DNA from: Escherichia phage phiLLS
Length of the DNA: 64,000 nt
Sequence record: NC_047822.1
Reading direction: 5' to 3' (one strand)
Part shown: positions 1-64,000 of the stretch, piece by piece
How the letters are laid out: the number at the start of each line of letters is the position of its first letter
Position numbering within the stretch: the first letter of the stretch is position 1
The notes under the pieces: generated by a model
Database searches by the model: none
What the model saw: only the letters and a program-made list of their open reading frames with translations
Told to the model about the DNA's origin: nothing
Program-made: the position numbers and the translations under genes

Positions 1-30
1 GATTGCTGGCGAATTTAATTAAAAATTTAT

Positions 31-72
31 TTGCTAAATGCTTATAAATTCTGTATAATATATTCATAAATT
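31..72 (+). promoter_or_regulatory. T5-type early promoter (TTGCTA-17bp-TATAAT plus downstream ATAAATT element)
   Basis: -35 TTGCTA at 31-36, -10 TATAAT at 54-59, conserved CATAAATT downstream; same architecture recurs more than 14 times in the window. Confidence 0.6.
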
Positions 73-297
73 AGAGAACAGCGAGCCGATTACGCTGAAC
101 TTGTCTTAATGTAAGATGCGTCGAGCACTAAGATTCGTTGAATAGAGTCGGTGGGTTAGTTGTAAAACTAGTACACAGGGGGCGGCAATCCCGGTTAGTG
201 GCTAGAACGTGTAAAATGAGGCGTCTGAAACCTCTCCCCTAAACTCTTCTCTAATTTATAAATAGTGGGGTGTGGAAATCACTTATGTAGTAACACT

Positions 298-369
298 GCC
301 GTCCTAGTATAATTGGTATTATCAAGCCGTAACCGGTGGAAGATGTAGGTTCGAATCCTACGGTCGGTA
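298..369 (+). ncRNA. tRNA-like element (canonical T-arm, fold unresolved)
   Basis: GTAGG-TTCGAAT-CCTAC T-arm at 345-361; acceptor pairing only 6/7 and no clean anticodon arm found by hand. Confidence 0.3.
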
Positions 370-872
370 AGAACTGGATAACTGATGCTTTTAACGTAAA
401 AGCTTCCGAGGTTAGTTGCGCACTGCCTAAACCACGCGGTAGTTGGTTCCAGACTAACCAACCAGTCTGCTGAATAGTTTTATTACGATTTAACTATGTC
501 CAGGCTAAAGAAGAACTTTAGAAGGTATTCTAGGATAGTGAAGTTCTTTCTCCATATCGGAGTAGTTTTTCAAGCTATCCACAAAGTGGGAAATGCTGAC
601 ATGAGAGATGTCACTAATGGTGCACAATAGCACAGGTAATTCGCGATAACTCCTGTTGAGTAGCAGCAAAAGGCGGGAAGTCATGACCCCAAGCCTAACC
701 GAGTCCTCAATATACCGCAGGACATAACCACTAAGTCACCCTGACTTAAACTGGAAAATAATAGACGTTACTGTATTTTGTCTTGAAATACTTAATGAGT
801 GAGACTTATGACTCTCCCGGTATCGTCTGTATTTTTAAGAGTTTTTTACGAGAGTTCTTAAAAATACTTAAA

Positions 873-947
873 CGGGGTGTAGTCTAAGGGAGAGGCAGGA
901 GTCTTCTAAATTCCTTTATGCAGGTTCGAATCCTGTCACCTCGGCCA
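873..947 (+). tRNA. tRNA-Arg (anticodon TCT)
   Basis: Hand-folded cloverleaf: acceptor CGGGGTG/CACCTCG, T-arm GCAGG-TTCGAAT-CCTGT, anticodon loop CTTCTAA, encoded CCA. Confidence 0.55.
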
Positions 948-981
948 ATTTTATTAACTGTAACTAAAACAAAGGAAATAT

Positions 982-1929
982 ATGTTTGCTACTAAAAATA
1001 TGAAAGAACTGACTTCTGAGCAGAAAGTAATTCGTACTATTAAACGTTGGGGTATTGGTGCTGTAGTTGGTTTAGCAGGTTTAGTCCTAGCTTTTAATTC
1101 ATATACTATTGTTTCTGATGGTACGGTTAAAACCCAAACATTCCTGGGTAAAGTAGACCCTAATCCTGTATTACCTGGTTTTCATCTTGTAAACCCATTT
1201 GCATCTTTCGATACTTTTAGTACAAAAGACATTGCTGTAAAATTAGATAAACTTCAGGTTCCTAGTCAGGATAAGTTTAAATCCACTGTTGACCTGACTG
1301 TTATGTTGCAGTTTGATGGTTCTAAGGCACCAATTAACCGTATTAACGCAGGTACTCAGGACCAGGCGCTAGACAAGTATGTAACTGAAAAATTACTGTC
1401 TACTATTCGTGAGTTTGGTAAATCTGTACCTAAAGCACAAGATTTATTTGATGCTAAAATTCAGGCTCAATTGCAAACTGCAATTCAACAGGAAGTTGAA
1501 GAGTATGCACGCCCATATGGTTACACAGTTAAGCAGGTGTTTCTTCAGGATATTACTTTGCCACCAGTAATTATGGAGCAAGTACAAAATACAAAAGTTC
1601 GTGAAGAACAAGTTAATGCGGCTAAAGCTGAATTGGCTCGTGTTGAACAAGAAGCACAGCAGAAAGTCAAACAAGCTGAAGCAGATCGTGAAGCACGTAA
1701 CAACCAAGCTATCGCTAATGAACGTGACGCCGATGCTAAGCTGTATGCAGCTAAGAAAGAAGCTGAAGCTAACGCCGCATTGCAACGTACCATTACTCCT
1801 GAGATGATTCGTTGGAAGCAATTGGAAGTCGAAATGATTCGTGCTCAGAAATATCAAGGTGGTGTACCTCAGACTGTGGTAGGTACTGGCTACGATGGTC
1901 AAATGATCATGGATATGCGTAATAAATAA
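982..1929 (+). CDS. SPFH/band-7 (HflC/prohibitin-like) membrane protein
   Basis: 315 aa; N-terminal TM helix, SPFH-like core, Ala/Glu/Lys-rich coiled-coil C-terminus; RBS AAGGAAATA before ATG. Confidence 0.55.
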   Translation: MFATKNMKELTSEQKVIRTIKRWGIGAVVGLAGLVLAFNSYTIVSDGTVKTQTFLGKVDPNPVLPGFHLVNPFASFDTFSTKDIAVKLDKLQVPSQDKFKSTVDLTVMLQFDGSKAPINRINAGTQDQALDKYVTEKLLSTIREFGKSVPKAQDLFDAKIQAQLQTAIQQEVEEYARPYGYTVKQVFLQDITLPPVIMEQVQNTKVREEQVNAAKAELARVEQEAQQKVKQAEADREARNNQAIANERDADAKLYAAKKEAEANAALQRTITPEMIRWKQLEVEMIRAQKYQGGVPQTVVGTGYDGQMIMDMRNK

Positions 1930-1954
1930 TATCCGCACGTAACATCTGAAGTAA

Positions 1955-1989
1955 GCCCTGCGTTCCCTGGAGAGCGCAGGGCTTTTCTG
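1955..1989 (+). terminator. Rho-independent terminator
   Basis: GCCCTGCG...CGCAGGGC hairpin followed by TTTTCTG. Confidence 0.6.
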
Positions 1990-2006
1990 TACTTAAGATA
2001 AAAGAA

Positions 2007-2040
2007 AAGCCCCTAAGTCTTTCTACTAGGGGCTTTATTG
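2007..2040 (-). terminator. Rho-independent terminator for the minus-strand module
   Basis: GCCCCTA...TAGGGGC hairpin with T-run on the minus strand, downstream of 2050..3684. Confidence 0.45.
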
Positions 2041-2049
2041 TTTGGTTTC

Positions 2050-2244
2050 TTAGAACCATATACTCTTGTTACAGCAACCACCCATACGGGAGGCCAATCT
2101 TGACTGAAAATCTACTCTAGGGGGCAGGATAAGAGTAGGCTTAAAGGCAAAGGGATTGAACGCCGGTATTTGTGTAAACATTGCTGGAGAGCAACAACGT
2201 GCTACAGGCATTGGGCAGCACGAAACAGATTTTCTGCAACACAT
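2050..2244 (-). CDS. small Cys-rich protein (64 aa)
   Basis: Four CC dipeptides; strong RBS AAGGAGA 6 nt upstream; immediately follows stop of 2254..2670. Confidence 0.45.
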   Translation of the reverse strand: MCCRKSVSCCPMPVARCCSPAMFTQIPAFNPFAFKPTLILPPRVDFQSRLASRMGGCCNKSIWF

Positions 2245-2253
2245 AATTTCTCC

Positions 2254-2670
2254 TTAGGAGTTATTACCACCATTTTGAGCTTTTGCAACTTGGCTTTGGC
2301 AGAAGCTATTAAACTTACCCATAAGTGATACAAGCTGTTTCCCATCCTCTGTCTTTGCGAAGTCTTCGAAAAGGGCTAGTACTGCCTGTCCTTCCGCAGA
2401 AACCTGCGGTTGTTGGGTTTGTTGCTGAACTTGCTGCTGAGCCACCTGTTGCTGCATTTGTTGAGGCATTTGCGACTGCCCGCTCATTTGCTGCATCATT
2501 TGCATAGGACTCACACTTCCAGGGTTTTGCTGGAGTTGTTGCTGCATCTGTTGCGCTTCTGCTAAACGCTGTTGCAATTGTTGTAAGTAGGGGTTATCCA
2601 GACCCGGAATGGGCTGCTGGGAGCCCCTACTTTGATTAAGTCCGTTATTTACAAAACCATATTTACTCAT
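2254..2670 (-). CDS. Gln-rich low-complexity protein (138 aa)
   Basis: Long Q-rich tract; RBS GGAGG upstream; codirectional with 2692..3684. Confidence 0.5.
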   Translation of the reverse strand: MSKYGFVNNGLNQSRGSQQPIPGLDNPYLQQLQQRLAEAQQMQQQLQQNPGSVSPMQMMQQMSGQSQMPQQMQQQVAQQQVQQQTQQPQVSAEGQAVLALFEDFAKTEDGKQLVSLMGKFNSFCQSQVAKAQNGGNNS

Positions 2671-2691
2671 AATGGGCTCCTCCCCCTAATA

Positions 2692-3684
2692 TTAAGCCGG
2701 CAGTTTAGCCTGCAGACCAGCCAGAGTCTGAGTGATAGCACCAAGACTTACAGCGATTTGATTAATTACCTGACCGTTAGCACCGTTACCCGCAGCGATT
2801 GCTTCACGTAGGCGACATGCATCTAACTCATCCTGAATACGAGCAGTAGTTACACCAGCGATAGCAGTCTGAAGTTCACAGCAACATTCAGCGATCTGAC
2901 GTTCCAGAGAGTTCTGGTTAGCACACATCTGAGCCTGAACAGCGGCAAACTGGTTATTAGTTTGTAAAGTCTGCTGGAAAGCGATCTGTGCAGAATCAAA
3001 CTTATCTTGTGCACGAGCTATCTGATTAGCTGCGAAAGATTGATCAATCTGGCGAGAAAGATCGAACTGACCCTGAATAACGTTGCGAGTTTCCTGACAG
3101 ATCTGATTAGACAGATTAGCACCTGTACCATAGATCGTAGTTAGTACAGACTGAGTATCACGGCTCTGGTTTTGGGATGTCTGGCTAAACCCATTGTTAA
3201 CTGCGCTTAAAACAGCTCCAGTACCCTGGTTAGCTTCTGTACGAGTAGTGTTAATAGCTGCTAGAATACTAGCGGTATCTTGGTTCTGAAGTACTGCATC
3301 AACTGCGGTACCATCACCAACTACACCACGTCCACCGAATCCACCGAAACCACCGAATCCGCCTGTTAATAGAGCACCGATTAGGATAGCTCCGAATAGT
3401 CCCATACCTTCACCACCGAAAGCACCTGCGTTTGCTGGGTAACCACCCAGTAGGCCAGGGAAGCCACTAGTAAATACGTTTACTGGTTCTTGCATTTTAT
3501 GTTTTCCATATTTATGACAATGTTCATCGTCATCTTCTTCATCATCGTGTTCACGATGTTTTTCTTCGTAGGCTCTGACCTTCTCCCACTTTTTCTTATC
3601 TGATTCCTCGTGACGGTGCAGTTCTGCTGCAACGCTAGCGACGGTCTCAGGACTCTTAGCTACTTCTTCTGTCATTTTTGACAC
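2692..3684 (-). CDS. hypothetical protein with acidic His-rich N-terminus, Gly-rich hydrophobic segment and Q/N-rich C-terminus (330 aa)
   Basis: Strong RBS AGGAGGTG; uninterrupted 993-nt ORF; own sigma70-like promoter upstream. Confidence 0.55.
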   Translation of the reverse strand: MSKMTEEVAKSPETVASVAAELHRHEESDKKKWEKVRAYEEKHREHDDEEDDDEHCHKYGKHKMQEPVNVFTSGFPGLLGGYPANAGAFGGEGMGLFGAILIGALLTGGFGGFGGFGGRGVVGDGTAVDAVLQNQDTASILAAINTTRTEANQGTGAVLSAVNNGFSQTSQNQSRDTQSVLTTIYGTGANLSNQICQETRNVIQGQFDLSRQIDQSFAANQIARAQDKFDSAQIAFQQTLQTNNQFAAVQAQMCANQNSLERQIAECCCELQTAIAGVTTARIQDELDACRLREAIAAGNGANGQVINQIAVSLGAITQTLAGLQAKLPA

Positions 3685-3736
3685 CTCCTAGTATATAGAA
3701 AATGTGTGTCTCTTTGATCACTCATCCATAACATAT

Positions 3737-3765
3737 ACTTTACACTACCCCAGCGAAAATGTCAA
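3737..3765 (-). promoter_or_regulatory. sigma70-like promoter TTGACA-17-TAAAGT for the minus-strand module
   Basis: RC of 3760-3765 is TTGACA, RC of 3737-3742 is TAAAGT, spacer 17 bp. Confidence 0.45.
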
Positions 3766-3882
3766 GGGGTCTTTAAAAATTGCCCCTGAATTTTTAGTGG
3801 GGTCACAAATTTTGGTCCTCACCACTTATCTGCTATCCTTAAGTGCCCTATGATTTTCCTCTAAAAAGTTAAAAAAATTTGA

Positions 3883-3925
3883 TTGCTTGAATGCTAAATT
3901 CTCTGTATAATATATCTATAAATTT
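3883..3925 (+). promoter_or_regulatory. T5-type early promoter
   Basis: TTGCTT at 3883-3888, TATAAT at 3906-3911, downstream ATAAATTTGAAAGAGG. Confidence 0.55.
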
Positions 3926-3941
3926 GAAAGAGGAACCAAAT

Positions 3942-4460
3942 ATGAATGTTGATGAGCTAACACAGCACCTCTTATCTAGAGGATTTGATACAGATAAATA
4001 TCATTGCTGGTTAAGTCCGGAAGGATGGCTAACAGTCCCGTTGTATGACTTCTCTGGGATGTTGAGGGGCTATCAAACTTATAATCCTTCTGCTCCAAAA
4101 GGTCATGGTAAGTGCCCCTTTGAAGCTAAATACTTTACTTATTCTACTACCCAGTGTGTATGGGGACTAGAAACTCTCAATGGAGATGAAAAAGTAGTAT
4201 TGATTGCTGAATCTGTATTTAAGGCAGTTGCGTTACATAATGCTGGTTATCCAGCCCTAGCAATGTTGGGTTCTTCTCCAGGAAAAGCGTTATTAAAGCA
4301 ACTGAAATTACTACCTTTTAAATTGGTAGCTGTCGGAGATAATGATCCTGCGGGTGAAAAATTTGCTAGAAAATTAAACGGCTTTGTTTCTCCCGTAGAT
4401 GTGGATGAGATGTCTACCGAAAACTTGAAAAATTTTCTTGCTATGAAGCTAAATTTCTAA
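3942..4460 (+). CDS. hypothetical protein, possible Toprim-like fold
   Basis: Start moved to the ATG after the promoter and RBS; VLIAES and VGDNDPAGEK motifs resemble Toprim Glu and DxD. Confidence 0.45.
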   Translation: MNVDELTQHLLSRGFDTDKYHCWLSPEGWLTVPLYDFSGMLRGYQTYNPSAPKGHGKCPFEAKYFTYSTTQCVWGLETLNGDEKVVLIAESVFKAVALHNAGYPALAMLGSSPGKALLKQLKLLPFKLVAVGDNDPAGEKFARKLNGFVSPVDVDEMSTENLKNFLAMKLNF

Positions 4461-4480
4461 TATAATATATCTTATAAATT
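4438..4480 (+). promoter_or_regulatory. T5-type early promoter driving a tRNA pair
   Basis: TTGCTA 4438-4443, TATAAT 4461-4466, spacer 17; tRNA begins at 4482. Confidence 0.55.
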
Positions 4481-4481
4481 C

Positions 4482-4570
4482 GGAAGAATAGCATAACGGT
4501 ATTGCAGCAGATTGCTAATCTGTCGGTTTGAAATATAGCCTTGTGGGTTCGATTCCCGCTTCTTCCGCCA
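4482..4570 (+). tRNA. tRNA-Ser (anticodon GCT), long variable arm
   Basis: Acceptor GGAAGAA/TTCTTCC, T-arm GTGGG-TTCGATT-CCCGC, anticodon loop TTGCTAA, 89 nt, CCA encoded. Confidence 0.6.
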
Positions 4571-4577
4571 AATTCTG

Positions 4578-4654
4578 GTTCTCAAGCTCATATGGTATGA
4601 GCACCCGGCTCATAACCGGAAGGTACGTAGGTTCGAATCCTCGGGGAGCCACCA
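4578..4654 (+). tRNA. tRNA with anticodon CAT (Met, fMet or Ile-lysidine)
   Basis: Acceptor GGTTCTC/GGGAGCC, T-loop TTCGAAT, anticodon loop CTCATAA. Confidence 0.55.
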
Positions 4655-4673
4655 AATTAAATAGAGGTCACAA

Positions 4674-4862
4674 ATGGATCTATATATAGTTTATGTTGTG
4701 TTTATCCAAGATAGAGAATACCCGGATGAATATAAAAAAGGGTATAGGTTGGCCAGAGCTACCTCTGAAGCCCAAGCTATGGATAAAGTGGCAGATTATA
4801 TGATTACGGTAGAAAACATACACTATATCGACTACCTTGAAGCCTCAAAAGTAATTGACTAA
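4674..4862 (+). CDS. hypothetical protein (62 aa)
   Basis: ORF with RBS-like AGAGG upstream. Confidence 0.4.
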   Translation: MDLYIVYVVFIQDREYPDEYKKGYRLARATSEAQAMDKVADYMITVENIHYIDYLEASKVID

Positions 4863-4869
4863 ACTACAC

Positions 4870-4946
4870 GGGGGTGTAATCGAATTGGCATAGGTACTGG
4901 ACTTAAAATTCAGGTTTTGTGGGTTCGAATCCCACCACCCCTACCA
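4870..4946 (+). tRNA. tRNA with anticodon TAA (Leu codon reader) in a 77-nt short-variable-arm scaffold
   Basis: Acceptor GGGGGTG/CACCCCT, T-arm GTGGG-TTCGAAT-CCCAC, anticodon stem CTGGA/TTCAG, loop CTTAAAA. Confidence 0.5.
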
Positions 4947-4961
4947 AACTAAGGAAATAAG

Positions 4962-5129
4962 ATGTATAGACATCCACCTCCGCCAACACGTCGTTCTAGA
5001 GAAGTTATCCTCATGGAATTGACTAAAAACTTCAAGGCAACTCTTGAAGATAGAGATCTAGGTACAGATGAAGACGTTGATTTCATTTGTAAACTATTAA
5101 AAATGAAGCTGGAGAAACATCATGGCTAA
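4962..5129 (+). CDS. hypothetical protein (55 aa)
   Basis: RBS AAGGAAATAAG; stop overlaps start of next ORF. Confidence 0.4.
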   Translation: MYRHPPPPTRRSREVILMELTKNFKATLEDRDLGTDEDVDFICKLLKMKLEKHHG

Positions 5130-5328
5130 CCGTGAAATTACTATGCAACGAATCATGACTAAAGGCATGATAGCCGAGGCAGGTATTGAACAAGAAGTAA
5201 AAGGCTATTACGAACAGATTAAGACTATTATAGACTCTGCTAAAAACACCGGAGAAAAAGAGCATGGTGCGGCAATTATGGCTATAACTCTTATTAGTCT
5301 AGACTTGGCCGAAGAATCTGGAGTTTAG
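5122..5328 (+). CDS. hypothetical protein (68 aa)
   Basis: ATG overlaps upstream stop, suggesting translational coupling. Confidence 0.45.
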   Translation: MANREITMQRIMTKGMIAEAGIEQEVKGYYEQIKTIIDSAKNTGEKEHGAAIMAITLISLDLAEESGV

Positions 5329-5358
5329 CTCCTCCAAACAGAATTTTTAAAAATGTAC

Positions 5359-5402
5359 TTGCCTTTTGCTTTAAATTTCTGATATAATAGTTATATAAAT
5401 TG
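5359..5402 (+). promoter_or_regulatory. T5-type early promoter
   Basis: TATAAT 5383-5388 with -35-like TTGCCT and downstream ATAAATTGATGGAGG. Confidence 0.5.
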
Positions 5403-5418
5403 ATGGAGGAGTTAACGA

Positions 5419-5694
5419 ATGCAAAATCGTGTTGTAGCAACTGGTATTGAAAGTGCAATCTGTAAATCCTGGGAAGGCTGGGAAGGTGAGATTGAATGGC
5501 TTTATTTCTATGATGTAGAACTTCTACCGGAAGTTAAAGCTAAATGTATTGAAGCTGGCATGGCTCCAGATGCAAAAGCTGATATTGATATTTTAATGTC
5601 TGAACTTAAAGGTCGTGTAGTTACCGTTAGTAATGAGGGCGAAGAAGTTTTCGAACTTCCGTTCTCCTTAACTGTCACTCCTAAGTTCGACTAA
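5419..5694 (+). CDS. hypothetical protein (91 aa)
   Basis: RBS GGAGGAG 8 nt upstream of ATG. Confidence 0.5.
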   Translation: MQNRVVATGIESAICKSWEGWEGEIEWLYFYDVELLPEVKAKCIEAGMAPDAKADIDILMSELKGRVVTVSNEGEEVFELPFSLTVTPKFD

Positions 5695-5724
5695 CTAATA
5701 CAGCACTGAGCAAGTTCTTTAAAA

Positions 5725-5775
5725 TTTGACTTGCTCAGTGCTATAAAACTTGATATAATAGTTATCTAATTTGGA
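5725..5775 (+). promoter_or_regulatory. T5-type early promoter driving a tRNA cluster
   Basis: TTGACT/TTGCTC then TATAAT 5754-5759; tRNAs follow. Confidence 0.45.
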
Positions 5776-5893
5776 AAGTTCTTTTTAAGGTAGTTCCTAC
5801 TTTAGTAGAGTAAATTTTTGGCAGATGGCCCCCACCATTTTACCGATAACTCCTAGTCAGTGCGGCAACACTGGCTACCTTAAAGAGAATTTT

Positions 5894-5981
5894 GGGCGTT
5901 TATTCCGTAAGTGGTAGCGGAGGGGATTGTAAATCCCTGGTCATTGCGACTCGAGTGGTTCGACTCCATTAACGCCCACCA
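5894..5981 (+). tRNA. tRNA-Tyr (anticodon GTA), long variable arm
   Basis: Acceptor GGGCGTT/AACGCCC, T-loop TTCGACT, anticodon loop TTGTAAA, 88 nt. Confidence 0.55.
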
Positions 5982-5988
5982 ATTTAAT

Positions 5989-6063
5989 GCACCTATCGTC
6001 TAGCGGTTAGGACACCACTCTTTCACAGTGGGAACACGAGTTCGACCCTCGTTGGGTGTGCCA
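5989..6063 (+). tRNA. tRNA-Glu (anticodon TTC)
   Basis: Acceptor GCACCTA/TGGGTGT, T-arm ACGAG-TTCGACC-CTCGT, anticodon loop CTTTCAC. Confidence 0.55.
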
Positions 6064-6072
6064 ATTAATAAT

Positions 6073-6143
6073 TGGGGTACGCATAGGTTGCAAATGGGCC
6101 TCCAAAACCCATGAAAAGGTTTCGAATACCTTTACCCCTGCCA
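6073..6143 (+). tRNA. tRNA-Trp (anticodon CCA)
   Basis: T-arm AAGGT-TTCGAAT-ACCTT, anticodon loop CTCCAAA; first acceptor pair mismatched. Confidence 0.45.
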
Positions 6144-6149
6144 AAATTT

Positions 6150-6224
6150 GCACCTTTAGCTGAGATGGATTAGCGCTTGCCTGAAGAGCTTGAGAGGTTC
6201 GTTCGATTCGAACAGGGTGCACCA
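6150..6224 (+). tRNA. tRNA-Phe (anticodon GAA)
   Basis: Acceptor GCACCTT/AGGGTGC, D-stem GCTG/TAGC, anticodon loop CTGAAGA (weak stem), T-arm GTTCG-TTCGATT-CGAAC. Confidence 0.5.
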
Positions 6225-6241
6225 ATTTGAAGGAGCTGCTG

Positions 6242-6514
6242 ATGCATACTGAAAACTTCTTTATTTACTGCGCGGATAAGTCGCTGAAACGTAGAATTAA
6301 CAAAGTCTATCATTATCGTGTTAGTCAACAGCCTTATGTATATGCTTTTGACGGTGATCACATTCCACTAGAACAATTATCTTGTGATTACATGATATTG
6401 AAGAACTTTGACGAGACAAAGATCTCAAGCGTTCATAATCGACAGAATCCATTAACGTGGAAATATAAGAAGAAAAAGAAAGGCATCAAATTCTTAAAAA
6501 ATGTAGTTGCTTAG
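6242..6514 (+). CDS. hypothetical protein (about 90 aa)
   Basis: Start set at ATG after RBS AAGGAG; follows tRNA-Phe directly. Confidence 0.4.
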   Translation: MHTENFFIYCADKSLKRRINKVYHYRVSQQPYVYAFDGDHIPLEQLSCDYMILKNFDETKISSVHNRQNPLTWKYKKKKKGIKFLKNVVA

Positions 6515-6550
6515 TTTCCAAAAGTTCTGTATAATAATTACATAAATTGA
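6507..6550 (+). promoter_or_regulatory. T5-type early promoter
   Basis: TTGCTT 6507-6512, TATAAT 6530-6535, spacer 17. Confidence 0.55.
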
Positions 6551-6583
6551 ACTGGAGAAGCAACATGACAGAATAAGATAAAC

Positions 6584-6659
6584 CGACCGTTGGCTGAATG
6601 GCTTAGGCGAAGGATTGCAAATCCTTTTTATGTGAGTTCAAATCTCATGCGGTCGTCCA
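6584..6659 (+). tRNA. tRNA-Cys (anticodon GCA)
   Basis: Acceptor CGACCGT/GCGGTCG, T-arm GTGAG-TTCAAAT-CTCAT, anticodon loop TTGCAAA. Confidence 0.55.
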
Positions 6660-6680
6660 AATTACTAAAGGAAAGAAGTA

Positions 6681-7199
6681 GTGCATACAAAAGTTTTTGA
6701 TAGTTTGGTAAAGAAAGGCATTGTTACTAATAAGCCTTTCTGTATAACCGCAGAACTAATCCAAAGATTTATGGAAGAATATATAAATCTTTCAGGAACT
6801 AATGGTAATACCAAAAAGAATACAAATACTATGTATTCGAGAAAACTTGCCGCACTTTCCTTTATAAAGTTTAAGCAGGAAAATAAACTTCCTATTTCTG
6901 AAGGTTTTGTATACTGTATTAGTAATCCTGCATGGAAAAATCAGTATAAAATAGGTATGAGTCAAAATCCAAAAGAGAGATTAGCTCAATATCAGACCTA
7001 TTCCCCCTATAGGGATTATAAATTAGAGCATTGGTCGTTTTGGTTTGACAAACGAAAAGGTGAAAAACTAATTCACCAGTATTTCAAAGATTTAAAAGAA
7101 CATGAGTGGTTTAGTATAAATTCTAGGGATCTTAGTAAATATCTAGAACGTATTAACTCTAGTTCTGACTTATATGGTTCCTTAGCTCTAATTGGTTAG
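6681..7199 (+). CDS. GIY-YIG-like (T5orf172-type) endonuclease domain protein
   Basis: GTG start with RBS AAAGGAAAG; VYCISNP...YKIGMS motif; 3' end overlaps tRNA-Asn by about 24 nt. Confidence 0.5.
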   Translation: MHTKVFDSLVKKGIVTNKPFCITAELIQRFMEEYINLSGTNGNTKKNTNTMYSRKLAALSFIKFKQENKLPISEGFVYCISNPAWKNQYKIGMSQNPKERLAQYQTYSPYRDYKLEHWSFWFDKRKGEKLIHQYFKDLKEHEWFSINSRDLSKYLERINSSSDLYGSLALIG

Positions 7200-7253
7200 A
7201 GCGGCATCTTGTTAAGTTGAGGGTTGCTGGTTCGAATCCAGCAGGAACCGCCA
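7176..7253 (+). tRNA. tRNA-Asn (anticodon GTT)
   Basis: Acceptor GGTTCCT/AGGAACC, D-stem GCTC/GAGC, anticodon loop TTGTTAA (weak stem), T-arm GCTGG-TTCGAAT-CCAGC. Confidence 0.5.
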
Positions 7254-7355
7254 AATTCTGTGTAGAGTTAAGTAAACCGGTAGCCAACCAGCTATCATTG
7301 CTGACATCGAATTCAGCCACAGATACCATTTTCATTAATAACTGAGGAAATAAGC

Positions 7356-7541
7356 ATGTCCAAGAATGTAATTGCGCAGCTAGAAGTTCATCGTGATAGC
7401 ACTATCAACAATATTGAAGTTGAAAAGAAATACATCGAAGAACTTAAACACGATATACTAATAAGTCTCAATCGTCTTAATGTACGAAAAGAGTTTCTTA
7501 AAGAACTTAATGCAGCTATTGAAAAACTCAAAGCTGAGTAA
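7356..7541 (+). CDS. hypothetical protein (61 aa)
   Basis: RBS GAGGAAATAAG upstream of ATG. Confidence 0.4.
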   Translation: MSKNVIAQLEVHRDSTINNIEVEKKYIEELKHDILISLNRLNVRKEFLKELNAAIEKLKAE

Positions 7542-7550
7542 ATGAATTAT

Positions 7551-7627
7551 GCGACCGGGGCTGGCTTGGTAATGGTACTCCCCTGTCACGGGAGGGAATG
7601 TGGGTTCAAATCCCATCGGTCGCGCCA
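7551..7627 (+). tRNA. tRNA-Asp (anticodon GTC)
   Basis: Acceptor GCGACCG/CGGTCGC, anticodon stem CTCCC/GGGAG with loop CTGTCAC, T-loop TTCAAAT. Confidence 0.6.
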
Positions 7628-7652
7628 AATTAATTTAGTATGAGAATATACT

Positions 7653-8000
7653 ATGCGTAATGCCAAAGAAGAGCTGTTACTTGCCTTAAAAAATACTAAT
7701 TCTGAAGTTAAATGTATTAAAATAGAATTCGGGTATTATGGGGATAAAAAAGTTTGGGTATTGCCTTTAGGTTACACAGAAGAAGATATTGAGGATTTTC
7801 TTAATAACCTAGACTTTAAATATGACTCTGGGTACGGTGGACAATTACTTTATGGTAATGTATGGTTTGCCGATGGAACTTGGCTAGAACGTGGAGAATA
7901 TGATGGTGCTGAGTGGTGGGAATACAAAGCCACACCAGCAATTCCAGAGGAATGCCGAACAATTAATGGTGAAGTAGATAATACTTTACGGTTAAACTAA
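7653..8000 (+). CDS. hypothetical protein (115 aa)
   Basis: ORF between tRNAs; compositional fit to neighbours. Confidence 0.45.
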   Translation: MRNAKEELLLALKNTNSEVKCIKIEFGYYGDKKVWVLPLGYTEEDIEDFLNNLDFKYDSGYGGQLLYGNVWFADGTWLERGEYDGAEWWEYKATPAIPEECRTINGEVDNTLRLN

Positions 8001-8007
8001 TAAAATT

Positions 8008-8243
8008 TCAGTGCAGAACACGGAGCTAGCAATTCGGAAGTGCTGACTCATGATAAGCTGCCTATGTACTTGCGAAGCGGTCGTGTCCAAGACTCGGACT
8101 CTTGCACTGAAAACAATCAAACATTCTAGCGTGGTTGATGGGGAAACCAGCTTGGCTAGGGCAGAAGCTCGTTCGATTCGAGTGAAAGAATGGTTCTCGT
8201 AAGTCCGCACAAGTGATAACAGGTTCGAGTCCTGTCTAGAATG
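8008..8243 (+). ncRNA. structured RNA / tRNA-like region (unresolved)
   Basis: Long-range inverted repeat TCAGTGCAG/TTGCACTGA (8010/8102) and two T-loop-like motifs (TTCGATT near 8176, ACAGG-TTCGAGT-CCTGT at 8219-8235) with no standard cloverleaf. Confidence 0.3.
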
Positions 8244-8262
8244 ACATATTCTGGAGATTCTA

Positions 8263-8429
8263 TGGATTATGAAGAGTTAGATAAATTAGCTGATACATTA
8301 TCAGAACTATCTGATAATGTAGTAATAAAAGATTCTAGGATAGACAGTTTTATTGCTGATTATCGTAATGGTATTATCTCTAGGCAAGAACTAGTAGATA
8401 AAACTTATCAATATTTAAAGGGAAAGTAA
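8263..8429 (+). CDS. hypothetical acidic protein
   Basis: ORF track starts at 8241 inside the tRNA-like element; the internal ATG at 8263 is more plausible. Confidence 0.35.
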
Positions 8430-8447
8430 ACGAAAGTTTACTTATTA

Positions 8448-8547
8448 TGTAGGTTCCGATAGATCGGCGGGTCTATTCTGGCATTTAAGAGAAGTCTCGC
8501 AAACTTCTTTGTCAGCCGTGGGGTTGGTAGCCTCCAGGTGGCCTACA
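8448..8547 (+). ncRNA. tRNA-like / structured RNA candidate (about 100 nt)
   Basis: Perfect 7-bp closing stem TGTAGGT/GCCTACA; internal 6-bp stem AGAAGT/ACTTCT with 7-nt loop CTCGCAA; no canonical T-loop. Confidence 0.3.
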
Positions 8548-8574
8548 CAATAAGTAAATTTATTAAAAATTCAT

Positions 8575-8620
8575 TTGCTATTCTGCTTTATTATCTGTAT
8601 AATATATTTTATAAAGTGAA
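8575..8620 (+). promoter_or_regulatory. T5-type early promoter
   Basis: TTGCTA 8575-8580, TATAAT 8598-8603, spacer 17. Confidence 0.55.
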
Positions 8621-8635
8621 GAGAAGGAAAGCAAA

Positions 8636-8794
8636 ATGAAACACAAGATAGCTCAAGTTTTTATGGCATTATGGTGTATGCCAATAGCTATAACAGCATT
8701 TAATCTAGATACTTTTACTATAGAAGAAAAATGTATCGGATTAGTTAGCGGTTTTAGTATGCTGGGCTTATCTTTGCTGTGGTTAAAGAAATAA
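8636..8794 (+). CDS. small membrane protein (52 aa)
   Basis: Not in ORF track (under 60 aa); RBS GAGAAGGAAAG; two hydrophobic segments. Confidence 0.4.
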   Translation: MKHKIAQVFMALWCMPIAITAFNLDTFTIEEKCIGLVSGFSMLGLSLLWLKK

Positions 8795-8798
8795 TATT

Positions 8799-8876
8799 CT
8801 CCGTGTAGCTCAGTTTGGCCAGAGCGTTTCGTTTGGGGCGATAGGGTCGGGGGTTCAAATCCTCCCACGGAGACCA
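8799..8876 (+). tRNA. tRNA-Pro (anticodon TGG)
   Basis: Acceptor CTCCGTG/CACGGAG, D-stem GCTC/GAGC, anticodon loop TTTGGGG, T-arm GGGGG-TTCAAAT-CCTCC. Confidence 0.55.
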
Positions 8877-8882
8877 AACAAT

Positions 8883-8960
8883 TGCGGGTTAGATCTCTGG
8901 TAGAGATCGCTAGTCTCATAAGCTAGAAAGAGGTAGGTTCGATTCCTGCACCCGCTTCCA
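8883..8960 (+). tRNA. tRNA with anticodon CAT (second copy)
   Basis: Anticodon stem CTAGT/GCTAG with loop CTCATAA; T-arm GTAGG-TTCGATT-CCTGC. Confidence 0.5.
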
Positions 8961-8980
8961 TTTTAATAGAGGATTTCGAA

Positions 8981-9148
8981 ATGAAAGTATTTCGATTAGT
9001 AGTAAGTGACAAACGTTTAGGTAATAATACCTCAAGATCCTTACTTGCACATTATGGAAAAGATGAAAAAGAAGTAATGGCGGAGTTTGGGATTAATCAT
9101 TCTTACTTAAAAGTCCATTCTATTAAAGAAGTATACAATGGTTACTAA
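8981..9148 (+). CDS. hypothetical protein (55 aa)
   Basis: Small ORF between tRNAs. Confidence 0.35.
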   Translation: MKVFRLVVSDKRLGNNTSRSLLAHYGKDEKEVMAEFGINHSYLKVHSIKEVYNGY

Positions 9149-9149
9149 T

Positions 9150-9228
9150 AGATCGCTAGCTCAATAGGTTTAGTAGCATCCGACTTTTAATCGGAAGGTT
9201 CTGGGTTCGAGTCCCAGGCGATCTACCA
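9150..9228 (+). tRNA. tRNA-Lys (anticodon TTT)
   Basis: Acceptor AGATCGC/GCGATCT, anticodon stem TCCGA/TCGGA with loop CTTTTAA, T-arm CTGGG-TTCGAGT-CCCAG. Confidence 0.55.
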
Positions 9229-9246
9229 ATTTCAAGAAAAACGCAG

Positions 9247-9296
9247 TTGCTTGATGCTTAATTTCTTGTTATAATATTTATATAAATTGATGCGAA
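9247..9296 (+). promoter_or_regulatory. T5-type early promoter with no ORF downstream
   Basis: TTGCTT 9247-9252, TATAAT 9270-9275, spacer 17; followed by about 300 nt non-coding before tRNA-Ala. Confidence 0.55.
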
Positions 9297-9608
9297 AATA
9301 GCTGCCTAGATACCAGGTGTATGACGTCTACACTAGCAGAGCTACCGAAAAAGAGATCCTCAGGATAAACGTCGTAGCAAAATTAGTCTGGTATCCATCA
9401 ATTTAGTTCACTAAGGTATTAGCTCGACCTAGGACTGGCTGCCAAAAAGCACGATCCCTACGATTCGGGAGAAGTTCTAGATTAGTCCACTAGATTCAGC
9501 GGCAACTGAATAGTGTATTGGGTTTGCGAGATGACGCAGTTCCTTCCGCTCGAAGCGAAGGTGCTGTAGTTACGCCGAGCTAATAGCCTTAGTAAACTAA
9601 AGAATTTG
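9297..9608 (+). ncRNA. candidate promoter-driven non-coding RNA or tRNA-operon leader (about 310 nt)
   Basis: No ORF with RBS and no canonical tRNA fold; lies between a strong promoter and tRNA-Ala. Confidence 0.3.
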
Positions 9609-9684
9609 GGGGAATGGGTCTGCATGGAGTGGACACCTCGCTTGCACCGAGGACATCAGAACGGTTCGATTCCGTTATTCTCCA
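9609..9684 (+). tRNA. tRNA-Ala (anticodon TGC)
   Basis: Acceptor GGGGAAT/ATTCTCC, anticodon stem CCTCG/CGAGG with loop CTTGCAC, T-arm AACGG-TTCGATT-CCGTT; CCA not encoded. Confidence 0.55.
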
Positions 9685-9692
9685 CAAAATAC

Positions 9693-9770
9693 GCGTGATT
9701 GATGGAATTGGCATACATACCGTCCTTAGAAGTCGGGTTTTGAGGGTTCGAATCCCTTGTCACGCACCAA
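9693..9770 (+). tRNA. tRNA with anticodon TAG (Leu codon reader) in a short-variable-arm scaffold
   Basis: Acceptor GCGTGAT/GTCACGC, T-arm GAGGG-TTCGAAT-CCCTT, anticodon loop CTTAGAA (4/5-bp stem). Confidence 0.45.
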
Positions 9771-9845
9771 ATTTGATGGTCAGAGTAAATTAAACCTACT
9801 ATCTCGGTTGAGCTGTTTTAATGGGTTCGAATCCCAGCGGGGCGT
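9771..9845 (+). ncRNA. tRNA-like element (canonical T-arm, no acceptor pairing found)
   Basis: TGGG-TTCGAAT-CCCA at 9822-9836 but no complementary 5' acceptor strand; possible pseudo-tRNA. Confidence 0.25.
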
Positions 9846-9881
9846 AACTGCCTGGTGTGATAGAGGCATCATCTTATTATT

Positions 9882-9972
9882 GGAAGAGCAAATCGAATTG
9901 GCGACGAAAACCGCTTGGAAAGTGGCTGACTGGTAAAACGGCTTGAGAGTTCAAATCTCTCCTCTTCCGCCA
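9882..9972 (+). tRNA. tRNA-Ser (anticodon GGA), long variable arm
   Basis: Acceptor GGAAGAG/CTCTTCC, T-arm GAGAG-TTCAAAT-CTCTC, anticodon loop TTGGAAA, 91 nt. Confidence 0.55.
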
Positions 9973-9984
9973 AACAATTTATAT

Positions 9985-10079
9985 GGTAGGTCAATCCAAC
10001 GGCTGGCGCTGGACTCCGACTTGAAATCGGTTGATCGTAGTGATACGGTGTAAGGGTTCGATCCCCTTACCTACCTCCA
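9985..10079 (+). tRNA. tRNA-Ser (anticodon TGA), long variable arm
   Basis: Acceptor GGTAGGT/ACCTACC, T-arm AAGGG-TTCGATC-CCCTT, anticodon loop CTTGAAA, 95 nt. Confidence 0.5.
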
Positions 10080-10084
10080 AATCT

Positions 10085-10215
10085 TGGAATATGCCGGAAT
10101 TGGTAGACGGGACTGCCGAATAGGTTTACTAGGAACATCCACTCCTAGAAATATACCTTAAAAGCGGTTGAGTTAAATGGTCTAACTCATGAAGGTTCAA
10201 ATCCTTCTATTCCTT
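10085..10215 (+). ncRNA. atypical tRNA-like region (about 130 nt)
   Basis: D-loop-like AATTGGTAGACG, good T-arm GAAGG-TTCAAAT-CCTTC at 10192-10208, but body too long; perfect 7-bp hairpin TGAGTTA/TAACTCA. Confidence 0.3.
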
Positions 10216-10444
10216 GATACATCAATGGCTCAAAGTGTAACGGTGCTATTTGATGCACTTGGAAAGACTTTCCCGACATGCGTTCGGGGGTAAGCTTCTG
10301 AGGCTAGAATAGAAGAGTTTCTGGGAGCCGCCACAATCGAAAATTCGTACTCGTCTTGAGCTGCGTGCAATAGGAGATAACTTGATTAGTATTCTAGAAC
10401 ATGCTAATTGAGGATGGTTTCGCTAACCCTGCGAGTTTTCAATT

Positions 10445-10521
10445 GTGGCTATATCATAATTGGTTAATGATCCTGATTGTGAATCAGGCCTATGTGGATT
10501 CGAATTCCACTAGCCACCCCA
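10445..10521 (+). tRNA. tRNA-His (anticodon GTG)
   Basis: Acceptor GTGGCTA/TAGCCAC, D-stem TCAT/ATGA, anticodon stem CCTGA/TCAGG with loop TTGTGAA, T-arm GTGGA-TTCGAAT-TCCAC. Confidence 0.6.
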
Positions 10522-10546
10522 AATTAATTTAAATAGGAAATAAAAT

Positions 10547-10741
10547 ATGGCTGATTTCTGCAAACAATGCTCCATTGATATGTGGGGCAGAGATACTGGT
10601 GACTTAGCTGGTCTGATTACAGAAGCCGAAGTCAAAGAAGGTTATGGTGCAGTTGTGGTTTGCGAAGGATGCGGAGTCATTCGAGTAGACCATAAAGGTA
10701 AGCGCCTTGAAGAACCTGAGCCAGTTACTCTATTTCCATAG
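10547..10741 (+). CDS. hypothetical protein with zinc-ribbon-like Cys pairs (64 aa)
   Basis: CKQC...CEGC motifs; RBS AGGAAATAAAAT. Confidence 0.45.
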   Translation: MADFCKQCSIDMWGRDTGDLAGLITEAEVKEGYGAVVVCEGCGVIRVDHKGKRLEEPEPVTLFP

Positions 10742-10754
10742 AGTAAAGAATTAT

Positions 10755-10830
10755 TGGGATGTAGATCAATTGGCAGATCGTCGGCCTCTGACTCCGAAGG
10801 TTCCACGTTCGATCCGTGGCATCCCAGCCA
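10755..10830 (+). tRNA. tRNA-Gln (anticodon CTG)
   Basis: Acceptor TGGGATG/CATCCCA, T-arm CCACG-TTCGATC-CGTGG, anticodon loop CTCTGAC. Confidence 0.55.
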
Positions 10831-10836
10831 AATTAT

Positions 10837-10912
10837 TGGAGAGTAGTGTAACGGTTAGCACAACGGCCTTTGACTCCGTTAATGGTAGGTTCGATTCCTC
10901 CTTCTCCAGCCA
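10837..10912 (+). tRNA. tRNA-Gln (anticodon TTG)
   Basis: Acceptor TGGAGAG/TTCTCCA, anticodon loop CTTTGAC, T-loop TTCGATT. Confidence 0.5.
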
Positions 10913-10929
10913 ACTTAAAAGGTAAAAAT

Positions 10930-11490
10930 GTGAAGGTAATACCGGAATTTCCATTATATAGTATATCTGAGGATGGTAAAGTTTGGTCAACTTATTCTAA
11001 TAAGTTTTTATCCTCTTATATTAACAATGATGGGTATCCCTGTTATAAATTACATAAGAAGGGGGTTCAGTATACTCAACTAATACATAGATTATTAGCT
11101 AGAGTATACAAAGATCTGCCTTCTCTGGATTCTGACCTAGAGGTAGATCACAAAGATACTAATATTCTTAACTATGCACTAGAGAATATACAAGTTCTCA
11201 GTAAAGAGGATCACAGAAAGAAAACCTTACTAGATAATGGGTATACTGCGTATAACAAGGTATGTCCAACTTGCTCAGGATACAAAGATCCCGGAGCTAT
11301 TCAGTGTAAGGGATGTTCTTCGCTATCCCAAGTAAAGAATAAAGATGTTACTGCTGAGCAAATAGAATACTGGGTGTCCAAGTATTCATGGGTTAGAGCA
11401 GCCAAAGAATTTGGATACTCAGATAATGGACTTCGTAAAAGGTATAAATCCCTTACTGGTAAAGATCCAAAAACAATAAAACGCGGTTAG
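10930..11490 (+). CDS. HNH homing endonuclease
   Basis: HNH motif DHKDTN...N...EDH; probable GTG start after tRNA-Gln (no in-frame ATG); sits among tRNAs as T5 HNH nickases do. Confidence 0.55.
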   Translation: MKVIPEFPLYSISEDGKVWSTYSNKFLSSYINNDGYPCYKLHKKGVQYTQLIHRLLARVYKDLPSLDSDLEVDHKDTNILNYALENIQVLSKEDHRKKTLLDNGYTAYNKVCPTCSGYKDPGAIQCKGCSSLSQVKNKDVTAEQIEYWVSKYSWVRAAKEFGYSDNGLRKRYKSLTGKDPKTIKRG

Positions 11491-11554
11491 CCTCATGGTG
11501 GGGACTCAGCCTTCCAAGCTGATGGAGAGGGTTCGATTCCCTCTAGCCGCTCCA
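11483..11554 (+). tRNA. tRNA-Gly (anticodon TCC)
   Basis: Acceptor GCGGTTA/TAGCCGC, anticodon stem TCAGC/GCTGA with loop CTTCCAA, T-arm GAGGG-TTCGATT-CCCTC; overlaps HNH stop. Confidence 0.55.
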
Positions 11555-11570
11555 ACTTTAAGGAAACACT

Positions 11571-11822
11571 ATGCACGTTTTTGAGTTTCGTAATAAAAGT
11601 ACTGATAAGCGAGTTATCATTATTGGAGAAACATATCGAGCATATGAACAAACTGACGGCTCTGTTATCTTGAATGATGAGAAAGGAGGTTTTAGCTTTT
11701 ATCCAGAAGAACCTTATGAAGAGTTTCGAAAACAATTTAACCTAGACTGGAGAAAGCATTTAAACACTGTTGCTCCATCTGTAGTATTGCCAACTACCAG
11801 TACTGTACCCTCTAATGGCTGA
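11571..11822 (+). CDS. hypothetical protein (83 aa)
   Basis: RBS AAGGAAACACT before ATG. Confidence 0.45.
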   Translation: MHVFEFRNKSTDKRVIIIGETYRAYEQTDGSVILNDEKGGFSFYPEEPYEEFRKQFNLDWRKHLNTVAPSVVLPTTSTVPSNG

Positions 11823-11979
11823 CAACCTAAAAGTAAAGATTGATAAACAAAAGAAACGTGTAGAAGTAGAGATTGGCGAAGAACGTGTTGCCTTTACTTT
11901 CGAGTTTCTTCAGCAGTTGGCAATGACAGTAATGTCAGATAAATCCCCTGTATTTGAAAAAGAAATCCCGTTGAAATAA
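11815..11979 (+). CDS. hypothetical protein (54 aa)
   Basis: Not in ORF track; ATG overlaps upstream TGA (ATGGCTGA); hairpin follows. Confidence 0.35.
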   Translation: MADNLKVKIDKQKKRVEVEIGEERVAFTFEFLQQLAMTVMSDKSPVFEKEIPLK

Positions 11980-11989
11980 CGGGATTATC

Positions 11990-12064
11990 GCTCCTAAAGC
12001 ATTGCTGGCGATGCAGTTGCCTTGTAAGCATCTGAACCGGGTTCGATTCCTGGTGGGAGCACCA
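11990..12064 (+). tRNA. tRNA-Thr (anticodon TGT)
   Basis: Acceptor GCTCCTA/TGGGAGC, anticodon loop CTTGTAA, T-arm CCGGG-TTCGATT-CCTGG. Confidence 0.55.
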
Positions 12065-12078
12065 AATTTAAAAATTCA

Positions 12079-12125
12079 TTTGCTTTCTCCCTTATTTATT
12101 GCTATAATATTTATATAAATTAATG
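12079..12125 (+). promoter_or_regulatory. T5-type early promoter
   Basis: TTGCTT then TATAAT 12103-12108, downstream ATAAATTAATGAGAGGG. Confidence 0.55.
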
Positions 12126-12138
12126 AGAGGGAAACCAA

Positions 12139-12429
12139 ATGAAACGTTATCTTTCTGTAATATTCCAAACTGGTGGCCAAAGATACACCTATGAATTTCC
12201 ATCCTCTTGGAAAATCAAAGAGGGTGATCAAGTAGTAGTGCTAACACCGCGTGAAGGATATAAAGTAGTAACGGTTAAACAAGTATTTCCAAAAGATCAT
12301 GAACCAGCTAAAGGCATCCGCTATAAGATGATTCATGGTGTGGTTCGTCAAGTACCACGAACTGAGGTAGAAGTAGATAAGACTGGAGAAACTAAATTCC
12401 ATTATACTTCTTACTTAGACAGTGTGTGA
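12139..12429 (+). CDS. hypothetical protein (96 aa)
   Basis: RBS GAGAGGGAAACC after promoter. Confidence 0.5.
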   Translation: MKRYLSVIFQTGGQRYTYEFPSSWKIKEGDQVVVLTPREGYKVVTVKQVFPKDHEPAKGIRYKMIHGVVRQVPRTEVEVDKTGETKFHYTSYLDSV

Positions 12430-12444
12430 TGTAAATATTTTAAT

Positions 12445-12521
12445 GCTTCGGTAGCTTAGCGATCTAAAGCACTCGGCCGATAACCGAGAGATCGGGGGTT
12501 TAAATCCCTCCCGGAGTACCA
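12445..12521 (+). tRNA. tRNA-Ile (anticodon GAT)
   Basis: Acceptor GCTTCGG/CCGGAGT, anticodon stem CTCGG/CCGAG with loop CCGATAA, T-arm GGGGG-TTTAAAT-CCCTC. Confidence 0.5.
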
Positions 12522-12617
12522 AATTTAGGAATTAAGACTATGCGTCCAGGAAAGTTTAAAAAAGCTAATTGGTCTAAAGAGTATAAAGAATACTTACTTA
12601 GTCTAGTAAAACATAAC

Positions 12618-12693
12618 AGTTAGTTGGCAGAGTGGTTATGCACCTCCTTCATACGGAGCGACTACAGTGGTTCAAATCCACTACTAACTACCA
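12618..12693 (+). tRNA. tRNA with anticodon CAT (third copy)
   Basis: Acceptor AGTTAGT/ACTAACT, anticodon loop TTCATAC, T-arm AGTGG-TTCAAAT-CCACT. Confidence 0.5.
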
Positions 12694-12730
12694 TTAAAAT
12701 AGCTAGAGATAGCTAAATTTAGGAGCAGCT

Positions 12731-12925
12731 ATGTTAACAATTAAAATAATGTCAGCCAAGAATGGGGAGCAGATTCATACAGGCAAAAGTGTAAGCTTTA
12801 ATCCTAGAAATAAAAGATTAGCTATAGTTGGAGTAGACCAAGCCATCTTTTTAAAAGAAGATGAAGTAGCATATGTTATGAACCAAACTGGTAAGACAGT
12901 TTCCGTATACTATGGAAAAGTATAA
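12731..12925 (+). CDS. hypothetical protein (64 aa)
   Basis: RBS TAGGAGCAGCT. Confidence 0.4.
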   Translation: MLTIKIMSAKNGEQIHTGKSVSFNPRNKRLAIVGVDQAIFLKEDEVAYVMNQTGKTVSVYYGKV

Positions 12926-12967
12926 AGAATAAAGAGCTGAGCCAAATTCTAACATCGGGGAGATCTA

Positions 12968-13336
12968 ATGAAAGCATATCAAAACCTTAAATCTGGCGTA
13001 ATTAATATTGTTCATAATAATCAGATCATTCAGCTATACTCCGACAATGGTGAACTTAAACAGAAAGTTCTAGTTGAAGATCTAGAAGGTATTACACCAC
13101 AATTCGATCCTGAATCCTTCCGTGAAGTTAAGGTGGAAGTCGCCCCTCAAATCGAAGGTGGTCAGCACCTAAATGTCAATGTATTAAGCCGTGATCAGCT
13201 TTTGGATGCACAGAAACATCCTGAAAAGTACCCTCAATTAACTATCCGTGTTTCAGGGTACGCTGTACGTTTTAATGCACTGACTCGTGAACAGCAGAAC
13301 GACGTTATTAGTCGTACATTTACTCAGGCGATGTAA
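12968..13336 (+). CDS. hypothetical protein (122 aa)
   Basis: RBS GGGGAGATCTA. Confidence 0.5.
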
Positions 13337-13417
13337 TGGGGTTTGGATACGATTTCTCCGAATTACGTGAGGTAGTCGAGCAAATTCCATTTATCTCCCA
13401 AGTTTTAGGAGAAATGT

Positions 13418-13732
13418 GTGGATCGAGCATTAAGACGCCATCACCGGCAACGTGTGAAGAACAACCGCAAGAAGTATTGGACAGTATTTCCACATGAAGA
13501 AAGCCCTAAGCGGTTAGGTATTATCACTACTACTCCTTGCATCTGTTCTTGTTGGATGTGCGGGAACCCTCGCAAATATTATAAGAATAGTAAAGCAGGC
13601 ATGAAAATTTCGGAGATTAGGAAAATGGAAGCAATGATTATGGGCATCTCAAATGATGAATTTGATGGCTTTGTAGGATTCGGAGAAGGAATTAGCTCAG
13701 GCTGTTTCGAAGATGAACGCCCCGATCTGTAA
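13418..13732 (+). CDS. hypothetical Cys-rich protein (104 aa)
   Basis: CICSCWMC motif; ORF followed by terminator. Confidence 0.4.
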   Translation: MDRALRRHHRQRVKNNRKKYWTVFPHEESPKRLGIITTTPCICSCWMCGNPRKYYKNSKAGMKISEIRKMEAMIMGISNDEFDGFVGFGEGISSGCFEDERPDL

Positions 13733-13741
13733 TTAATAACA

Positions 13742-13778
13742 AACCCCAGCTATTGAATAAGTAGTCTGGGGTTTTTCT
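13742..13778 (+). terminator. Rho-independent terminator
   Basis: AACCCCAG...CTGGGGTT hairpin then TTTTCTG. Confidence 0.6.
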
Positions 13779-13853
13779 GTATAAAGGTACATAATATATG
13801 TATAACAAAATTCATCCACATTAGGTTAATTTAAAAGACTTAATGGAGGTAAT

Positions 13854-14201
13854 ATGAGCCGTACTTATCGTAAACAATCTGGTGATCAGTGGTGGAAGTC
13901 TAAAGAACAATTCTCTCAAGAATATTCTTTCATCAAAGAAAATGGCTACTGGATTCGTGTTATTTATGCTAAATCCTGGGATGATGTAGAACAGGAAATG
14001 AAGGAAGCAACCATTCGTAATGAGAAAAAGGATGGTTATAACTGGAATTCTATTAGTAAGAATGTTAAGTGGCATTCTAATAAAATGGTTCGTCAAGGGA
14101 ATCGTCAAGAACTCCACCGCGTGATGAAAGATCCAGAAAATTATGATTATAATCGCGATCATGACATGCGTAAGCGTGGATTATGGTGGTGCTATGACTA
14201 A
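13854..14201 (+). CDS. hypothetical basic Trp-rich protein (115 aa)
   Basis: RBS GGAGGTAATAT before ATG. Confidence 0.5.
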   Translation: MSRTYRKQSGDQWWKSKEQFSQEYSFIKENGYWIRVIYAKSWDDVEQEMKEATIRNEKKDGYNWNSISKNVKWHSNKMVRQGNRQELHRVMKDPENYDYNRDHDMRKRGLWWCYD

Positions 14202-14218
14202 ATTCTGAAATAATTCAT

Positions 14219-14262
14219 TTGCTAAACCTCTCTTTTCTTGCTATAATATATTTATAAATTGA
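14219..14262 (+). promoter_or_regulatory. T5-type early promoter
   Basis: TTGCTA 14219-14224, TATAAT 14243-14248, downstream ATAAATTGATGAGAGAGG. Confidence 0.55.
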
Positions 14263-14277
14263 TGAGAGAGGTTTGAA

Positions 14278-14559
14278 ATGAAAACTCGTCTAGACTGTGC
14301 TGTTCATGTTCTTGAACATGATGTTGTGGGAACCTGTATGTCTTATCACGAAGCAGGTCGTTTAATTAAAGAACGTGTGGCAGATGTGTGCGGATTGAAG
14401 ATTACTGCTGAGGAAGCTGATGATCTTTTAGGTCAAGCACTAGAGAAAACCGAAATGTTTCTCTGCGATTCTTGTTCTTGGTGGTGTGAAGCTCACGAAC
14501 GTTCTTTCAACGATTATGATGTATGTCGTGATTGTAGTGGGGAGGATGAAGATGAATAA
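14278..14559 (+). CDS. hypothetical Cys-containing protein (93 aa)
   Basis: C-terminus CRDCSGEDEDE; overlaps next start. Confidence 0.5.
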   Translation: MKTRLDCAVHVLEHDVVGTCMSYHEAGRLIKERVADVCGLKITAEEADDLLGQALEKTEMFLCDSCSWWCEAHERSFNDYDVCRDCSGEDEDE

Positions 14560-14851
14560 GTTTATTATTGCACTGATGATCTCCACAGTTAGTTTCGGTT
14601 CTCTGGCATCTACCAAAGTTTCTATGAAAAATGGTAATGTTAAAGTCCAACAGAACGGCATTATTACCGAGTATGGTAAAGTTCGTGATGTTAAGGAACG
14701 TAATGGTAAAGTAGAAATATATACTAATAAAAACTTCTCTACTCCAGCCGTTACTATTAGCAAACGCGGTGAAATAACCACTCAACGTACTAATAGCTCC
14801 AGTTCTTTTACTTGTCGTTATGATTGCGGCTTTGAAGGTGAAGATGAATAA
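14552..14851 (+). CDS. putative secreted protein with signal peptide (99 aa)
   Basis: Start moved to MNKFIIALMISTVSFGSLA; C-terminus CGFEGEDE resembles upstream gene; ATGAATAA overlap. Confidence 0.45.
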   Translation: MNKFIIALMISTVSFGSLASTKVSMKNGNVKVQQNGIITEYGKVRDVKERNGKVEIYTNKNFSTPAVTISKRGEITTQRTNSSSSFTCRYDCGFEGEDE

Positions 14852-15239
14852 TTTAGACCCTAGAATTAAATTTGCAATTACAGAAATCCAAGATCAAATT
14901 GATGAGGATTTCACTGTTTGGTCAAGATCTGGTAATGGAGAATATTGCCAGCTTTATAGCATGAAAATGGGTATCTCAATTGATCTTAATATCAACTCTG
15001 AAGGTAGAGTGGAAGCCCAACCCATGTTCAGTGTTCCAGGCTTCTCTGGATTTGTTGCAGGTATAAAATTGTGTCTACCAAATAACCATCTTCATCGAGT
15101 TATTTGTCAGCTAGAGACTATTAAGCATTTCTTGCCAGAAGGTAACATTAATGACTACTATCATGAAGTTGTAGCAGCTCATATGATGAAAGAATGCAAA
15201 CGTCGGAGAGAAGAGCGTGAAAAAGCTAAACATCAATAG
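14844..15239 (+). CDS. hypothetical protein (131 aa)
   Basis: Start at MNNLD with identical ATGAATAA junction to upstream gene. Confidence 0.45.
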   Translation: MNNLDPRIKFAITEIQDQIDEDFTVWSRSGNGEYCQLYSMKMGISIDLNINSEGRVEAQPMFSVPGFSGFVAGIKLCLPNNHLHRVICQLETIKHFLPEGNINDYYHEVVAAHMMKECKRRREEREKAKHQ

Positions 15240-15513
15240 CACAGTGCAGATTCCAGCAACTAAGGATATTTTAACATTCCTACGTAGTGAGAATACCCAG
15301 TTTTGGCATGACTATATTCAGGAAAATAAAAATAATCCAGACATAGTTGCTTTTGCCAAAAAACGTATTGGGGAATATAAAGATCCAGAGATTAAAGATG
15401 GCATGATTACTATGCAATTGTGGGTAGCCATGAATACGTTTGGACCTACTATGAGTCTAGGAGTTACTCCACTGTTTACTAATATTCTAATTAATGAAAA
15501 GGATCTAAAATGA
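15217..15513 (+). CDS. hypothetical protein (98 aa)
   Basis: ORF overlapping neighbours. Confidence 0.4.
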   Translation: MKKLNINSTVQIPATKDILTFLRSENTQFWHDYIQENKNNPDIVAFAKKRIGEYKDPEIKDGMITMQLWVAMNTFGPTMSLGVTPLFTNILINEKDLK

Positions 15514-15794
15514 TTATCTCTCCCTTTGCTCTTTGGTTCGTCATTGGATCTATAGTAGCTATTTACAGCTTGGTTGATGATCTGTATATTTCTAAGAATA
15601 AAGATGTAATATTATACGTTATACATAAAACTCGACCGTTAGATATACCTCCTCTTGATGATAAAACATTACTGAGATGTGCTAGATCTATGATATTTAT
15701 TGTGGATATTCTTCTAGGCCCAACATCTGTGTTTTTCTTTTATAGAAAGACTCGTAATATGAAAAAATTTAAAGCTGAAATGCAGAATACCTAA
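15510..15794 (+). CDS. membrane protein (94 aa)
   Basis: Two hydrophobic helices; ATGA overlap with upstream gene. Confidence 0.45.
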   Translation: MIISPFALWFVIGSIVAIYSLVDDLYISKNKDVILYVIHKTRPLDIPPLDDKTLLRCARSMIFIVDILLGPTSVFFFYRKTRNMKKFKAEMQNT

Positions 15795-15904
15795 AGAACT
15801 CGCGTAGGACCGAGTTGCGTCACCTGCAACTGTTACGGATAAGGGAGTCGTGCCCCTTAGTGCGGTAAGTGGTGAGGTGGCTGCTAGCCCTAACTGGAGA
15901 TAAT

Positions 15905-16249
15905 ATGACTATATTACTAATTCTTGTTACAACTTGGTTTTTAATCGGTGCTGGATACGCGATAGCTATTATTAGACATTTGGATGAACATTCTGCTGAA
16001 TGGTTTGTTAAGTATCTACGTATTGATGGTCAAGAACAGAAGTTTAAAGACGAAAAGCAGAAAAAAGCAGTAAATAATATGACAGCCAAAGAATGCTTGT
16101 TCTACATGCGTATTGTAGGGTTCTTTGGACTATTAGTTGCTGGCCCAATTGGTTCTACCATTGCTCCGTATAAGGAAACAGTTGCTGACATCAAATTGTG
16201 GAGAAATGCAGGGGTACTGCACAAAGCTAGAAAAACTAATATTACATAA
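15905..16249 (+). CDS. membrane protein (about 114 aa)
   Basis: Start moved to MTILLILV after RBS TGGAGA; two TM segments. Confidence 0.45.
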   Translation: MTILLILVTTWFLIGAGYAIAIIRHLDEHSAEWFVKYLRIDGQEQKFKDEKQKKAVNNMTAKECLFYMRIVGFFGLLVAGPIGSTIAPYKETVADIKLWRNAGVLHKARKTNIT

Positions 16250-16343
16250 GATTGACACTAAGTCAGCTTACTAGCAAAAGCAAATAATGACAAAGCCCAG
16301 CCTGCACTTTTGCGACTGGGCTATTTTTATAATAAAATTTTAG

Positions 16344-16390
16344 TTGCTTAGATGCCCAAACTTTTGTATAATATGTTTATAGATTGAGGC
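16344..16390 (+). promoter_or_regulatory. T5-type early promoter
   Basis: TTGCTT then TATAAT 16366-16371, downstream GATTGAGGCAAGAGG. Confidence 0.5.
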
Positions 16391-16403
16391 AAGAGGATTA
16401 AAT

Positions 16404-17102
16404 ATGAGGATTATTTCTAAGTTCGCCGATGTGTATGATTTGCAGAACAGTTTGTTTGACCCAGATCGTGTGTGGGAACGTAAAACTGAGGAGTTACTGG
16501 TTAAAGTAACCGATGATGCAGAAAAGAACATTGTGCATACTCGCCAGGTATTTCGTGATGGTTCGCTATCTTTCCATGGTGATTTCGAATATTTTGTAAA
16601 CCCACTATTTGTTGCAGGTGAAGTTTACTGGTTACACGAGCTGTACTGCTGGCATCCAGCATTTAGCTTCAAAACGTTCAACCTCGACACTATGTTCGAT
16701 AAAATGGAAGAGATGGGATTGCATGCTCGCTCTTACTTAATGGATAAAAGTCGTGGGGATGTTCGTGAAACAATGCGTGATCTGCTAGTTGAAGCAAAAC
16801 CTAAAGCAGAACGTATCTTATCCGAACTGCGTGTACCGATTGCATATGTGAAAGGTATTAAAAAGAATGATAACGATGATGTTCGTAACTTCGTAATTCA
16901 GACTAACATTCGTTTCCATCAGTCAGGTATTCCGTGGCAGGAAATTGAAAGTAACTTATACCGTTTACACCAAGTTCTCGAACAGTATATCTTTGGTGTA
17001 CTAGGAACTGGTGAGCCTGATATGATTAAAGTATCAGATAAAGACAGGTTAGCAGCGCATGGATTTGATACAAAAACTTCTTTCAGGAATATGGCAAGGT
17101 AA
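16404..17102 (+). CDS. hypothetical protein (232 aa)
   Basis: RBS AAGAGGATTAAAT after promoter. Confidence 0.55.
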   Translation: MRIISKFADVYDLQNSLFDPDRVWERKTEELLVKVTDDAEKNIVHTRQVFRDGSLSFHGDFEYFVNPLFVAGEVYWLHELYCWHPAFSFKTFNLDTMFDKMEEMGLHARSYLMDKSRGDVRETMRDLLVEAKPKAERILSELRVPIAYVKGIKKNDNDDVRNFVIQTNIRFHQSGIPWQEIESNLYRLHQVLEQYIFGVLGTGEPDMIKVSDKDRLAAHGFDTKTSFRNMAR

Positions 17103-17508
17103 GTGGTATATCCTGGGAGCAGGTCTAGCGATAGGCATCGGGTTCGGTGCTTATCACTTAGTAAATAAAGTGGAGACTTTGGCGGGAGATCTTGCGGTAG
17201 CTACTAAAAAGATTTCTTCTCTAGAGACTTCCCTTAACAAGGTGAAAGCTGAAAGCGAACTTCGTGAGACTAGAATGAATCAGTATTTCACAATGAATAA
17301 TATTTCGCAAGCAGATCTAGACAAAAAGATTAAGCAGCTAGATAAAGCTCTTAGTCGTCAAGATGTTATCGCTGCAAAGCCTGGATTGGTAACATTAATT
17401 GCTAAAAAGCAGAATAAAGAATTCGAGGAAAGATTAGCGTGTTTAACTGGAAACTTGGAGTACTGCTCGCAGCCACAATCACAATCGCAGGCTGTGCAGA
17501 AGAAATAA
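17059..17508 (+). CDS. membrane protein with coiled-coil (i-spanin-like candidate)
   Basis: N-terminal TM WYILGAGLAIGIGFGAYHLV then coiled-coil; 3' end overlaps the lipoprotein ORF. Confidence 0.4.
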   Translation: MDLIQKLLSGIWQGKWYILGAGLAIGIGFGAYHLVNKVETLAGDLAVATKKISSLETSLNKVKAESELRETRMNQYFTMNNISQADLDKKIKQLDKALSRQDVIAAKPGLVTLIAKKQNKEFEERLACLTGNLEYCSQPQSQSQAVQKK

Positions 17509-17792
17509 AACCAGAGCCATCTCATGAGTTAAAGCAAGCTCATGTAGACTGGCCTAAAGGACTTCAACCTTGTAGCTTTGACTTTAAGTTTGAAAAGAAA
17601 TTAGCTACAAATGGAGAAGATGGCGTAGTAGTTGTTGTACCGTATAAAGATTGGAATGCAAAAGCAAAATGTGAGGAAGCAGTTTACTCTTACATTTCAC
17701 GACTGACTGGTATGGTTTGCTTCTATCGCCAAGATTTACAAGAAAAACGTTGCTTAGTTTACTATCCACCAATTAACAATAGGAAAGATTAA
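17439..17792 (+). CDS. lipoprotein (o-spanin-like candidate)
   Basis: Signal peptide with lipobox ITIAGC; start embedded in upstream ORF in another frame. Confidence 0.4.
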   Translation: MFNWKLGVLLAATITIAGCAEEIKPEPSHELKQAHVDWPKGLQPCSFDFKFEKKLATNGEDGVVVVVPYKDWNAKAKCEEAVYSYISRLTGMVCFYRQDLQEKRCLVYYPPINNRKD

Positions 17793-18544
17793 TGTCAGTA
17801 TTAGTCGGTTTACATGGTGAAGCTGGTTCGGGAAAAGATACCGTTGCAAAATTAATTATCGATTGGTGTAATGACACGTATCCAACGTGTTTATCCCGTC
17901 GTTATAGTTTTGCTAAGCCCGTTTATGAACTTGCATCCGTAATCCTCGGTGTAACTCCAGAGTTTTTAGGAGAGCGCAGGGGAAAAGAGATTGACCAATG
18001 GTTTACGGTCACACAATCTCAACTGGAGCGAGCCAGAGATGTGTGGTTTAAGTACGGTATCGATAAGTTTGAAGACTTCTCGTACGTTTGGCCTATTTTT
18101 GAGGAAAAATATCTTAATCCTCAACAACTTATCTCAGAGAATAAAGAAGACGGACTTTATAGTTTATTTATTTCTCCGAGAAAAATGTTACAGCTCGTAG
18201 GGACAGAGCTAGGAAGGCAGCTGGTGCATGAACGCATTTGGCTCATAATTCTGGAGCAATCCATCGCTAAAGACGACCCAGATGTCGCCGTAATAACAGA
18301 TGTTAGATTCCCCAATGAAGGAGAGTTACTCAGAGAAACAAACCATTTAGATATGGATTCTTTGATAGTAAATGTAGTACCCGCTGAGCAGAAGTTCACT
18401 ATTAAATCAGATCATCCATCTGAAAGTGGTATTCCTGCAAAATATATTACTCACGAATTAGTTAATAAATTCGATGGTATCAATAACCTTAAACTAGAAG
18501 TTTATAACTTCTGTGACTTAGAGCTAGAACCACTAGTTGGATAA
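17792..18544 (+). CDS. deoxynucleoside monophosphate kinase
   Basis: P-loop GLHGEAGSGKDT; 250 aa as in the T5 dNMP kinase; ATG overlaps upstream stop. Confidence 0.65.
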   Translation: MSVLVGLHGEAGSGKDTVAKLIIDWCNDTYPTCLSRRYSFAKPVYELASVILGVTPEFLGERRGKEIDQWFTVTQSQLERARDVWFKYGIDKFEDFSYVWPIFEEKYLNPQQLISENKEDGLYSLFISPRKMLQLVGTELGRQLVHERIWLIILEQSIAKDDPDVAVITDVRFPNEGELLRETNHLDMDSLIVNVVPAEQKFTIKSDHPSESGIPAKYITHELVNKFDGINNLKLEVYNFCDLELEPLVG

Positions 18545-18556
18545 TCAAGGATCGCT

Positions 18557-19153
18557 ATGGCTAATAAAAAAGAAAAGACTAATCTGTTTCACTCCATTCG
18601 CCAATCTAACGAGTATACCTTCTTCTTTGATGAAGAATTAGGCCCGCCGGATGAATACCGTGATTTATCAATGGTACTTATGCAGGCAAATGAGGACGAC
18701 GAAATTAATCTGATGATTAATGGTCCGGGTGGTTATGTTGATACTGCTGCACAGTTATCTAACTTAATTGCTAATTGCCGTGGAACAGTTATAGGACACC
18801 TGATTGGTCCTAGTGCTTCTGCTTACTGCACAATTTTCCTATCCTGTCATGGATGGGTAGTACATCCACATGCTACGCTAATGGGACACACGTTCTCTGG
18901 CGGATTCTGTGAGAAGGGTCAAGAAATTAAGAAAGCCTATGAATCTTACAACAAGTTCGTAGAAGATATGATGCTAGATGTCTACTATCCGTTCTTCTCA
19001 ATAGACGAAATCGACGAGATGGTAAAAGACAACAAAAATATCTATCTAGATAGCAAAGAAATCCATAAGCGTATTGAAATCTTGGCAAAATATCGATCTG
19101 AGCAATATAATAAAGCCCAGTTACCTCAATTTGAGGAGCACAGTGGAGAGTAA
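18557..19153 (+). CDS. ClpP-like serine peptidase (S14 family)
   Basis: LMINGPGGYV...GPSASAYCTIFLSCHG parallels ClpP INSPGG...GQAASMGAFLL motifs. Confidence 0.5.
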   Translation: MANKKEKTNLFHSIRQSNEYTFFFDEELGPPDEYRDLSMVLMQANEDDEINLMINGPGGYVDTAAQLSNLIANCRGTVIGHLIGPSASAYCTIFLSCHGWVVHPHATLMGHTFSGGFCEKGQEIKKAYESYNKFVEDMMLDVYYPFFSIDEIDEMVKDNKNIYLDSKEIHKRIEILAKYRSEQYNKAQLPQFEEHSGE

Positions 19154-19162
19154 GTAGTTTTA

Positions 19163-19196
19163 AGCCAGGGTTTAACGACCCTGGCTTTTCTTTTAT
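19163..19196 (+). terminator. Rho-independent terminator
   Basis: GCCAGGGT...ACCCTGGC hairpin followed by TTTTCTTTT. Confidence 0.6.
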
Positions 19197-19309
19197 CTAA
19201 AATTCTTCTTGACAACGACAAAATTTTATGCTCCAGAAGTGATCTTTAAAAACACATTGTAATTTTCCTCCAAAATTAGTATAATGGTACTGGTTAGAGG
19301 AGGTTACAA

Positions 19310-19966
19310 TTGGAAAAGTTCTTACAATTATTAACGGTACTGCTCCAAGAAGCGAAAGATCCAGCATCGCTTCTTAAACGTCTGCTAACTATCTTAGTTG
19401 CTGTCATTATTTTCTTATTTGTTAGTAATACTAGCGAGGTGATGTCATTCTTAAAGACTTTCTCCACGTCTGCGGTCCTACAGGATGTTCAAACTCAAAG
19501 GATAGATAACTTTCCTAATGTAGCTAGAGAAAAGAGCATGGTACTCTTTTCTCAAACGGGTGCGGATGCTGTTTTTGTCGTCAAGTATAAACCCGATGCC
19601 ATTAATGATTATTCTAACATTATTGCATGGGAAAGCAATGCGCAATTAGATAGGGCTGACTTGGCCGATAAAGCGGTAAATAAAACGTCTGAGCTATATA
19701 GACGTCACTTGGAAGGCTTTAACTACGCATCGGATTTAAGTGTAAAAGTAAATAAATACATGGGGTTAAATATACCTGCGTTTAAGAACGTTACTTTTAA
19801 TTACATATACACTTGTCCATATTTCAATCTAAACAATATCTATGCTGGATATATTGGTATTGCTTGGAAAGATAATCCTGTAGATGCAGCCGATTCTGAG
19901 AAATTTAACGAGTATTTAACAAAGCTCTGTTCCCCACAACAGAGATCTTTAGGTAGATCAATATGA
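19310..19966 (+). CDS. holin-like membrane protein
   Basis: 218 aa with single TM (ILVAVIIFLFV); immediately upstream of endolysin with ATGA overlap. Confidence 0.5.
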   Translation: MEKFLQLLTVLLQEAKDPASLLKRLLTILVAVIIFLFVSNTSEVMSFLKTFSTSAVLQDVQTQRIDNFPNVAREKSMVLFSQTGADAVFVVKYKPDAINDYSNIIAWESNAQLDRADLADKAVNKTSELYRRHLEGFNYASDLSVKVNKYMGLNIPAFKNVTFNYIYTCPYFNLNNIYAGYIGIAWKDNPVDAADSEKFNEYLTKLCSPQQRSLGRSI

Positions 19967-20376
19967 GTTTTAAATTTGGTAAAAATAGCGAAAAACAATT
20001 AGCTACCGTTAAGCCAGAGCTACAAAAAGTAGCTCGTAGAGCTTTAGAATTATCTCCATATGATTTCACGATCGTACAGGGTATTCGTACAGTAGCACAA
20101 AGTGCCCAGAATATTGCTAATGGTACTTCATTTTTAAAAGATCCTAGTAAAAGCAAGCATATTACTGGTGATGCTCTTGATTTTGCTCCATACATTAATG
20201 GCAAAATTGATTGGAATGACTTAGAAGCATTTTGGGCAGTTAAAAAGGCTTTTGAACAAGCGGGTAAAGAACTAGGCATTAAACTTCGTTTTGGTGCTGA
20301 TTGGAATGCTTCGGGAGACTATCACGATGAAATAAAACGTGGTACCTATGATGGCGGTCATGTCGAACTAGTTTAA
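19963..20376 (+). CDS. endolysin, L-alanyl-D-glutamate peptidase (peptidase M15)
   Basis: 137 aa; Zn-binding SKHITGDALDF and DGGHVEL motifs; length matches T5 endolysin. Confidence 0.75.
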   Translation: MSFKFGKNSEKQLATVKPELQKVARRALELSPYDFTIVQGIRTVAQSAQNIANGTSFLKDPSKSKHITGDALDFAPYINGKIDWNDLEAFWAVKKAFEQAGKELGIKLRFGADWNASGDYHDEIKRGTYDGGHVELV

Positions 20377-20385
20377 TTAATAACT

Positions 20386-20412
20386 GAGGCGGGAATATTC
20401 CCGCCTTTTTAG
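20386..20412 (+). terminator. Rho-independent terminator
   Basis: GGCGGGAATATTCCCGCC hairpin followed by TTTTT. Confidence 0.65.
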
Positions 20413-20453
20413 GCAAAGGGGGCTTTAATAATTTTTAAAGATAGGAGAAAGCC

Positions 20454-20870
20454 ATGTTTGCAGAACTATTCACTATGATGCTGCTAGGTATCTGGAAAAT
20501 AAGTCTAGTAGTATTCGTTTTAATGATAGTCTTTACTATCATTGCATTAACTACCCGAAATAGCTTATTAATAAAGGTTATTCACGGACTAGAGTATATA
20601 ATTATGGGTTCATTCGGCGTTTGTAAATGCAATTGCCATAGAGATACGAAATATTGTTGGTTATGGATGGAACTAGAGAATCCTATATCCATAGCTTTGG
20701 CTGTTTCATTCGGCATGATTCTTATGGCCCTTACTCTAGCATTAATACCTTTGATGTTAGCTGGGGGAGTTACAGCGTATTTCACCCTTTTCTCCCCGAT
20801 ACTTATGTACTCAATTTACCCAATAACTATGTATCTAGTTAGGAAAAGATTTATACATGCAGTAGATTAA
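20454..20870 (+). CDS. polytopic membrane protein (138 aa)
   Basis: Four hydrophobic segments; RBS TAGGAGAAAGCC. Confidence 0.5.
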   Translation: MFAELFTMMLLGIWKISLVVFVLMIVFTIIALTTRNSLLIKVIHGLEYIIMGSFGVCKCNCHRDTKYCWLWMELENPISIALAVSFGMILMALTLALIPLMLAGGVTAYFTLFSPILMYSIYPITMYLVRKRFIHAVD

Positions 20871-20883
20871 GATAAAAAAGTAG

Positions 20884-20930
20884 TTGACTTTTAGCCCTAG
20901 TTATTATATAATATATACATAAATTAGTTA
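20884..20930 (+). promoter_or_regulatory. T5-type early promoter
   Basis: TTGACT 20884-20889, TATAAT 20907-20912, spacer 17. Confidence 0.55.
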
Positions 20931-20945
20931 AGAGAGGTATATAAT

Positions 20946-21377
20946 ATGTCTGATCGTTTCTACACTCAAATGGCGGAACATTTTCGTATACCACATTACG
21001 AGCTAAACATTGCACTCCGCGATCATGACTCTCCTGAGTACAAAAAGCTCGAAAAGAAAGCGGAAAAATCTATTGATACAAAGGTAGGTGCATCTATGTC
21101 TAAGGGCAAAAAGTTAACTCGTCTTGATCTTAATAAAATTTTAACTGAACTTTTGGGTACTGATATTGAGGGTGCTAAATTACCGCTTCTTGTACTAGAG
21201 ACTATGATTAAAAAGGTCAAAAATAAAGAATATAAGAAGGTAGAAGTCCCAGAAGGCAGATTAAAGGCTCCTTATCAGGAAGCATTAACCGAGTGTTTGG
21301 GTGTAAATCTTGATCTGAGCACCGCAACCGTAAAAACTATGAAAAACTTCTTAGAGGCCATTAATAACTATGAGTAA
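20946..21377 (+). CDS. hypothetical protein (143 aa)
   Basis: RBS AAGAGAGGTATATAAT after promoter. Confidence 0.5.
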   Translation: MSDRFYTQMAEHFRIPHYELNIALRDHDSPEYKKLEKKAEKSIDTKVGASMSKGKKLTRLDLNKILTELLGTDIEGAKLPLLVLETMIKKVKNKEYKKVEVPEGRLKAPYQEALTECLGVNLDLSTATVKTMKNFLEAINNYE

Positions 21378-21660
21378 ATTAGTATATCTATTGAAAGGTT
21401 CTACTTGCAATCCTTGCAAAATGTTTGAGCCAGTATTTGATAAAGTAGTCAATGACTATAATTTGGAAGTCCATAAAGAGACTGATAATACAGAATTAAT
21501 GCAGAAATTTGGTGTACGCCAAGTTCCTGTAGTAGTTCTAGCGGATCGCTTACCTAATGGTCGAGTAGAAGCTAATCATATTTTGATTGGACGCCAGCTT
21601 CGTAAAGAAACTATGCACGAAGCTATTAAAAATTTCCTGGATGATAATCCAGAGGATTAA
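21370..21660 (+). CDS. thioredoxin/glutaredoxin-like protein
   Basis: CNPC active-site-like motif and VPVVVL strand; 96 aa. Confidence 0.45.
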   Translation: MSKLVYLLKGSTCNPCKMFEPVFDKVVNDYNLEVHKETDNTELMQKFGVRQVPVVVLADRLPNGRVEANHILIGRQLRKETMHEAIKNFLDDNPED

Positions 21661-21666
21661 TAAACC

Positions 21667-21696
21667 AAGCCTGATCTTAGCGGATCAGGCTTTTAT
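21667..21696 (+). terminator. Rho-independent terminator
   Basis: AAGCCTGATC...GATCAGGCTT hairpin then TTTATTTT. Confidence 0.65.
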
Positions 21697-21701
21697 TTTA
21701 C

Positions 21702-21750
21702 TTGCTTTTTGCTAAAAATTTTGGTATAATAATTATATAAATTGATAAGA
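21702..21750 (+). promoter_or_regulatory. T5-type early promoter
   Basis: TTGCTT 21702-21707, TATAAT 21725-21730, spacer 17. Confidence 0.55.
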
Positions 21751-21787
21751 AGGCTATCTACACACTACAAGAAATAGGGGTATTCCA

Positions 21788-22165
21788 ATGAACTATGCAT
21801 ATCTAATTATTAATAATAACGTAGTTTGTGGTACTCGCGCTGTTGAGATGGGTATTACAGAAGAAAAGTATAAGTCACTTCCAGAAAAGGAACAACAATA
21901 TTATGTTGAAGAAGCTGCTTGGGAGTATGCTGAGGTTTATCCCGAAGAACGTGAAGATTGTCTTACTCTTGTTGTGTCTCTGGGTTTGGTTGGCTGTGAT
22001 ACCGAAGTTGATACAGACCTAGAGACTTTAGAGGAGTGGGAAGAGTTAGATATTTCAGCTAAAAACTCCTTAATCCGTGAAGCCTTTTGGGAAGCTGTAG
22101 ATTGCCATGTAGTATTTGAGCCTAATGATGAAGAGGCTGAAAAACATACTAACCATTGGAGATAA
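21788..22165 (+). CDS. hypothetical acidic protein (125 aa)
   Basis: Glu/Asp-rich; follows promoter. Confidence 0.5.
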   Translation: MNYAYLIINNNVVCGTRAVEMGITEEKYKSLPEKEQQYYVEEAAWEYAEVYPEEREDCLTLVVSLGLVGCDTEVDTDLETLEEWEELDISAKNSLIREAFWEAVDCHVVFEPNDEEAEKHTNHWR

Positions 22166-22169
22166 TCAA

Positions 22170-22415
22170 ATGTTAGCAGAACAAGCAAAACGTTTAGCTA
22201 GAATAAATAGAGCTGCACTCCTTAAGAGCCGAAAGAAAACGTATAGATGGGTTAAGCGGAGGATAGTATCTTCTGTAGAGATTGGAGGTTCCTTTGTACA
22301 GCTTAATCGTGACGAAATTAGTTATGAAGCTATAAAAGCCCTCAATAAAGAGGGTTATACTCTCCAATTATCTAATGAGTATGGCACAACTATTTTAACT
22401 GTTATTTGGGAATAA
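22170..22415 (+). CDS. hypothetical protein (about 81 aa)
   Basis: Start moved to ATG after RBS GGAGA. Confidence 0.4.
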   Translation: MLAEQAKRLARINRAALLKSRKKTYRWVKRRIVSSVEIGGSFVQLNRDEISYEAIKALNKEGYTLQLSNEYGTTILTVIWE

Positions 22416-22417
22416 TT

Positions 22418-23281
22418 ATGAAAAAAGAATTTAATGTGCATAAAACACTAGTAGTACCTGATGATGTTAACTTATTCTTTGTTGGTGATATTCATGGATG
22501 CAACGATTTACTAGAAGATGCACTACAATTAGCTGGCTATAACGGCAAGAAAGACTGCGTTGTATGCGTGGGGGATTTAATTGATCGAGGCACGCAGAAC
22601 CTACAAGTTTTAGCCAAATTCCTGTATAATCCACGCTTTATCAGTGTCCGTGGTAATCATGACCAATTTATGATTGTGGGAGATTGGGCTAACTGGATGT
22701 ATAACGGTGGTATGTGGGCCATGAATGAACTAGATGCAGATACCATTAAAAATATTGCTGAAGACATGGCTGAAAAAATGCCAGTATTTCTGACTGTATT
22801 GCATCGTGGTAAAAAGTATGGTGTTGTTCATGGTGGTGTACCTTTTACGTACAAAGAATGCGGTAACGAAGTAGAAACCCCAGTATGGGATAGTCTTATT
22901 GCACAAGTAGAAGCAGCTAAGGAAGACCCCCATGACCATCCTGGATACCATGTTGAGCCATACTTATGGGATCGAGATGTAATCCAAGAAATAGGTTTTC
23001 ACTTAGCTAAAAATGGTGAAGAACACTCATATTTCCAGCGTTATGCAGGGTTTAAAGAGAAATACATGGTAGAAGTACCTCCGGTTAATGGAGTAGACTT
23101 TGTATTTCATGGGCATACCGGAGTACCTTACCCGATTTTATACCAGAACCGTGTTTACCTAGATACTGGCGGTGTTTTCAACGGGCAGTTGACGGTTGCG
23201 CAAGTTAACGATGAAACTGGCAAAATCACCACATTTACCACAGACAAAAATGATAGCTGCGGTGTACAGAGGATCCTTTAA
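22418..23281 (+). CDS. Ser/Thr protein phosphatase (calcineurin-like metallophosphatase)
   Basis: GDIHGC, GDLIDRG, RGNHD motifs; start codon uncertain (22406 or 22418). Confidence 0.65.
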   Translation: MKKEFNVHKTLVVPDDVNLFFVGDIHGCNDLLEDALQLAGYNGKKDCVVCVGDLIDRGTQNLQVLAKFLYNPRFISVRGNHDQFMIVGDWANWMYNGGMWAMNELDADTIKNIAEDMAEKMPVFLTVLHRGKKYGVVHGGVPFTYKECGNEVETPVWDSLIAQVEAAKEDPHDHPGYHVEPYLWDRDVIQEIGFHLAKNGEEHSYFQRYAGFKEKYMVEVPPVNGVDFVFHGHTGVPYPILYQNRVYLDTGGVFNGQLTVAQVNDETGKITTFTTDKNDSCGVQRIL

Positions 23282-23580
23282 TGAATGATAGAATGAAAGA
23301 AGTACAAGAAGAATTACGAGCAATGCGTATTGATGCCCTTCGTTGGAGGGCATTAGTTAATGCTTTCGTCAAAGGAGACACCGGAGTAATATATTCTGGA
23401 ATAGCAGTCAATTTTTGTTTTAATTCTCCTGCTGAAATAGAGATAGAAACAAGGCTTACTACCTACCTTAATGAGGTAGATCTTAAGGAAGGAGAGACTC
23501 CTGAGGAGTTTAAAACCAAAGTGTTAACCTCTTGGGTTGATAGTTTAATACAGAATAAGGAAAAGAGTAATGAAAGTTAA
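23281..23580 (+). CDS. hypothetical protein (99 aa)
   Basis: TAATG overlap with phosphatase stop. Confidence 0.45.
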   Translation: MNDRMKEVQEELRAMRIDALRWRALVNAFVKGDTGVIYSGIAVNFCFNSPAEIEIETRLTTYLNEVDLKEGETPEEFKTKVLTSWVDSLIQNKEKSNES

Positions 23581-24160
23581 ATTCTGGTCAGACTTGCATC
23601 TAGACCACCCTGGAGCGTTACGTTTCCGTCCGTGGTTTAAGAACATGAAAGAGCACGATGAGTATATTCTAGATACTTTGTCTAAGCATATTGGTAAACG
23701 AACAAAACTTATTTTGCTAGGAGATATTGCAGTAGGTCGTGAAGGTCTAACCAAATTAAAGTCGGTTATCCACAATGTCCCTAATCAACTTATTATGGGT
23801 AATCATGATGCGGAACGTCAAGGACTGAGCATCAGGGATTTAGCGGAAGTTTATGACGATATCCAGGCTCTAGGTAAACAGACTGGAGGCGGCAAAAAGT
23901 TTTGGCTATCTCACTGCCCTTTGCACCCTAATGAACTTCGTGGCAAACTAAATATTCACGGACATGTACATACTACTTCTCTACGTGATCCACGTTATAT
24001 TAATGTCTCATTTGAAATGAGTAAAACTCCAATCCCACTGGAGGATATTGTATCTGGTAAGTTTACTAGCTATGATAGAGTAGTTAATTGTACTACCGGC
24101 GAAGTATTACAAATAGGGGAAGATGTAGCTGCCGTATTGCGTGGAGATATAAATGTCTAA
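23570..24160 (+). CDS. calcineurin-like metallophosphoesterase
   Basis: SDLHLD, GDIAVG, GNHD, GHVH motifs. Confidence 0.55.
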   Translation: MKVKFWSDLHLDHPGALRFRPWFKNMKEHDEYILDTLSKHIGKRTKLILLGDIAVGREGLTKLKSVIHNVPNQLIMGNHDAERQGLSIRDLAEVYDDIQALGKQTGGGKKFWLSHCPLHPNELRGKLNIHGHVHTTSLRDPRYINVSFEMSKTPIPLEDIVSGKFTSYDRVVNCTTGEVLQIGEDVAAVLRGDINV

Positions 24161-24275
24161 GTATATAGCTGAGGCTATTATTAAACGAATCATACAAACA
24201 GTAGCAATACTTATAATCATTTGTATTGCTATTGGCACAGGATTAGGCATTTTAACTAAAAGTTTTATTTGCTAA
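24153..24275 (+). CDS. small hydrophobic peptide (40 aa)
   Basis: Not in ORF track; RBS GGAGATATAA; single TM. Confidence 0.3.
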   Translation: MSKYIAEAIIKRIIQTVAILIIICIAIGTGLGILTKSFIC

Positions 24276-24313
24276 AATGCTTAAGTTTCTGTATAATTAC
24301 TTTATAAATTGAT
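24269..24313 (+). promoter_or_regulatory. T5-type early promoter
   Basis: TTGCTA 24269-24274, TATAAT 24292-24297, spacer 17. Confidence 0.55.
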
Positions 24314-24327
24314 GAGAAGGAATCAAA

Positions 24328-24759
24328 ATGAACAAAGTTGATAAAGCTCTAGTTTTCGCAGCAGCAGATAAGTTTGAACAAGTTAAGGCAACTTTCCGAA
24401 CCTTGTTCCAGTCTTACGTTCAGGATAAGTCCAATCCTATCTCTGAACGTTTGATGGTCTGGGAATGTTATGCTTGCAATGCCCTGCTAATTGCTGATTA
24501 CCGTAGTGACATAGATAAAGATCTTTGTGAAATCCTTATCCCTGAGGAAGCAGAACGTTATCAGCTAATCTCTTTCCAAGATTTGGCAGAGCACATCATC
24601 CCTGATGATCTTTGGGACAAGTATTATGGTGATCCTGAAGATGAAGGAATGACTCCAGAAGCCTGTATTGAGCTGATCTGCAAAGATCATCCTGAAATTG
24701 CAGAGAAATTTGAAAAAGTTTTTGCTTCTGAGTTCTCCGGCGTTGTTAACGATTGGTAA
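24328..24759 (+). CDS. hypothetical acidic protein (143 aa)
   Basis: RBS GAGAAGGAATCAAA after promoter. Confidence 0.5.
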   Translation: MNKVDKALVFAAADKFEQVKATFRTLFQSYVQDKSNPISERLMVWECYACNALLIADYRSDIDKDLCEILIPEEAERYQLISFQDLAEHIIPDDLWDKYYGDPEDEGMTPEACIELICKDHPEIAEKFEKVFASEFSGVVNDW

Positions 24760-24786
24760 GTAATTAAAAAATTCAGTTGCTTTAGG

Positions 24787-24830
24787 CCTTAAAATTCTGT
24801 ATAATAAGTTCATAAATTAATGAGAGAGGA
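24787..24830 (+). promoter_or_regulatory. T5-type early promoter
   Basis: TTGCTT 24787-24792, TATAAT 24810-24815, spacer 17. Confidence 0.55.
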
Positions 24831-24837
24831 AATTCTA

Positions 24838-25089
24838 ATGGAAAACATGACTAAAAACGAAATGGCTAACGTTCTGGCAATTCTCCTCGACATGCAGGGT
24901 TTTGAGGGTCAGCTAATGAAGATGTCTATTCCGGCGATGAAAAAGATGTATGATTCTCTGAATAAGAATGCTATGGCGTTCAACCTTGCAAAACAGGAAG
25001 CTCGTTTTGCTAAAGAGCATCAAGCGACTGCCGAACGTCGTGCAGCATCTTTTGAGCGTGAAGTTAAGCAACTGAAAGGTAAGAAATAA
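24838..25089 (+). CDS. hypothetical protein (about 83 aa)
   Basis: Start moved to ATG after RBS GAGAGAGGAAAT. Confidence 0.45.
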   Translation: MENMTKNEMANVLAILLDMQGFEGQLMKMSIPAMKKMYDSLNKNAMAFNLAKQEARFAKEHQATAERRAASFEREVKQLKGKK

Positions 25090-25250
25090 TGGAGAGTAAA
25101 CTAGCATTAGTAGCAATAATGGTAGTTTTCCAAGCGATATTTTTGGGACTTATTCACAATAAAGTTTCTAAACTAGAAAACTCAGCAAAAGAACTGAAAG
25201 TAGAAATGTGTAAACTAGTTCCAAACAATGAAAAATGTAAGGACATTTAA
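25089..25250 (+). CDS. small membrane protein (53 aa)
   Basis: Not in ORF track; TAATG overlaps at both ends. Confidence 0.35.
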   Translation: MESKLALVAIMVVFQAIFLGLIHNKVSKLENSAKELKVEMCKLVPNNEKCKDI

Positions 25251-25531
25251 TGTTGATTGAAATTCTCATTGGATTGCTAGTGCTTATGACACTAGTAGCT
25301 ATAGGTGGGATTATTGGTATTGTAAGCATGCGAAAAAATATAGAGAGTATGCTTACTACTAATAGTGGACTTCACTGCCGCTTAATAGAACAAGAACAAG
25401 ATATTGAACTAGCGCAAAGACGCTCAGATATTCTAAAAGAAAAACTAAATAATATTGAAGCAATAGCTGGGAATACAAAATTACCTAATAAAGTAATGCG
25501 TGCACAGATAATTACGGAGATTAAAAAATGA
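25250..25531 (+). CDS. membrane protein (93 aa)
   Basis: N-terminal TM; overlapped starts. Confidence 0.45.
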   Translation: MLIEILIGLLVLMTLVAIGGIIGIVSMRKNIESMLTTNSGLHCRLIEQEQDIELAQRRSDILKEKLNNIEAIAGNTKLPNKVMRAQIITEIKK

Positions 25532-25773
25532 TGATGTTTATTCTAGCGTTTTATTTGATTGTGGTTGGTGTACTGGTTACCAAGTACCACACATGGACGC
25601 CAAAGAATGTTGTTAAGGTAGCTTTATTTGTTATTCCAGTTCCACTTATTATCTTTTCTATGTTACTGGTGATGTTAGTTGGTAAAGTAACAAAAACCGA
25701 TATTAAACGTATTGCTGATGAATTACAACAGTCTTGTGATATGGTAGAGGACATTCTTAAAGATGAAGCTTAA
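25528..25773 (+). CDS. membrane protein (81 aa)
   Basis: Two TM helices; ATGA overlap. Confidence 0.45.
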   Translation: MMMFILAFYLIVVGVLVTKYHTWTPKNVVKVALFVIPVPLIIFSMLLVMLVGKVTKTDIKRIADELQQSCDMVEDILKDEA

Positions 25774-26089
25774 TTTTAACGAATTAAATACCTTACATGA
25801 GATATTACAGTTTGTGAATAATAATATTAGTATTCCAGATGATACACTAGAAGTTCTCATGTTAATCGAGAAAAAGGTAGGAATTGAGATTGAGGACTCC
25901 TGGAAACCACTTTCTGTATTAACACCTCTTAATATGAAAGTGATAGTTAAAAATATCGATACTGGTGAAGAATGTAAGATGATTCGTAAAGAGCTAGCTG
26001 ATAGCTATTCACCAAAGTCTGTAGTAATGTATCGTGATGACACACCTAAGGTTCTACAGACAGCTAATTACGTATGGCGTCTCCCATGA
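25763..26089 (+). CDS. hypothetical protein (108 aa)
   Basis: Overlaps neighbours. Confidence 0.45.
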   Translation: MKLNFNELNTLHEILQFVNNNISIPDDTLEVLMLIEKKVGIEIEDSWKPLSVLTPLNMKVIVKNIDTGEECKMIRKELADSYSPKSVVMYRDDTPKVLQTANYVWRLP

Positions 26090-26188
26090 TTGATTTAGTA
26101 CCAATTACTGCGGGGCTAATAGCACTATTAGTGCTCGCAGTTTTCATTATTGTGGAGCAGGCCAAAGTAATAAGGAGACTTAAAAACA

Positions 26189-26389
26189 ATGATAAAACGT
26201 CTTGTTTATCGGGCACCAAAGATTGTAACTGAGTATTTTGTATTACTGCCCCAGATTGTATTTCTAACAGCATTATTTAATATACTTTTTCGACATCTAG
26301 GAATAACGGAAAATATCTTCTACACTTCTGAACTACTTCCTTTTATGTATGAAGGCATCATCGTGGCAATTAACGGAGTTCGTAAATGA
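26189..26389 (+). CDS. membrane protein (66 aa)
   Basis: RBS AAGGAGA upstream. Confidence 0.4.
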   Translation: MIKRLVYRAPKIVTEYFVLLPQIVFLTALFNILFRHLGITENIFYTSELLPFMYEGIIVAINGVRK

Positions 26390-26847
26390 CAGCACTACAA
26401 CAACTACAGAATTACTGGTTTGATAACCAATTTAACGATCTCTTCATCCAGTTATTTGTCGAAACGAACGGACGCTTCAACTACCGATTCTTTAATAAGT
26501 TTCACGAAACAAAATTCTCGCATACAGAAATTAATGCAGCGATCCAAGACCTAACTGGTTCTAAAGTAGTTCAATATCGTGAAGTAGACTTTACACCAGA
26601 TTGTTTTGGATTTAAATTGTTTAAGAAAGCATATAAATTTGGTAAGTTTGAAGATGCTCGTCAATGGGTTCACGATTTTTGGTATAACACCGATATTGTT
26701 CCTAGTCGTGTACTGATTTTTAACTGGATTGCTAAACAACATCCGCCTAAAGCTCAATCATCCTTCTTACCAACTGACACAGGAAACCTCTACCATGACA
26801 GAAAAGAAAAATCCATTATTGGAGCAGATGAAGGAGTGGGAGAGTAA
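26386..26847 (+). CDS. hypothetical protein (153 aa)
   Basis: ATGA overlap with upstream. Confidence 0.5.
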   Translation: MTALQQLQNYWFDNQFNDLFIQLFVETNGRFNYRFFNKFHETKFSHTEINAAIQDLTGSKVVQYREVDFTPDCFGFKLFKKAYKFGKFEDARQWVHDFWYNTDIVPSRVLIFNWIAKQHPPKAQSSFLPTDTGNLYHDRKEKSIIGADEGVGE

Positions 26848-27166
26848 TATTGAATCTGGTCTAGTAGACGGAGAAGATATTGTTAACTCCATGCTAGAAG
26901 TAACAGTAGATAATATTAATCCTATTTTGGCCAAAGAAACCTCCGATCTTATAGGACTCTCTAGCACATTTGATTCTTTGGCTAAATTAGCTTTAGACGA
27001 TGAAGAGATAACCAAAGAAGATCTCGCTACAGCTATGAATATGGCTATTAACGCTTACATTGGTAAACGTACCGATGAACTTGGTAAACAGATCAATAAG
27101 CGTGATACTACGCTAGGTCTTATGGAAACGGCCACTATGTTACGAAGTGGTAAACAACTTCACTAA
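26795..27166 (+). CDS. hypothetical protein
   Basis: Start uncertain (26729, 26795 or 26828); terminator follows. Confidence 0.35.
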   Translation: MTEKKNPLLEQMKEWESNIESGLVDGEDIVNSMLEVTVDNINPILAKETSDLIGLSSTFDSLAKLALDDEEITKEDLATAMNMAINAYIGKRTDELGKQINKRDTTLGLMETATMLRSGKQLH

Positions 27167-27172
27167 TTCTAG

Positions 27173-27208
27173 AGGCCAGGACTTAATTGTTCTGGCCTTT
27201 TATGTTTT
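27173..27208 (+). terminator. Rho-independent terminator
   Basis: GGCCAGGA...TTCTGGCC hairpin then TTTTATGTTTT. Confidence 0.6.
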
Positions 27209-27221
27209 CAAGGAACTTCAA

Positions 27222-27425
27222 ATGCAAGTATATGTCCTTACCAGAGATATAAATGAGTATAATCAGGATGGTGAGTATTTTGTAAAAGTATTCGCTGAAA
27301 AGCCAAGTAAACAACAATTATTAGATGCTGGAGTACCGGAAGACCAAGCTAAGTGTTTACTACAAGATAAAGAGTTTACTGGAGATGCTTACGAATGTTT
27401 CTACCTTAACTGTGAGACTATTTAA
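27222..27425 (+). CDS. hypothetical protein (about 67 aa)
   Basis: Start moved downstream of terminator to ATG after AAGGAAC. Confidence 0.4.
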   Translation: MQVYVLTRDINEYNQDGEYFVKVFAEKPSKQQLLDAGVPEDQAKCLLQDKEFTGDAYECFYLNCETI

Positions 27426-27426
27426 T

Positions 27427-27873
27427 ATGAGAGAGAAAGTAAATGAATTATTAATCGAGGAAGCTAACAACTTTCCAATAAATAGGTTCATTAAATCGGA
27501 TGGTTCTATTAATAGAACTAGGATTAAGCAGCTACATCCCGACTTCCAGCAAGAAGCACTAAACCTTATATTTATCAAGAAAGCCGTTGCAGCTCACGGG
27601 GCTTTCTTCGGATATGAGCGTGTAAATTATAAAACAATGCAGCAGCAAGTCGAGATTTATTGTCCAGATCATGATGGTTATTACTGGCAGACTGCTAGAT
27701 CTCATTTAGAAGGGCATGGTTGTCGACTGTGTGCACACAAAGTTGTGCAGCGTGTCACGGATTATGGAACTTATACCGTACCAGCATGTTACCATAAATT
27801 TGTAATTGACGATAATCATATAGTTTGGTATAATAAGTTTTCAAAGCTAAGAATGGAGATAAGTAGTGAGTAG
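27427..27873 (+). CDS. hypothetical Cys/His-containing protein (about 148 aa)
   Basis: Start at MREKV; CPDHDG...HGCRLCAH. Confidence 0.45.
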   Translation: MREKVNELLIEEANNFPINRFIKSDGSINRTRIKQLHPDFQQEALNLIFIKKAVAAHGAFFGYERVNYKTMQQQVEIYCPDHDGYYWQTARSHLEGHGCRLCAHKVVQRVTDYGTYTVPACYHKFVIDDNHIVWYNKFSKLRMEISSE

Positions 27874-28156
27874 CTATATTGTATGGTCAAATCCACTAGC
27901 AGCACTTAGTAACAAACTATTTAAAACAACATGGGGGTATAATGAGATAGACTTAGGTAGTCGTCCAATACCAAACAAACACCCTTTAGTTCCAGAGCTG
28001 TATAGGGTAGTGATAAATGGCACAGAATATTTGGTTGATAAATTTGACAGAAAACGTTTACTAGAGGGTATCTACGATAATTCTACATCGATAAATGAAT
28101 TAGTAGAACATGCCCAAATATATGATAAAAGCTGGATGTTAATATGGAGATCATAG
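27866..28156 (+). CDS. hypothetical protein (96 aa)
   Basis: Overlapped start. Confidence 0.45.
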   Translation: MSSYIVWSNPLAALSNKLFKTTWGYNEIDLGSRPIPNKHPLVPELYRVVINGTEYLVDKFDRKRLLEGIYDNSTSINELVEHAQIYDKSWMLIWRS

Positions 28157-28377
28157 TAATTATTTTAGCAGTTATGTTATTTATTGTAACATTTGTATCA
28201 TTTGCTATTATGCGTAGAGCTAGAGAACTAGCAGAAGATCTAATAAAATTACGTGGTGAGTTAGCTGCTCTTAAATTACAACGTGAGGCTTTAAAGTTGT
28301 TTGTGGTTCAGGGTAGCGTAGAACATACAACAGAAGACTTCATCACGTACCTCAAACGTTACATGGGAATTAAATAA
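28144..28377 (+). CDS. membrane protein (77 aa)
   Basis: N-terminal TM. Confidence 0.4.
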   Translation: MEIIVIILAVMLFIVTFVSFAIMRRARELAEDLIKLRGELAALKLQREALKLFVVQGSVEHTTEDFITYLKRYMGIK

Positions 28378-28562
28378 TGGAAACTCTTTTTCTTTTAATG
28401 CTCGTAGGTTCCCTGCTAGTTATACTAGCACTTCTACTAATCTGTAATATTCTTAATAATAAGAATTTAGAGTTAAAGTGTGAGAACCAAATCCTTAATC
28501 GTGAACTTAAACAATATAACATAGCAGCGCACAAGCTACTAGACAAACTGGAGAATAAGTAA
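28377..28562 (+). CDS. membrane protein (61 aa)
   Basis: N-terminal TM; TAATG overlaps. Confidence 0.4.
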   Translation: METLFLLMLVGSLLVILALLLICNILNNKNLELKCENQILNRELKQYNIAAHKLLDKLENK

Positions 28563-29122
28563 TGACCTTATATGCACAACAATCTATTCAAGTAGTACCG
28601 GATCATGAACTGAACACATGGGATTATAGCTTTAAAGATTTAACTGCTACTGTACAATTCAAATCTATGAAGCTAACATTTGCACACACTGACCTTAGAG
28701 CCTGTAAAGATCTTGAAGGTAAGCTCGAAGATGCTCGTAAGATTTTTGGCACGGCTCGCATCCCAGCTGATAACCTGATTAATGCACTGATCGATGCTGG
28801 GTACAAACTCGTGAAGACCGAGGTGAACCGCCCTAGTACTCCAGTGACTATTAGAGATCCGTGGCAGTCAGGGACAATCTCAATGCTGAATAACTCCGAT
28901 AAAAGATTAATGTCGGATATGCACAATGTTCCATGTGGTGGTGTGGTAAGTAGTACGCAGTCATATAAGTTTGGGGAAGATTATGGGCCTTCTATACAGT
29001 TGAAACATACTCAAGAAGCTCTTGAGTCTGACATGAAAAGCGTAGCACCTGCGGATGCTGGAGTTTTTAATAAGTCTGTTTATACTATTCCTATGAACAA
29101 TCCTGTAAGAGTGGAAGTCTAG
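28562..29122 (+). CDS. hypothetical protein (186 aa)
   Basis: Overlapped start. Confidence 0.5.
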   Translation: MTLYAQQSIQVVPDHELNTWDYSFKDLTATVQFKSMKLTFAHTDLRACKDLEGKLEDARKIFGTARIPADNLINALIDAGYKLVKTEVNRPSTPVTIRDPWQSGTISMLNNSDKRLMSDMHNVPCGGVVSSTQSYKFGEDYGPSIQLKHTQEALESDMKSVAPADAGVFNKSVYTIPMNNPVRVEV

Positions 29123-29258
29123 AAGATGCAATTATGGAAGCACTAGGAGCTGTTATTAATGAGAATAAAAAGGATTAATAATTCCTAATACATGAGCCTC
29201 TACGGAGGCTCTAAAATAAAAAGAAGGTCATCCAGACCTTAAAAATGAGAGATAAATA

Positions 29259-30143
29259 ATGTATAACTTTAAAGATAAACTAAGACAAAATGCTGGTAAA
29301 ACAAAACCTAAAGAGAACAATAATGTTCCTAATGCCAAAGTATTATCATTTCCAGAACTGTCTCAAGAAGAAAAAGATAAGTTAGCATTTATGTTTGATG
29401 CCCTTCTAGAGCTAAATGGACGTTTATATTCCTCACTCAATATTAATGAGAAACGTTTAGTAGAGATGTTTTGTAAGCGTTATCAAGTTACTTCAAAGGG
29501 CAATTCTTATAAAGAAGGTGAGAAAGCATTCACAGTCTTAAAGATTAGCGCATATGCACATCGTTTCTTAGTTTATGGGTTACAGATGGAATACTTCACC
29601 ATCCCATCATTTAGCTCTTTCCATATCTTTGAAGATGAACGAATGAATATTGATGATCTCTATGGGGATACATACAAATACTCAGGAAGTCCATTCCATG
29701 ATGCATTAAGGAGTTACCCAACTAACTATTTACCAGTTAGGGCATCACAAGGTAAAGCTAGCATCTTCGCTGTTTACTCAGGATCTAAAGCATCGGATCT
29801 AGAAACTTATATATTTAAAGAGCGTAAATCTGTGCTTCCAGATGAAGCATTGTATAACAATCCATTGCTTCCAGAAAAAGAACCAGAAAAAGTTGATGTA
29901 ACCCCACCAATCCCATCTGATTCTCAGTATTTAATTTATGAGAAACAAGTTAAGTTATCCCTAGAAATTGGGTTAGTTACACCGCTTGCTGCAGCGTTCA
30001 TAAATAGATACCTAGAAATCCCAGAAGAGTTCCACCAACGTTATAGTACGAATGTTCAGATAACGGATGAACTAATTGCGTTAGCAAAAGATACACCTAC
30101 AGATACTGAGGCGTATCAAAAAGCATACCAAGAGTTACTGTAA
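29259..30143 (+). CDS. hypothetical protein (294 aa); last early gene before the repeat region
   Basis: RBS GAGAGATAAATA; followed by hairpin at 30150-30186. Confidence 0.55.
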   Translation: MYNFKDKLRQNAGKTKPKENNNVPNAKVLSFPELSQEEKDKLAFMFDALLELNGRLYSSLNINEKRLVEMFCKRYQVTSKGNSYKEGEKAFTVLKISAYAHRFLVYGLQMEYFTIPSFSSFHIFEDERMNIDDLYGDTYKYSGSPFHDALRSYPTNYLPVRASQGKASIFAVYSGSKASDLETYIFKERKSVLPDEALYNNPLLPEKEPEKVDVTPPIPSDSQYLIYEKQVKLSLEIGLVTPLAAAFINRYLEIPEEFHQRYSTNVQITDELIALAKDTPTDTEAYQKAYQELL

Positions 30144-30576
30144 GATCCTGCATGTCTCGGTGCACAATACCTGTACCGAGACAGAAATACAAACTCTCGT
30201 TGACAGATAGCTAAATGTATGTTATCATAACTCTATGAGTTAATAGAATTAACCATTTAGAGTTGCCACACAGAAGGTGTGGTGGTTCAGTAATTTAAAA
30301 TTACTAACTTGTAGCGGAGGATACGGAGCGACAGGACAAGTTAATAAGTAATTTAATATAAATTGCTAGAAACATCACGAGACCTTCTGGCGGGGGCAAA
30401 GCTCTATATGAGAACCCTGGGGGATCTTATATTTAAAATAAAAGTAAAACTTTTGACCACATAATTTACATTCAAGATGATACACCTGTTGCCGCTCTTC
30501 TGTTAGGATGGCACAACACTTTCCTAGAAACTCCAGAGTTCTCACGAGATACCACTCTTTCTAGGAACATATACTA

Positions 30577-30614
30577 GGCGGTTAATACAGGGCGGTTATA
30601 GGGAGGGCGGTTAT
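30577..30614. repeat. three direct copies of GGCGGTTA
   Basis: Read directly at 30578, 30591 and 30606. Confidence 0.6.
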
Positions 30615-30656
30615 TTCTAGAAGACATTTTTTGAAAACACATTTCCAGAAATTACT

Positions 30657-31256
30657 GTCGGATTTGCACACTGATATTCTAGAAATTTATGGTAGGATTT
30701 GCACAAATGCCTAAGTTTTTAGGAACTCTTACTCTCCTGAAAATAGCAGCATTATTTCGGGCCGAAGGCCCATGATTGCCTGAGTTTTTAGAGCCACAGA
30801 AATTTTCACTTGTCAAGCTATTTTGCCCCATTTTGCTAATAAAATTTCGCTTTTTCTGCACCTATCTCAAATTAACCCAAGTTATCTCACATCTCCTCCA
30901 AAATCCCCGCGGATCAGGTGCTCCGCACCAAACATGCGCTACATCCTTCTAGCCCCCAAATTTCTCTCACTCTCTCATCTTCTCCTCAAACCCACACAAT
31001 CACACACCCTCCAATCGAAGTCACAAAAATCTTGTCGGATTCGCACATCTTAATCCTAGAAAAACCGTGTCGGATTTGCACATACTCCACAGGATTGATG
31101 CGCAGCATCGGATTGCTGGAGTTTTTGGAAAAATTCATTGTCGGATTTGCACACTATAAAAATTTTTCGGGTCGGATTTGCACACTACCAAAAATTGTCG
31201 GATTTGCACATACGTGCCCGCACGTAACACCCGTGGAGCAATGTCGGATTTGCACA
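30657..31256. repeat. iteron array: 8 copies of 14-bp GTCGGATTTGCACA (two with 1 mismatch)
   Basis: Copies at 30657, 30692, 31034, 31069, 31140, 31171, 31197, 31243; non-coding. Confidence 0.8.
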
Positions 31257-31259
31257 AAA

Positions 31260-31281
31260 GCGCAGGGCAATTGCCCTGCGC
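31260..31281. repeat. perfect 22-bp palindrome GCGCAGGGCAATTGCCCTGCGC
   Basis: Read directly; sits between the two repeat families. Confidence 0.8.
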
Positions 31282-31284
31282 TAA

Positions 31285-31500
31285 ATACGAATGATAATAA
31301 GAATCATTCTCATTTAAAAAGCGGAATGAGAATGATAATAATTCGCATTTAGAAAGTGAAATGAGAATCAATCTCATTTAAGAAAGGGAATGAGAACTAT
31401 TCAAAAAGTGAAATGATTCTCATTTAGGAAAGGAAATGATTATCGGTTAGATAGTGGAATGCGAATGATAATGATTTGCATTTAAGAATGGAAGTGAGAA
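31285..31500. repeat. array of about 9 AATGAGAAT-type motifs, several as inverted pairs
   Basis: GGAATGAGAATGATAAT, GAAATGAGAATCAATCTCATTT, GGAATGAGAAC, GAAATGATTCTCATTT and others. Confidence 0.7.
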
Positions 31501-31520
31501 ACACTGTTATTTAAGTTATC

Positions 31521-31623
31521 CACAGACTTATCAACAGCACGATTTGACTTGACAGAATCCTAGCCATTTTGAAGCGTTATTAACAGACTTATCCACAGCT
31601 TATCCTACTGTATAAATATACAG
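31521..31623. repeat. left inverted repeat with DnaA-box-like TTATCCACA motifs
   Basis: ACAGACTTATCCACAGCTTATCCTACTGTATAAATATACAG (31583-31623) matches the RC of 34631-34671 with 1 mismatch; outer arms match imperfectly. Confidence 0.75.
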
Positions 31624-31744
31624 TATTCCTACGTAGTGAATAATTCTAATATACCGCTAAAACGTCCTGAATCGCATTCTAACGCGTTTAATTTTGGTGG
31701 GGATACTAAAACAAGGGGGTATTTAACTGGAGGCATGGAAAAAC

Positions 31745-31775
31745 GGGGAGCTAATCCCCGTCGTTCTCAGAGTAG
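31745..31775 (-). terminator. Rho-independent terminator ending the minus-strand 7-gene operon
   Basis: On minus strand ACGGGGATTAGCTCCCCGT hairpin followed by TTTTT. Confidence 0.55.
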
Positions 31776-31876
31776 CGGGCAACCGTTACGCTTTGCCCAC
31801 TCCCGCCACTCATCTTGATGTCTAGATTTGCGACGGCGTACTAAAAACCGCTTATACCAGTGATTAAACCATCGTT

Positions 31877-32080
31877 TCATAAACCATCCTCCGGTAATTG
31901 ATGCGTGATCTTTTCCTCTTCCCCATAGGAATCGACCAAATGCTGATAATAACCATCGTGATCATAAATCACTTTATCATACTCGCCACGCTCGACCGCT
32001 TGCCGGTTTTCTGGCGTATCGGGCACGTAAAAAACGTCAACCATTGTACTGATTTTGGTTACAACAATTTTATTGCTCAT
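31877..32080 (-). CDS. hypothetical acidic protein (67 aa), last gene of the island operon
   Basis: RBS GGGGG; codirectional with six upstream genes. Confidence 0.45.
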   Translation of the reverse strand: MSNKIVVTKISTMVDVFYVPDTPENRQAVERGEYDKVIYDHDGYYQHLVDSYGEEEKITHQLPEDGL

Positions 32081-32098
32081 AATAACCCCCGTTATTAA

Positions 32099-32257
32099 TT
32101 ATTTGCGTAAATATACGCTTGCCAATAGTCCAGCTAGAAAGCCCGCCGATACACCAAATGAAGCCACACCGGGAACACTAGCACCATGAGCATATAAAGC
32201 CCAGCAAATTACATAAGGCAACAACGGAAACATGCCAGCTATTAAAAACTTTTTCAT
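32099..32257 (-). CDS. small membrane protein (52 aa)
   Basis: Not in ORF track; MKKFLIAGMFPLLPYVICWALYAHG...; ATGA overlap with upstream stop. Confidence 0.4.
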   Translation of the reverse strand: MKKFLIAGMFPLLPYVICWALYAHGASVPGVASFGVSAGFLAGLLASVYLRK

Positions 32258-32598
32258 TGCGCCACCTTTCGAAACGCTGTTTCAATACTATCCGCAGTGG
32301 ATTGAATATACGCGCCTTTCATTACTAGGCGCTCGGTGCATATCTTGCGGAAAATATTAATAAAATCATCTTCATTTTCTGCAATTAACGCTTCACCCAT
32401 AACCTGAACGTCACAAGATGCAAAGGTCAAAAATTGAAACGCTAGTTCACGGGCAACGACCGCATTAATCTTATAATGCGCTTTGCCCTCATAAATATTA
32501 ATAACGCCCTTATAAGCTGGTGAAAGCTGGTTTAAATAGTTTGCTAACAATGCCGGGCGGCAATTAGCAACAAAGCGGTTGCCTTCATAAATAACCAT
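32254..32598 (-). CDS. hypothetical protein (114 aa)
   Basis: Start set at MVIYEG (TAAaATG junction with upstream gene); ORF track extends to 32637. Confidence 0.45.
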   Translation of the reverse strand: MVIYEGNRFVANCRPALLANYLNQLSPAYKGVINIYEGKAHYKINAVVARELAFQFLTFASCDVQVMGEALIAENEDDFINIFRKICTERLVMKGAYIQSTADSIETAFRKVAQ

Positions 32599-32599
32599 T

Positions 32600-32812
32600 T
32601 TATAACACCCCACGAAACGCAGCGTAAAAGGTGGCAAAGTGTTTAACCGTTTCAGCGATCACGTTGCCGCGCTTGTCAAATTTCTTTTCTGTAACACGAA
32701 AGGCATTCTTATTACGTGCTACATATTCGATTTTACAATCTTCACGCTCGAACGTGTTAACATCCACCAGCTTAAAGCCTTTCGAACGAGCAAGAGAAAC
32801 GTTGCGGATCAT
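32600..32812 (-). CDS. hypothetical basic protein (70 aa)
   Basis: RBS AAGGAGAATAAAA. Confidence 0.45.
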   Translation of the reverse strand: MIRNVSLARSKGFKLVDVNTFEREDCKIEYVARNKNAFRVTEKKFDKRGNVIAETVKHFATFYAAFRGVL

Positions 32813-32814
32813 TT

Positions 32815-32970
32815 TTATTCTCCTTTACTAGTCATGCAGCCCAGCAGATAAGAAAAAACGGCGATACCCGCGCCGACAATAACGGCGTGAACGTCGAAAG
32901 CTATAGCAAAAAGTGATAAAATAGCACCCAAGATACCTGCTAGAATTGACCGAAAAATAACCATTTTCAT
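32815..32970 (-). CDS. small membrane protein (51 aa)
   Basis: Not in ORF track; MKMVIFRSILAGILGAILSLFAIAF...; RBS AGGGGAATG. Confidence 0.4.
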   Translation of the reverse strand: MKMVIFRSILAGILGAILSLFAIAFDVHAVIVGAGIAVFSYLLGCMTSKGE

Positions 32971-33010
32971 TCCCCTAGTTAATGGGGCGAAAGTAACGCC
33001 CCGTTATTAA

Positions 33011-33241
33011 TTACATTAAAACAATTTTTGCAGCTTGTTTTTTAGTACAGTGTTCCGCTTTCAGGGTATCCAGCAAAAAGCCCGCTGTTTGCTGATCAAT
33101 CTTATCAGCGTTGTATAGTTCTTGGATGGTGTTATAGGTTTTAGCAATGCCGAACTCCTGCACCATTTCATGAATAACAACACGATTAGATACCCAACCT
33201 TGCGCGGTGAACAGATGACTAGCAGAAGAATAAGCAACCAT
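33011..33241 (-). CDS. hypothetical protein (76 aa)
   Basis: Start set at MVAYSS after RBS GGAGG; ORF track extends to 33298. Confidence 0.45.
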   Translation of the reverse strand: MVAYSSASHLFTAQGWVSNRVVIHEMVQEFGIAKTYNTIQELYNADKIDQQTAGFLLDTLKAEHCTKKQAAKIVLM

Positions 33242-33358
33242 TTTAAACCTCCAAATTTTTGGGAAAATTTTCAATCCACCGTTTTGGTGTAAAAGCATTA
33301 TAACAAAAAAGGCCGCCTATTATGGCGACCTTTACAAAACTTTACACTAAATTAATTA

Positions 33359-34363
33359 TTACTCGCTTTCGGTGCTAGTGGTAAAAGTAGAAATATCAAT
33401 ACCTTTCACCATTTCATCGATCATTTCAGCGATGTTAAAACTTTGCACCATTTCTAACATTGCCGCTTCCATAGCGGCCCCTGCTACCGCTTTCGCTTTC
33501 TGGTTGCTTGGGGCATACTGGTCAACCGCTACGCTCAGCAGGTTGGCAATTACTACTCGACCGATAGGCGTATCAATATAACCTTTAATCATGAACGGTG
33601 CTTTTTTAGCCGCTACTTTCGTAATTTGAGTAAGTGCAATTTTACCCGCTTCCAGTTTTGCAGCGTTTACAACAGCGGATTTATTAGCGGCAACAATGTT
33701 AGCAATCTTGGTCATAGTATTTTTTCCTTTGTTTTCAGTGATTTGAGTATTAACGCTTTGAGTGTTAGAATTTACAACATGGTTTTCTGTATTGTCAACT
33801 GGTTTTAGCGTAAATCCAGCATTTGCAACATTTGATTCATTCCCATATTCTAAATAATCGCTAGGGATCAACATGTTGCCACTAGCGCGTTCAAAACATA
33901 ACACGCCAGTTGTAGAAATTACATCACTATCAGCACTTTTGTAATTAGCTGATAGTTCACGCCAAATGCTAGTTAATAACGATCCGACACTATCAGTCCT
34001 GATATTACTTACTTTTGTTGCTGTTACTTGCTCTTTTTCTTGCACGTTATATAATCGCGCAATGTAGCCACTATTAGATTCACTATAACCAACAATGATA
34101 AAATCAATATCACTCCCACGTTGATTGCGGAAAATGTGATAATCACGGTTGAAAATTACTAGCGCCCTTTTCTGGTCTAGTAATTGTGTGAAATCTTCAA
34201 CTGAATAATGAGTATCATTACTGTCTAAAATTTCATCATGAATCTTTTCAACCATGCTAGCGGTATGTTGTACACTTGCCGCGCTACTACCATCTAGCAG
34301 GTTGCGCAAACTACCCTTTACAATAGTTGCGTTTGCTGGTACTGCAATTCTAGTAAAAGACAT
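33359..34363 (-). CDS. hypothetical protein (334 aa), first gene of the island operon
   Basis: Strong RBS GAGGGAGA; Ala/Lys-rich C-terminal half; no recognisable catalytic motif. Confidence 0.55.
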   Translation of the reverse strand: MSFTRIAVPANATIVKGSLRNLLDGSSAASVQHTASMVEKIHDEILDSNDTHYSVEDFTQLLDQKRALVIFNRDYHIFRNQRGSDIDFIIVGYSESNSGYIARLYNVQEKEQVTATKVSNIRTDSVGSLLTSIWRELSANYKSADSDVISTTGVLCFERASGNMLIPSDYLEYGNESNVANAGFTLKPVDNTENHVVNSNTQSVNTQITENKGKNTMTKIANIVAANKSAVVNAAKLEAGKIALTQITKVAAKKAPFMIKGYIDTPIGRVVIANLLSVAVDQYAPSNQKAKAVAGAAMEAAMLEMVQSFNIAEMIDEMVKGIDISTFTTSTESE

Positions 34364-34630
34364 TTTCTTGTCTCCCTCGTTAATCGGTGAGTAAATGATA
34401 AAGGTATTTTCTTTCTAGGGGCAAATATTATTTTACCTTTTTATTTTCCTTGCCTAGCGCCTAGTTTTATGCTAACCGCGCAGCGGTACAGTAAAGAGCA
34501 AAACACGGTGAAGCCGCTAGGGCGGCGCATTGAGGCTTTACTTTAATATTACCCCCACTGCATTTAGCTCGTTAGAAAGCGATTTAGGCCGCTTAAAATT
34601 GATTGCAGTTGTTAACACTACCTTTCTACC

Positions 34631-34740
34631 CTGTATATTTATACAGTAGGATAATCTGTGGATAAGTCTGTGTAAAAGTCCTTATATCGCCGCCTATCGT
34701 GTCAAATCATTTTGTGCTGTGGATAACGTTGGGGATAACT
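34631..34740. repeat. right inverted repeat (partner of 31521-31623) with DnaA-box-like motifs
   Basis: CTGTATATTTATACAGTAGGATAATCTGTGGATAAGTCTGT and downstream TGTGGATAAC. Confidence 0.75.
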
Positions 34741-34776
34741 TAAATGATAGTGGTTCTCACTCAGGCCGATAGTTTC

Positions 34777-34831
34777 TTATAGTTATTATTTCTATCGGTT
34801 ACGATTTCTTATAGTTATTATTTCTCATTAA
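34777..34831. repeat. tandem direct repeat TTTCTTATAGTTATTATTTCT x2
   Basis: Two 21-bp copies separated by ATCGGTTACGA. Confidence 0.75.
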
Positions 34832-35017
34832 TTTATAAGTATATTATATATTATGGAATAGTTAGTTGGCTAATGAGATTTTCCGTGATTAATAGTCTGC
34901 TAATAGTTTAAGCCGTTACAATCCACCAGCATGATTATCGTTCTAGCAATTATTAGTCTGCTATCTTTCCGATGCATACTAACAAATAAAAGTCAATTAA
35001 TTTATTTCATAAAATAA

Positions 35018-35062
35018 GTAGTTATCCACTGGAAAATAAAAGTCAAGTGGATAACTAGGAAA
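35018..35062. promoter_or_regulatory. inverted pair of DnaA-box-like sites (TTATCCACT / AGTGGATAA)
   Basis: AGTTATCCACTGG and AAGTGGATAACTA about 30 bp apart; more GATAA motifs to 35190. Confidence 0.5.
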
Positions 35063-35501
35063 ATTTCATTTTTGCTTCTGGGGATAAGTTATCAACAAGG
35101 CTAGAATGCGCCTAAAACGCCCTACAACGCAGTAAAGTTTTTAGCCATCCCATCATAAGGGGATAAGCCGTTTATCGCTGCCACGAGCTTTTTAGATTTT
35201 GTCAAGTAGGGCAAGGCAAATATAAATGAAAAAATTACTTGCTTATCTGCTGGGTTTTATGGTATTCGCGCGCCCGTTTCTTTTAATTTTAGGCCGTCGC
35301 CGGACGCGGTGCGAGTATTTGCCTTCTTTACATTTCTTTACAAAAATAAGGTTGCGCCTTTTTCGTTGTTTGTTATTATTTATCTCGTAGGGCGGCAATG
35401 ACGAACTACACGGCGGGAAGTTTACCGCCGCGCTCTTTAAAAATTGGGTATATCTTAAAGTCTATCGGCGGTAAACTTATCAATTATAAGGAATCGACGA
35501 T

Positions 35502-35705
35502 ATGAAACAAACTTTACTAATCACTGGTAAACCTAGCAAGGCACTGGACAGCAAAACAAAAAATTTGTTGACAGTAGCGCAAAGATCGGTAAAATATCGA
35601 TTTAAGCAGTACAAGAAAGGCCGCCAGCAAGGTCTGGAAATGATCTGGCGAAATATTATGATTGACCTGAAAGAAAATCATAAAAAACTGCAAAAAATAG
35701 TTTGA
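35502..35705 (+). CDS. hypothetical basic protein (67 aa)
   Basis: RBS AAGGAATCGACGAT. Confidence 0.4.
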   Translation: MKQTLLITGKPSKALDSKTKNLLTVAQRSVKYRFKQYKKGRQQGLEMIWRNIMIDLKENHKKLQKIV

Positions 35706-35933
35706 CTTCCTAGCCGATAGGCTTTAAGATGTACCCAGTTCGATGAGAGTGATAACTTGATACAATTTGACGGCCGGTACTTGCCATAATGTGCCCCGCC
35801 CCCTAACTGGGATATAGCGGCCTGAGTGGAGTTCTTTAATTTGATTATAATGGCGAGTGGATTTTTTCTTATTATCTGCTACTTTCTAGCAGATAATGCG
35901 GAACAATCCACTGAATAAACTGGAGTTTATACC

Positions 35934-36185
35934 ATGAAAAACGTTATTACCGCGCCGAAAGTTGGTCAATCCGTTTTTATTCCTTTCGTTACTAAAACGG
36001 ACGAATTAACCGGAAAAGCCGAACGTATTAAAGGTGCGGCGCTTATGCCGTTCGATACAATCGACGCGGTATACGCTGAAAATGAACGCAGCAACAACGG
36101 AAAGCCCGTTTTTAGCGTTCGCGTTAAATCCGGCGACGTTGTAAAGGTTGTTCAACGCAACGAAAAATGGGAAGCTGTGTTGTAA
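35934..36185 (+). CDS. hypothetical protein (83 aa)
   Basis: RBS CTGGAGTTTATACC. Confidence 0.5.
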   Translation: MKNVITAPKVGQSVFIPFVTKTDELTGKAERIKGAALMPFDTIDAVYAENERSNNGKPVFSVRVKSGDVVKVVQRNEKWEAVL

Positions 36186-36283
36186 TTTAGTGTTAACTTT
36201 ATATTCCCCTGAAATATGGGGAATATAACGATTAACATTATGTTAATCTTATCCCTTAAATTAAATCAACAGGAGTTACAATC

Positions 36284-36691
36284 ATGACTAACGTTAAAAC
36301 CGCAAAATTCGCATGGAATGAAGAAAACACTCAGAAAGCTGTTTCCATGTACCAGCAGTTAATCAATGAAAACGGTTTAGATTTCGCAAATAGCGACGGC
36401 CTGAAAGAGATTGCAAAAGCAGTAGGCGCGGCTTCTCCCGTATCCGTTCGCTCAAAATTGACCAGCGCGAAAGCGTATCAGAAAAGCGATAAGCCGCGCA
36501 AAGTTGGCGGCGGCAGTTCAATCCGCAAAGCTCACTATGTACGCGTTATTGCAAAACATGCCATTGATTCCGGCATTATCAAAGACGCTGACGATCTGGC
36601 ATCACTGGAAAGCGCAAAACTGGAAACGCTGGACGCAGTAGCACAACTGTTAGGCGTTGCCGATGAAGTAAAACAAGCCGCAGGCGAATAA
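36284..36691 (+). CDS. pre-early-region protein, possibly A2-like (135 aa)
   Basis: RBS CAGGAGTTACAATC; position upstream of A1-like gene; assignment by synteny and size only. Confidence 0.4.
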   Translation: MTNVKTAKFAWNEENTQKAVSMYQQLINENGLDFANSDGLKEIAKAVGAASPVSVRSKLTSAKAYQKSDKPRKVGGGSSIRKAHYVRVIAKHAIDSGIIKDADDLASLESAKLETLDAVAQLLGVADEVKQAAGE

Positions 36692-36749
36692 ATTTAATTA
36701 GTGGGGAATACTCCCCACTATAATTTCCCTTAAATCAGGAGTTATTAAA

Positions 36750-36947
36750 ATGATCTTTTACCCTACTGAATCGTTAATTCTAGGCTTGTTTATTATGGCG
36801 GCCTCATTACTATTCGCTTATTTTCAAAATGATCTGGATTCGTATTATTTTAAGCGCAAAGCTAATCTAGCAAAGCGTTTGGGCTTATTTTGCTTTATTG
36901 CCGCCGTTGTTTGTGGTGTTAGTTCTAGCCTGATGCCGATTAGTTAA
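36750..36947 (+). CDS. small membrane protein (65 aa)
   Basis: RBS CAGGAGTTATTAAA; two TM helices. Confidence 0.4.
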   Translation: MIFYPTESLILGLFIMAASLLFAYFQNDLDSYYFKRKANLAKRLGLFCFIAAVVCGVSSSLMPIS

Positions 36948-37043
36948 ATGTTGCAAATTATAACGCCTATTATTCAAGGCGTTATATCTGGCAATATTGC
37001 CAATAACAAACGTTTTTAATCCCTTTAATGGAGTTTTATTATC

Positions 37044-38714
37044 ATGGTTATTTCCGCAGAAAAACAAACCCAGATCCTCAATCTTGCCGCTGATTTCAAT
37101 TTCTATGGTAAACGTCTGCGCGCTACTAAACTGGAAGTTTGTGACGATATATCAAAAGCGGTTTACGATACTGCAAAACATTCCACCGCGATTTGTGACT
37201 GGTTGGAAGCAAATAAACCAGCGAAACCAAAAGCGGCGAAAGTAGCAAAAGCCATTAAAAACGATGACCGCCCTGAAGCCGCCGGAGTTATTTCTAGCAC
37301 GGTGGAGCAATGGGAAGTAAAGCAGGGCAACCGCTTCATTATCACATCAATCCAGAACAACACGTTCCCGCATAAAAACTTTTTAGCCTCGCTCGAGCAA
37401 TATGCCCAGTTTATTGGCGCTGATTTGCTTGTTAGCAAGTTTATTTATAACAAAAACGGTTTTCAAAATGGGGAAGGCGCGGACGGAATAAAATACGATT
37501 CCGCGTTTGACAAATATATCTGCAATAAGAACGTATTTTTAAACAATCGCCGTTTTGCTTTCATGGCTGAGATTAATGTTTTGCCCACCGCAGATTATCC
37601 GCTATCTGGATTCGCTGAAACTGCAACGGCTTTAAATATTGAGGGTCTGGCAATTGGGGCGGCTAAAATCACCGCCGAAAGCGTGCCAGCTTTAAAAGGT
37701 GAAGTAGTGCGCCGCATGTATTCAACGGGAACGGCAACGCTAAAAAACTATATTCAGCAAAAAGCAGGGCAAAAAGCGGAGGCGCTACATAACTTTGGGG
37801 CGCTGATTGTTGAGTTCGACGAAGACGGTGAATTTTTTGTTCGCCAGCTTGAAACGATGGATGAAAGCGGCGTTTTTTACGATTTGAATATTTGCGCTAC
37901 TCCCGCCGGATGCTATGAAACATCGGGGCATGTTTTAGGCTTGCAATATGGTGACGTCCACGCTGAAAAACTAGATGAAGAGTGCGCCGCAGCGTCATGG
38001 GGACACGGTGACACCTACGGGCTTGTGGATATTCTCAAGCCAAAATATCAATTCGTCCATGACGTGCATGATTTTACATCACGCAACCATCACAACCGCG
38101 CCTCTGGTGTATTCCTAGCAAAACAATACGCCGCCGGACGTGATAAGGTTCTGGATGATCTTATCGATACGGGGCGCGTACTGGAAGCAATGGAGCGCGA
38201 TTTCTCGCAAACAATCATTGTTGAATCTAACCATGATCTGGCGTTATCTCGTTGGCTTGATGATCGTAATGCTAACATTAAAGACGACCCAGCAAACGCG
38301 GAACTATATCACCGCCTTAATGCTGCAATTTACGGAGCTATTGCAGAAAAAGACGACACTTTCAACGTGCTAGATTATGCGCTGCGCAAGGTTGCAGGCT
38401 GCGAGTTTAACGCTATTTTCCTAACGACTGACCAATCATTTAAAATTGCAGGCATCGAGTGCGGCGTACACGGTCACAATGGCATAAACGGCAGTCGTGG
38501 CAATCCGAAACAGTTCAAGAAATTGGGCAAATTAAACACGGGGCACACTCATACCGCCAGCATTTACGGCGGCGTATATACCGCTGGCGTGTCTGGTAGT
38601 CTGGACATGGGCTATAATGTTGGCGCGTCAAGCTGGACGCAAACGCATGTTATTACCTATGCAAACGGTCAGCGCACTTTGATTGACTTTAAAAACGGTA
38701 AATTTTTCGCGTAA
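37044..38714 (+). CDS. A1-like pre-early protein (calcineurin-like metallophosphoesterase motifs)
   Basis: 556 aa as T5 A1; GDVHAEK, GVHGHNG, GHTHT motifs; RBS AATGGAGTT. Confidence 0.6.
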   Translation: MVISAEKQTQILNLAADFNFYGKRLRATKLEVCDDISKAVYDTAKHSTAICDWLEANKPAKPKAAKVAKAIKNDDRPEAAGVISSTVEQWEVKQGNRFIITSIQNNTFPHKNFLASLEQYAQFIGADLLVSKFIYNKNGFQNGEGADGIKYDSAFDKYICNKNVFLNNRRFAFMAEINVLPTADYPLSGFAETATALNIEGLAIGAAKITAESVPALKGEVVRRMYSTGTATLKNYIQQKAGQKAEALHNFGALIVEFDEDGEFFVRQLETMDESGVFYDLNICATPAGCYETSGHVLGLQYGDVHAEKLDEECAAASWGHGDTYGLVDILKPKYQFVHDVHDFTSRNHHNRASGVFLAKQYAAGRDKVLDDLIDTGRVLEAMERDFSQTIIVESNHDLALSRWLDDRNANIKDDPANAELYHRLNAAIYGAIAEKDDTFNVLDYALRKVAGCEFNAIFLTTDQSFKIAGIECGVHGHNGINGSRGNPKQFKKLGKLNTGHTHTASIYGGVYTAGVSGSLDMGYNVGASSWTQTHVITYANGQRTLIDFKNGKFFA

Positions 38715-38787
38715 ATAAATCAGGTTGGCGGCTTGAAATATGGCCGCCATTATAAAAGTTTATTAAATTAATTGGAGTTTTATAAAT

Positions 38788-39180
38788 ATGAAAAAGCAAA
38801 ATATCCCATTCGATCGCGCTCAGTCTTCTATTGTTCTAGTTTATTCTAGTGGTGAGCGCTATCACGTCGAGGCGGGGCACGTTGTTGATGATTTAATCGA
38901 GTTTAACGAGGCGCTACAGATCACTACTTTCGCCTATACCACGGGCAAACTATCAAGCCGCATCAAGGCGAAAGGCGTTTATATTGACACGATGAAGCAG
39001 GAAACGATTATCATTGACGCGGTGAAGTCCGGTCTAGCCTTTGCAGTTGTCGCGCCTTGTCCCGCTTGTCTTGATGATCAGTTAATGAGCGCGAAGGTAT
39101 TCACATGCGCGGGCATTCGTTCCAGCGTATCAGGTGAGGATATTAGTTTTATCGCTGATGCGCTTGCGTTTGGCCTTTAA
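38788..39180 (+). CDS. hypothetical protein (130 aa)
   Basis: RBS TTGGAGTTTTATAA. Confidence 0.5.
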   Translation: MKKQNIPFDRAQSSIVLVYSSGERYHVEAGHVVDDLIEFNEALQITTFAYTTGKLSSRIKAKGVYIDTMKQETIIIDAVKSGLAFAVVAPCPACLDDQLMSAKVFTCAGIRSSVSGEDISFIADALAFGL

Positions 39181-39254
39181 TAGCTGGACTAGTCCAGCCC
39201 ATCCAGCGGGCTGGATTAATTTAATTTAATCCCTTAAACGGAGAACGTAACAAA

Positions 39255-39974
39255 ATGAAGATTACCCGTAATTTCCCGCATGTTTCCCGCGTCATGATTT
39301 GGGATCTGGATGGCACTATCGTTAACTCATTCCATCGCGTAGCGCCTTGCTTTGATAGTGAGGGCAATCTAGATCTAAATAAGTATAAAAATGAAGCGTG
39401 TAAACATGCTTTGATAATGCAAGATACACTGTTACCGCTTGTTACCTATATGCGCCAGTGCATGAATGACGCCAACACGTTAAACATTATTTGTACCGCT
39501 CGACTAATGAGCAAATCAGATTACTATTACCTACGGAAGCAAGGGCTGCGAGGGCGTGGGGGTAGCAATATCCGCGTATTTTCCCGCGATACACTGCACA
39601 AATATTTTGAAGCTGATAAGGTTAGCGAAATATACCACAGCAAAGACGCTATATATAAAAGCCACTATTTTGAGTTATTTAAGCAATTATATCCGAACGC
39701 TGATTTCACGATGATTGATGATCATAAAGGCGTGCTATCAGCGGCGGCATCATACGGATTTAAAACGCTGGACGCGCAAGCCGTTAACGATATTCTATCG
39801 ATTGGGGTTACATTGATAGGTGAAACCTTTATCGATGAATCTCTTGAGGATGATAATGATTATCAGTTCCTGGCCGACCGCCTGCAATTATGTTGGGAAG
39901 GTATGACCGAAGAAGAACGCGCAGAATATAGTTGCAGCCCGCAACAATATATTGAGAAATTAAAAGTTGCGTAA
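39255..39974 (+). CDS. HAD-family 5'-deoxyribonucleotidase (dmp-like)
   Basis: N-terminal WDLDGTIV HAD motif; 239 aa; RBS AACGGAGAACG. Confidence 0.6.
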   Translation: MKITRNFPHVSRVMIWDLDGTIVNSFHRVAPCFDSEGNLDLNKYKNEACKHALIMQDTLLPLVTYMRQCMNDANTLNIICTARLMSKSDYYYLRKQGLRGRGGSNIRVFSRDTLHKYFEADKVSEIYHSKDAIYKSHYFELFKQLYPNADFTMIDDHKGVLSAAASYGFKTLDAQAVNDILSIGVTLIGETFIDESLEDDNDYQFLADRLQLCWEGMTEEERAEYSCSPQQYIEKLKVA

Positions 39975-39989
39975 TAATTAAAGTTGAAA

Positions 39990-40040
39990 TTGTTTCACCT
40001 TGCAATTAAAATGGTTGCAGGGTGAAACAGTTAGCATGGT
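39990..40040 (+). terminator. large hairpin after dmp-like gene
   Basis: TGTTTCACC ... GGTGAAACA 9-bp stem with internal TTGCAA/TTGCAG. Confidence 0.4.
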
Positions 40041-40138
40041 AATAGTAACGGGGGTGGCGGTTAGCAGACTAAGTATTTTCGCCGGAGGCAGTGAGCACAT
40101 CCTCATGTGTAATCTTATGAAATTTCGAGATTTCCAAA

Positions 40139-40384
40139 TTAGCGCATAGAAGGGTCACCAAACCGATGTTCAGGTCTGAACTCACGGAATCTCTTCCGCG
40201 ACGCCCGAGAACCATCCGACCATTCTCGTTCAAACTCCGCACGTTTCTCGTCAAACTTCCGCTCCCTTTCCGCAATCTCCCGCGTCACTCCCGCAATATA
40301 TTTACGATGCTTGTTGATTGCCGCAGTTGTCCCGAAAACCCCCGCGAGTATCCCGATAATAAAAGCAATTACAATACTAAACAT
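40139..40384 (-). CDS. membrane protein with charged C-terminal tail (81 aa)
   Basis: N-terminal TM IVIAFIIGILAGVFG; RBS GAGGGAA; last of four overlapped genes. Confidence 0.45.
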   Translation of the reverse strand: MFSIVIAFIIGILAGVFGTTAAINKHRKYIAGVTREIAERERKFDEKRAEFEREWSDGSRASRKRFREFRPEHRFGDPSMR

Positions 40385-40568
40385 CTAATTCCCTCTCAAT
40401 TTGCAGAATACGGGTACTATCACAACGTTGCAGTAGTGCTAGCTTTTCTAGAGTAACTTGTTGTTTTACCTGAGCTTCTAGAGTTTTTAGGCGGAGATAC
40501 ACGATACGAGAGACAATGAGGATTACCCAGACTAATATTACCATTAGTGTAATTGCCACTTCCATCAT
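40377..40568 (-). CDS. small membrane protein (63 aa)
   Basis: TM plus coiled-coil; ATGA overlap with upstream ORF. Confidence 0.4.
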   Translation of the reverse strand: MMEVAITLMVILVWVILIVSRIVYLRLKTLEAQVKQQVTLEKLALLQRCDSTRILQIERELDV

Positions 40569-40672
40569 TTACGTTTCTCCGATAGTAAGGTTTCGATTCT
40601 AGCTAAGTGATTATCTAAGATACATTGCCCAATAATCACAACCCCCAGTAGTGCAATAATTACCCATTCCAT
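40565..40672 (-). CDS. small membrane peptide (35 aa)
   Basis: Not in ORF track; MEWVIIALLGVVIIGQ...; TAATG and ATGA overlaps. Confidence 0.3.
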   Translation of the reverse strand: MEWVIIALLGVVIIGQCILDNHLARIETLLSEKRK

Positions 40673-40800
40673 TAAATCCACCCCGCCATAGCTGCTAACC
40701 AAAAACCTACGAAGATTAGGAATAATACAAAACCAAATCCGTAAATATTAATCCACGCTTCGTACACTTCTCCGCGTCTGTTCTTTCTTTTATTTGACAT
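40672..40800 (-). CDS. small membrane peptide (42 aa)
   Basis: Not in ORF track; basic N-terminus then TM; first gene of overlapped chain. Confidence 0.3.
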   Translation of the reverse strand: MSNKRKNRRGEVYEAWINIYGFGFVLFLIFVGFWLAAMAGWI

Positions 40801-40976
40801 ATCTTTCGTACTCCCGTAAATGTGATTTTTGAAATATTCTATAATTTGTGCACAACCAACCGTGCCTGTGGACCCCTAGAAGGGCTTCTACTTTTCTTAT
40901 ATAGTGTTTTCTGCCAGTATACCGTCCAAGAAATAAAAAATTTAGTTTACTTGGATGTCTTTTTGCTTTATACTAA

Positions 40977-41243
40977 TTACAAGTAATTAGATTGCTCTAG
41001 TTTAAATTTACAATCACCGTATTTAAGGTCAAACTGACTGAGATCCCACCACCCAAACTTAGTACGGAGCTGTACTACTGGAAAGCGATCTCCCTTAATA
41101 CGAACTTTTTGAACCTTGAGGCCGTAATGTTCCTCTCCCGCACCACCAAAAGATTTTACAAATCCCGTACAAAATGGTTTGGGGGCAGGTGCACAACCAG
41201 ATAACATAACTGCGGCAACTAGTGCAATCACAAACTTTTTCAT
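40977..41243 (-). CDS. lipoprotein (88 aa)
   Basis: Signal peptide with lipobox LSGC; strong PN25-like promoter upstream; divergent from fiber gene. Confidence 0.55.
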   Translation of the reverse strand: MKKFVIALVAAVMLSGCAPAPKPFCTGFVKSFGGAGEEHYGLKVQKVRIKGDRFPVVQLRTKFGWWDLSQFDLKYGDCKFKLEQSNYL

Positions 41244-41257
41244 ATTTATCTCTCCAT

Positions 41258-41305
41258 TTCTAATTTATGAATCTATTATAGCAAAATAGAGAGATGAAAG
41301 CAAAT
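41258..41305 (-). promoter_or_regulatory. PN25-like strong T5 promoter on minus strand
   Basis: Minus strand reads TTGCTTTCATCTCTCTATTTTGCTATAATAGATTCATAAATTAGAAATGGAGAG, near-identical to the T5 PN25 core. Confidence 0.6.
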
Positions 41306-41328
41306 ACATTTTTATAATAGGAGATTAT

Positions 41329-43086
41329 ATGGGTTTTTTCGCTGGAAAATATAGCGATGGTAAGACCGTACTATCTTTAAATACTGAATCTGGTGGTGAC
41401 ATTAATCGTCACTATAGTCCAAATAATAATAGTATTTTTCATAGTGATATGCCATTTGTCCTAGTTGATGGTACTTATGAGGCAGGATTAGGAGATGCCG
41501 GGAATGGGTTTTTTGTCTGTCAGATGCCCTCTGACATAATAAATATTAAATCCAACGACCCGGGTAGAGTTATACTAACTGCTATTGAGATTAATGGTAC
41601 TCATAGGGCTTTTCTTAATGGTACTCAAAGTAAGGTTGGCCAAACTATAGTTGCTACTCAAGCAGATCCCTTTAGATCTTTTGCTAGTGTTTCTCAAACC
41701 AGTGGATTTGCATTTGGTAATAGTCTAGCATCTGGCACTTATAATTATAATCCCTCTCTAGGGCATGAAGAATCTATCTCTAGAAATGGTACTGGAGGTA
41801 CTACGTTACATAGTACCTATCACGGTATAGTTAGGCCCGGTGCGGGAGCTCCTGTAGGTATTACTGTTGCACAAGCTTTTGAGCAATTGGGTTTCCCTAC
41901 TAATAGTAGCACAGTACCTGTAGATGGGAATAACCCGTACTATTGGGATCCCGGATGGATGTCGCCTCTAGGAGCAGCGCATAGAGGGCATGATTGGTTT
42001 TATGTCTGCAATTCTAATATACGTGGATATGGTGGAGTTAGACAAGGGCTCCCAGGTAATGTAAATACTATGTACCACGACGGTGGGAACAGGTTTGTTT
42101 GTAGGGGATCTACTACTAATCTAGCTAACCAGTCGGGTGACTCTACAATACTACAGGATTGGTATAATATAACTCCTACTAAGGTTATTTGGTATGTTCT
42201 TAATTTAAGGTACTCGAATGGTGGAATGAGTATTTCAGGTAATCCCTTTACTGGTTCTGATATTCTTATATCTCCTTCTAATTTCATAATTAAAGGGGTA
42301 AGTCTCCCTAATACCGGGTATAAATTTATTAATCAGAATGCTTTTGGTAACTTAGGTTATCGTCCTGATATGGAGTATATAGGGAATAACGCAGCGTATA
42401 CTGGAGCCTTCGGAGATACCACTGCAAGGTGTGAACTTGTAGGATCTAGTAATGGAGGGTTGTGGTCTCCTGTAGATTATGGAGGGGCTAAATCCCAAAT
42501 TAGCATTTACAAATTTGGAGCAGGTAAACAGTGGTATGTAAACTCTAACGATAATACTATTGGTAATGAGCATGGGGTTGTTTGGGGACCCTCAGCAGTT
42601 CCACTGCGACTTTTTGGTGGAAATGTAGGTAGTTCCTATATGGGAGATGATATTACTCCCCACTATCCAGGAACGGGTGATAGATACGTTGGTTTATCAA
42701 CTATTGGGCTAGGTATACCAGGCGGAAATGCTACAGTAATTCTTACTACTGAAGTTATATCAGGTAATCTTAATTGTGCGGGTGTTCCAGCTAATACATG
42801 GAATAATGGTGTGTTTCAAGTGCAAGGAAGAAGAGCGTATAGCTATAGCGGCGGGGATGCAATATTCCACCAGATTTTAACGCTACCTGTGGGCTATCTA
42901 GTACCTTTTCATACTACATCTGCTTTTAGATACACGCCTAACAATGCTCTTAGTAGAAACAGTTTTATATATACCGTTAAAAATCTAGGAAATGGAAATG
43001 TAGAGTTAGGAGTAGTTATGCATGTGAGTTTGGGTAGCGCAGTTTTCCTACCTAGATTAAGAGTAACAGTTCAACGCCTTACCTAA
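41329..43086 (+). CDS. tail fiber protein (L-shaped/side fiber-like, 585 aa)
   Basis: Gly/Asn/Ser/Thr-rich beta-rich composition; directly upstream of terminase genes as T5 ltf is; RBS TAGGAGATTAT. Confidence 0.45.
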
Positions 43087-43096
43087 AGGAGGAAAT

Positions 43097-43579
43097 ATGG
43101 CAAATGATGTATTAGTACCAGATCTTATGTCCCCTGAAGGGATGGATGTAATTGAAGCTTATTTACAGTGCGGCAGCGATGTGCCTTCTGCCGCACGTAG
43201 TCTTGGAATGTCCGAAATTGCTTTCCGAGATATTATGAATCGTAGTGAAGTTAAGAACTACTTAAATGATATTTTTATGGAGAGTGGTTTCCGTAATAGG
43301 GATCGTTTATTTGGTGTTCTGGATGAAGTTATTAAGCGTAAGCTGGAGGAACTAGAAGAAACGGGCATGGGTTCTGACCAGGATATTATGGATATTCTCT
43401 GGAAAGCACACAAAATGAAGATGGAAGAAATGAAAATGATGGTGGAGTTAGAAAAAGCTAAAGCTGCCGTTCGAGCTCCTGCTAATCAGACTAATATCCA
43501 GAATAACATTATTGCTGGAGCTGGGGATCAAAACTACATGGATTTAATTACTTCCCTAGCTACTGGAGGTAAGAAGTAA
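43097..43579 (+). CDS. terminase small subunit (putative)
   Basis: 160 aa immediately upstream of and overlapping TerL; strong RBS AAAGGAGGAAAT. Confidence 0.5.
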
Positions 43580-44895
43580 TGGAAGTATCAAGACCCTATG
43601 TTAATACAGTAGATGTTATTGATTTCGGAATAGATAAGCGTTTCTTTCGTCTACCTGTTTCAGGAATACTAGCGCAAGAAGGTATTACACCTAATGGTCC
43701 TCAAATAGCAATTATCAATGCCCTAGAAGACCCTAGACATCGTTTTGTAACGGCGTGTGTATCACGCCGTGTAGGTAAATCTTTTATAGCATATACACTT
43801 GGGTTCCTAAAATTGCTGGAACCTAATGTGAAGGTGCTAGTAGTTGCCCCTAACTACTCACTGGCCAATATCGGATGGTCTCAGATTCGTGGTCTTATTA
43901 AGAAGTACGGTCTACAAACCGAACGTGAAAACGCTAAAGATAAAGAGATTGAGTTAGCTAATGGTTCTCTATTTAAACTAGCTTCCGCGGCTCAGGCTGA
44001 CTCCGCAGTTGGACGTTCATATGATTTTATCATCTTTGACGAGGCGGCAATTTCCGATGTGGGTGGTGATGCCTTTAGGGTTCAGCTGCGCCCTACTCTA
44101 GATAAACCTAATTCTAAGGCTCTATTTATTTCCACCCCTCGTGGAGGTAACTGGTTTAAAGAGTTTTATGCCTACGGATTTGATGATACGTTGCCTAACT
44201 GGGTATCTATTCATGGTACATACCGTGATAACCCTCGTGCTGACCTGAATGACATTGAGGAAGCACGTCGTACGGTTAGTAAAAACTACTTCCGCCAAGA
44301 ATACGAGGCTGACTTCTCTGTATTCGAAGGACAGATATTTGATACTTTCAATGCTATCGATCATGTTAAAGACCTCAAAGGTATGCGCCACTTCTTTAAA
44401 GATGATGAAGCATTCGAAACGTTGCTGGGTATTGACGTTGGTTATCGTGATCCTACAGCAGTTCTCACTATTAAATATCATTACGATACGGATACTTACT
44501 ATGTATTAGAAGAGTACCAGCAGGCGGAGAAAACTACAGCTCAGCATGCTGCTTATATTCAGCATTGTATAGATCGTTATAATGTTGATCGTATTTTTGT
44601 TGACTCTGCAGCAGCTCAGTTCCGCCAGGACTTAGCTTATGAGCATGAAATTGCCTCAGCTCCAGCCAAAAAATCTGTCCTAGATGGCCTAGCATGTCTG
44701 CAAGCACTGTTCCAACAGGGCAAGATTATTGTAGATGCCTCATGTTCCTCCTTAATTCATGCATTGCAGAATTATAAGTGGGACTTCCAAGAAGGTGAAG
44801 AGAAATTATCACGTGAAAAACCACGTCATGATGCTAACTCTCACCTTTGTGATGCGCTGCGCTATGGAATTTACTCTATTTCCCGTGGTAAATAA
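43579..44895 (+). CDS. terminase large subunit
   Basis: 438 aa; Walker A-like VSRRVGKS, Walker B DFIIFDEAA, C-terminal nuclease Asp residues; length as T5 TerL. Confidence 0.8.
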   Translation: MEVSRPYVNTVDVIDFGIDKRFFRLPVSGILAQEGITPNGPQIAIINALEDPRHRFVTACVSRRVGKSFIAYTLGFLKLLEPNVKVLVVAPNYSLANIGWSQIRGLIKKYGLQTERENAKDKEIELANGSLFKLASAAQADSAVGRSYDFIIFDEAAISDVGGDAFRVQLRPTLDKPNSKALFISTPRGGNWFKEFYAYGFDDTLPNWVSIHGTYRDNPRADLNDIEEARRTVSKNYFRQEYEADFSVFEGQIFDTFNAIDHVKDLKGMRHFFKDDEAFETLLGIDVGYRDPTAVLTIKYHYDTDTYYVLEEYQQAEKTTAQHAAYIQHCIDRYNVDRIFVDSAAAQFRQDLAYEHEIASAPAKKSVLDGLACLQALFQQGKIIVDASCSSLIHALQNYKWDFQEGEEKLSREKPRHDANSHLCDALRYGIYSISRGK

Positions 44896-45009
44896 ATAAA
44901 TATAGGATGGGATACTACTCAGTTGGTATCCCATTCCTGTATTTTAAAATCCCCTTTACAAATTCGATACGATTATGTATACTATATTCATACAGTTGAG
45001 GAGAACACT

Positions 45010-45447
45010 ATGGCAAGCAATATAAAATATAAACGCGATGCTATATCCCTTATGAGAGACGGAATAAAAAGTCAATATAAAAAAGACTCTCAATGTGCTA
45101 TCTGCGGTTGTGCTGAAGAATTAGAGCTTCATCATTACCATACGGTGTCTCTACTAGTTAAAAAATTTGCTAAAGAACTCCAATTGGATTTCACTGACGA
45201 AGAAACAGTCCTTTCAAATAGGACGGCATTCTATGATCGATATAGGCATGAGCTAGTAGAAGACACTGTTACCCTCTGTGTACACCATCACCAATTATTA
45301 CATAAGGTTTACACAAAAGAACCTCCTTTATTTTCTGCTAATAAGCAAAAAGTGTGGGTTCAAAAGCAGAAAGACAAATTACAGAATCCTCAAGAAAAGA
45401 CACAAGTCAAGACTGAAACAAAATCAGGATTCGCAAGGTTCTTATAA
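45010..45447 (+). CDS. HNH endonuclease
   Basis: CAICGC...ELHHYH...LCVHHHQLLH motifs; start moved to ATG after RBS GAGGAGA. Confidence 0.6.
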   Translation: MASNIKYKRDAISLMRDGIKSQYKKDSQCAICGCAEELELHHYHTVSLLVKKFAKELQLDFTDEETVLSNRTAFYDRYRHELVEDTVTLCVHHHQLLHKVYTKEPPLFSANKQKVWVQKQKDKLQNPQEKTQVKTETKSGFARFL

Positions 45448-46664
45448 TGGGTTTTAAAAGCTGGATTACTGAAAAGCTAAATCCGGGTCAACGTATTATA
45501 AGAGACATGGAACCAGTTAGTCATCGCACTAACCGTAAGCCTTTTACCACTGGACAAGCCTACAGTAAAATTGAGATTCTCAATAGAACTGCTAATATGG
45601 TTATAGATAGTGCGGCGGAGTGTTCTTATACTGTCGGAGATAAATATAATATTGTTACGTACGCTAATGGCGTCAAAACAAAGACTCTAGACACTCTCTT
45701 AAATGTACGACCTAATCCATTCATGGATATAAGCACATTCCGTAGACTTGTAGTCACTGACCTACTTTTTGAAGGTTGTGCATACATCTATTGGGATGGC
45801 ACATCGCTTTACCACGTCCCGGCTGCTCTTATGCAGGTCGAGGCAGATGCCAATAAGTTTATCAAAAAATTTATATTTAATAATCAGATAGACTATCGCG
45901 TAGATGAGATTATCTTTATAAAGGATAACAGTTACGTGTGTGGCACAAATTCTCAAATTTCTGGACAATCTCGTGTTGCTACTGTTATTGATTCTCTTGA
46001 GAAGCGTTCTAAGATGCTTAACTTTAAAGAGAAATTCCTCGATAACGGAACCGTGATTGGTCTTATTCTTGAAACGGATGAAATCCTGAACAAGAAATTG
46101 CGTGAGCGTAAACAAGAAGAATTACAACTCGATTATAATCCTAGTACTGGTCAGTCTTCTGTCCTGATTCTAGATGGTGGTATGAAAGCTAAACCGTACT
46201 CCCAAATATCCTCTTTTAAAGATCTAGACTTTAAGGAAGACATCGAAGGATTTAATAAATCTATTTGTCTAGCCTTTGGAGTTCCGCAAGTACTGCTTGA
46301 TGGTGGTAATAATGCGAATATTCGACCAAACATCGAATTGTTTTATTATATGACTATCATTCCTATGCTGAACAAACTGACTAGTTCTCTTACTTTCTTT
46401 TTTGGTTATAAGATTACTCCTAATACTAAGGAGGTAGCTGCATTAACACCAGATAAAGAAGCTGAGGCTAAACATTTAACCTCATTGGTTAATAATGGTA
46501 TTATGACTGGTAACGAAGCTCGTTTAGAGCTGAACCTTGAACCTTTAGATGATGAGCAGATGGATAGGATTCGTATTCCTGCTAACGTTGCTGGTTCTGC
46601 AACAGGTGTATCTGGTCAAGAAGGTGGTAGACCTCAAGGTTCCACCGAGGGAGATAAAGAATGA
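45447..46664 (+). CDS. portal protein
   Basis: 405 aa between terminase and prohead protease; TAATG overlap. Confidence 0.7.
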   Translation: MGFKSWITEKLNPGQRIIRDMEPVSHRTNRKPFTTGQAYSKIEILNRTANMVIDSAAECSYTVGDKYNIVTYANGVKTKTLDTLLNVRPNPFMDISTFRRLVVTDLLFEGCAYIYWDGTSLYHVPAALMQVEADANKFIKKFIFNNQIDYRVDEIIFIKDNSYVCGTNSQISGQSRVATVIDSLEKRSKMLNFKEKFLDNGTVIGLILETDEILNKKLRERKQEELQLDYNPSTGQSSVLILDGGMKAKPYSQISSFKDLDFKEDIEGFNKSICLAFGVPQVLLDGGNNANIRPNIELFYYMTIIPMLNKLTSSLTFFFGYKITPNTKEVAALTPDKEAEAKHLTSLVNNGIMTGNEARLELNLEPLDDEQMDRIRIPANVAGSATGVSGQEGGRPQGSTEGDKE

Positions 46665-47155
46665 TTGATTATAATGGTCTAAAGACCATTTTTGGTGAAA
46701 AACTGCCAGAATCTCATATCTTCTTTGCTACGGTTGCTGCGCATAAATATGTTCCTAGCTATGCTTTTCTGCGTAGAGAACTAGGGCTTTCATCTGCGCA
46801 TACTAACCGTAAAGTATGGAAGAAATTTGTAGAGGCTTATGGTAAAGCAGTTCCTCCTGCTCCACCGGCTCCACCATTAACTCTTTCTAAAGATTTAACT
46901 GCTAGCATGTCAGTTGAAGAGGGAGCAGCATTAACACTTTCTGTTACTGCAACTGGTGGTACTGGTCCATATACCTATGCATGGACTAAAGATGGTTCTC
47001 CTATTCCTGGTGCTTCAGGAGCTACCTATACTAAGCCTGCAGCAGCTACGGAGGATTCTGGAGCCTATAAAGTAACTGTGACAGATAGTAAGCAAGTAAG
47101 CAAGGACTCTACTACATGTGCTGTGACAGTTAATCCTACTGTTCCTGGAGGCTAA
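46661..47155 (+). CDS. capsid decoration protein with C-terminal Ig-like domain (pb10-like)
   Basis: 164 aa; PPAPPAPP linker then Ig-like LTLSVTATGGTGPYTYAWTKDG...YKVTVTD. Confidence 0.5.
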   Translation: MIDYNGLKTIFGEKLPESHIFFATVAAHKYVPSYAFLRRELGLSSAHTNRKVWKKFVEAYGKAVPPAPPAPPLTLSKDLTASMSVEEGAALTLSVTATGGTGPYTYAWTKDGSPIPGASGATYTKPAAATEDSGAYKVTVTDSKQVSKDSTTCAVTVNPTVPGG

Positions 47156-47158
47156 TAA

Positions 47159-47791
47159 ATGACACAAGCTGCTATTGACTATAACAAGTTAAAATCAGCA
47201 CCCGTTCATTTAGATGCTTATATTAAATCTATTGATAGCGAATCCAAAGAAGGTGTTGTAAAAATCCGCGGATTCGCTAATACAATTAGTAAAGATCGCG
47301 CTGGCGATGTAATCCCTGCTTCCGCATGGAAAACATCTAATGCACTTACTAACTATATGAAAAACCCGATTATTCTTTTTGGACACGATCATCGTCGTCC
47401 AATCGGTAAGTGTATTGATCTTAACCCTACTGAAATGGGTCTCGAAATCGAATGCGAGATCTATGAAAGTTCTGACCCGGCTATCTTTTCACTAATTAAA
47501 AACGGTGTACTGAAAACTTTTAGTATCGGATTCCGCTGCCTAGATGCAGAGTGGGATGAAGCTACTGATATATTTATTATTAAAGATTTAGAACTATACG
47601 AAGTTTCGGTAGTTTCTGTACCTTGTAATCAGGACTCAACGTTCAATCTCGCTAAGAGCATGAATGGTCATGATTATACTGAATGGCGTAAATCTTTTAC
47701 TGCAATAAGTTCTAAAGCTGTCCCAGCTCAAGAACGTAATCTTTCTGAACTAGAAAAACTTGCGATAGCTTTAGGCTACGTTAAAGAATAA
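47159..47791 (+). CDS. prohead maturation protease
   Basis: 210 aa directly upstream of major capsid gene; assigned by position and size. Confidence 0.65.
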   Translation: MTQAAIDYNKLKSAPVHLDAYIKSIDSESKEGVVKIRGFANTISKDRAGDVIPASAWKTSNALTNYMKNPIILFGHDHRRPIGKCIDLNPTEMGLEIECEIYESSDPAIFSLIKNGVLKTFSIGFRCLDAEWDEATDIFIIKDLELYEVSVVSVPCNQDSTFNLAKSMNGHDYTEWRKSFTAISSKAVPAQERNLSELEKLAIALGYVKE

Positions 47792-47808
47792 CGGAGAATT
47801 ATTTAAAA

Positions 47809-49185
47809 ATGACTATTGATATTAATAAGCTGAAAGAAGAACTTGGTCTGGGTGATCTGGCTAAATCTCTGGAAGGTCTGACCGCTGCTCAGAAAGCTCA
47901 GGAAGCTGAACGTATGCGTAAAGAGCAGGAAGAAAAAGAACTGGCTCGTATGAATGACCTGGTTTCTAAAGCAGTTGGCGAAGATCGTAAGCGTCTGGAA
48001 GAGGCTCTGGATCTGGTTAAGTCTCTGGATGAGAAATCTAAGAAGAGCGCAGAACTGTTTGCACAAACTGTAGAAAAACAACAGGAAACTATTGTTGGTC
48101 TTCAGGATGAAATTAAATCTCTGCTGACAGCTCGTGAAGGTCGTTCCTTCGTTGGTGATAGTGTTGCTAAAGCACTGTACGGTACTCAGGAAAACTTTGA
48201 AGATGAAGTTGAAAAACTGGTTCTGTTATCTTATGTAATGGAAAAGGGCGTATTCGAGACCGAACACGGTCAAAAACACCTGAAAGCAGTGAATCAGTCT
48301 TCTTCTGTAGAAGTTTCTAGTGAAAGCTATGAAACTATTTTCTCTCAGCGTATTATCCGTGACCTGCAGAAAGAGCTTGTAGTTGGCGCACTGTTCGAAG
48401 AACTGCCGATGTCCAGTAAGATTCTTACTATGCTGGTTGAACCGGATGCTGGTAAAGCTACTTGGGTTGCTGCTTCTACTTATGGTACTGATGCAACTAC
48501 TGGTGATGAAGTTAAAGGTGCTCTTAAAGAAATCCACTTCAGTACTTACAAACTGGCTGCTAAGTCCTTCATTACTGATGAAACTGAAGAAGATGCAATC
48601 TTCTCCCTGCTGCCACTGCTTCGTAAGCGTCTGATCGAAGCACACGCTGTTTCTATTGAAGAAGCCTTCATGACTGGTGATGGTTCCGGTAAACCGAAAG
48701 GTCTGCTGACTCTTGCTAGTGAAGATAGTGCTAAAGTTATTACTGAAGCTAAAGCTGATGGTTCCGTACTGGTAACTGCTAAAACTATCTCTAAATTGCG
48801 TCGTAAACTGGGCCGTCATGGTCTGAAACTGAGCAAACTGGTACTGATTGTATCTATGGATGCTTACTATGATCTGCTGGAAGATGAAGAATGGCAGGAT
48901 GTTGCCCAAGTTGGTAATGATGCTGTTAAACTGCAGGGTCAGGTTGGTCGTATTTATGGTCTGCCGGTTGTAGTTTCTGAGTATTTCCCAGCTAAAGCTA
49001 CTTCCGCAGAGTTCGCAGTTATTGTTTATAAAGATAACTTCGTAATGCCACGCCAGCGTGCTGTTACTGTTGAACGTGAGCGCCAAGCTGGTAAACAGCG
49101 TGACGCATACTACGTTACTCAGCGTGTTAACCTGCAACGTTACTTTGCAAATGGCGTTGTATCTGGTGCTTACGCTGCATCTTAA
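47809..49185 (+). CDS. major capsid protein precursor (HK97-fold with N-terminal scaffold domain)
   Basis: 458 aa; coiled-coil charged N-terminal about 150 aa then capsid core; highly expressed codon bias; length as T5 pb8. Confidence 0.8.
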   Translation: MTIDINKLKEELGLGDLAKSLEGLTAAQKAQEAERMRKEQEEKELARMNDLVSKAVGEDRKRLEEALDLVKSLDEKSKKSAELFAQTVEKQQETIVGLQDEIKSLLTAREGRSFVGDSVAKALYGTQENFEDEVEKLVLLSYVMEKGVFETEHGQKHLKAVNQSSSVEVSSESYETIFSQRIIRDLQKELVVGALFEELPMSSKILTMLVEPDAGKATWVAASTYGTDATTGDEVKGALKEIHFSTYKLAAKSFITDETEEDAIFSLLPLLRKRLIEAHAVSIEEAFMTGDGSGKPKGLLTLASEDSAKVITEAKADGSVLVTAKTISKLRRKLGRHGLKLSKLVLIVSMDAYYDLLEDEEWQDVAQVGNDAVKLQGQVGRIYGLPVVVSEYFPAKATSAEFAVIVYKDNFVMPRQRAVTVERERQAGKQRDAYYVTQRVNLQRYFANGVVSGAYAAS

Positions 49186-49202
49186 TACAGGCTTTTCAGC
49201 CG

Positions 49203-49232
49203 ATAAGGAGAGCTTCGGCTCTCCTTTTTTAT
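49203..49232 (+). terminator. Rho-independent terminator after capsid gene
   Basis: GGAGAGC-TTCG-GCTCTCC hairpin plus TTTTTTATT. Confidence 0.7.
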
Positions 49233-49244
49233 TGGGAAAAATAA

Positions 49245-49757
49245 ATGCAAATAATCACAGCTGAAGACTATAGATTATATGGTGGGTTAAAACGACCTGA
49301 ACTAGAATCTGGAGTAGAGATGATGATTACTGCTGCCAATGCGCTGATTACTAGCCTTTTAGGTATGGATGATGCTGATGCGGTAGACCAGTTAATCAAT
49401 ACAAAACCTACTCGTAAAAAATACTTCTTAAGTTCTCCCTCGGCTACTTCAGTAACCAAAATGACTATTAACGACAAGGAGATAGATCCAGAACAATATA
49501 AGTTGTATTCTGATGGGGTTATACTTCTTAAATTTAATCCCCCAGAAGGTTATATGGATGTAGAATACACACAAGGTGGATTTAATCCAATACCTGAGGA
49601 TCTCAAACTTGCAGCATGTATGCTAGTAGATCATTGGCATAAACAGGATTACCGTCAAGCTAAAACAATTGGCGGAGAAACAGTTACTTTTAATAATACT
49701 AAGTCTGGTATTCCAGAGCATATTCGTACTATTATTGAAGTTTACAGGAGAGTATAA
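49245..49757 (+). CDS. head completion / head-tail connector protein (putative)
   Basis: 170 aa; position after MCP. Confidence 0.4.
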   Translation: MQIITAEDYRLYGGLKRPELESGVEMMITAANALITSLLGMDDADAVDQLINTKPTRKKYFLSSPSATSVTKMTINDKEIDPEQYKLYSDGVILLKFNPPEGYMDVEYTQGGFNPIPEDLKLAACMLVDHWHKQDYRQAKTIGGETVTFNNTKSGIPEHIRTIIEVYRRV

Positions 49758-50524
49758 TGTCTCTTTCTGATTTAGCTACACAAATTATTAAGGAGCAGCT
49801 AGATAATGTTGGGCGTTCCGAGAACAATAAGAATACTGTTGTATATTCTGTTGAAACAGGACTGAAAGATCCTACTAGAGATGGTACTGTTGCTCAGGTA
49901 TCTTTTAAATTCTCAAAACCTGTATCCCAAGATCTCCTTAATGTTAGGACCGCTTCTATTCTAAAAGCAGTTTCTTCTAGCTTAGATCTAACAGGAGATT
50001 TAGGTGCTCTAGAGAATTTAATACAAGCAACCGCTGGTAAAAAATCTGCTGTAGGTAAAAAACGTTCTACTGGTAGAGTTCAAGTAAACTTTGGGGATCC
50101 TAGAGACGTAGAAGATGGATATTCTGGTGCAGTAACAGGTGCTTCTGGTCGTTTTGTATCAAATAGTAATATGAAGGTTATTCTGGAGTTGGTTGCTAAA
50201 GAATACTTAATAAAGGATATGAAAAAAGCAGGAGCTCCACTTAAATTTAGAACAGGTCGTTTTGCAAACTCTCTAAAAGTTAAAGATGTTATGCTTAGAG
50301 ATGCTGGAACTAGCAAAGGTGCTCCGGAATTAAACGTTACATATAATTATATGGTACGTCCATATTCAGTATTTAATCCTGCAGTATCTACATATCGAAG
50401 ATTGTCACTACGACCCTACCCAGGTGCTAGAAACCCTCAAAGACTAATTGGAGAGGCGATAGCTAAAGCTGCAAGAGACTTAATTCACTCCAGATACAAA
50501 ATTAAGGTTAATCAAGGAACCTAA
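49757..50524 (+). CDS. neck / tail completion protein (putative)
   Basis: 255 aa; synteny only. Confidence 0.35.
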   Translation: MSLSDLATQIIKEQLDNVGRSENNKNTVVYSVETGLKDPTRDGTVAQVSFKFSKPVSQDLLNVRTASILKAVSSSLDLTGDLGALENLIQATAGKKSAVGKKRSTGRVQVNFGDPRDVEDGYSGAVTGASGRFVSNSNMKVILELVAKEYLIKDMKKAGAPLKFRTGRFANSLKVKDVMLRDAGTSKGAPELNVTYNYMVRPYSVFNPAVSTYRRLSLRPYPGARNPQRLIGEAIAKAARDLIHSRYKIKVNQGT

Positions 50525-50527
50525 TAA

Positions 50528-51013
50528 ATGGATCACAGAACAAGTATAGCACAAGCTCTGGTTGATCGAATAGCCAAACAAATGGATGGCTCTCAACCAG
50601 ATGAATATTTTAATAACTTGTATGGAAACGTCTCACGTCAAACTTATAAGTTTGAGGAGATACGAGAGTTTCCTTATGTTGCAGTTCATATCGGAACTGA
50701 AACTGGGCAGTATCTTCCCTCAGGTCAACAGTGGATGTTTTTAGAACTTCCTATCCTGGTGTATGATAAAGAGAAAACAGACATTCAAGAGCAACTTGAA
50801 AAACTCGTAGCGGATATAAAAACCGTTATTGACACAGGTGGAAATTTAGAATATACTGTTAGTAAACCTAATGGATCGACCTTCCCATGTGAGGCGACTG
50901 ATATGAGCATTACATCAGTTAGTACAGATGAGGGTCTACTGGCCCCATATGGTTTAGCAGAAATAAATGTAACAGTGAGGTATCAGCCTCCACGTAGGTC
51001 ACTTCGCAGATAA
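50528..51013 (+). CDS. tail terminator protein (putative)
   Basis: 161 aa immediately upstream of tail tube gene. Confidence 0.4.
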   Translation: MDHRTSIAQALVDRIAKQMDGSQPDEYFNNLYGNVSRQTYKFEEIREFPYVAVHIGTETGQYLPSGQQWMFLELPILVYDKEKTDIQEQLEKLVADIKTVIDTGGNLEYTVSKPNGSTFPCEATDMSITSVSTDEGLLAPYGLAEINVTVRYQPPRRSLRR

Positions 51014-51039
51014 GTTACAGATTAGGAGAAAATAATTAA

Positions 51040-52446
51040 ATGTCTTTACAACTATTACGTAATACTCGAATCTTCGTGTCTACGGTTAAGACTGGTCACG
51101 ATAAGACCAACACGCAAGAGATTCTAGTTCAGGATGATATTTCTTGGGGTCAGGACAGTAACTCAACAGATATTACTGTTAACGAAGCTGGTCCGCGTCC
51201 TACTCGTGGTTCTAAACGTTTTAACGATTCCTTGAATGCAGCTGAGTGGAGCTTCTCCACCTATATCCTGCCATACATGGATAAAACTACTAGCAAACAA
51301 ATTGTTCCTGACTATATGTTATGGCATGCACTTTCTAGTGGTAAAGCTATTAACCTTGATGGAGATACTGGAGCACATAATAATGCTACTAACTTCATGG
51401 TTAACTTCAAAGATAACGCATATCACGAACTGGCTATGCTGCATATTTACATTCTAACTGACAATGCGTGGAGTTACATTGACTCTTGCCAGATCAACCA
51501 GGCAGAAGTTAACGTTGATATTGAAGATATTGGTCGTGTAACTTGGTCTGGTAACGGTAATCAGCTCATTCCGTTAGATAGCCAACCATTTGACCCTGAT
51601 GCATTAGGTATTGATGATGAAACTTATATGACTATTCAGAGTTCTTACATTAAGAACAAGTTAACTATCCTAAAAATTAAGGATATGGATTCTGATAAGG
51701 CATATGATATTCCTATTACTGGTGGTACTTTTACCATTAATAACAACATCACGTACCTAACCCCGAATATTATGTCACGTGTAAATATTCCAATCGGCTC
51801 ATTTACGGGTGCGTTTGAGTTAACGGGTTCTTTGACAGCTTACCTTAATGATAAGTCTCTTGGTTCTATGGAACTGTACAAAGATCTGATTAAAACCCTT
51901 AAGGTAGTTAACCGTTTTGAAATCGCACTTATTTTGGGTGGAGAATATGACGAGGAACGTCCGGCAGCTGTGTTAGTTGCTAAACAGGCGCACGTTAATA
52001 TCCCTACTATTGAGACTGATGATGTACTTGGTACTTCAGTAGAGTTTAAAGCTATTCCTACTGATTTGGATACTGGTGACGAAGGTTATCTTGGATTTTC
52101 TAACAAGTATACAAAAACTACTGTGGCTAATCTGATTGCTACGGGGGATGGTGCTAAAACTCCTCCAGTTCCCGTTAAATCCATTACAGTTAAGTCGGCA
52201 GGTGAGGCTGTTTCTGTAACAAATAGTAATACTTTACAGATGTCTGTTGAGGTAACACCTTCAGAAGCTACTAATAAGGCTGTAACTTGGTCTATTTCTA
52301 GTGGTAACGCAGCTACAATTGATGCAGAATCTGGGTTATTAACAGCTGATGCCTCTAAAACTGGTGCAGTTACTGTGAAGGCTGTAGCTAAAGATGGTTC
52401 TGGTGTAGAAGGTACTAAAACTATCACAGTTAGTGCTGGTGGTTAA
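51040..52446 (+). CDS. tail tube protein with C-terminal Ig-like (Big_2) domain (pb6-like)
   Basis: 468 aa; C-terminal ITVKSAGEAVSVTNSNTLQMSVEVTPSEATNKAVTWS... Big_2-like. Confidence 0.7.
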   Translation: MSLQLLRNTRIFVSTVKTGHDKTNTQEILVQDDISWGQDSNSTDITVNEAGPRPTRGSKRFNDSLNAAEWSFSTYILPYMDKTTSKQIVPDYMLWHALSSGKAINLDGDTGAHNNATNFMVNFKDNAYHELAMLHIYILTDNAWSYIDSCQINQAEVNVDIEDIGRVTWSGNGNQLIPLDSQPFDPDALGIDDETYMTIQSSYIKNKLTILKIKDMDSDKAYDIPITGGTFTINNNITYLTPNIMSRVNIPIGSFTGAFELTGSLTAYLNDKSLGSMELYKDLIKTLKVVNRFEIALILGGEYDEERPAAVLVAKQAHVNIPTIETDDVLGTSVEFKAIPTDLDTGDEGYLGFSNKYTKTTVANLIATGDGAKTPPVPVKSITVKSAGEAVSVTNSNTLQMSVEVTPSEATNKAVTWSISSGNAATIDAESGLLTADASKTGAVTVKAVAKDGSGVEGTKTITVSAGG

Positions 52447-52450
52447 ATAA

Positions 52451-53353
52451 ATGTACTACTCTCTAATGCGAGAGTCAAAAGTTATAGTTGAGTATGATGG
52501 TAGGGCATTTCATTTTGATGCCCTATCAAACTATGATATACAGACTTCCTACGAGGAATTCAAGACTCTTCGTAGGACTGTTCATCGTAGAACTAACTAT
52601 GCAGACTCTATTATAAATGCTCAAACCCCCTCTTCTATCTCTCTAGCAATAAATTTCAGTAATACTCTTACAGAGGCTAACTTCTTTGAATGGTTAGGTT
52701 TTGATAGAAAAGGTAATACTTTCTTACTCCCACTATATAGTAGTAATATTGAACCTATTATGTTCAATATCTATATAGTAAATAAAGATAACAACTGTGT
52801 ATATTTTGAAAACTGTTATGTATCTACAGTAGATTTTTCTTTAGATAAGAATATACCAATTCTTAACGTTGGTATTGAGTCAGGGAAATTCTCAGAAGTA
52901 TCTACCTATAGAGAAGCAGCTTCTATTATACAGGGTGAAGTAATGTCTTACAGCCCAGTAATAGCTTCTACTAATGGCAGCATCTTACCCGGTCTTATTT
53001 CTGCCTCTTTATCTTTCCAACAGCAGTGCTCCTGGAGAGAGGATAAGAGTGTTTTTGATATAAATAAAATTTATAATAATAAAAGAGCTTATGTAAATGA
53101 AATGAATGCTTCGGCAACCATTTCTCTATATTACTTAAAACGTTTTGCAGGAGATATGGTTTACAATATCGAACCGGAGACAGATGTACCTTTAAATATA
53201 AGAAATAATAATATTTCTATAGATTTTCCTTCAGCACGTATTACAAAACGCCTAGATTTCTCAGATGTGTATAGAGTTGAGTGGGATATTATACCTACTG
53301 CTTCTTCAGACCCAGTGAGAATAGATTTCTTTGGAGAAATTAAAAATGATTAA
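52451..53353 (+). CDS. tail protein (p140-like, putative)
   Basis: 300 aa between tail tube and chaperone/TMP genes. Confidence 0.4.
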   Translation: MYYSLMRESKVIVEYDGRAFHFDALSNYDIQTSYEEFKTLRRTVHRRTNYADSIINAQTPSSISLAINFSNTLTEANFFEWLGFDRKGNTFLLPLYSSNIEPIMFNIYIVNKDNNCVYFENCYVSTVDFSLDKNIPILNVGIESGKFSEVSTYREAASIIQGEVMSYSPVIASTNGSILPGLISASLSFQQQCSWREDKSVFDINKIYNNKRAYVNEMNASATISLYYLKRFAGDMVYNIEPETDVPLNIRNNNISIDFPSARITKRLDFSDVYRVEWDIIPTASSDPVRIDFFGEIKND

Positions 53354-53750
53354 TTTAAAAGATATTACTCTTGATACTCGTACTATTACTCTTTCCTACC
53401 CAGGTATGCCTAACTTTAAATTAGAACTTAACTATATGTCTCGTGCTACCTCTAAACGTGTTATTTCTTCTGCTAAACGCGATGAATGGGTTAATGGTAC
53501 TTTGATTCAGGTACAGGATGATGATAAGTTCATTGAAGCCTTCGTTGACGCAGCTATTAAAGGTTGGACCGGTTTGACTGTAGGTGACGTTGAAAAACTG
53601 ATGCTGATTGAAACAGATGCTGATCCTGCTACTGAAGTTCCTTTTAGCCGCGATAATGCTGTAATGCTCATGCAGAACTCTGCTGCGTTTGATTCTTGGA
53701 TCAACCAGACAGTGTTCCACTTAGACACTTTTCGTAGCCCAAAAGCGTAA
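53331..53750 (+). CDS. tail assembly chaperone (putative)
   Basis: 139 aa upstream of tape measure; position only. Confidence 0.4.
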   Translation: MEKLKMINLKDITLDTRTITLSYPGMPNFKLELNYMSRATSKRVISSAKRDEWVNGTLIQVQDDDKFIEAFVDAAIKGWTGLTVGDVEKLMLIETDADPATEVPFSRDNAVMLMQNSAAFDSWINQTVFHLDTFRSPKA

Positions 53751-53811
53751 AGAACTCCTAGATGCTGTTGCTGATTTTGCAGATAAATGTATTAAAAGCT
53801 CAGCGTCTAAA

Positions 53812-54180
53812 ATGACCAAACAACAATATTTAATACTTTGTGAGTCAATGGGTATAGAACCTGATCCTAAGGCTATGCCTGTTGAACTCGAAGATTTTCC
53901 ACCTATTGTAGCTATTAGTATGAATATTTATAATAGTCTAGTTGACTGTTTCATACCTGGTGACTTTCCTATATTTATAGGTAAAGACAAAGCTGCTTTA
54001 GGTGTTTTATTCGATATTTATGGGATTACCGATCCTATAGAAAAAGAATTTGTTCTACACATTATCAATATATTTGATGCTAAAGCTGTAGACGCTGCAC
54101 GTAAACGTGCTGAGAAGCATAAACCGCAAAACGGAAGGATTCCTAACGTTAAGCCACATGCTAGATCTCGTGCACGGTAA
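53812..54180 (+). CDS. tail assembly protein (putative)
   Basis: 122 aa basic C-terminus; upstream of TMP; terminator follows. Confidence 0.35.
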   Translation: MTKQQYLILCESMGIEPDPKAMPVELEDFPPIVAISMNIYNSLVDCFIPGDFPIFIGKDKAALGVLFDIYGITDPIEKEFVLHIINIFDAKAVDAARKRAEKHKPQNGRIPNVKPHARSRAR

Positions 54181-54206
54181 AAGTTTCCTCCAATGGGCGT
54201 TCCACG

Positions 54207-54247
54207 ATGAGGCTTGGCTCTGGGTGATTTGCCCAGAGCCTTTTTTA
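54207..54247 (+). terminator. Rho-independent terminator
   Basis: GGCTCTGGG-TGATTTG-CCCAGAGCC hairpin plus TTTTTTATT. Confidence 0.7.
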
Positions 54248-54263
54248 TTGGGAAAAATAAAAC

Positions 54264-57200
54264 ATGACTGATAAGCTAATACGAGAATTACTAATAGACG
54301 TTAAACAGAAGGGGGCAACTCGTACTGCAAAGTCTATTGAAAACGTATCTGATGCGTTGGAAAATGCTGCTGCTGCTTCCGAACTGACAAATGAGCAGTT
54401 AGGTAAAATGCCCAGAACTCTTTATTCCATTGAGAGGGCAGCAGACAGAGCAGCGAAAAGTCTTACTAAAATGCAAGCTAGTAGGGGTATGGCTAGTATC
54501 ACTAAATCCATTGATGGTATTGGTGATAAGCTAGACTACCTAGCTATCCAGCTTATTGAAGTAACAGATAAACTAGAAATTGGATTCGATGGAGTTTCTA
54601 GATCTGTTAAAACAATGGGTAATGATGTTGCAGCTGCAACAGAAAAAGTCCAGGATAGATTATATGATACTAATAGAGCATTAGGTGGCACAGCTAGGGG
54701 TTTTAATGATACTGCTGGTGCCGCTGGTAGAGCTTCTAGAGCTATTGGTAATACTTCTGGTTCAGCACGTGGTGCAACTCGTGATTTTGCGGCAATGGCT
54801 AAGATCGGTGGTAGTCTACCTATTATGTACGCAGCTCTTGCTTCCAACATCTTCGTTTTGCAATCTGCATTCGAACAACTTAAACTAGGTGACCAGCTAA
54901 ATCGTCTAGAAAAATTTGGTGTTATAGTAGGTACTCAGACAGGTACTCCTGTTCAGACCCTTGCTAGGTCACTACAAGAAGCTGCTGGATATGCTATTTC
55001 TTTTGAGGAAGCAATGAGACAGGCATCTTCAGCATCTGCTTATGGATTTGATGCCGAACAACTTAATAAATTTGGTTTAGTAGCTCGTCGTGCTGCTGCT
55101 GTTCTTGGTGTTGATATGACTGATGCACTTAACCGTGTAATTAAGGGCGTATCTAAACAAGAAATCGAACTTCTGGATGAACTTGGTGTCACCATTCGTC
55201 TTAATGACGCATACGCTGATTATGTTAAACAGTTAAATGCTGCAAACACAGGTATAACATATAATGTTAATAGTCTTACCACTTTCCAGAAACAACAAGC
55301 ATACGCTAACGCGGTAATTGCTGAATCTACTAAGCGGTTTGGCTACCTAGATGAAGTACTACGTGCAACTCCATGGGAGCAATTTGCTGCTAATGCAGAT
55401 GCTGCACTAAGAAAAATACAACAAGCTGCTGCTAAGTATTTAGGGCCAGTAATTGATGCTATCAACACAGTATTTTATACATCTCAGGCTTCTATATCTG
55501 CGGAGGCAGCTAGAGCTCAAGAAAAAACTAATAGACAGATAGACCCTACCAACGTTGGTGCTGTTGCTTTAAGTTTAGCTGCTTCTGAAGAAGGCTATAA
55601 TAAAGCTCTAGATATGTATAAGGAATCTCTTGATAAGCGTAATAAGCTAAAATCTGAGTTTGATAAACGAATGGAACAAGCAGATTTCTATACAAAATTA
55701 GCTATACGTCAAGTTGGTGAAGGTATTCCTATTGGTCTTGCAGCAGCAGGTGCTTCGGAGGCCAATAAGCAATTTGTAGCAGAAACTGCAGCTATGGGTC
55801 TACAAGTAACTAGACTTGGTAAGGAAGTAGAGGATTCTACAGAGAATCTCAATGCTTGGAAATCAGCGTATCAAGCTGCTGGGGCCGCTGCTGCAAAGGC
55901 TAGTCCAGAGTTTCAGAAGCAAATTAATCTACAGAGAGATACTACTGATCCTGATGCTGTATACGATTTTAACTCTACTGTATTAAAAGGACTAACTGAG
56001 CAGCAGAAAGCGTACAATCAGACTAAGAAAACGGCTAGTGACTTAGCTAATGACATACAGAACGTTGCTCAGAATACAGATACTGCTGCTAAAACTAGTG
56101 CTACTTTAGCAGATGCTATAAAAAATATAGAATCTCTATCTCTAGGTACTGGTAAGAGTGCTGATGAATACGTTAAAAATCTTAACCTAGGCTACAATAC
56201 TCTGTCCGAAATGAAAACTGCGTCTCAGGCCTTATCTGAGTACGTTAAACTAACCGGTAATGAGACTAAGAACCAGTTAGCAGTTCAACAGAAGATAGCT
56301 GATGTATATAACCAAACTAAGGATAAAGAAAAAGCACAGGAAGCCGGTAGGCGTTTAGAACTCCAACAGTTAGAAGAGCAAGAAGCTGCTTTACGCCGTG
56401 TTCTTCAAACAAACCAGGGAAATAAAGCTGTTGAGAAAGAAATTGAAAAAATTCAGCTGGAGAAACTTAAACTTACCAATCAGGGTATGGAGGCCCAGAA
56501 GAAGGTTAAGGATTATACAGATAAAATTCTGGGTGTAGATCGTGAGATAGCTCTCTTAAATAACCGTACTATGACAGATACTCAGTATCGTCTAGCACAG
56601 TTAAATCTTGAATTGACCGTTGAAAAAGAGAAGTACGAATGGTATACAAAACAAGCTGATAAACAGAAGGAGGCGGAACAGTCTAGACGTGCTCAAGCCC
56701 AAATTGAACGTGAAATCTGGAAATTCCGCCAAGATCAGATTGCTTCAATGGCTGCTGGTAGAGAGGAAGAACAGCAAAGGCAATTTACTACTAAACCATT
56801 AATGGGAAATGCGGAGCGCTTACAGGAACAGCTAAAATTATATGAAGACTTAAAGCAGAAAACATTAGGTAATGCTGCGGCACAAGCAGAATATAATAAA
56901 AAGATAGCTGAAACTAGGGCACAACTAGCAGGTTTAAGGGCACAGAGAAATGCGGAGATGCAAGCTTCTGTTGGATCTTCTTTAGGTGCTGTGTACACTC
57001 CTACAACTGGACTATCTGGAGAAGATAAAGATTTTGCTGATATGGGAAATAGAATGGCTTCTTATGATCAGGCAATCTCTAAGTTATCTGAGCTAAACTC
57101 CGAAGCAACTGCTGTGGCTCAAAGCATGGGTAATTTAACTAATGCTATGATTCAGTTCTCAATGAAATCACTAGATACTACTTCCACGATCGCAGCAGGT

Positions 57201-57944
57201 ATGCAAGCTGTATCTTCTGTGATTCAGTATAGTGCTAGTCAGCAGGTTAGTGCAATTGATCAGGCTATTGCAGCTGAACAGAAGCGTGATGGTAAATCAG
57301 AAGCATCGAAAGCTAAGTTGAAGAAGTTGGAAGCTGAAAAGCTGAAGATTCAACAAGACGCAGCTAAGAAGCAGATTATCATCCAAACTGCAGTAGCTGT
57401 AATGCAGGCAGCCACCGCTGTTCCATATCCGTTCTCTATTCCACTAATGGTTGCGGCAGGTTTAGCGGGTGCATTGGCATTAGCACAAGCATCTTCTGCA
57501 TCTGGTATGTCAAGTATTGCTGATTCTGGAGCGGATACAACTAGTTACCTAACCTTAGGAGAGCGTCAGAAGAATATAGATGTGTCTATGTCTGCTAATG
57601 CTGGTGAATTATCTTATATCCGTGGTGATAAAGGCATAGGTGGTGCTAACTCTTTCGTTCCTCGTGCTGAGGGTGGTAATATGTACCCTGGAGTTAGCTA
57701 TCAAATGGGTGAGCATGGTACAGAAGTAGTTACCCCTATGGTTCCTATGAAAGCTACGCCTAATGATGAGCTAAAAACCTCATCTAACTCAACTTCAGGA
57801 AGACCTATCATCTTGAATATTAGTGCTATGGATGCTGCAAGTTTTAGAGAGTTTGCTTCTAGTAATAGTGGTGCTCTAAGAGACGCAGTAGAATTAGCTC
57901 TGAATGAGAACGGTGCTAGTCTGAAAACATTAGGAAATTCTTAA
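54264..57944 (+). CDS. tail tape measure protein (pb2-like)
   Basis: 1226 aa, Ala/Gln/Lys-rich helical repeats, hydrophobic segment near C-terminus. Confidence 0.8.
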   Translation: MTDKLIRELLIDVKQKGATRTAKSIENVSDALENAAAASELTNEQLGKMPRTLYSIERAADRAAKSLTKMQASRGMASITKSIDGIGDKLDYLAIQLIEVTDKLEIGFDGVSRSVKTMGNDVAAATEKVQDRLYDTNRALGGTARGFNDTAGAAGRASRAIGNTSGSARGATRDFAAMAKIGGSLPIMYAALASNIFVLQSAFEQLKLGDQLNRLEKFGVIVGTQTGTPVQTLARSLQEAAGYAISFEEAMRQASSASAYGFDAEQLNKFGLVARRAAAVLGVDMTDALNRVIKGVSKQEIELLDELGVTIRLNDAYADYVKQLNAANTGITYNVNSLTTFQKQQAYANAVIAESTKRFGYLDEVLRATPWEQFAANADAALRKIQQAAAKYLGPVIDAINTVFYTSQASISAEAARAQEKTNRQIDPTNVGAVALSLAASEEGYNKALDMYKESLDKRNKLKSEFDKRMEQADFYTKLAIRQVGEGIPIGLAAAGASEANKQFVAETAAMGLQVTRLGKEVEDSTENLNAWKSAYQAAGAAAAKASPEFQKQINLQRDTTDPDAVYDFNSTVLKGLTEQQKAYNQTKKTASDLANDIQNVAQNTDTAAKTSATLADAIKNIESLSLGTGKSADEYVKNLNLGYNTLSEMKTASQALSEYVKLTGNETKNQLAVQQKIADVYNQTKDKEKAQEAGRRLELQQLEEQEAALRRVLQTNQGNKAVEKEIEKIQLEKLKLTNQGMEAQKKVKDYTDKILGVDREIALLNNRTMTDTQYRLAQLNLELTVEKEKYEWYTKQADKQKEAEQSRRAQAQIEREIWKFRQDQIASMAAGREEEQQRQFTTKPLMGNAERLQEQLKLYEDLKQKTLGNAAAQAEYNKKIAETRAQLAGLRAQRNAEMQASVGSSLGAVYTPTTGLSGEDKDFADMGNRMASYDQAISKLSELNSEATAVAQSMGNLTNAMIQFSMKSLDTTSTIAAGMQAVSSVIQYSASQQVSAIDQAIAAEQKRDGKSEASKAKLKKLEAEKLKIQQDAAKKQIIIQTAVAVMQAATAVPYPFSIPLMVAAGLAGALALAQASSASGMSSIADSGADTTSYLTLGERQKNIDVSMSANAGELSYIRGDKGIGGANSFVPRAEGGNMYPGVSYQMGEHGTEVVTPMVPMKATPNDELKTSSNSTSGRPIILNISAMDAASFREFASSNSGALRDAVELALNENGASLKTLGNS

Positions 57945-57946
57945 AA

Positions 57947-57982
57947 CTGGAGGAGGACTTTGAGTCCTCCTTTTCTTTATGG
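57947..57982 (+). terminator. Rho-independent terminator after TMP
   Basis: GGAGGACTTTGAGTCCTCC hairpin followed by TTTTCTTTAT. Confidence 0.7.
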
Positions 57983-57997
57983 AAAAATAAAAATTTC

Positions 57998-58053
57998 TTG
58001 ATAAAATTTTCTAATACTATTATAATAATTGTATCTAAGAGGAGAAATTAACT
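57998..58053 (+). promoter_or_regulatory. sigma70-like promoter and strong RBS before distal tail gene
   Basis: TTGATA 57998-58003, 17-bp spacer, TATAAT 58021-58026; then AAGAGGAGAAATTAACT-ATG, as I recall identical to the RBSII element of T5-promoter expression vectors. Confidence 0.5.
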
Positions 58054-58668
58054 ATGAGATTACCAGACCCATACACGAATCCAGAACTTTCAGGATTAGG
58101 ATTCGAAAGTGTTAACCTGATTGATAATGACCCAGTAATTCGTGATGAGTTACCTAATGGTAAAGTTAACGAAGTTAAGGTATCTGCTCAATACTGGGGT
58201 ATAAATATTTCTTACCCAGAATTGTTTCCTGATGAATATAGTGTTCTAGATTCCTTTATTCTAGAGTATAAGAGGACAGGAGGCTACATTGATGTTATAT
58301 TACCTCAGTATGAGGCTTTTAGGGTTAGGGGTAATACTAACTTAGTAAATATACCTGCTGGACAGAAAGGTTCCAATATTACTATGGATACAAAAGGTGT
58401 TCTTACCGGTATTCCTAAACCAGGTGATTTATTTAAGTTATCCAACCACCCAAAAGTTTATAAAATAACATCATTTAATAGATCTGGTAATTCATGGTCT
58501 ATTAACGTATATCCTGATTTATTTGTAACTACTACTGGAGCGGAGAAGCCAGTATTTAATGGAATACTATTTAGAACAAAACTCATGAATGGTGATGCTT
58601 TTGGATCTACATTAAATAATAACGGAACATATTCCGGCATCTCATTAAATTTACGGGAAAGTTTATGA
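58054..58668 (+). CDS. distal tail protein Dit (pb9-like)
   Basis: 204 aa directly after TMP. Confidence 0.6.
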   Translation: MRLPDPYTNPELSGLGFESVNLIDNDPVIRDELPNGKVNEVKVSAQYWGINISYPELFPDEYSVLDSFILEYKRTGGYIDVILPQYEAFRVRGNTNLVNIPAGQKGSNITMDTKGVLTGIPKPGDLFKLSNHPKVYKITSFNRSGNSWSINVYPDLFVTTTGAEKPVFNGILFRTKLMNGDAFGSTLNNNGTYSGISLNLRESL

Positions 58669-61514
58669 AAAAAATACTAGATAGTGCTAGAAACTACTTA
58701 AAAAATAATAGCAGAATAAAAACTGCTAGTCTAATTTCTCTAGAGTTACCTGGCTCTACTGGTACTAGTACTGCTTTTATTTATTTAACTGATTATTTTA
58801 GGGATATACTATATAATGGCATCCTATACCAGGCGGGTAAAGTTAAGTCTATTAGCACACACAAACAAAATAGAGATTTATCTATTGGTAGTCTATCTTT
58901 TACTATTACTGGTACAGCACAGGATGAAGTACTAAAACTAGTACAAAATGGTGTATCCTTCTTAGATAGAACCGTATCAATTCATCAAGCAATTATTACC
59001 GAAGATGGTTCTATTCTACCAGTAGACCCAGATACAAATGGTCCTTTACTATATTTTAGGGGGAGGATTACTGGAGGTGGCATTAAAGATAACATTAGTA
59101 CCTCTGGAGTAGGGACCTCTACAATTACCTGGAATTGTTCTAACCAATTCTATGACTTTGATAGAGTTAATGGTAGATTTACTGATGATGCTTCTCATAG
59201 AGGACTTGAGGTTGTAGCGGGACAATTAGTTCCATCTAACGGGGCTAAAAGACTTGAGTACCAAGAAGACTATGGGTTCTTCCACTCTAATAAAAGTATC
59301 TCTATCCTAGCAAAGTACCAAGTACAGGAAGAAAGGTATAAGCTAAAATCAAAGAAAAAACTATTTGGCTTATCTAGAAGCTACAGCCTTAAAAAATACT
59401 ATGAAACTGTCACTAAGGAAGTAGATATAGATTTTAACCTTGCTGCTAAATATATCCCAGTAGTTTATGGCGTACAGAAAATACCAGGAATACCAATTTT
59501 TGCTGATACAGAACTGCACAATCCCAACATAGTTTATGTCGTATACGCCTTTGCTGAGGGGGAGATTGATGGTTTTCTTGATTTCTCCTTTGGTGATAAC
59601 CCCATGATTTGTATAGATTCTAATGATAGCTCTGCTAGAACCTGCTTCGGTGTTAAAAAAGTAGCCGGAGACACCATGCAAAGAATAGCATCAGGAATAT
59701 CTTCTAGTAGTCCTTCTGTGCATGGTCAGGAATATAAATATAATGATGGTAATGGTGATATAAGGATTTGGACGTATCACGGAAAATCTGATCAAACGGC
59801 TTCTGAAGTATTAGTAGATATAGCTAAAGAACGTGGGTTCTACCTTCAGAATATGAATGGCAATGGACCTGAGTACTGGGATGCTAGATATAAACTACTA
59901 GATACTGCATACGCAGTGGTGCGCTTCACTATTAATGAAAATAGGACTGAGATTCCTGAAGTTAGTGCTGAAATTCAAGGTAAAAAAGTAAAAGTCTATC
60001 ATTCTGATGGTAGAGTAACTGCTAATAGTACTAGTTTAAATGGTATTTGGCAAACACTTGATTACTTAACCTCTGATAGATATGGCGCTAATATTACCAT
60101 TGATCAGTTCCCCCTTCAGCAACTAATACAGGAAGCAGCTATTTTAGATATTATAGATGAATCCTATCAGGTATCTTGGCAGCCATATTGGAGATACGTT
60201 GGATGGACTGATCCACTAGCAGAAAATAGACAAATAGTACAAATGAATACTATTCTGGATACATCTGAATCAGTATTTAAAAATGTGCAAGGTTTGTTAG
60301 AGTCCTATGGTGGGGCTATTAACAACTTATCTGGCCAGTACAGGGTTACTGTAGAAAAATACTCTAATACTCCATTAGAGATTAATTTTCTAGATACTTA
60401 TGGTGATTTGGAGCTATCAGATACTACTGGTAGAAATAAATTCAACTCAGTTCAAGCATCTATCGTAGACCCAGCCCTTAGCTGGAAAACTAATTCCATT
60501 ACATTCTATAACTCCAAGTATAAGGAACAAGACAAGAACCTGGATAAAAAACTACAACTATCTTTTGCTAATATTACTAATTATTATACTGCAAGAAGTT
60601 TTGCTGATAGGGAACTTAAGAAATCTAGATACTCAAGAACACTTTCTTTCTCATTGCCATATCAATTCATTGGTATTGAGCCTAATGATGCTATTGCATT
60701 CACGTATGATCGTTATGGATGGAACAAAAAGTATTTCCTAGTTGATGAGGTTGAAAATTCTAGAGAAGGAAAGATAAATGTTACTCTACAGGAATACGGG
60801 GAAGATGTATTTATCAACTCTGATCAAGTAGATAATAGTGGTAATGATATACCAGATATTAGTAACAACGTTCTTCCTCCTAGAGATTTTAAGTATACTC
60901 CTACACCCGGTGGCTTAGTTGGTTCTATAGGAAAAAATGGTGAGTTATCTTGGCTCCCAAGCTTAACTAATAACGTAGTTTATTACTCTATCGTGCATTC
61001 CGGTCATGCTGAACCTTACATAGTACAACAGTTAGAGACCAATCCTAACGAACGTATGATCCAAGAAATAATTGGGGAACCAGCAGGCCTGGCTATATTT
61101 GAGATAAGGGCAGTAGATATTAATGGTAGAAGAAGTTCTCCAGTAACATTATCCATAGAACTTAACTCTGCTAAAAACCTAAGCGTAGTATCTAATTTTA
61201 GAGTAACTAATACAGCCTCTGGGGATGTAACTGAGTTTGTAGGCCCAGATGTGAAACTAGCCTGGGATAGAATACCTGAAGAAGATATAATAGAGAGTAT
61301 ATTTTATACCCTTGAAATACACGATTCGCAAAATAGGATGTTAAGAAGTGTACGTATTGAAAATCAGTATACTTATGACTATTTATTAACATATAATAAG
61401 GCAGACTTTGCTCTCCAGAACAGCGGTGCTCTAGGAATCAATAGAAAATTGTATTTTCGTATTAGGGCAGAAGGGGATGATGGAGAACAGTCTGTGGAGT
61501 GGGCATCCATTTAA
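58665..61514 (+). CDS. baseplate hub / tail tip protein (pb3-like)
   Basis: 949 aa after Dit; length equals T5 pb3. Confidence 0.65.
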   Translation: MKKILDSARNYLKNNSRIKTASLISLELPGSTGTSTAFIYLTDYFRDILYNGILYQAGKVKSISTHKQNRDLSIGSLSFTITGTAQDEVLKLVQNGVSFLDRTVSIHQAIITEDGSILPVDPDTNGPLLYFRGRITGGGIKDNISTSGVGTSTITWNCSNQFYDFDRVNGRFTDDASHRGLEVVAGQLVPSNGAKRLEYQEDYGFFHSNKSISILAKYQVQEERYKLKSKKKLFGLSRSYSLKKYYETVTKEVDIDFNLAAKYIPVVYGVQKIPGIPIFADTELHNPNIVYVVYAFAEGEIDGFLDFSFGDNPMICIDSNDSSARTCFGVKKVAGDTMQRIASGISSSSPSVHGQEYKYNDGNGDIRIWTYHGKSDQTASEVLVDIAKERGFYLQNMNGNGPEYWDARYKLLDTAYAVVRFTINENRTEIPEVSAEIQGKKVKVYHSDGRVTANSTSLNGIWQTLDYLTSDRYGANITIDQFPLQQLIQEAAILDIIDESYQVSWQPYWRYVGWTDPLAENRQIVQMNTILDTSESVFKNVQGLLESYGGAINNLSGQYRVTVEKYSNTPLEINFLDTYGDLELSDTTGRNKFNSVQASIVDPALSWKTNSITFYNSKYKEQDKNLDKKLQLSFANITNYYTARSFADRELKKSRYSRTLSFSLPYQFIGIEPNDAIAFTYDRYGWNKKYFLVDEVENSREGKINVTLQEYGEDVFINSDQVDNSGNDIPDISNNVLPPRDFKYTPTPGGLVGSIGKNGELSWLPSLTNNVVYYSIVHSGHAEPYIVQQLETNPNERMIQEIIGEPAGLAIFEIRAVDINGRRSSPVTLSIELNSAKNLSVVSNFRVTNTASGDVTEFVGPDVKLAWDRIPEEDIIESIFYTLEIHDSQNRMLRSVRIENQYTYDYLLTYNKADFALQNSGALGINRKLYFRIRAEGDDGEQSVEWASI

Positions 61515-63571
61515 TGATTTCGAATAATGCACCAGCCAAAATGGTCTTAAATAGTATAATGACTGGATATACAATGGCATATGTCCAGCACTCTATATAT
61601 ACTGACTATGACGTTATTGGTAGATCTTTTTGGTTAAAGACAGAAGAAAGTATAGATAGACGTGATTACACTGGTATAGATACTTTCTTCGTAATGATTA
61701 ATAATCTAATCCCCTCTACCTCCTATGAGATTCAGGGGGCTTTCTATGACTCAATTATTGACTCAGAGTTACTGGAAGCTAAGATTGGTATCAATCTCTC
61801 TAATGAAACTAACTTTAGAACAAAGGAAAAGCCAATAATTACTGCAGCAAGATCTGAATCAGAACCCGTTGACGTTGGTGTTGGTGCTCCAATAGTTGTT
61901 GTAGAGACTACTGGTGAAGCTAGTTACTGCATTATTGAATTAAAAAGTACTGCATCAGAAGATAGTGAATGGGTTAAGTATTATATAGGCGCGTTGGGAC
62001 CTACTATCAAATTTGGTGGTGTTCCGGTTGGCGACTATAAGATCAGAATATCGGGTCAAGTTACGATGCCAGATGGTGTTACAGTTGACTCATCTGGTTA
62101 TTATGAATATCCTAGCATTTTCACTGTAGCCTATAATTTTGTACCACCTACTGCACCTACTAACATTGCCTTTAAAGCTGCACGAATTGCAGATGGTAAG
62201 GAACGATATGATATCAGAATAGAGTGGGACTGGGAACGTGGTGCGGGTGCTAATGTCCGTGAATTTCTGGTTACTTATATAAACTCTGAAGAATACGCTA
62301 AGACTGGCTGGGCTAAAGCTCAAAAGATAAACGTTGGGGCTGCTAGAGCTGCAACGATTATATCATTCCCGTGGAAAGTTGAGCATACTTTTAAGGTATC
62401 ATCAATTGCCTGGGGACCAAATAAGCAAGATATAACAGAGTCAGCTCCTGTAACATTTATATTGAATGAAGATACTCCTCTAGACAACAGCTTTGTCAAT
62501 GAGACGGGTATTGATGTTAATTATGCCTTTATTAAGGGTAGCATGAAAGATGGGGAAATTTGGAGACAGACATTCTTAATCGACGCAGCTACTGGTGCAA
62601 TTAACATTGGTCTACTAGATGAAGAAGGAAAAGCACCTATTTCTTTTGACCCTATAAACCGTGTTGTTAACGTTGATGGTAAAGTAATTACTAGAGATAT
62701 TAATGCTGCGAATTTTATCATGACTAACTTATCTGGTAAGGATAACCCAGCAATTTACACTCAAGGTAAATCTTGGGGGGATAATAACTCTGGTATTTGG
62801 ATGGGCATGGATAATACCTCTGCCAAAGCTAAGTTAGACATTGGTAATGCTACACAGTGGATTCGTTATGATGGTGATGTGCTACGTATTTCTAGTGGAG
62901 TAGTTATTGGAACTCCTAATGGTGATGTAGATCTGGGTACTGGTATGCAAGGTAAGCAAACAGTATTTGTTTATAAGTTAGCAACATCTCTACCTGCTAA
63001 ACCACTAGAACAAGATTATCCGCCTCCTGGTTGGTCAAAAACTCCACCTAACCGTACAGATATGACACAAAATATCTATGCTACTACAGGTACACTTGAT
63101 CCAGTTACTAACAAACTTCTTGAAGGTACTAGCTGGTCTGATGTAGTTCAGTGGAGTGGTACTGAAGGTACTATAGGGCATGACGGACAACGTGGTCCTG
63201 GGATGTACTCCTTAGGTATACCTGGTCTTGGGGGCTGGGATGATGGACAAGCTAATTCCTTCTTCCAGAATAACTTTGGTAGTCCCCCTGTTAAATATGA
63301 TGTATTAACTGAATTTAATAGTAATGCCCCACAATCAGCATTTACACGGCAATGGAATGGTTCTAGTTGGGTTAACCCTGCAATGGTTCTCCACGGAAAC
63401 ATGATTGTTAACGGAACGGTGACGGCAGATAAAATTGTAGCAGGAAATGCTTTCTTATCCCAGATCGGTGTTAACATCATTTATGATAGGAACGCTGCAT
63501 TATCCGGAAACCCTGAGGCGTACTACAAGATGAAGATAGACCTAAATAGTGGGTATATCCATATAAGGTAA
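61499..63571 (+). CDS. central straight fiber / tail tip protein (pb4-like)
   Basis: 690 aa following hub gene; Gly/Thr/Asn-rich. Confidence 0.6.
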
Positions 63572-63576
63572 TAAAT

Positions 63577-63999
63577 ATGAGTACTGAAAATAGAGTTATA
63601 GACTTAGTGATAGATGAGAAAGTACCTTATGGTCTAATGATGCAATTCTTAGATGTTGATGATAGTACTTATCCACCTACAAATACCCCTGTTAACTTAA
63701 CAGGGTATTCCCTAAGGGGTACTATAAAGACCGGGCTTGATGAGAACGCGGAAACTTTGGCGTCTTTTACTACTAAAATTATTGATGCTGCTCAAGGTGC
63801 TATAGCTATAAGTTTACCTGTAGAGGCTGTAGAGAATATTGGCGAAAAAGCCACCAAAGAAAGAGACAGATATAACCCTCGTCAGCGATTCGCAGGATAC
63901 TATGATATAATTATGACTAGAGATGTTATAGGATCTGCAATTAGCTCCTTTCGTATAATGGAGGGTAAAGTATTTATCAGTGATGGGGTAACTAGATAA
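63577..63999 (+). CDS. tail collar protein (p132-like, putative)
   Basis: 140 aa, ends 1 nt before window end; synteny after pb4-like gene. Confidence 0.4.
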
Positions 64000-64000
64000 T

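What the first reader, a model, noticed from the sequence alone, without database searches (positions are those of the whole stretch)
2050..3780. Divergent minus-strand module encoding Gly-rich membrane, Gln-rich and Cys-rich proteins under its own sigma70 promoter
These are the only minus-strand genes in the 30-kb early region. They have a near-consensus TTGACA-17-TAAAGT promoter rather than the T5-type early promoter, strong RBSs, a convergent terminator pair, and unusual low-complexity products: an acidic His-rich N-terminus with GFGGFGGFGG hydrophobic segment, poly-Q tracts, and CC-repeat peptide. This is compatible with a moron or host-interaction module.
Basis: seen in the sequence. Interest (0 to 1): 0.6.

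Follow-up and report, generated by a model that had tools for sequence, protein, structure and literature searches.

The report
Mobile three-gene phage accessory cassette
The three backward-facing genes are real and form a self-contained, dispensable cassette (T5 genes T5.077-T5.079) that hops between unrelated phage families and encodes a membrane-anchored, cysteine-rich protein set whose function is still unknown.

Summary
Window 3765-1999 (minus strand) holds a TTGACA-17-TAAAGT promoter, three tightly coupled genes with strong ribosome-binding sites (A 327 aa, B 138 aa, C 64 aa) and a terminator facing the terminator of the neighbouring SPFH gene.

The window is a T5-like phage, 98.7% identical to phage SP15. 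The unit equals T5.077, T5.078 and an unnamed CDS in T5, where promoter P12 and a bidirectional terminator are already annotated.

It is not housekeeping. About half of T5-like genomes lack it, with clean empty sites. It is deleted in the T5 st0 mutant and truncated in T5Mos. Its GC is 45-47% against 35-39% in the flanks.

The same A-B-C set occurs in an N4-like phage, a lambdoid phage (on the opposite strand, between Q and the lysis genes) and a Pseudomonas phage. An A-B pair sits at the end of a P2-like prophage.

A has a glycine-zipper anchor and a long Q/N-rich helical domain with an invariant CCC triad. That triad marks a wider uncharacterised family. B and C lack signal peptides, and C always starts MCC.

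No known family, defence system or solved structure matches. The moron reading is supported. The function is inferred only: most likely a membrane-level role in competition or host interaction.

The parts
3737..3765 (-). Sigma-70-type promoter: TTGACA (3765-3760), 17 nt, TAAAGT (3742-3737). It equals T5 promoter P12.
   Evidence: Found by the scan. T5 annotates it as 'promoter P12' at the homologous place. Identical hexamers and spacing occur in the distant copy L008 4917-4945. The -10 element and the 5' UTR survive in the Shivani empty site.
2692..3675 (-). Gene A (327 aa), homologue of T5.077. It has an N-terminal helix, a variable acidic/His-rich linker, a KMQEPVNVF motif, a glycine-zipper hydrophobic anchor and a long Q/N-rich helical domain with invariant C251 and C264-C266.
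   Evidence: ORF. Matches PHROG 8119 at E = 4e-203. Alignment A1 gives the invariant columns. pN/pS is 0.16-0.26. AlphaFold2 gives an all-helical model of low confidence.
3334..3408 (-). Codons 90-114 of A: the hydrophobic glycine-zipper anchor GMGLFGAILIGALLTGGFGGFGGFG.
   Evidence: G90, G109 and G111 are invariant across 38 family members. Across the family, the 15 residues before the core hold no K/R in 16 of 18 members and one acidic residue in most, and a single conserved R follows the core in most.
2878..2886 (-). Codons 264-266 of A: the invariant Cys-Cys-Cys triad in the motif QIAECCCELQ.
   Evidence: Invariant in alignment A1. A CCC triad is present in 69 of 95 remote relatives, mostly in a Q(L/I)AECCCE(L/I)K context.
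2254..2670 (-). Gene B (138 aa), homologue of T5.078. It has an N-terminal YLQQLQQRL helix, a variable Q/P/M-rich linker and a conserved C-terminal domain (EGQAVLALFEDFAKTEDGKQLV...KFNSFCQS). It has no signal peptide.
   Evidence: Matches PHROG 7894 at E = 4e-79. The eight-lineage alignment A4 shows invariant E93, T107, G110, K111, L113 and K119. pN/pS is 0.12-0.35.
2050..2244 (-). Gene C (64 aa), equal to T5 AAS77125. It is a peptide that starts MCC, carries four CC pairs and an NPF motif, is rich in Pro and Phe, and has no signal peptide or lipobox.
   Evidence: Annotated as a CDS in T5. An MCC-initiated ORF sits at the same position in six separately sampled cassette versions; alignment A5 is. 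Its RBS TAAGGAG overlaps the stop codon of B.
1999..2036 (-). Rho-independent terminator of the A-B-C operon: a hairpin followed by a U-tract.
   Evidence: RNA fold of -16.9 kcal/mol, z = -2.73. T5 annotates it as an 'efficient bidirectional rho-independent transcription terminator'. Equivalent terminators follow C in L006 and L008.
1965..1990 (+). Converging terminator of the SPFH (band-7) gene. It is the outer boundary of the cassette and is retained in genomes that lack it.
   Evidence: Found by the scan. Homology between Shivani and the window runs up to window 1997.

Best explanation
The region is an autonomous, horizontally mobile accessory operon (a moron). It is transcribed from its own sigma-70 promoter (P12) against the flow of the T5-like early region, and it ends at a bidirectional terminator.

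Its three translationally coupled products are inherited together:
- A is anchored in the cytoplasmic membrane by a glycine-zipper segment. It carries a roughly 200-residue Q/N-rich helical domain with an 11-residue hydrophobic periodicity and an invariant Cys-Cys-Cys triad.
- B is a small Q/P-rich protein with a conserved C-terminal TxDGKQL...FCQ domain.
- C is a 49-69-residue peptide that begins Met-Cys-Cys and carries two to four CC pairs.

Inferred: the three form one membrane-associated complex, probably on the cytoplasmic face, held together through their conserved cysteines by metal-thiolate or disulfide links.

Inferred, and least certain: the complex alters the infected or lysogenic cell's membrane to the phage's advantage. 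The most likely form is exclusion of, or competition with, other phages. It does not serve replication, morphogenesis or lysis.

My probabilities: accessory, mobile and dispensable, about 0.9; the three proteins act together at the membrane, about 0.6; an exclusion or competition function, about 0.3.
For: Shown:
- Promoter, ribosome-binding sites and terminators are present, and T5 annotates P12 and the bidirectional terminator.
- A is in 221 phage records, against 442 for the adjacent SPFH gene.
- Shivani has a clean empty site lacking window 1998-3703 but keeping the -10 element, the 5' UTR and the outer terminator. Further empty sites occur in both Tequintavirus and Epseptimavirus.
- The module lies inside the deletion of the T5 st0 mutant. 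T5Mos (deletion 30661-38625) loses P12 and 561 bp of T5.077 and still plates on E. coli lacking PARIS (coordinates).
- GC is 0.45-0.47 against 0.35-0.39 in the flanks.
- The A-B-C set is found in distant T5-likes (L005, L008), an N4-like contig (L035), a lambdoid contig between Q and the holin on the opposite strand (L006, L007) and Pseudomonas phage RSP (L043). An A-like plus B-like pair sits at the end of a P2-like prophage in Enterobacter ludwigii.
- Purifying selection acts on A and B. Cysteines are conserved in all three proteins.

Supporting the membrane and cytoplasmic-face inference:
- The hydrophobic core has almost no K/R before it and, in most members, a conserved R after it.
- B and C have no signal peptide (sequence).
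- Hydrophobic periodicity is 3.65-3.70 over residues 125-250.
- Two remote relatives hit the apolipoprotein 11-mer repeat family.
Against: - No function is demonstrated, and no homologue is characterised. Pfam, NCBIfam, PADLOC and PDB sequence searches are all empty.
- Topology is unresolved. The 92-residue N-terminal tail holds 12 K/R, which argues against its export, while the residues flanking the anchor argue for a cytoplasmic C-terminal domain. A re-entrant, monotopic anchor is equally possible.
- Structure prediction is low-confidence (pLDDT 47-50), so no fold comparison was possible.
- In distant relatives (TAG-recoded gut phages, L046) the A-like gene lies co-directionally in late or structural-looking blocks, or just after an endolysin. 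This fits a structural or lysis role better than an exclusion role.
- Physical interaction of A, B and C is inferred from co-inheritance only.
Confidence: 0.55

Rival explanations
1. Lysis-related module. A would act as an i-spanin-like, holin-like or antiholin-like protein with a periplasmic, disulfide-stapled coiled coil. B and C would be accessory lysis factors.
For: - A has a single hydrophobic anchor followed by a long helical domain with conserved cysteines, as in Rz-type i-spanins.
- In the lambdoid contig the cassette abuts the holin, lysozyme and Rz genes.
- In L046 an A-like gene lies three genes after an Amidase_3 endolysin and a holin-like gene.
Against: - T5-likes have a separate holin, endolysin, i-spanin and o-spanin elsewhere in the genome (Shivani annotation; PMC4342426).
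- Half of T5-likes, including Shivani, lyse without the cassette.
- In the T5-like, lambdoid and N4-like copies the cassette is on the strand opposite to its neighbours; in the T5-like copies it has its own sigma-70 consensus promoter.
- C has no signal peptide or lipobox, so it cannot be an o-spanin.
- The anchor has almost no basic residues before it, unlike a signal-anchor.
Confidence: 0.1
2. Abortive-infection or toxin-like membrane effector. A would oligomerise through its glycine zipper into a pore. B and C would be cytoplasmic sensors or antidotes. The cassette would kill or arrest cells invaded by a competitor, in the manner of RexAB.
For: - A has a glycine-zipper anchor of the kind that forms homo-oligomeric channels in pinholins and in pore-forming toxins (from my own knowledge; motif G92-A96-G100-T104).
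- The cassette sits at cargo positions in prophages: the lambdoid Q-S region and the end of a P2-like prophage.
- A divergent Zn-ribbon ORF, a possible regulator, accompanies the cassette in three lineages.
Against: - No PADLOC model matches.
- The cassette is rare in bacterial genomes. There were no hits in 185,579 species representatives, 5,426 E. coli genomes or 72,556 plasmids; the only bacterial-genome copy came from the protein-cluster search.
- Most copies are in virulent phages, where suicide of the infected cell is not obviously useful.
Confidence: 0.15
3. Metal-handling module. The His-rich acidic tail of A, the Met/Gln-rich tract of B and the CC pairs of C would bind or buffer a transition metal (Zn, Cu or Ni) during infection.
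For: - Some T5-like A proteins carry HHYHHHHHEHYEE...HEHHH tracts.
- Window B carries the tract PMQMMQQMSGQSQMPQQM.
- CCC and CC motifs are conserved in A and C, and one Cys is conserved in B.
Against: - The His-rich and Met-rich tracts are lineage-specific. They are absent from the N4-like, lambdoid and distant T5-like copies.
- There is no similarity to any metal transporter or chaperone family.
Confidence: 0.08
4. Ordinary conserved early genes of T5-like phages that take part in host takeover and happen to be encoded on the other strand.
For: - The genes are present in T5 itself and in both Tequintavirus and Epseptimavirus.
- They are under purifying selection.
Against: - They are absent from about half of T5-like genomes.
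- They are deleted in the st0 mutant and truncated in T5Mos, which still plates.
- They are present as a unit in unrelated phage families.
Confidence: 0.04
5. Virion-associated or ejection protein set. A would be a membrane-penetrating internal protein, as its late-operon relatives in gut phages might be.
For: - A-like genes in TAG-recoded gut phages carry nine in-frame TAG codons and head blocks that lead to genes of 1,261-1,325 aa.
Against: - In the T5-like copies the unit has its own sigma-70 consensus promoter and lies far from the structural genes; in the T5-like, lambdoid and N4-like copies it is on the strand opposite to its neighbours.
- It is dispensable for plaque formation.
Confidence: 0.04

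Closest known systems
Lambdoid-phage morons (for example lambda bor and lom, HK97 gp15; Juhala/Hendrix concept)
   Same: A self-contained promoter-gene-terminator unit inserted between genes that are adjacent in relatives. Its base composition is deviant, its distribution is patchy, and it is often on the opposite strand. One copy sits in the classical Q-to-lysis slot of a lambdoid phage.
   Different: It has three co-inherited genes rather than one. Most copies are in virulent phages (T5-like, N4-like). There is no sequence similarity to any characterised moron product.
T5.077 / T5.078 / AAS77125 of phage T5 (GenBank AY543070), PHROG 8119 and PHROG 7894
   Same: Direct orthologues. A is about 81% identical, C is 64 of 64 identical, and the promoter (P12) and bidirectional terminator are the same.
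   Different: Nothing differs in kind. Those entries are annotated only as hypothetical proteins of unknown function.
Rz-type i-spanin
   Same: A bitopic inner-membrane protein with a long helical, cysteine-bearing domain. One copy of the cassette lies next to a lysis cassette.
   Different: - A has a 60-110-residue charged N-terminal domain.
- The anchor has almost no basic residues before it.
- There is no lipoprotein partner (C has no lipobox).
- The transcription unit is separate.
- T5-likes carry separate spanins.
Membrane-acting superinfection-exclusion proteins (T4 Imm/Sp, P22 SieA, HK97 gp15, T5 Llp)
   Same: Non-essential, membrane-located and carried as accessory genes. The expected expression is early or from the prophage. 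This is a functional analogy only.
   Different: There is no homology. Those systems are single proteins. An exclusion phenotype has not been tested here.
Vaccinia A27-A26 type coiled coils linked through adjacent cysteines, and 11-mer amphipathic repeat proteins (apolipoproteins, LEA)
   Same: The cysteine cluster is embedded in a helical repeat domain and is paired with a CC-containing partner. Hydrophobic periodicity is 3.67 residues. Two remote relatives hit Pfam Apolipoprotein.
   Different: The resemblance to A27-A26 is from my own knowledge and was not tested. No sequence or fold match was obtained, and the redox state and compartment of the cysteines are unknown.

Membership tests
Phage moron (autonomous accessory transcription unit) | Own promoter upstream and own terminator downstream | tested here: met
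   Consensus promoter and hairpin terminators are present. T5 annotates P12 and a bidirectional terminator. The same architecture is seen in L006 and L008. Activity was not measured here.
Phage moron (autonomous accessory transcription unit) | Lies between genes that are adjacent in related genomes (presence/absence polymorphism) | tested here: met
   In Shivani the Toprim and band-7 genes are 285 bp apart, and window 1998-3703 is missing. Other empty sites are listed. A is in 221 records against 442 for SPFH.
Phage moron (autonomous accessory transcription unit) | Base composition different from the surrounding genome | tested here: met
   GC is 0.45-0.47 across 2001-3500, 0.35-0.39 in the flanks and 0.39 for the whole window.
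Phage moron (autonomous accessory transcription unit) | Expressed independently of the neighbouring operons (for example from a repressed prophage) | not testable with these tools
   This needs transcript mapping. Only the orientation and promoter consensus are known.
PHROG 8119 / PHROG 7894 | Full-length significant match to the family profile | tested here: met
   A matches at E = 4.1e-203 over 1-327. B matches at E = 4.4e-79 over 1-138. C has no PHROG.
Two-component spanin (Rz/Rz1) | o-spanin partner with a lipoprotein signal peptide and lipobox cysteine | tested here: not met
   B and C have no hydrophobic N-terminal segment. C starts MCCRKS, without a signal sequence.
Two-component spanin (Rz/Rz1) | Encoded within or next to the lysis cassette and co-transcribed with it | tested here: not met
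   In T5-likes the holin, endolysin and spanins are annotated more than 9 kb away (Shivani). In the lambdoid contig the cassette is adjacent to the lysis genes but on the opposite strand.
Two-component spanin (Rz/Rz1) | i-spanin topology: N-in, with a periplasmic coiled coil | tested here: inconclusive
   The charges flanking the anchor favour a cytoplasmic C-terminal domain, while the charged N-tail argues against its export. No experimental topology is available.
Known anti-phage defence systems (PADLOC-DB v2) | Match of any component to a defence-system protein model | tested here: not met
   None of the eight proteins matched any family, including the distant copies and the Zn-ribbon ORF.
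Superinfection-exclusion proteins | Blocks adsorption, injection or development of a second phage | not testable with these tools
   This requires plating and injection assays. Only membrane location and accessory status are inferred.
CCC-motif helical family (uncharacterised; defined here) | Q(L/I)AECCCE(L/I)K motif followed about 25-30 residues later by an RLRD.L-like motif in a helical domain | tested here: met
   A has QIAECCCELQ, then ARIQDELDACRLREA. Of 95 remote hits, 69 carry CCC, mostly in this context. A1 against A2 by hhalign gives 97.7% probability, E = 2.3e-12.

The most novel reading that the evidence does not exclude
A, B and C would constitute a previously unrecognised kind of phage-borne membrane effector. 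It would be a glycine-zipper-anchored, hendecad-repeat helical scaffold whose Cys-Cys-Cys triad is bridged, by metal or disulfide, to a Met-Cys-Cys peptide and a small adaptor. Unrelated phages (T5-like, N4-like, lambdoid, P2-like, Pseudomonas siphophage) would trade it to win inter-phage competition or to neutralise a membrane-based host defence. The CCC helical module would be an ancient building block shared with non-phage, possibly giant-virus, proteins.
Probability: 0.25. Interest if true: 0.75.

Novelty: new member of a known kind. Interest (0 to 1): 0.5.

Why it matters
T5 is a classical model phage, yet most genes in its deletable tRNA region have no known role. That region is now known to carry counter-defence cargo, such as the tRNA-Lys that defeats PARIS (PMC11464382).

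This work shows that T5.077-T5.079 form a discrete, dispensable cassette shared by at least five unrelated phage lineages. That makes the cassette a well-defined candidate for a new competition, exclusion or counter-defence function.

The cassette is also easy to test. Natural isogenic-like phages with and without it already exist, as do the st0 and T5Mos deletion strains.

The work also defines an uncharacterised protein family by a very unusual invariant Cys-Cys-Cys triad in a helical repeat domain. That family has about a hundred 50%-identity clusters among 1.8 billion representative proteins.

Tried and rejected
- Spanin idea. I rejected it for T5-likes after reading the Shivani annotation and paper, which place the holin, endolysin and spanins elsewhere, and after seeing that C has no lipobox.
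- Family and defence searches. Pfam, NCBIfam and PADLOC gave only sub-threshold noise, such as RIFIN, Granulin and the DicA C-terminus at E = 0.007.
- PDB sequence searches, with a single sequence and with a profile. There was nothing significant; the best hit was SlyB at E = 3.3.
- AlphaFold2 of A, with 17 and then 38 sequences. Mean pLDDT was 46.7 and 50.5 and the model was all long helices, so I ran no fold search: the matches would be meaningless.
- AlphaFold2 of B with the cross-lineage alignment.
- Prophage copies. The GTDB species representatives gave no confirmed relative. E. coli complete genomes and plasmids gave no match to the lambdoid copy.
- IMG/VR and JGI metagenome scans. These returned only T5-like loci.
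- Rfam scan of window 1-8000. It found only tRNAs and nothing in the module.
- Literature. There were no papers for 'T5.077' or 'AECCCE', and nothing specific on this cassette.
- Close homologue search for C. It found only one 90%-identity cluster.
Full report
**What is there**

The window is a T5-like phage. Window 1900-3900 is 98.7% identical to Escherichia phage SP15 (Tequintavirus), and 216 phage records cover at least 80% of it.

On the minus strand lie three ORFs in tandem:
- A: 3675..2692, 327 aa. The start is the ATG 8 nt after AGGAGG.
- B: 2670..2254, 138 aa, preceded by GGGGGAGGAG.
- C: 2244..2050, 64 aa. Its TAAGGAG overlaps the stop codon of B.

Upstream is TTGACA-17-TAAAGT at 3765-3737. 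Downstream is a hairpin plus U-tract at about 2036-1999, folding at -16.9 kcal/mol with z = -2.7. It faces the terminator of the converging SPFH/band-7 gene at 1965-1981.

- A has an acidic, His-containing N-terminal part, then GMGLFGAILIGALLTGGFGGFGGFGG, then a long Q/N-rich stretch.
- B has poly-Q tracts.
- C has four CC pairs.

**It is already annotated in T5, but only as hypothetical**

In T5 (AY543070) the homologous place carries T5.077, T5.078 and an unnamed 64-aa CDS. The record also annotates 'promoter P12', an 'efficient bidirectional rho-independent transcription terminator' and, just beyond it, the major single-chain interruption of T5 DNA.

A and B belong to PHROG 8119 and PHROG 7894, both of unknown function. 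Pfam, NCBIfam, PADLOC and PDB sequence searches give nothing above noise. I found no paper dealing with these genes.

**The genes are real**

Against T5, Stitch and other T5-likes, pN/pS is 0.16-0.26 for A and 0.12-0.35 for B.

Within T5-likes, C is almost invariant, but so are its synonymous sites, so that comparison alone says little. The strong evidence for C comes from distant copies. An ORF of 49-69 codons that begins Met-Cys-Cys (Met-Cys-Gly-Cys-Cys in one case) and carries at least one more CC pair follows B directly in six separately sampled cassette versions, at only 31-43% identity.

**It is accessory, not housekeeping**

- By megablast the adjacent SPFH gene is found in 442 phage records. 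By tblastn A is found in 221 (one search gives the same 221 with a distant query).
- Phage Shivani (Tequintavirus) has the Toprim gene and the band-7 gene only 285 bp apart. Aligned to the window, it lacks exactly 1998-3703. It still keeps the -10 element and 5' UTR of P12 (window 3704-3747) and the outer terminator. This looks like loss of the coding part.
- Other compact empty sites occur in Gostya9, mar004NP2 and DaisyDussoix. They also occur in Epseptimavirus members such as S133, SP76 and mar003J3.
- The T5 st0 deletion mutant (AY692264) has an annotated recombination site. It has no counterpart of window 77-7524, whereas wild-type T5 is collinear over 734-4675.
- T5Mos carries a deletion of 30661-38625 and still plates on E. 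coli lacking PARIS (PMC11464382). By the coordinates, that deletion removes P12 (37954-38028) and the first 561 bp of T5.077.
- The module's GC is 0.45-0.47, against 0.35-0.39 on both sides.

**It moves as a unit between unrelated phages**

Protein searches found A homologues of 36-44% identity. Their contigs show the same gene set:
- Two distant T5-like contigs (L005, L008). L008 has the identical TTGACA-17-TAAAGT promoter and a converging terminator pair.
- An N4-like contig that carries the giant virion RNA polymerase gene (L035). A-B-C lies on the strand opposite to its neighbours.
- A lambdoid contig (L006, L007). The cassette lies on the opposite strand between the Q antiterminator and the holin-lysozyme-Rz genes, and ends at a bidirectional terminator. 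This is the classical moron slot.
- Pseudomonas phage RSP (L043). This copy is high in GC and lies next to the terminase gene.
- The end of a P2-like prophage in Enterobacter ludwigii (L040). Here there is a more distant A-like gene without the CCC triad, plus a B-like gene with the motif TPDGKAL. The pair lies between tail gene D and host genes.

In the lambdoid, N4-like and Pseudomonas copies, a small Zn-ribbon ORF is transcribed divergently from A. T5-likes lack it.

Among 50,697 isolate genomes, only T5-likes and three Pseudomonas records carry A. E. coli genomes and plasmids gave no match, and the GTDB species representatives gave no confirmed relative.

**Anatomy of the proteins**

*Protein A.* The alignment shows:
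- a conserved N-terminal helix (V15, L19, H22, D26);
- a variable acidic linker that is strikingly His-rich in some T5-likes;
- a KMQEPVNVF motif;
- the glycine-rich anchor (G90, G109 and G111 are invariant even across 38 family members);
- a helical domain with invariant C251, C264-C266 and a nearly invariant C-terminal NGQVINQIAVSLGAITQTLAALQ.

AlphaFold2 predicts long helices only, at low confidence (pLDDT 46.7 and 50.5). I therefore ran no fold search.

Hydrophobicity over residues 125-250 peaks at a period of 3.65-3.70 residues, which is hendecad-like rather than heptad.

In almost every family member the 15 residues before the hydrophobic core contain no K/R and one acidic residue. The 15 after it contain one conserved R in most members. 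By the positive-inside rule this favours a cytoplasmic C-terminal domain. The long charged N-tail of the T5-type proteins makes export of that tail unlikely, so a re-entrant anchor is possible. Topology is open.

*Proteins B and C.* Neither has a signal peptide. B keeps E93, T107, G110, K111, L113 and K119 in all lineages, and a Cys (FCQ) in seven of eight. C keeps M1, C2 and a second CC pair. Each of the three proteins therefore has conserved cysteines.

**A wider family**

- A profile search reached PHROG 16490 proteins of TAG-recoded, low-GC gut phages. hhalign of A1 against A2 gives 97.7% probability, E = 2.3e-12.
- The exhaustive HMM search over 1.84 billion representatives found 98 clusters at E of 1e-3 or better.
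- Of 95 remote hits, 69 carry a CCC triad, mostly in a Q(L/I)AECCCE(L/I)K context with an RLRD.L-like motif further on. Many are soluble proteins of about 200 aa without an anchor.
- None of these has a Pfam domain. The exceptions are two hits to Apolipoprotein and single hits to mRNA capping enzyme and others.
- One soluble member lies next to a 364-aa family-X DNA polymerase on short contigs, so the family probably reaches beyond phages.
- In the gut-phage and L046 contexts the A-like gene is co-directional with late-looking genes, or lies just after an endolysin. This is a caution against transferring any single function across the family.

**How it most likely works**

Shown: it is an autonomous, dispensable, horizontally mobile operon whose three genes are co-inherited and under purifying selection.

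Inferred:
- A is membrane-anchored with a long helical repeat domain.
- B and C are cytoplasmic partners.
- The conserved cysteines link the three, by a metal-thiolate cluster or by disulfides.
- The complex changes the membrane of the infected or lysogenic cell to the phage's advantage.

My best guess for that advantage is exclusion of, or competition with, other phages. I base this on the cargo positions in prophages, the carriage by several unrelated phage families, and the location in the T5 region that is now known to hold counter-defence cargo.

I put about 0.9 on 'accessory and mobile', about 0.6 on 'one membrane-associated complex' and about 0.3 on 'exclusion or competition'.

The rivals are a lysis-related role, an abortive-infection-type pore, metal handling, housekeeping and a virion component. 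They are weighed separately in this report. The housekeeping rival is contradicted by the data, and the lysis rival is weakened by the separate T5 lysis cassette.

The statement that the promoter is not of the 'T5-type' is not informative. All T5 gene classes use host sigma-70 polymerase (PMC7472727, PMC10644984), and P12 is part of the annotated T5 promoter set.

**Novelty**

The existence of the ORFs, the promoter and the terminator is already annotated in T5. As far as my searches show, the following points are new:
- the presence/absence pattern;
- the demonstration that the unit travels among T5-like, N4-like, lambdoid, P2-like and Pseudomonas phages;
- the co-inheritance of the MCC peptide;
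- the definition of a CCC-triad helical family.

I file the unit as a new member of a known kind (a phage moron), built from uncharacterised proteins.

Noticed in passing
window 2100-2600 (gene C and most of gene B): This segment is an island of nucleotide conservation. It is 96-100% identical to both T5 and the Epseptimavirus Stitch, while the flanks are 80-90% identical. Synonymous divergence is 0.02-0.13 here against 0.33-0.47 in gene A. Across 27 distinct T5-like sequences, mean pairwise identity is 0.96-0.99 here against 0.87-0.93 in the middle of A. The cause could be a recent recombinational sweep or an extra constraint at the nucleotide level; I did not resolve it. No Rfam family matches.
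   Followed up: partly
window ~1971-1978 (loop of the SPFH-gene terminator hairpin at 1965-1981): T5 annotates its major single-chain interruption about 75 nt beyond the stop of gene C, by a match to the consensus Pu-GCGC. The corresponding GAGCGCAG lies in the loop of the terminator hairpin of the window phage.
   Followed up: no
L006 4716-4919 (-), L035 5756-5911 (-), L043 4263-4409 (-): In the lambdoid, N4-like and Pseudomonas copies, a small conserved Zn-ribbon ORF is transcribed divergently from gene A. Its pattern is C..CG....C..CG..F...R.D...C.P.CR.RK.R. T5-likes lack it. It may be a dedicated regulator of the cassette.
   Followed up: partly
L044/L045 (gene at 2687-3463 of L044) and proteins P0049-P0139: The CCC-triad helical motif also occurs in many soluble proteins of about 200 aa that have no membrane anchor. 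One of them lies next to a 364-aa family-X DNA polymerase. One family member has an mRNA capping enzyme domain and two hit Apolipoprotein. The family may extend to eukaryotic (giant) viruses; the origin was not determined.
   Followed up: partly
L038 8001-9014; L041/L042 8001-8993: The distant A-like genes (PHROG 16490) lie in low-GC gut-phage contigs that read TAG as Gln, with nine in-frame TAG codons in the gene. They sit just downstream of a reverse transcriptase that looks like part of a diversity-generating retroelement, with C-type-lectin-like genes nearby.
   Followed up: no
L003 6001-7735 (phage Stitch), against window 3891-4460: On the promoter side of the cassette, Epseptimavirus phages carry a NadR-like nicotinamide-nucleotide adenylyltransferase and an NMN transporter. 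The window phage and T5 carry a small Toprim protein there. The cassette's neighbourhood is therefore itself a variable cargo region.
   Followed up: no
window 2254-2670 and 982-1929, as annotated in related GenBank records: Several records name the Q-rich protein B 'cAMP-dependent protein kinase catalytic subunit'. They name the SPFH/band-7 protein 'lipoprotein' or 'protease regulator'. The kinase name has no support from Pfam or NCBIfam here and looks like an artefact of low-complexity sequence.
   Followed up: partly
L043 (MK443266, Pseudomonas phage RSP): The only non-T5-like isolate genome with the cassette found here is an UNVERIFIED, unannotated GenBank record. The gene A ORF there extends far upstream in frame, so its true start is uncertain.
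   Followed up: no

Follow-up and report, generated by a model that had tools for sequence, protein, structure and literature searches.

Short-armed tRNAs with leucine anticodons in a T5-like phage are best read as leucine tRNAs that lost their variable arm

Can a tRNA that carries a leucine anticodon, but that has the small variable loop of a class I tRNA, be a genuine leucine tRNA in an enterobacterial host? The question is raised by two genes in the tRNA cluster of Escherichia phage phiLLS (sequence record NC_047822.1), of which a stretch of 64,000 nucleotides (i.e. the window) was analysed. A preliminary description of this stretch had pointed out that anticodons for leucine codons reside here in scaffolds with a short variable arm, and had considered both atypical leucine tRNAs and tRNAs with an altered identity. 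According to a review the long arm is found on tRNALeu everywhere but in animal mitochondria (PMC9976931), and the one bacterial exception described, from Streptomyces, has been portrayed as a rare case that depends on a specialised leucyl-tRNA synthetase, LeuRS (PMC6614811).

The window represents a T5-like phage (Demerecviridae, Tequintavirus-like) that shares 96-97% identity with a large number of Escherichia and Salmonella phages and has a G+C content of 39%. ARAGORN recovers 21 tRNA genes, all on the plus strand, between positions 873 and 12693. The two genes in question and their parts are as follows:

4870..4946, plus strand: tRNA-Leu(UAA), class I, 77 nt including the encoded CCA (ARAGORN; Rfam RF00005, 57.4 bits; sequence parse)
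4879..4895, plus strand: D-arm of the UAA tRNA, with a 3-bp stem (A10-U25, U11-G24, C12-G23) and G13 and A22 unpaired
4904..4906, plus strand: anticodon TAA of the UAA tRNA, which reads UUA/UUG, in the loop CTTAAAA with A36-A37-A38 (ARAGORN, parse)
4914..4918, plus strand: 5-nt variable loop GTTTT of the UAA tRNA, the last base being U48, the partner of A15
4943, plus strand: discriminator A73 of the UAA tRNA, followed by the encoded CCA at 4944-4946
9693..9769, plus strand: tRNA-Leu(UAG), class I, 77 nt including the encoded CCA (ARAGORN; Rfam, 47.5 bits; sequence parse)
9702..9718, plus strand: D-arm of the UAG tRNA, with a 3-bp stem (ATG/CAT), G13 and A22 unpaired and the loop GAATTGGCATA, identical to that of the UAA tRNA
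9723..9733, plus strand: U30 (9723) and U40 (9733) of the UAG tRNA, which form a U-U mismatch in the anticodon stem
9727..9729, plus strand: anticodon TAG of the UAG tRNA, which reads at least CUA/CUG, in the loop CTTAGAA (ARAGORN, parse)
9737..9741, plus strand: 5-nt variable loop GTTTT of the UAG tRNA, with U48 at the end
9766, plus strand: discriminator A73 of the UAG tRNA, followed by the encoded CCA at 9767-9769

Both genes are bona fide tRNAs. Their covariance scores exceed the Rfam RF00005 gathering score of 29, and direct reading of the sequence yields in both cases a 7-bp acceptor stem, a 17-nt D-arm and a canonical T-arm; the 11-nt D-loop of the UAA tRNA, GAATTGGCATA, holds A14, A15, G18G19 and A20a. 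Where a class II tRNA has a variable region of more than 10 nt that forms a stem-loop, the region measures 5 nt in both genes, and both combine a leucine anticodon with the variable loop of 4-5 nt that defines a type I tRNALeu. ARAGORN, Rfam and the direct reading thus agree with the preliminary description on the anticodons (TAA and TAG), on the anticodon loops and on the 5-nt variable regions. It had given the length as 77-78 nt and the end of the second gene as 9770; the cloverleaves stand, and both genes measure 77 nt, the second ending at 9769. Its remark that the cluster holds no class II Leu tRNA is borne out for the window as a whole by ARAGORN and Rfam: the sole tRNAs with a long arm are Ser(gct) (4482-4570), Tyr(gta) (5894-5981) and a Ser(UGA)-like gene (9985-10075). 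Thermodynamic folding did not recover the cloverleaf for either gene (z = -1.2 and -1.4), and, because such weak z-scores are normal for single tRNAs, we gave preference to the covariance and comparative evidence.

What remains of a leucine tRNA when the arm is taken away can be read from a hand alignment with the six tRNA-Leu genes of E. coli K-12. The D-arms of the phage pair have the same length and register as those of all six host genes, U8, A14, A15, G18G19, A20a, A22, U48 and A73 are common to all eight tRNAs, and the variable stem-loop alone is missing from the phage pair. The U8:A14 and A15:U48 pairs are present in both phage tRNAs. [quoted passage not shown]

The overall likeness of the tRNA bodies was scored with hidden Markov models (HMMs) built per isotype from phage tRNAs, in which the anticodon was masked and the variable region deleted, and in which the Leu model was trained on class II Leu tRNAs only. 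Leu came out on top for both genes (37.0 versus 32.2 bits and 38.6 versus 25.1 bits), in a setting where the models returned the own isotype for 13 of 16 control tRNAs of the window and where the class II Leu training set shares the motif AATTGG by selection, a motif that is also found in 4 of the 6 E. coli tRNA-Leu genes. Similarly, tRNAscan-SE isotype scores published for the FelixO1-like relatives in phage Sf14 put Leu first, with 67.4, 60.2 and 49.1 bits (PMC12482277). Judged by these sequence features, the two genes are best read as genuine leucine tRNAs that lost the variable arm, i.e. the atypical leucine tRNAs of the preliminary description, with a leucine identity set, a Leu-like body and leucine semantics of their codons (see below).

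To see how far such tRNAs extend, the viral contigs of IMG/VR were scanned with a pattern consisting of a Leu-type D-loop, a UAA or UAG anticodon loop and a distance to the T-loop as in class I. This pattern is matched by at least 120 viral-contig loci, and a class II control pattern likewise by at least 120. Running ARAGORN on the loci yielded at least 357 unique tRNAs with a leucine anticodon, at least 154 of which have a variable region of 6 nt or less and at least 201 one of 9 nt or more. As a signature we used five features that the pattern does not jointly enforce, namely an unpaired 13:22, A22, A15, U48 and A73. The share of tRNAs having all five, in each group among the matches listed, is:

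Class I Leu, n = 154: 65%
Class I Leu(CAA), which fall outside the pattern selection, n = 23: 65%
Class II Leu, n = 201: 49%
Non-Leu class I tRNAs from the same loci, n = 1412: 1%
Class II Ser, n = 124: 0%
Class II Tyr, n = 53: 0%

Among the matches listed, 13:22 is unpaired in 97% of the class I Leu tRNAs versus 19% of the other class I tRNAs, and a short variable region in the same loci is found in 1 of 125 Ser and 2 of 56 Tyr tRNAs. Arm loss is therefore specific to Leu. For instance, Felixounavirus humlepung (host E. coli K-12) has class I Leu tRNAs for tag, caa and taa and keeps the arms of Ser and Tyr, Seunavirus SSE121 has a class I Leu(tag), and Pseudomonas phage ZC08 (Schitoviridae) combines one class II Leu with one class I Leu.

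Within the matches listed, 94 unique class I Leu tRNAs have the geometry of the window tRNAs. Positions U8, A14, A15, G18, G19, A20a, U33, A35, U48, T54-C56, A58 and A73 are invariant in these 94, and A15:U48 and U8:A14 each occur in 94 of 94. Compensatory changes are found at all 20 helix pairs, with a covariation score of 0.935, whereas shuffled controls reach 0.22 and slid partners no more than 0.19. The 99% of helix cells that are paired is an inflated figure which, like the similarity of the D-loops, is partly built in, because the collection scans were seeded by a pattern derived from the window tRNAs and ARAGORN reports cloverleaves only. Informative in spite of this are the features left free by the pattern, the CAA isoacceptors outside its selection, the contrast with Ser and Tyr, and the compensatory changes. 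Apparent variable loops of 2-4 nt and an apparent G73 are artefacts of the fixed-offset parse, which misplaces the 3' side of genes that have no encoded CCA.

In the case of bacterial genomes, most of the matches listed are class I tRNALeu(UAA) genes that occur singly on the chromosomes of Actinomycetota (among them Nocardia, Gordonia, Mycobacterium, Rhodococcus, Amycolatopsis and Arthrobacter). Their sequence is near-constant, with the D-arm GCCCAATTGGCAGAGGC, a 5-nt variable loop that ends in GT, and A73. The remaining bacterial matches listed lie in dense arrays of 19-31 tRNAs per 8 kb. These sequence matches suggest that type I tRNALeu is far commoner in Actinomycetota than the single Streptomyces case implies.

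Among the close relatives of the phage the short arm is one of several alleles. The curated record of T5 holds one tRNA-Leu, L1(UAG), of 85 nt with a 13-nt variable arm and adjoining tRNA-Ala(UGC), and no Leu(UAA); the window thus carries alternative alleles. The comparison with T5 that was proposed in the preliminary description therefore has a divided outcome: the short-arm genes of the window hold up, and T5 itself has the class II form of Leu(UAG) and no counterpart for Leu(UAA). The alleles are distributed over phage records as follows:

Class I Leu(UAA) of the window type: 323 phage records at 95% identity or more
Class I Leu(UAG) of the window type: 160 phage records at 95% identity or more
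Class II Leu(UAG) of the T5 type, 85 nt: 52 phage records at 95% identity or more
Leu(UAG) of the NBEco002 type, 83 nt: 14 phage records at 99% identity or more

Given that 323 and 160 records hold genes this similar, chance is not an issue, and both genes are 99-100% conserved across hundreds of phage genomes. The class I and class II alleles of Leu(UAG) share one locus beside tRNA-Ala (in the window the UAG gene starts 7 nt downstream of tRNA-Ala(UGC)) in close relatives that have the same hosts. Short-arm and long-arm alleles are interchangeable at this locus, and the short-arm allele is the commoner. The possibility that the UAG gene is a simple deletion derivative of T5 L1(UAG) was rejected: the differences between the two sequences extend over their whole length, acceptor and T stems included, which indicates allele replacement and not a recent deletion. 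In the case of Leu(UAA), a 264-bp segment of the window (4676-4939, comprising a 62-codon ORF at 4674-4862 and the tRNA) takes the place of a 692-bp cassette of T5 (10373-11064) that includes the HNH homing-endonuclease gene hegA, between flanks that are 92-97% identical. Homing endonucleases may drive the turnover of tRNA alleles in this region. Likewise, hegC of T5 abuts the tRNA-Leu(UAG) of that phage.

The close relative NBEco002 has an 81-nt tRNA-Tyr (2275-2355) with a variable region of just 10 nt and an 83-nt tRNA-Leu(UAG) (6833-6915) with one of 11 nt, so that intermediate arm lengths exist within this phage group. A recent capture of the UAA tRNA from the host was ruled out: a BLAST search of 5,426 E. 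coli genomes found no chromosomal relative, the only matches being of 23 nt to the T-arm and located on plasmids.

With respect to the role of the two tRNAs, the preliminary description had linked them to codon usage, and the counts agree. In 57 ORFs of the window (14,290 codons) UUA makes up 29.6% and CUA 23.4% of the leucine codons, jointly 53%. The corresponding figures for E. coli, quoted here as general background, are about 13% and 4%. On these figures the phage carries exactly the two isoacceptors for the leucine codons that it over-uses and that are rare in the host. We consider it quite probable that both genes encode working arm-less leucine tRNAs that are charged by the LeuRS of the host and decode UUA/UUG and at least CUA/CUG. 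After transcription and processing the tRNAs would receive leucine from the host LeuRS (i.e. the E. coli or Salmonella enzyme), which would read A73 and the tertiary core (U8:A14, A15:U48, the G18G19 register, A20a and the D/T-loop contacts) and neither the anticodon nor the arm, and the charged tRNAs would then decode leucine codons that are over-used by this AT-rich phage and for which the host has minor tRNAs. As to the reason for the loss, we infer that tRNALeu could shed the arm because LeuRS can do without it, and that the arm would be kept in the phage tRNASer and tRNATyr because SerRS and the tyrosyl-tRNA synthetase (TyrRS) use it. The loss may have occurred repeatedly, or once with subsequent spread by horizontal exchange.

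Charging by the host LeuRS is the most likely route, and one published result bears on it directly. The type I tRNALeu(CAA) of Streptomyces coelicolor was not charged by the E. coli enzyme, the authors stated that EcLeuRS 'only charges type II tRNALeu', and crystal contacts were described between its C-terminal domain and nucleotides 47f-47i of the variable arm (PMC6614811). These nucleotides are absent from both window tRNAs. The Streptomyces result need not transfer, because the two kinds of tRNA are different sequence subfamilies: in the D-loop and variable loop the window type has G13, CAUA and GUUUU, versus C13, CAGA and NNAGU in the actinobacterial type. A factor encoded elsewhere in the phage genome, beyond the window, may also play a part.

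The likeness to known systems is partial in each case. The canonical class II tRNALeu (E. coli leuZ/UAA and leuW/UAG, and T5 L1(UAG)) has the same anticodons, D-stem, 11-nt D-loop, U48 and A73, and T5 L1(UAG) occupies the same genomic slot beside tRNA-Ala as the UAG gene of the window. The class II tRNAs differ in having a variable stem-loop of 11-15 nt and a length of 85-87 nt, whereas the window tRNAs have the 5-nt GTTTT and 77 nt, and the UAG tRNA differs in addition in its A37 and its U30-U40 mismatch. The type I tRNALeu(CAA) of S. coelicolor has a 5-nt variable loop, as in the window, and coexists with type II in one cell (PMC6614811); it is, however, chromosomal, and the LeuRS that charges it has a leucine-specific domain of a specialised kind, whereas the window tRNAs are phage-borne and must work with an enterobacterial LeuRS. 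Animal mitochondrial tRNALeu(UUR/CUN) likewise has a short variable loop and the determinants A14 and A73 (PMC9976931), but it combines a degenerate elbow with a dedicated LeuRS, while the D/T elbow of the phage tRNAs is fully canonical. Similar in design are the arm-deleted variants of E. coli tRNALeu (Larkin 2002; Asahara 1998; Tocchini-Valentini 2000), which retain A73 and the core and are LeuRS substrates (PMC9976931). Those variants are laboratory constructs, whereas the window genes are natural, conserved and widespread.

The anticodon arm of the UAG tRNA has peculiarities of its own. Among the 94 class I Leu sequences (matches listed) it is the only one in which 30:40 is unpaired. The U30-U40 mismatch is kept in the homologs of Seunavirus SSE121 and Felixounavirus humlepung, in which the adjacent pair 29:41 covaries from G-C to A-U; conserved next to a covarying pair, the mismatch looks like a selected feature and appears to be under selection. 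The loop of the phage UAG tRNA (CUUAGAA, 9725-9731) differs from that of E. coli leuW (UUUAGGU) at positions 32, 37 and 38, position 37 being A in the phage tRNA and G in leuW. This G37 of leuW is the site of m1G37. With the mismatch and with A37 in place of the G37 of the host, the efficiency or the modification state of the UAG tRNA may differ. The same difference between the host and phage UAG loops has been tabulated for phage Sf14 (PMC12482277).

These peculiarities are part of an alternative in which leucine identity is accepted and the loss of the arm is attributed mainly to defence: with their class I shape, and in the UAG tRNA also with the changed anticodon loop and the U30-U40 mismatch, the tRNAs would escape nucleases or shutoff activities (of the host, of a competitor or of the phage itself) that recognise the class II tRNALeu of the host, and would thereby sustain leucine decoding when host tRNALeu is destroyed. 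The differences at positions 32, 37 and 38 and the conservation of the mismatch in three phage genera fit this idea. Phage tRNAs, including those of T5, are documented in the literature to rescue infection from tRNA-cleaving defences such as PARIS and Retron-Eco7 and to carry changes in the anticodon loop, and eukaryotic Schlafens select type II tRNAs. Against it, no nuclease of bacteria that singles out tRNALeu or long variable arms turned up in the literature searched, evasion is no obvious driver in the many Actinomycetota that hold a single chromosomal class I tRNALeu (among the matches listed), and the supply of codons alone explains which two isoacceptors are carried. All in all we regard this alternative as unlikely. 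Slightly more doubtful still is its fullest form, in which the arm-less tRNALeu is a counter-defence device of the phage whose arm was repeatedly deleted and whose anticodon stem-loop was retuned while it stayed a substrate of LeuRS; if true, this would amount to a shape-based escape of tRNAs that goes beyond the known point changes in the anticodon loop. A link to bacterial Schlafens was considered and dropped, as the study concerned deals with cleavage of the anticodon arm, is silent on long-arm specificity and gives no support.

Much less credible is an altered identity, the second possibility of the preliminary description. In this reading tRNAs with leucine anticodons would be charged, or deliberately mischarged, with another amino acid, and UUA and CUA would be recoded in the phage proteins. 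The hallmark arm of class II is indeed missing, EcLeuRS is reportedly inactive on one type I tRNALeu (PMC6614811), and the UAA anticodon has A35 and A36 in common with tRNAPhe. The meaning of the codons was read from alignments of the portal protein (65 homologs) and the large terminase (110 homologs), using homologs of at most 80% identity. At positions encoded by UUA and CUA, respectively 61% and 68% of the homolog residues are Leu, followed by I, V, M and F; at positions encoded by the other four leucine codons Leu accounts for 54-66%, with the same profile. UUA and CUA positions are therefore indistinguishable from those of CUG, CUU, CUC and UUG, and the alignments of the two proteins give no sign of reassignment. 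With the two codons making up more than half of all leucine codons, recoding would moreover be proteome-wide. In addition, the LeuRS determinants are all present and invariant in the 94 class I Leu tRNAs (matches listed), the tRNA body is most Leu-like both by the isotype HMMs and in the relatives scored earlier (PMC12482277), and the tRNAs have neither a G3:U70 pair nor a long arm for SerRS.

Finally, it is scarcely tenable that the genes have lost their function and represent decayed tRNA genes, or tRNA-like processing signals without a use in translation. For this reading one may cite that stable RNAs resembling tRNAs and a single tRNA annotated as a pseudogene occur in the tRNA region of T5, that folding by itself gave no cloverleaf and that the UAG tRNA has a stem mismatch. 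Against it stand the near-identity of the genes in hundreds of phage genomes, the encoded CCA, the intact invariant positions, the high covariance-model scores, the compensatory changes in every helix family-wide (94 tRNAs, matches listed) and the conservation of the mismatch itself beside a covarying pair.

To return to the reading as working leucine tRNAs, several of its elements are already known: the genes are routinely annotated, type I tRNALeu occurs in animal mitochondria and in Streptomyces, and arm-deleted constructs are substrates of LeuRS. In the searchable literature, most subscription journals lying outside it, we found no description of a natural arm-less tRNALeu in enterobacterial phages or of its breadth across viruses, and a 2025 paper on the tRNAs of one FelixO1-like phage does not mention the variable arm (PMC12482277). 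It is clear that arm-less tRNALeu genes are under purifying selection in hundreds of coliphages and Salmonella phages and in many uncultivated viruses. By implication type I tRNALeu would be a substrate of the enterobacterial LeuRS in vivo, and we put this forward as a prediction. The family can be viewed as a natural experiment that confirms the identity rules established in vitro, the arm being lost solely in that class II family of which the synthetase ignores the arm. It also provides compact natural Leu scaffolds for engineering. For annotation it is of relevance that the records of relatives label the two genes tRNA-Leu(taa) and tRNA-Leu(tag), and that in some phage records such genes appear as tRNA-Xle, as tRNA-OTHER or not at all.

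Some observations concern the other tRNAs of the cluster. The Ser(UGA)-like class II gene (9985-10075, plus strand; anticodon loop CUUGAAA), the counterpart of T5 tRNA S1(UGA), was missed by ARAGORN and detected solely in a permissive Rfam search, below the gathering score, its top match being the tRNA-Sec model (38.3 bits versus a gathering score of 47); Rfam also gives a tRNA-like match of lower score at 10147-10215 (25.2 bits). Two further tRNAs missed by ARAGORN were found by Rfam at 298-369 and 4577-4651 (plus strand; 35.5 and 40.3 bits), the latter at the site of the annotated tRNA-Ile2(CAU) of T5. The reverse holds for Tyr (5894-5981) and Ala (9609-9685), which were called by ARAGORN and were absent from the Rfam scan of 1-16000 at the gathering threshold; the Ala gene scored 36.3 bits in a permissive scan of 9600-10500, above the gathering score of 29 bits. 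This tRNA-Ala(UGC) (9609-9685, plus strand) has the G3:U70 identity pair and is followed by CAAAA, with no encoded CCA, while almost all other tRNAs of the cluster do have an encoded CCA.

Follow-up and report, generated by a model that had tools for sequence, protein, structure and literature searches.

The window analyzed here comprises 64,000 nucleotides of one strand from Escherichia phage phiLLS (NC_047822.1), and a tRNA gene region occupies its first 13 kb, where 21 tRNA genes lie on the plus strand. Within that region, a promoter of the T5 early type (9247-9275) is followed by approximately 330 nt without a credible open reading frame (ORF) or cloverleaf before a tRNA-Ala gene begins at 9609. 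A first-pass annotation had described this arrangement as an early promoter leading into a long ORF-free stretch, and the sequence, the ORF list, ARAGORN, and Rfam all agree with that description. Escherichia phage fp01 (Tequintavirus) shares 99.5% identity with the stretch from 9229 to 9608, and the conserved stretch is found in 425 to 530 phage records, nearly all from T5-like Salmonella, Escherichia, and Klebsiella phages. Judged by homology, the interval comprises the RNA2H gene and its own strong early promoter, P13b. This gene has already been annotated, as T5 rna2H, and is not a new object. The features of the locus are as follows.

9237 to 9276, plus strand: T5 early promoter, the equivalent of P13b, with an A-tract (9237-9241), a -35 element TTGCTT (9247-9252), a 17-nt spacer, and a -10 element TATAAT (9270-9275)
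9283 to 9405, plus strand: leader hairpin P1 in its long form, predicted by folding, with the stem UAAAUUGAUG (9283-9292) / CAUCAAUUUA (9396-9405)
9293 to 9395, plus strand: insert of approximately 103 nt in P1, with the inner helix GAUACCAG (9309-9316) / CUGGUAUC (9388-9395)
9406 to 9597, plus strand: RNA2H structural module, 192 nt (covariance-model match of 238.6 bits), made up of a closing helix, junction strands, hairpins H-b, H-c, H-d, and H-e, and two pseudoknots
9406 to 9426, plus strand: 5' arm of the closing helix (13 of 20 pairs changed on both sides, 99.4% of cells paired); the annotated mature 5' end comes after G9416
9417 to 9588, plus strand: mature RNA2H, 172 nt, as annotated in T5 and mapped to the window, 5' UAUUAGCUCG ... 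CGAGCUAAUAGCC 3'
9432 to 9437 with 9483 to 9488, plus strand: pseudoknot 1, GGACUG with UAGUCC in the loop of H-c (3 of 6 pairs changed on both sides, 95.8% of cells paired)
9440 to 9443 with 9501 to 9504, plus strand: pseudoknot 2, UGCC with GGCA in the loop of H-d (1 of 4 pairs changed on both sides, 95.2% of cells paired)
9455 to 9470, plus strand: hairpin H-b, variable, with at least four versions among relatives (two pairs changed on both sides in a 35-sequence set, 4 of 4 in a 16-sequence set)
9476 to 9494, plus strand: hairpin H-c, UCUAG/CUAGA, whose loop is the partner in pseudoknot 1 (5 of 5 pairs changed on both sides)
9495 to 9510, plus strand: hairpin H-d, UUCAG/CUGAA, whose loop holds the pseudoknot 2 partner, GGCAAC (5 of 5 pairs changed on both sides)
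9526 to 9575, plus strand: long hairpin H-e, directly continuous on its 3' side with the closing helix (15 of 17 pairs changed on both sides)
9576 to 9597, plus strand: 3' arm of the closing helix, with a bulged G at 9586; the annotated mature 3' end is C9588
9598 to 9608, plus strand: short A/U-rich linker, at which an ORF is inserted in some relatives
9609 to 9685, plus strand: tRNA-Ala(UGC), the next gene on the presumed shared transcript (ARAGORN; atypical, scoring only 20 bits in Rfam)

The promoter belongs to a family that recurs throughout the window. The motif TTGCT-N17/18-TATAATA was counted 13 times, compared with 0.03 expected, and 0 of 100 shuffles matched that count; a promoter cassette of 56 to 59 nt constitutes a repeat family (repeat families D2/D4). 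A generic sigma-70 scan did not list the promoter at 9247-9275, because TTGCTT agrees with TTGACA at only three of six positions, and the family-specific motif count was used in its place. The homologous site is labeled promoter P13b in T5 and BF23 and "putative P13b-like" in phage S114, while the other T5 record, AY587007, marks it merely as a repeat. From a promoter of the P13b type, transcription would be expected to start at approximately 9282-9283. The first-pass annotation had set this locus apart from other promoters of the same type on the grounds that those are followed closely by an ORF or a tRNA gene. Such neighbors were indeed found elsewhere, for instance, an ATG at 8636 behind the promoter at 8575-8604 and tRNA-Ser at 4482 behind the promoter at 4438-4467, but the RNA2H case is not unique. 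The promoter at 31-60 precedes approximately 800 nt without a convincing ORF before tRNA-Arg, a stretch in which the only plus-strand ORFs of at least 40 amino acids encode 45 and 44 residues and which is annotated as RNAX in BF23.

The identity of the interval with T5 rna2H is evidenced by a BLAST alignment of the T5 feature, which matches window positions 9417-9588 with 98.3% identity over 172 of 172 nt. Three records carry rna2H as an annotated gene: AY543070 (T5), NC_042564 (the BF23 tRNA region), and AJ604531 (Salmonella phage 5). GenBank describes the T5 feature, a misc_RNA of 172 nt, as "RNA2H, stable RNA with unknown functions." In AY543070, tRNA-Lys, tRNA-Val, promoter P13b, rna2H, tRNA-Ala, and tRNA-Leu follow one another on one strand, and the BF23 record has the same features. 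The phiLLS locus shares with T5 the gene itself, the upstream P13b, and a tRNA-Ala gene downstream, but it lacks tRNA-Val between tRNA-Lys and the promoter, and its tRNA-Ala is of a different, atypical type. In most of the other records inspected, the interval is unannotated. Both the standing of RNA2H as a "stable RNA" and the positions of its ends are as annotated in GenBank, and since the annotated mature RNA is shorter than the primary transcript, it would have to be processed. The guess of a noncoding RNA or processed leader in the first-pass annotation was thus well placed, given the orthology to rna2H and the plus-strand covariation described below. No paper describing RNA2H was found in the literature searched, and as far as we found, its complex, covariation-backed fold and its range over several genera have not been curated so far.

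Several lines of evidence indicate that the interval is not protein coding, as far as comparison among relatives can tell. The plus strand from 9283 to 9608 holds only two ORFs, one of 29 amino acids starting at a GTG (9317-9406) and one of 21 amino acids starting at a TTG (9518-9583). The former sits in a segment that is missing from approximately 80% of relatives, and the latter sits in a hairpin that has been swapped wholesale between lineages. A conserved small ORF with ribosome footprints had been named as one finding that would overturn the noncoding reading; the ORFs present are not conserved among relatives, no ORF combining conservation with a start codon and a ribosome-binding site was found, and the indels that separate relatives measure 94 and approximately 22 to 26 nt, which are not multiples of three. 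Also, in the fully inspected feature tables of Markadamsvirinae and Sugarlandvirus, no coding sequence is annotated within the element, with the one exception of SmurfNell, in which a minus-strand ORF lies inside the element and also overlaps tRNA-Ala. ARAGORN detected no tRNA or tmRNA in 9229-9608, between tRNA-Lys (9150-9228) and tRNA-Ala (9609-9685), in keeping with the earlier remark that no canonical cloverleaf follows the promoter. An Rfam 15 scan, which took in riboswitches, RNase P, 6S, tmRNA, ROOL, GOLLD, HEARO, and ribozymes, returned no family in 9290-9608, either at the gathering score or at an E value of ≤10, and no tRNA-clan match was present in the interval at that E value. The whole transcript has a folding energy of -100.9 kcal/mol (z = -4.2). 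The strand of the RNA is the plus strand, because many G.U pairs would become A.C mismatches on the other strand and because the covariance model of the module scores 236 bits in the forward direction, versus 33 bits in reverse.

Comparative analysis supports a conserved plus-strand fold, in which a closing helix of 21 bp, bearing one invariant bulged G, is combined with four hairpins and two pseudoknots. Inside the closing helix, a conserved junction strand is followed by H-b, H-c, and H-d, a second conserved junction, and H-e. Among 35 distinct Markadamsvirinae sequences, 113 of the 192 columns of the module are invariant, 96.6% of cells pair, compared with 30 to 42% when partners are slid by one to three columns, and 14 pairs have changed on both sides. 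The closing helix and the pseudoknots are invariant within this subfamily, and more distant relatives were therefore needed to reveal covariation in them. In an alignment of 16 sequences from five lineages, 94.8% of cells pair (33 to 41% with slid partners), both sides have changed in 48 of the 64 pairs, and none of 500 shuffles attained the observed values. These counts are inflated for the nested helices, to which the alignment was fitted by the model, and reflect only approximately five independent lineages. For instance, the H-c stem UCUAG/CUAGA is replaced by UCUGAU/AUCAGA in SE20, bobsandoy, and EH3, and in H-e a C-G pair passes through U.G to U-A in BF23, while CCUUC/GAAGG becomes CCCUC/GAGGG in EH3. 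The bulged G at 9586 is invariant in Tequintavirus, Epseptimavirus, Sugarlandvirus, My1, and PR1. Conservation of the fold across T5-like phages, which the first-pass annotation had proposed as a check, was thus found, together with compensatory changes.

The two pseudoknots are absent from the covariance model, and so their pairing counts as independent evidence. In this fold, the loops of two neighboring hairpins pair with one 5' junction strand. Pseudoknot 1 is recognizable by eye as GAGUCG:UGGCUC in IME260, GAGUCG:UGACUC in KpGranit, and GAACCA:UGGUUU in PR1, and pseudoknot 2 is recognizable as ACC:GGU in IME260 and UUGC:GCAA in My1. Directly after the 5' strand of pseudoknot 2 lies a conserved A-rich tract (9444-9448), with A39, A40, A42, and A46 invariant. 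Minimum-free-energy folding offers two competing helices, CUAGGACU/AGUUCUAG and CACUA/UAGUG. These were set aside in favor of H-c plus pseudoknot 1 because two compensatory H-c pairs occur in SE20, bobsandoy, and EH3 and because the pseudoknot covaries in IME260, My1, and PR1.

A pair between A9489 and U9514 also covaries (A-U, G.U, and G-C) and falls outside what the adopted fold explains. The loop of H-e bears only a loose likeness to a T-loop, since it varies at positions that are conserved in T-loops. A tRNA-like 3' end, in which GCC would be completed by an added A, was considered as well and is weakened by the PR1 sequence, which has GCU.

Covariance-model searches indicate that the RNA2H family spans several genera of Demerecviridae. 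Klebsiella phage IME260 (Sugarlandvirus) matches the model of the module at 80.6 bits (E = 1e-21), and its neighborhood is that of the window, with a T5-type promoter, directly followed by the RNA and then by tRNA-Ala and tRNA-Leu. KpGranit also carries a homolog, as detected by the covariance model. Pectobacterium phage My1 matches at 47.8 bits (E = 3e-12) and has, in order, the promoter, a P1-like hairpin, the RNA, and, 3 nt later, a tRNA-Leu(TAG) that is not annotated in the record. Providencia phage PR1 was recognized by a broadened model (55.6 bits, E = 2e-13); there, a ribosome-binding site and a protein gene, rather than a tRNA gene, lie downstream of the RNA. Vibrio phage pVp-1 gave no match even with filters off, and neither did the gap of 336 nt ahead of its tRNA-Leu(TAG).

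Beyond these phages, viral, metagenomic, and genomic collections were scanned for motifs, which recovered only T5-like or Sugarlandvirus contigs besides chance matches; three motif matches in metagenome-assembled bacterial genomes were judged to be chance, and a 14-mer scan produced mostly chance loci. A blastn search in distant mode with the whole transcript found no match in E. coli genomes, and hence there is no sequence-level sign that the RNA mimics a host RNA. RNA2H has no homology to the other T5 stable RNAs (RNA2, RNAIV, and RNA1), from which it follows that "2H" does not stand for a homolog of RNA2. The species 1 and species 2 RNAs of T4 (rnaC and rnaD) are likewise small stable RNAs without an assigned function, encoded in a phage tRNA cluster, where they are cotranscribed with tRNAs and cut out. 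They come after the tRNAs, whereas RNA2H heads its transcription unit, and they have no detectable homology to RNA2H: with filters off, the RNA2H model scored no more than 7.7 bits at any point of the T4 tRNA region and approximately 3 bits or less over rnaC and rnaD. ROOL and GOLLD, which are associated with tRNA genes in phages and prophages, are similarly pseudoknotted phage noncoding RNAs beside tRNA genes. They measure approximately 580 to 800 nt, compared with approximately 170 to 190 nt for RNA2H, and homology is not supported, there being no Rfam match at an E value of ≤10.

How the mature RNA might arise is suggested by the position of its ends. The annotated ends, 9417 and 9588, map near the center of the 21-bp closing helix, with approximately 10 to 11 bp on each side, at the bulged G. 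Mapped on the helix, the T5 ends taken from the GenBank feature leave a 2-nt 3' overhang. RNase III would be expected to leave such a geometry on cutting a stem of approximately 22 bp, as in rRNA precursors. At 21 bp, with 99.4% of cells paired, the stem formed by the flanks has the length of approximately 20 bp or more looked for in an RNase III substrate. The geometry of the ends suggests that RNase III may excise RNA2H. RNase III stalks in 16S and 23S rRNA precursors and at T7 early RNA sites likewise consist of a helix formed by the flanks around a mature RNA, a comparison drawn here from geometry and from what is generally known of RNase III. Similar ends could also be generated by RNase P, by RNase E, or through trimming by exonucleases.

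We propose the following sequence of events. Host RNA polymerase would start at approximately 9282 and produce a polycistronic precursor that spans RNA2H, tRNA-Ala, and tRNA-Leu. RNA2H would then be excised by a nuclease specific for double strands, most likely RNase III of the host, cutting midway along the closing helix, while the 3' trailer would be released from the RNA2H precursor when RNase P cleaves where tRNA-Ala begins. The compact, pseudoknotted core may resist nucleases and so accumulate as the annotated "stable RNA." The closing helix also marks the edge of the module. Insertions in relatives fall just outside it; in L071, for instance, an 87-amino-acid ORF separates RNA2H from tRNA-Ala.

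Taken as a whole, our explanation is that the locus is the RNA2H gene with P13b and that its transcript is processed and acts in trans as an accessory RNA, to which we assign a probability of roughly 0.6. In trans, mature RNA2H would bind or sequester a protein, which may be a host RNA-processing or defense factor or a phage protein. This protein-binding, trans-acting role is the weakest step and is put forward tentatively, with odds well short of even. A role in trans is favored because the conservation goes beyond what a cleavage site needs, with unpaired nucleotides and pseudoknot loops strongly conserved, and because the module is intact whether it precedes a tRNA gene or a protein gene. 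RNA2H is dispensable, since FFH_1 carries a natural internal deletion in which the interior was lost between two GCUCGA repeats and since the T5 mutants T5Mos (deletion 30661-38625) and T5-123 (deletion 29191-32442) are viable (PMC11464382). Provided that the mutant coordinates are those of AY543070, both deletions span the RNA2H locus. A marginal role, or one in cis only, would also be compatible with dispensability under laboratory conditions.

A cis-only role is the most serious competitor, although we consider it unlikely. RNA2H would then be only a processed leader or spacer, a cis-acting module for processing or insulation, keeping the promoter-proximal 5' end apart from the tRNAs, or for stabilizing and folding the tRNA precursor, and it would fall idle once excised. 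Its location directly between a strong promoter and tRNA genes in Markadamsvirinae, Sugarlandvirus, and My1 speaks for such a module, as do its dispensability and the resemblance of the long flanking helix to a processing site. For processing, however, the helix alone would do, and yet the approximately 150 nt inside it, including unpaired nucleotides and two pseudoknots, are conserved across genera with differing flanks. Moreover, the PR1 copy precedes a protein gene, ORFs inserted between RNA2H and the tRNA in relatives leave RNA2H undisturbed, and the curators of T5, BF23, and phage 5 list a stable, that is, accumulating, RNA. That last annotation, of an excised stable RNA, also speaks against the very unlikely case of a leader that senses a ligand or factor, in the manner of a riboswitch or attenuator, and controls transcription of the downstream tRNAs. 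The position between promoter and genes and the complex pseudoknotted fold with invariant unpaired purines would suit such a sensor, but no terminator-like hairpin with a U-run occurs between the element and the tRNA on the plus strand, no Rfam riboswitch matches at an E value of ≤10, and the 21-bp closing helix leaves no alternative expression platform. Least probable of all is that the conserved entity is not an RNA, the interval instead encoding a small protein or serving as a feature of the DNA itself, for instance, an origin, a nick site, or the target of a homing endonuclease. Short ORFs do exist, and the T5-like tRNA region is rich in homing endonuclease genes; against this stand the lack of ORF conservation, in segments absent or swapped in relatives, the many G.U pairs and the strand asymmetry of the model score, and the annotation of the major T5 nick elsewhere, at 39660 in AY587007.

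Within the preferred reading, that of a processed RNA acting in trans, a more ambitious version deserves mention. The T5 tRNA region carries counterdefense functions, with tRNA-Lys acting against PARIS and tRNA-Tyr acting against a retron (PMC11464382; bioRxiv 10.1101/2023.03.15.532788). RNA2H might be the founder of an uncurated class of structured phage RNAs, approximately 170 nt in length with a double pseudoknot and conserved across the T5-like phages of Enterobacterales, that binds and neutralizes a host factor and so contributes to counterdefense beside the tRNAs, a proposal that we regard as improbable in this full form. The host target could be, for example, an RNA-targeting defense nuclease or an RNA-processing enzyme; a catalytic role for RNA2H is also conceivable. 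RNA2H is not the suppressor of PARIS, since tRNA-Lys alone restored infection of PARIS-carrying cells (PMC11464382).

The T5 tRNA region has eight annotated "stable RNAs with unknown functions." In the scan of the window, none of the T5 stable RNAs reached an Rfam family score, save for a tRNA-model match inside RNAX, and no paper on these eight RNAs was found in the literature searched. With a covariation-backed fold, a defined range in Demerecviridae, and both natural and laboratory deletions, the function of RNA2H is now directly testable. If RNA2H proves to be a decoy or inhibitor, a structured-RNA mechanism would be added to phage counterdefense. Otherwise, RNA2H still lends itself well to the founding of a new Rfam family, which would improve the annotation of hundreds of T5-like genomes in which the interval is blank.

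Finally, the leader hairpin upstream of the module has two forms. In T5 and most relatives, P1 is a short, GNRA-capped hairpin, GAUGAGGA-GAAA-UCCUCAUC, whereas the long hairpin, with an insert of approximately 100 nt, is found in the window as it is in fp01 and 82 other records. The insert is present in 83 records in all, always at one place. Among relatives, its inner helix shows C-G, U-A, and U.G combinations, plus one C.A combination. Aligned to an internally deleted RNA2H, in which module positions 9-68 are joined to 167-190, the insert scores 41, compared with 11.2 ± 4.2 for shuffles (0 of 2,000 as high) and with no more than 28 for any of 614 other segments of the window, a statistic that is somewhat favorable, as the junction of this "mini-RNA2H" was picked after a first local alignment. 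The covariance model aligns the insert likewise, albeit weakly. The insert therefore looks like a degenerate, internally deleted, partial tandem duplicate of RNA2H nested in the P1 stem. Hairpin and insert both lie outside the annotated mature RNA2H.

The insert at 9293-9395, carried in the long form of P1 (9283-9405), the leader hairpin upstream of the T5 stable RNA gene rna2H (RNA2H), looks from its sequence like a degenerate duplicate of RNA2H with an internal deletion. Its similarity to an internally deleted copy of RNA2H scores 41, compared with 11.2 +/- 4.2 for shuffles, and the insert is present in 83 phage records.

Within the RNA2H structural module itself (9406-9597), positions 9489 and 9514 (module positions 84 and 109) covary, with A-U in 33 sequences, G.U in one, and G-C in one. 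Both positions fall outside the helices of the RNA2H fold model, and their covariation could reflect a tertiary pair or, alternatively, a piece of an alternative helix, CACUA/UAGUG. At approximately 2223-2345, Escherichia phage FFH_1 (NC_024139) has a natural deletion of the RNA2H interior between two GCTCGA direct repeats. This deletion spares P1 and the promoter, as well as the two strands of the closing helix, the 21-bp helix that joins the ends of the module.

In Providencia phage PR1, the stretch just 5' of the RNA2H homolog (approximately 17950-18115) is G+C-rich and has obvious hairpins; no T5-type promoter adjoins this stretch upstream of the homolog, and the transcription context of the homolog is unlike that in other lineages. 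In Vibrio phage pVp-1, 336 nt that carry no gene annotation (26892-27227) lie immediately upstream of tRNA-Leu(TAG), at the position that RNA2H occupies in Pectobacterium phage My1. The RNA2H covariance model found no significant match in this pVp-1 stretch, which may hold a different or very divergent RNA.

Orthologs of other annotated stable RNAs of T5/BF23 lie elsewhere in the window:

7256-7328, RNA3 ortholog
8122-8246, RNA2 ortholog
8447-8549, RNAIV ortholog
10083-10226, RNA1 ortholog
10227-10333, RNAI ortholog
10339-10443, RNAIII ortholog

Three of these six bear a tRNA-like label in the records. When the window was scanned with Rfam, no family reached its gathering score in any of the six intervals, and ARAGORN called none of them.

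At the start of the window, about 800 nt (73-872) separate a T5-type promoter (31-60) from tRNA-Arg (873), which lies downstream. On the + strand, the only ORFs of at least 40 aa in this stretch encode 45 and 44 aa. Its counterpart in BF23, matching at 97.8%, is annotated as "RNAX, stable RNA with unknown functions." This unexplained RNA is far larger than RNA2H. A tRNA-like Rfam match lies inside it, at 298-369.

The tRNA-Ala(UGC) called by ARAGORN at 9609-9685 is atypical: it falls below the Rfam tRNA gathering score, its best match being the tRNA-Sec model at 20 bits. Because its 3' end reads ...CUCCACAAAA, it has no encoded CCA. It is like the tRNA-Ala of Klebsiella phage IME260 and unlike that of T5. 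Two Rfam tRNA matches have no ARAGORN call, namely, the one within the RNAX counterpart (35.5 bits) and another at 4577-4651 (40.3 bits). The latter is immediately 3' of tRNA-Ser, at a position where a second tRNA-Met is annotated in the T5 record and tRNA-Ile in that of BF23.
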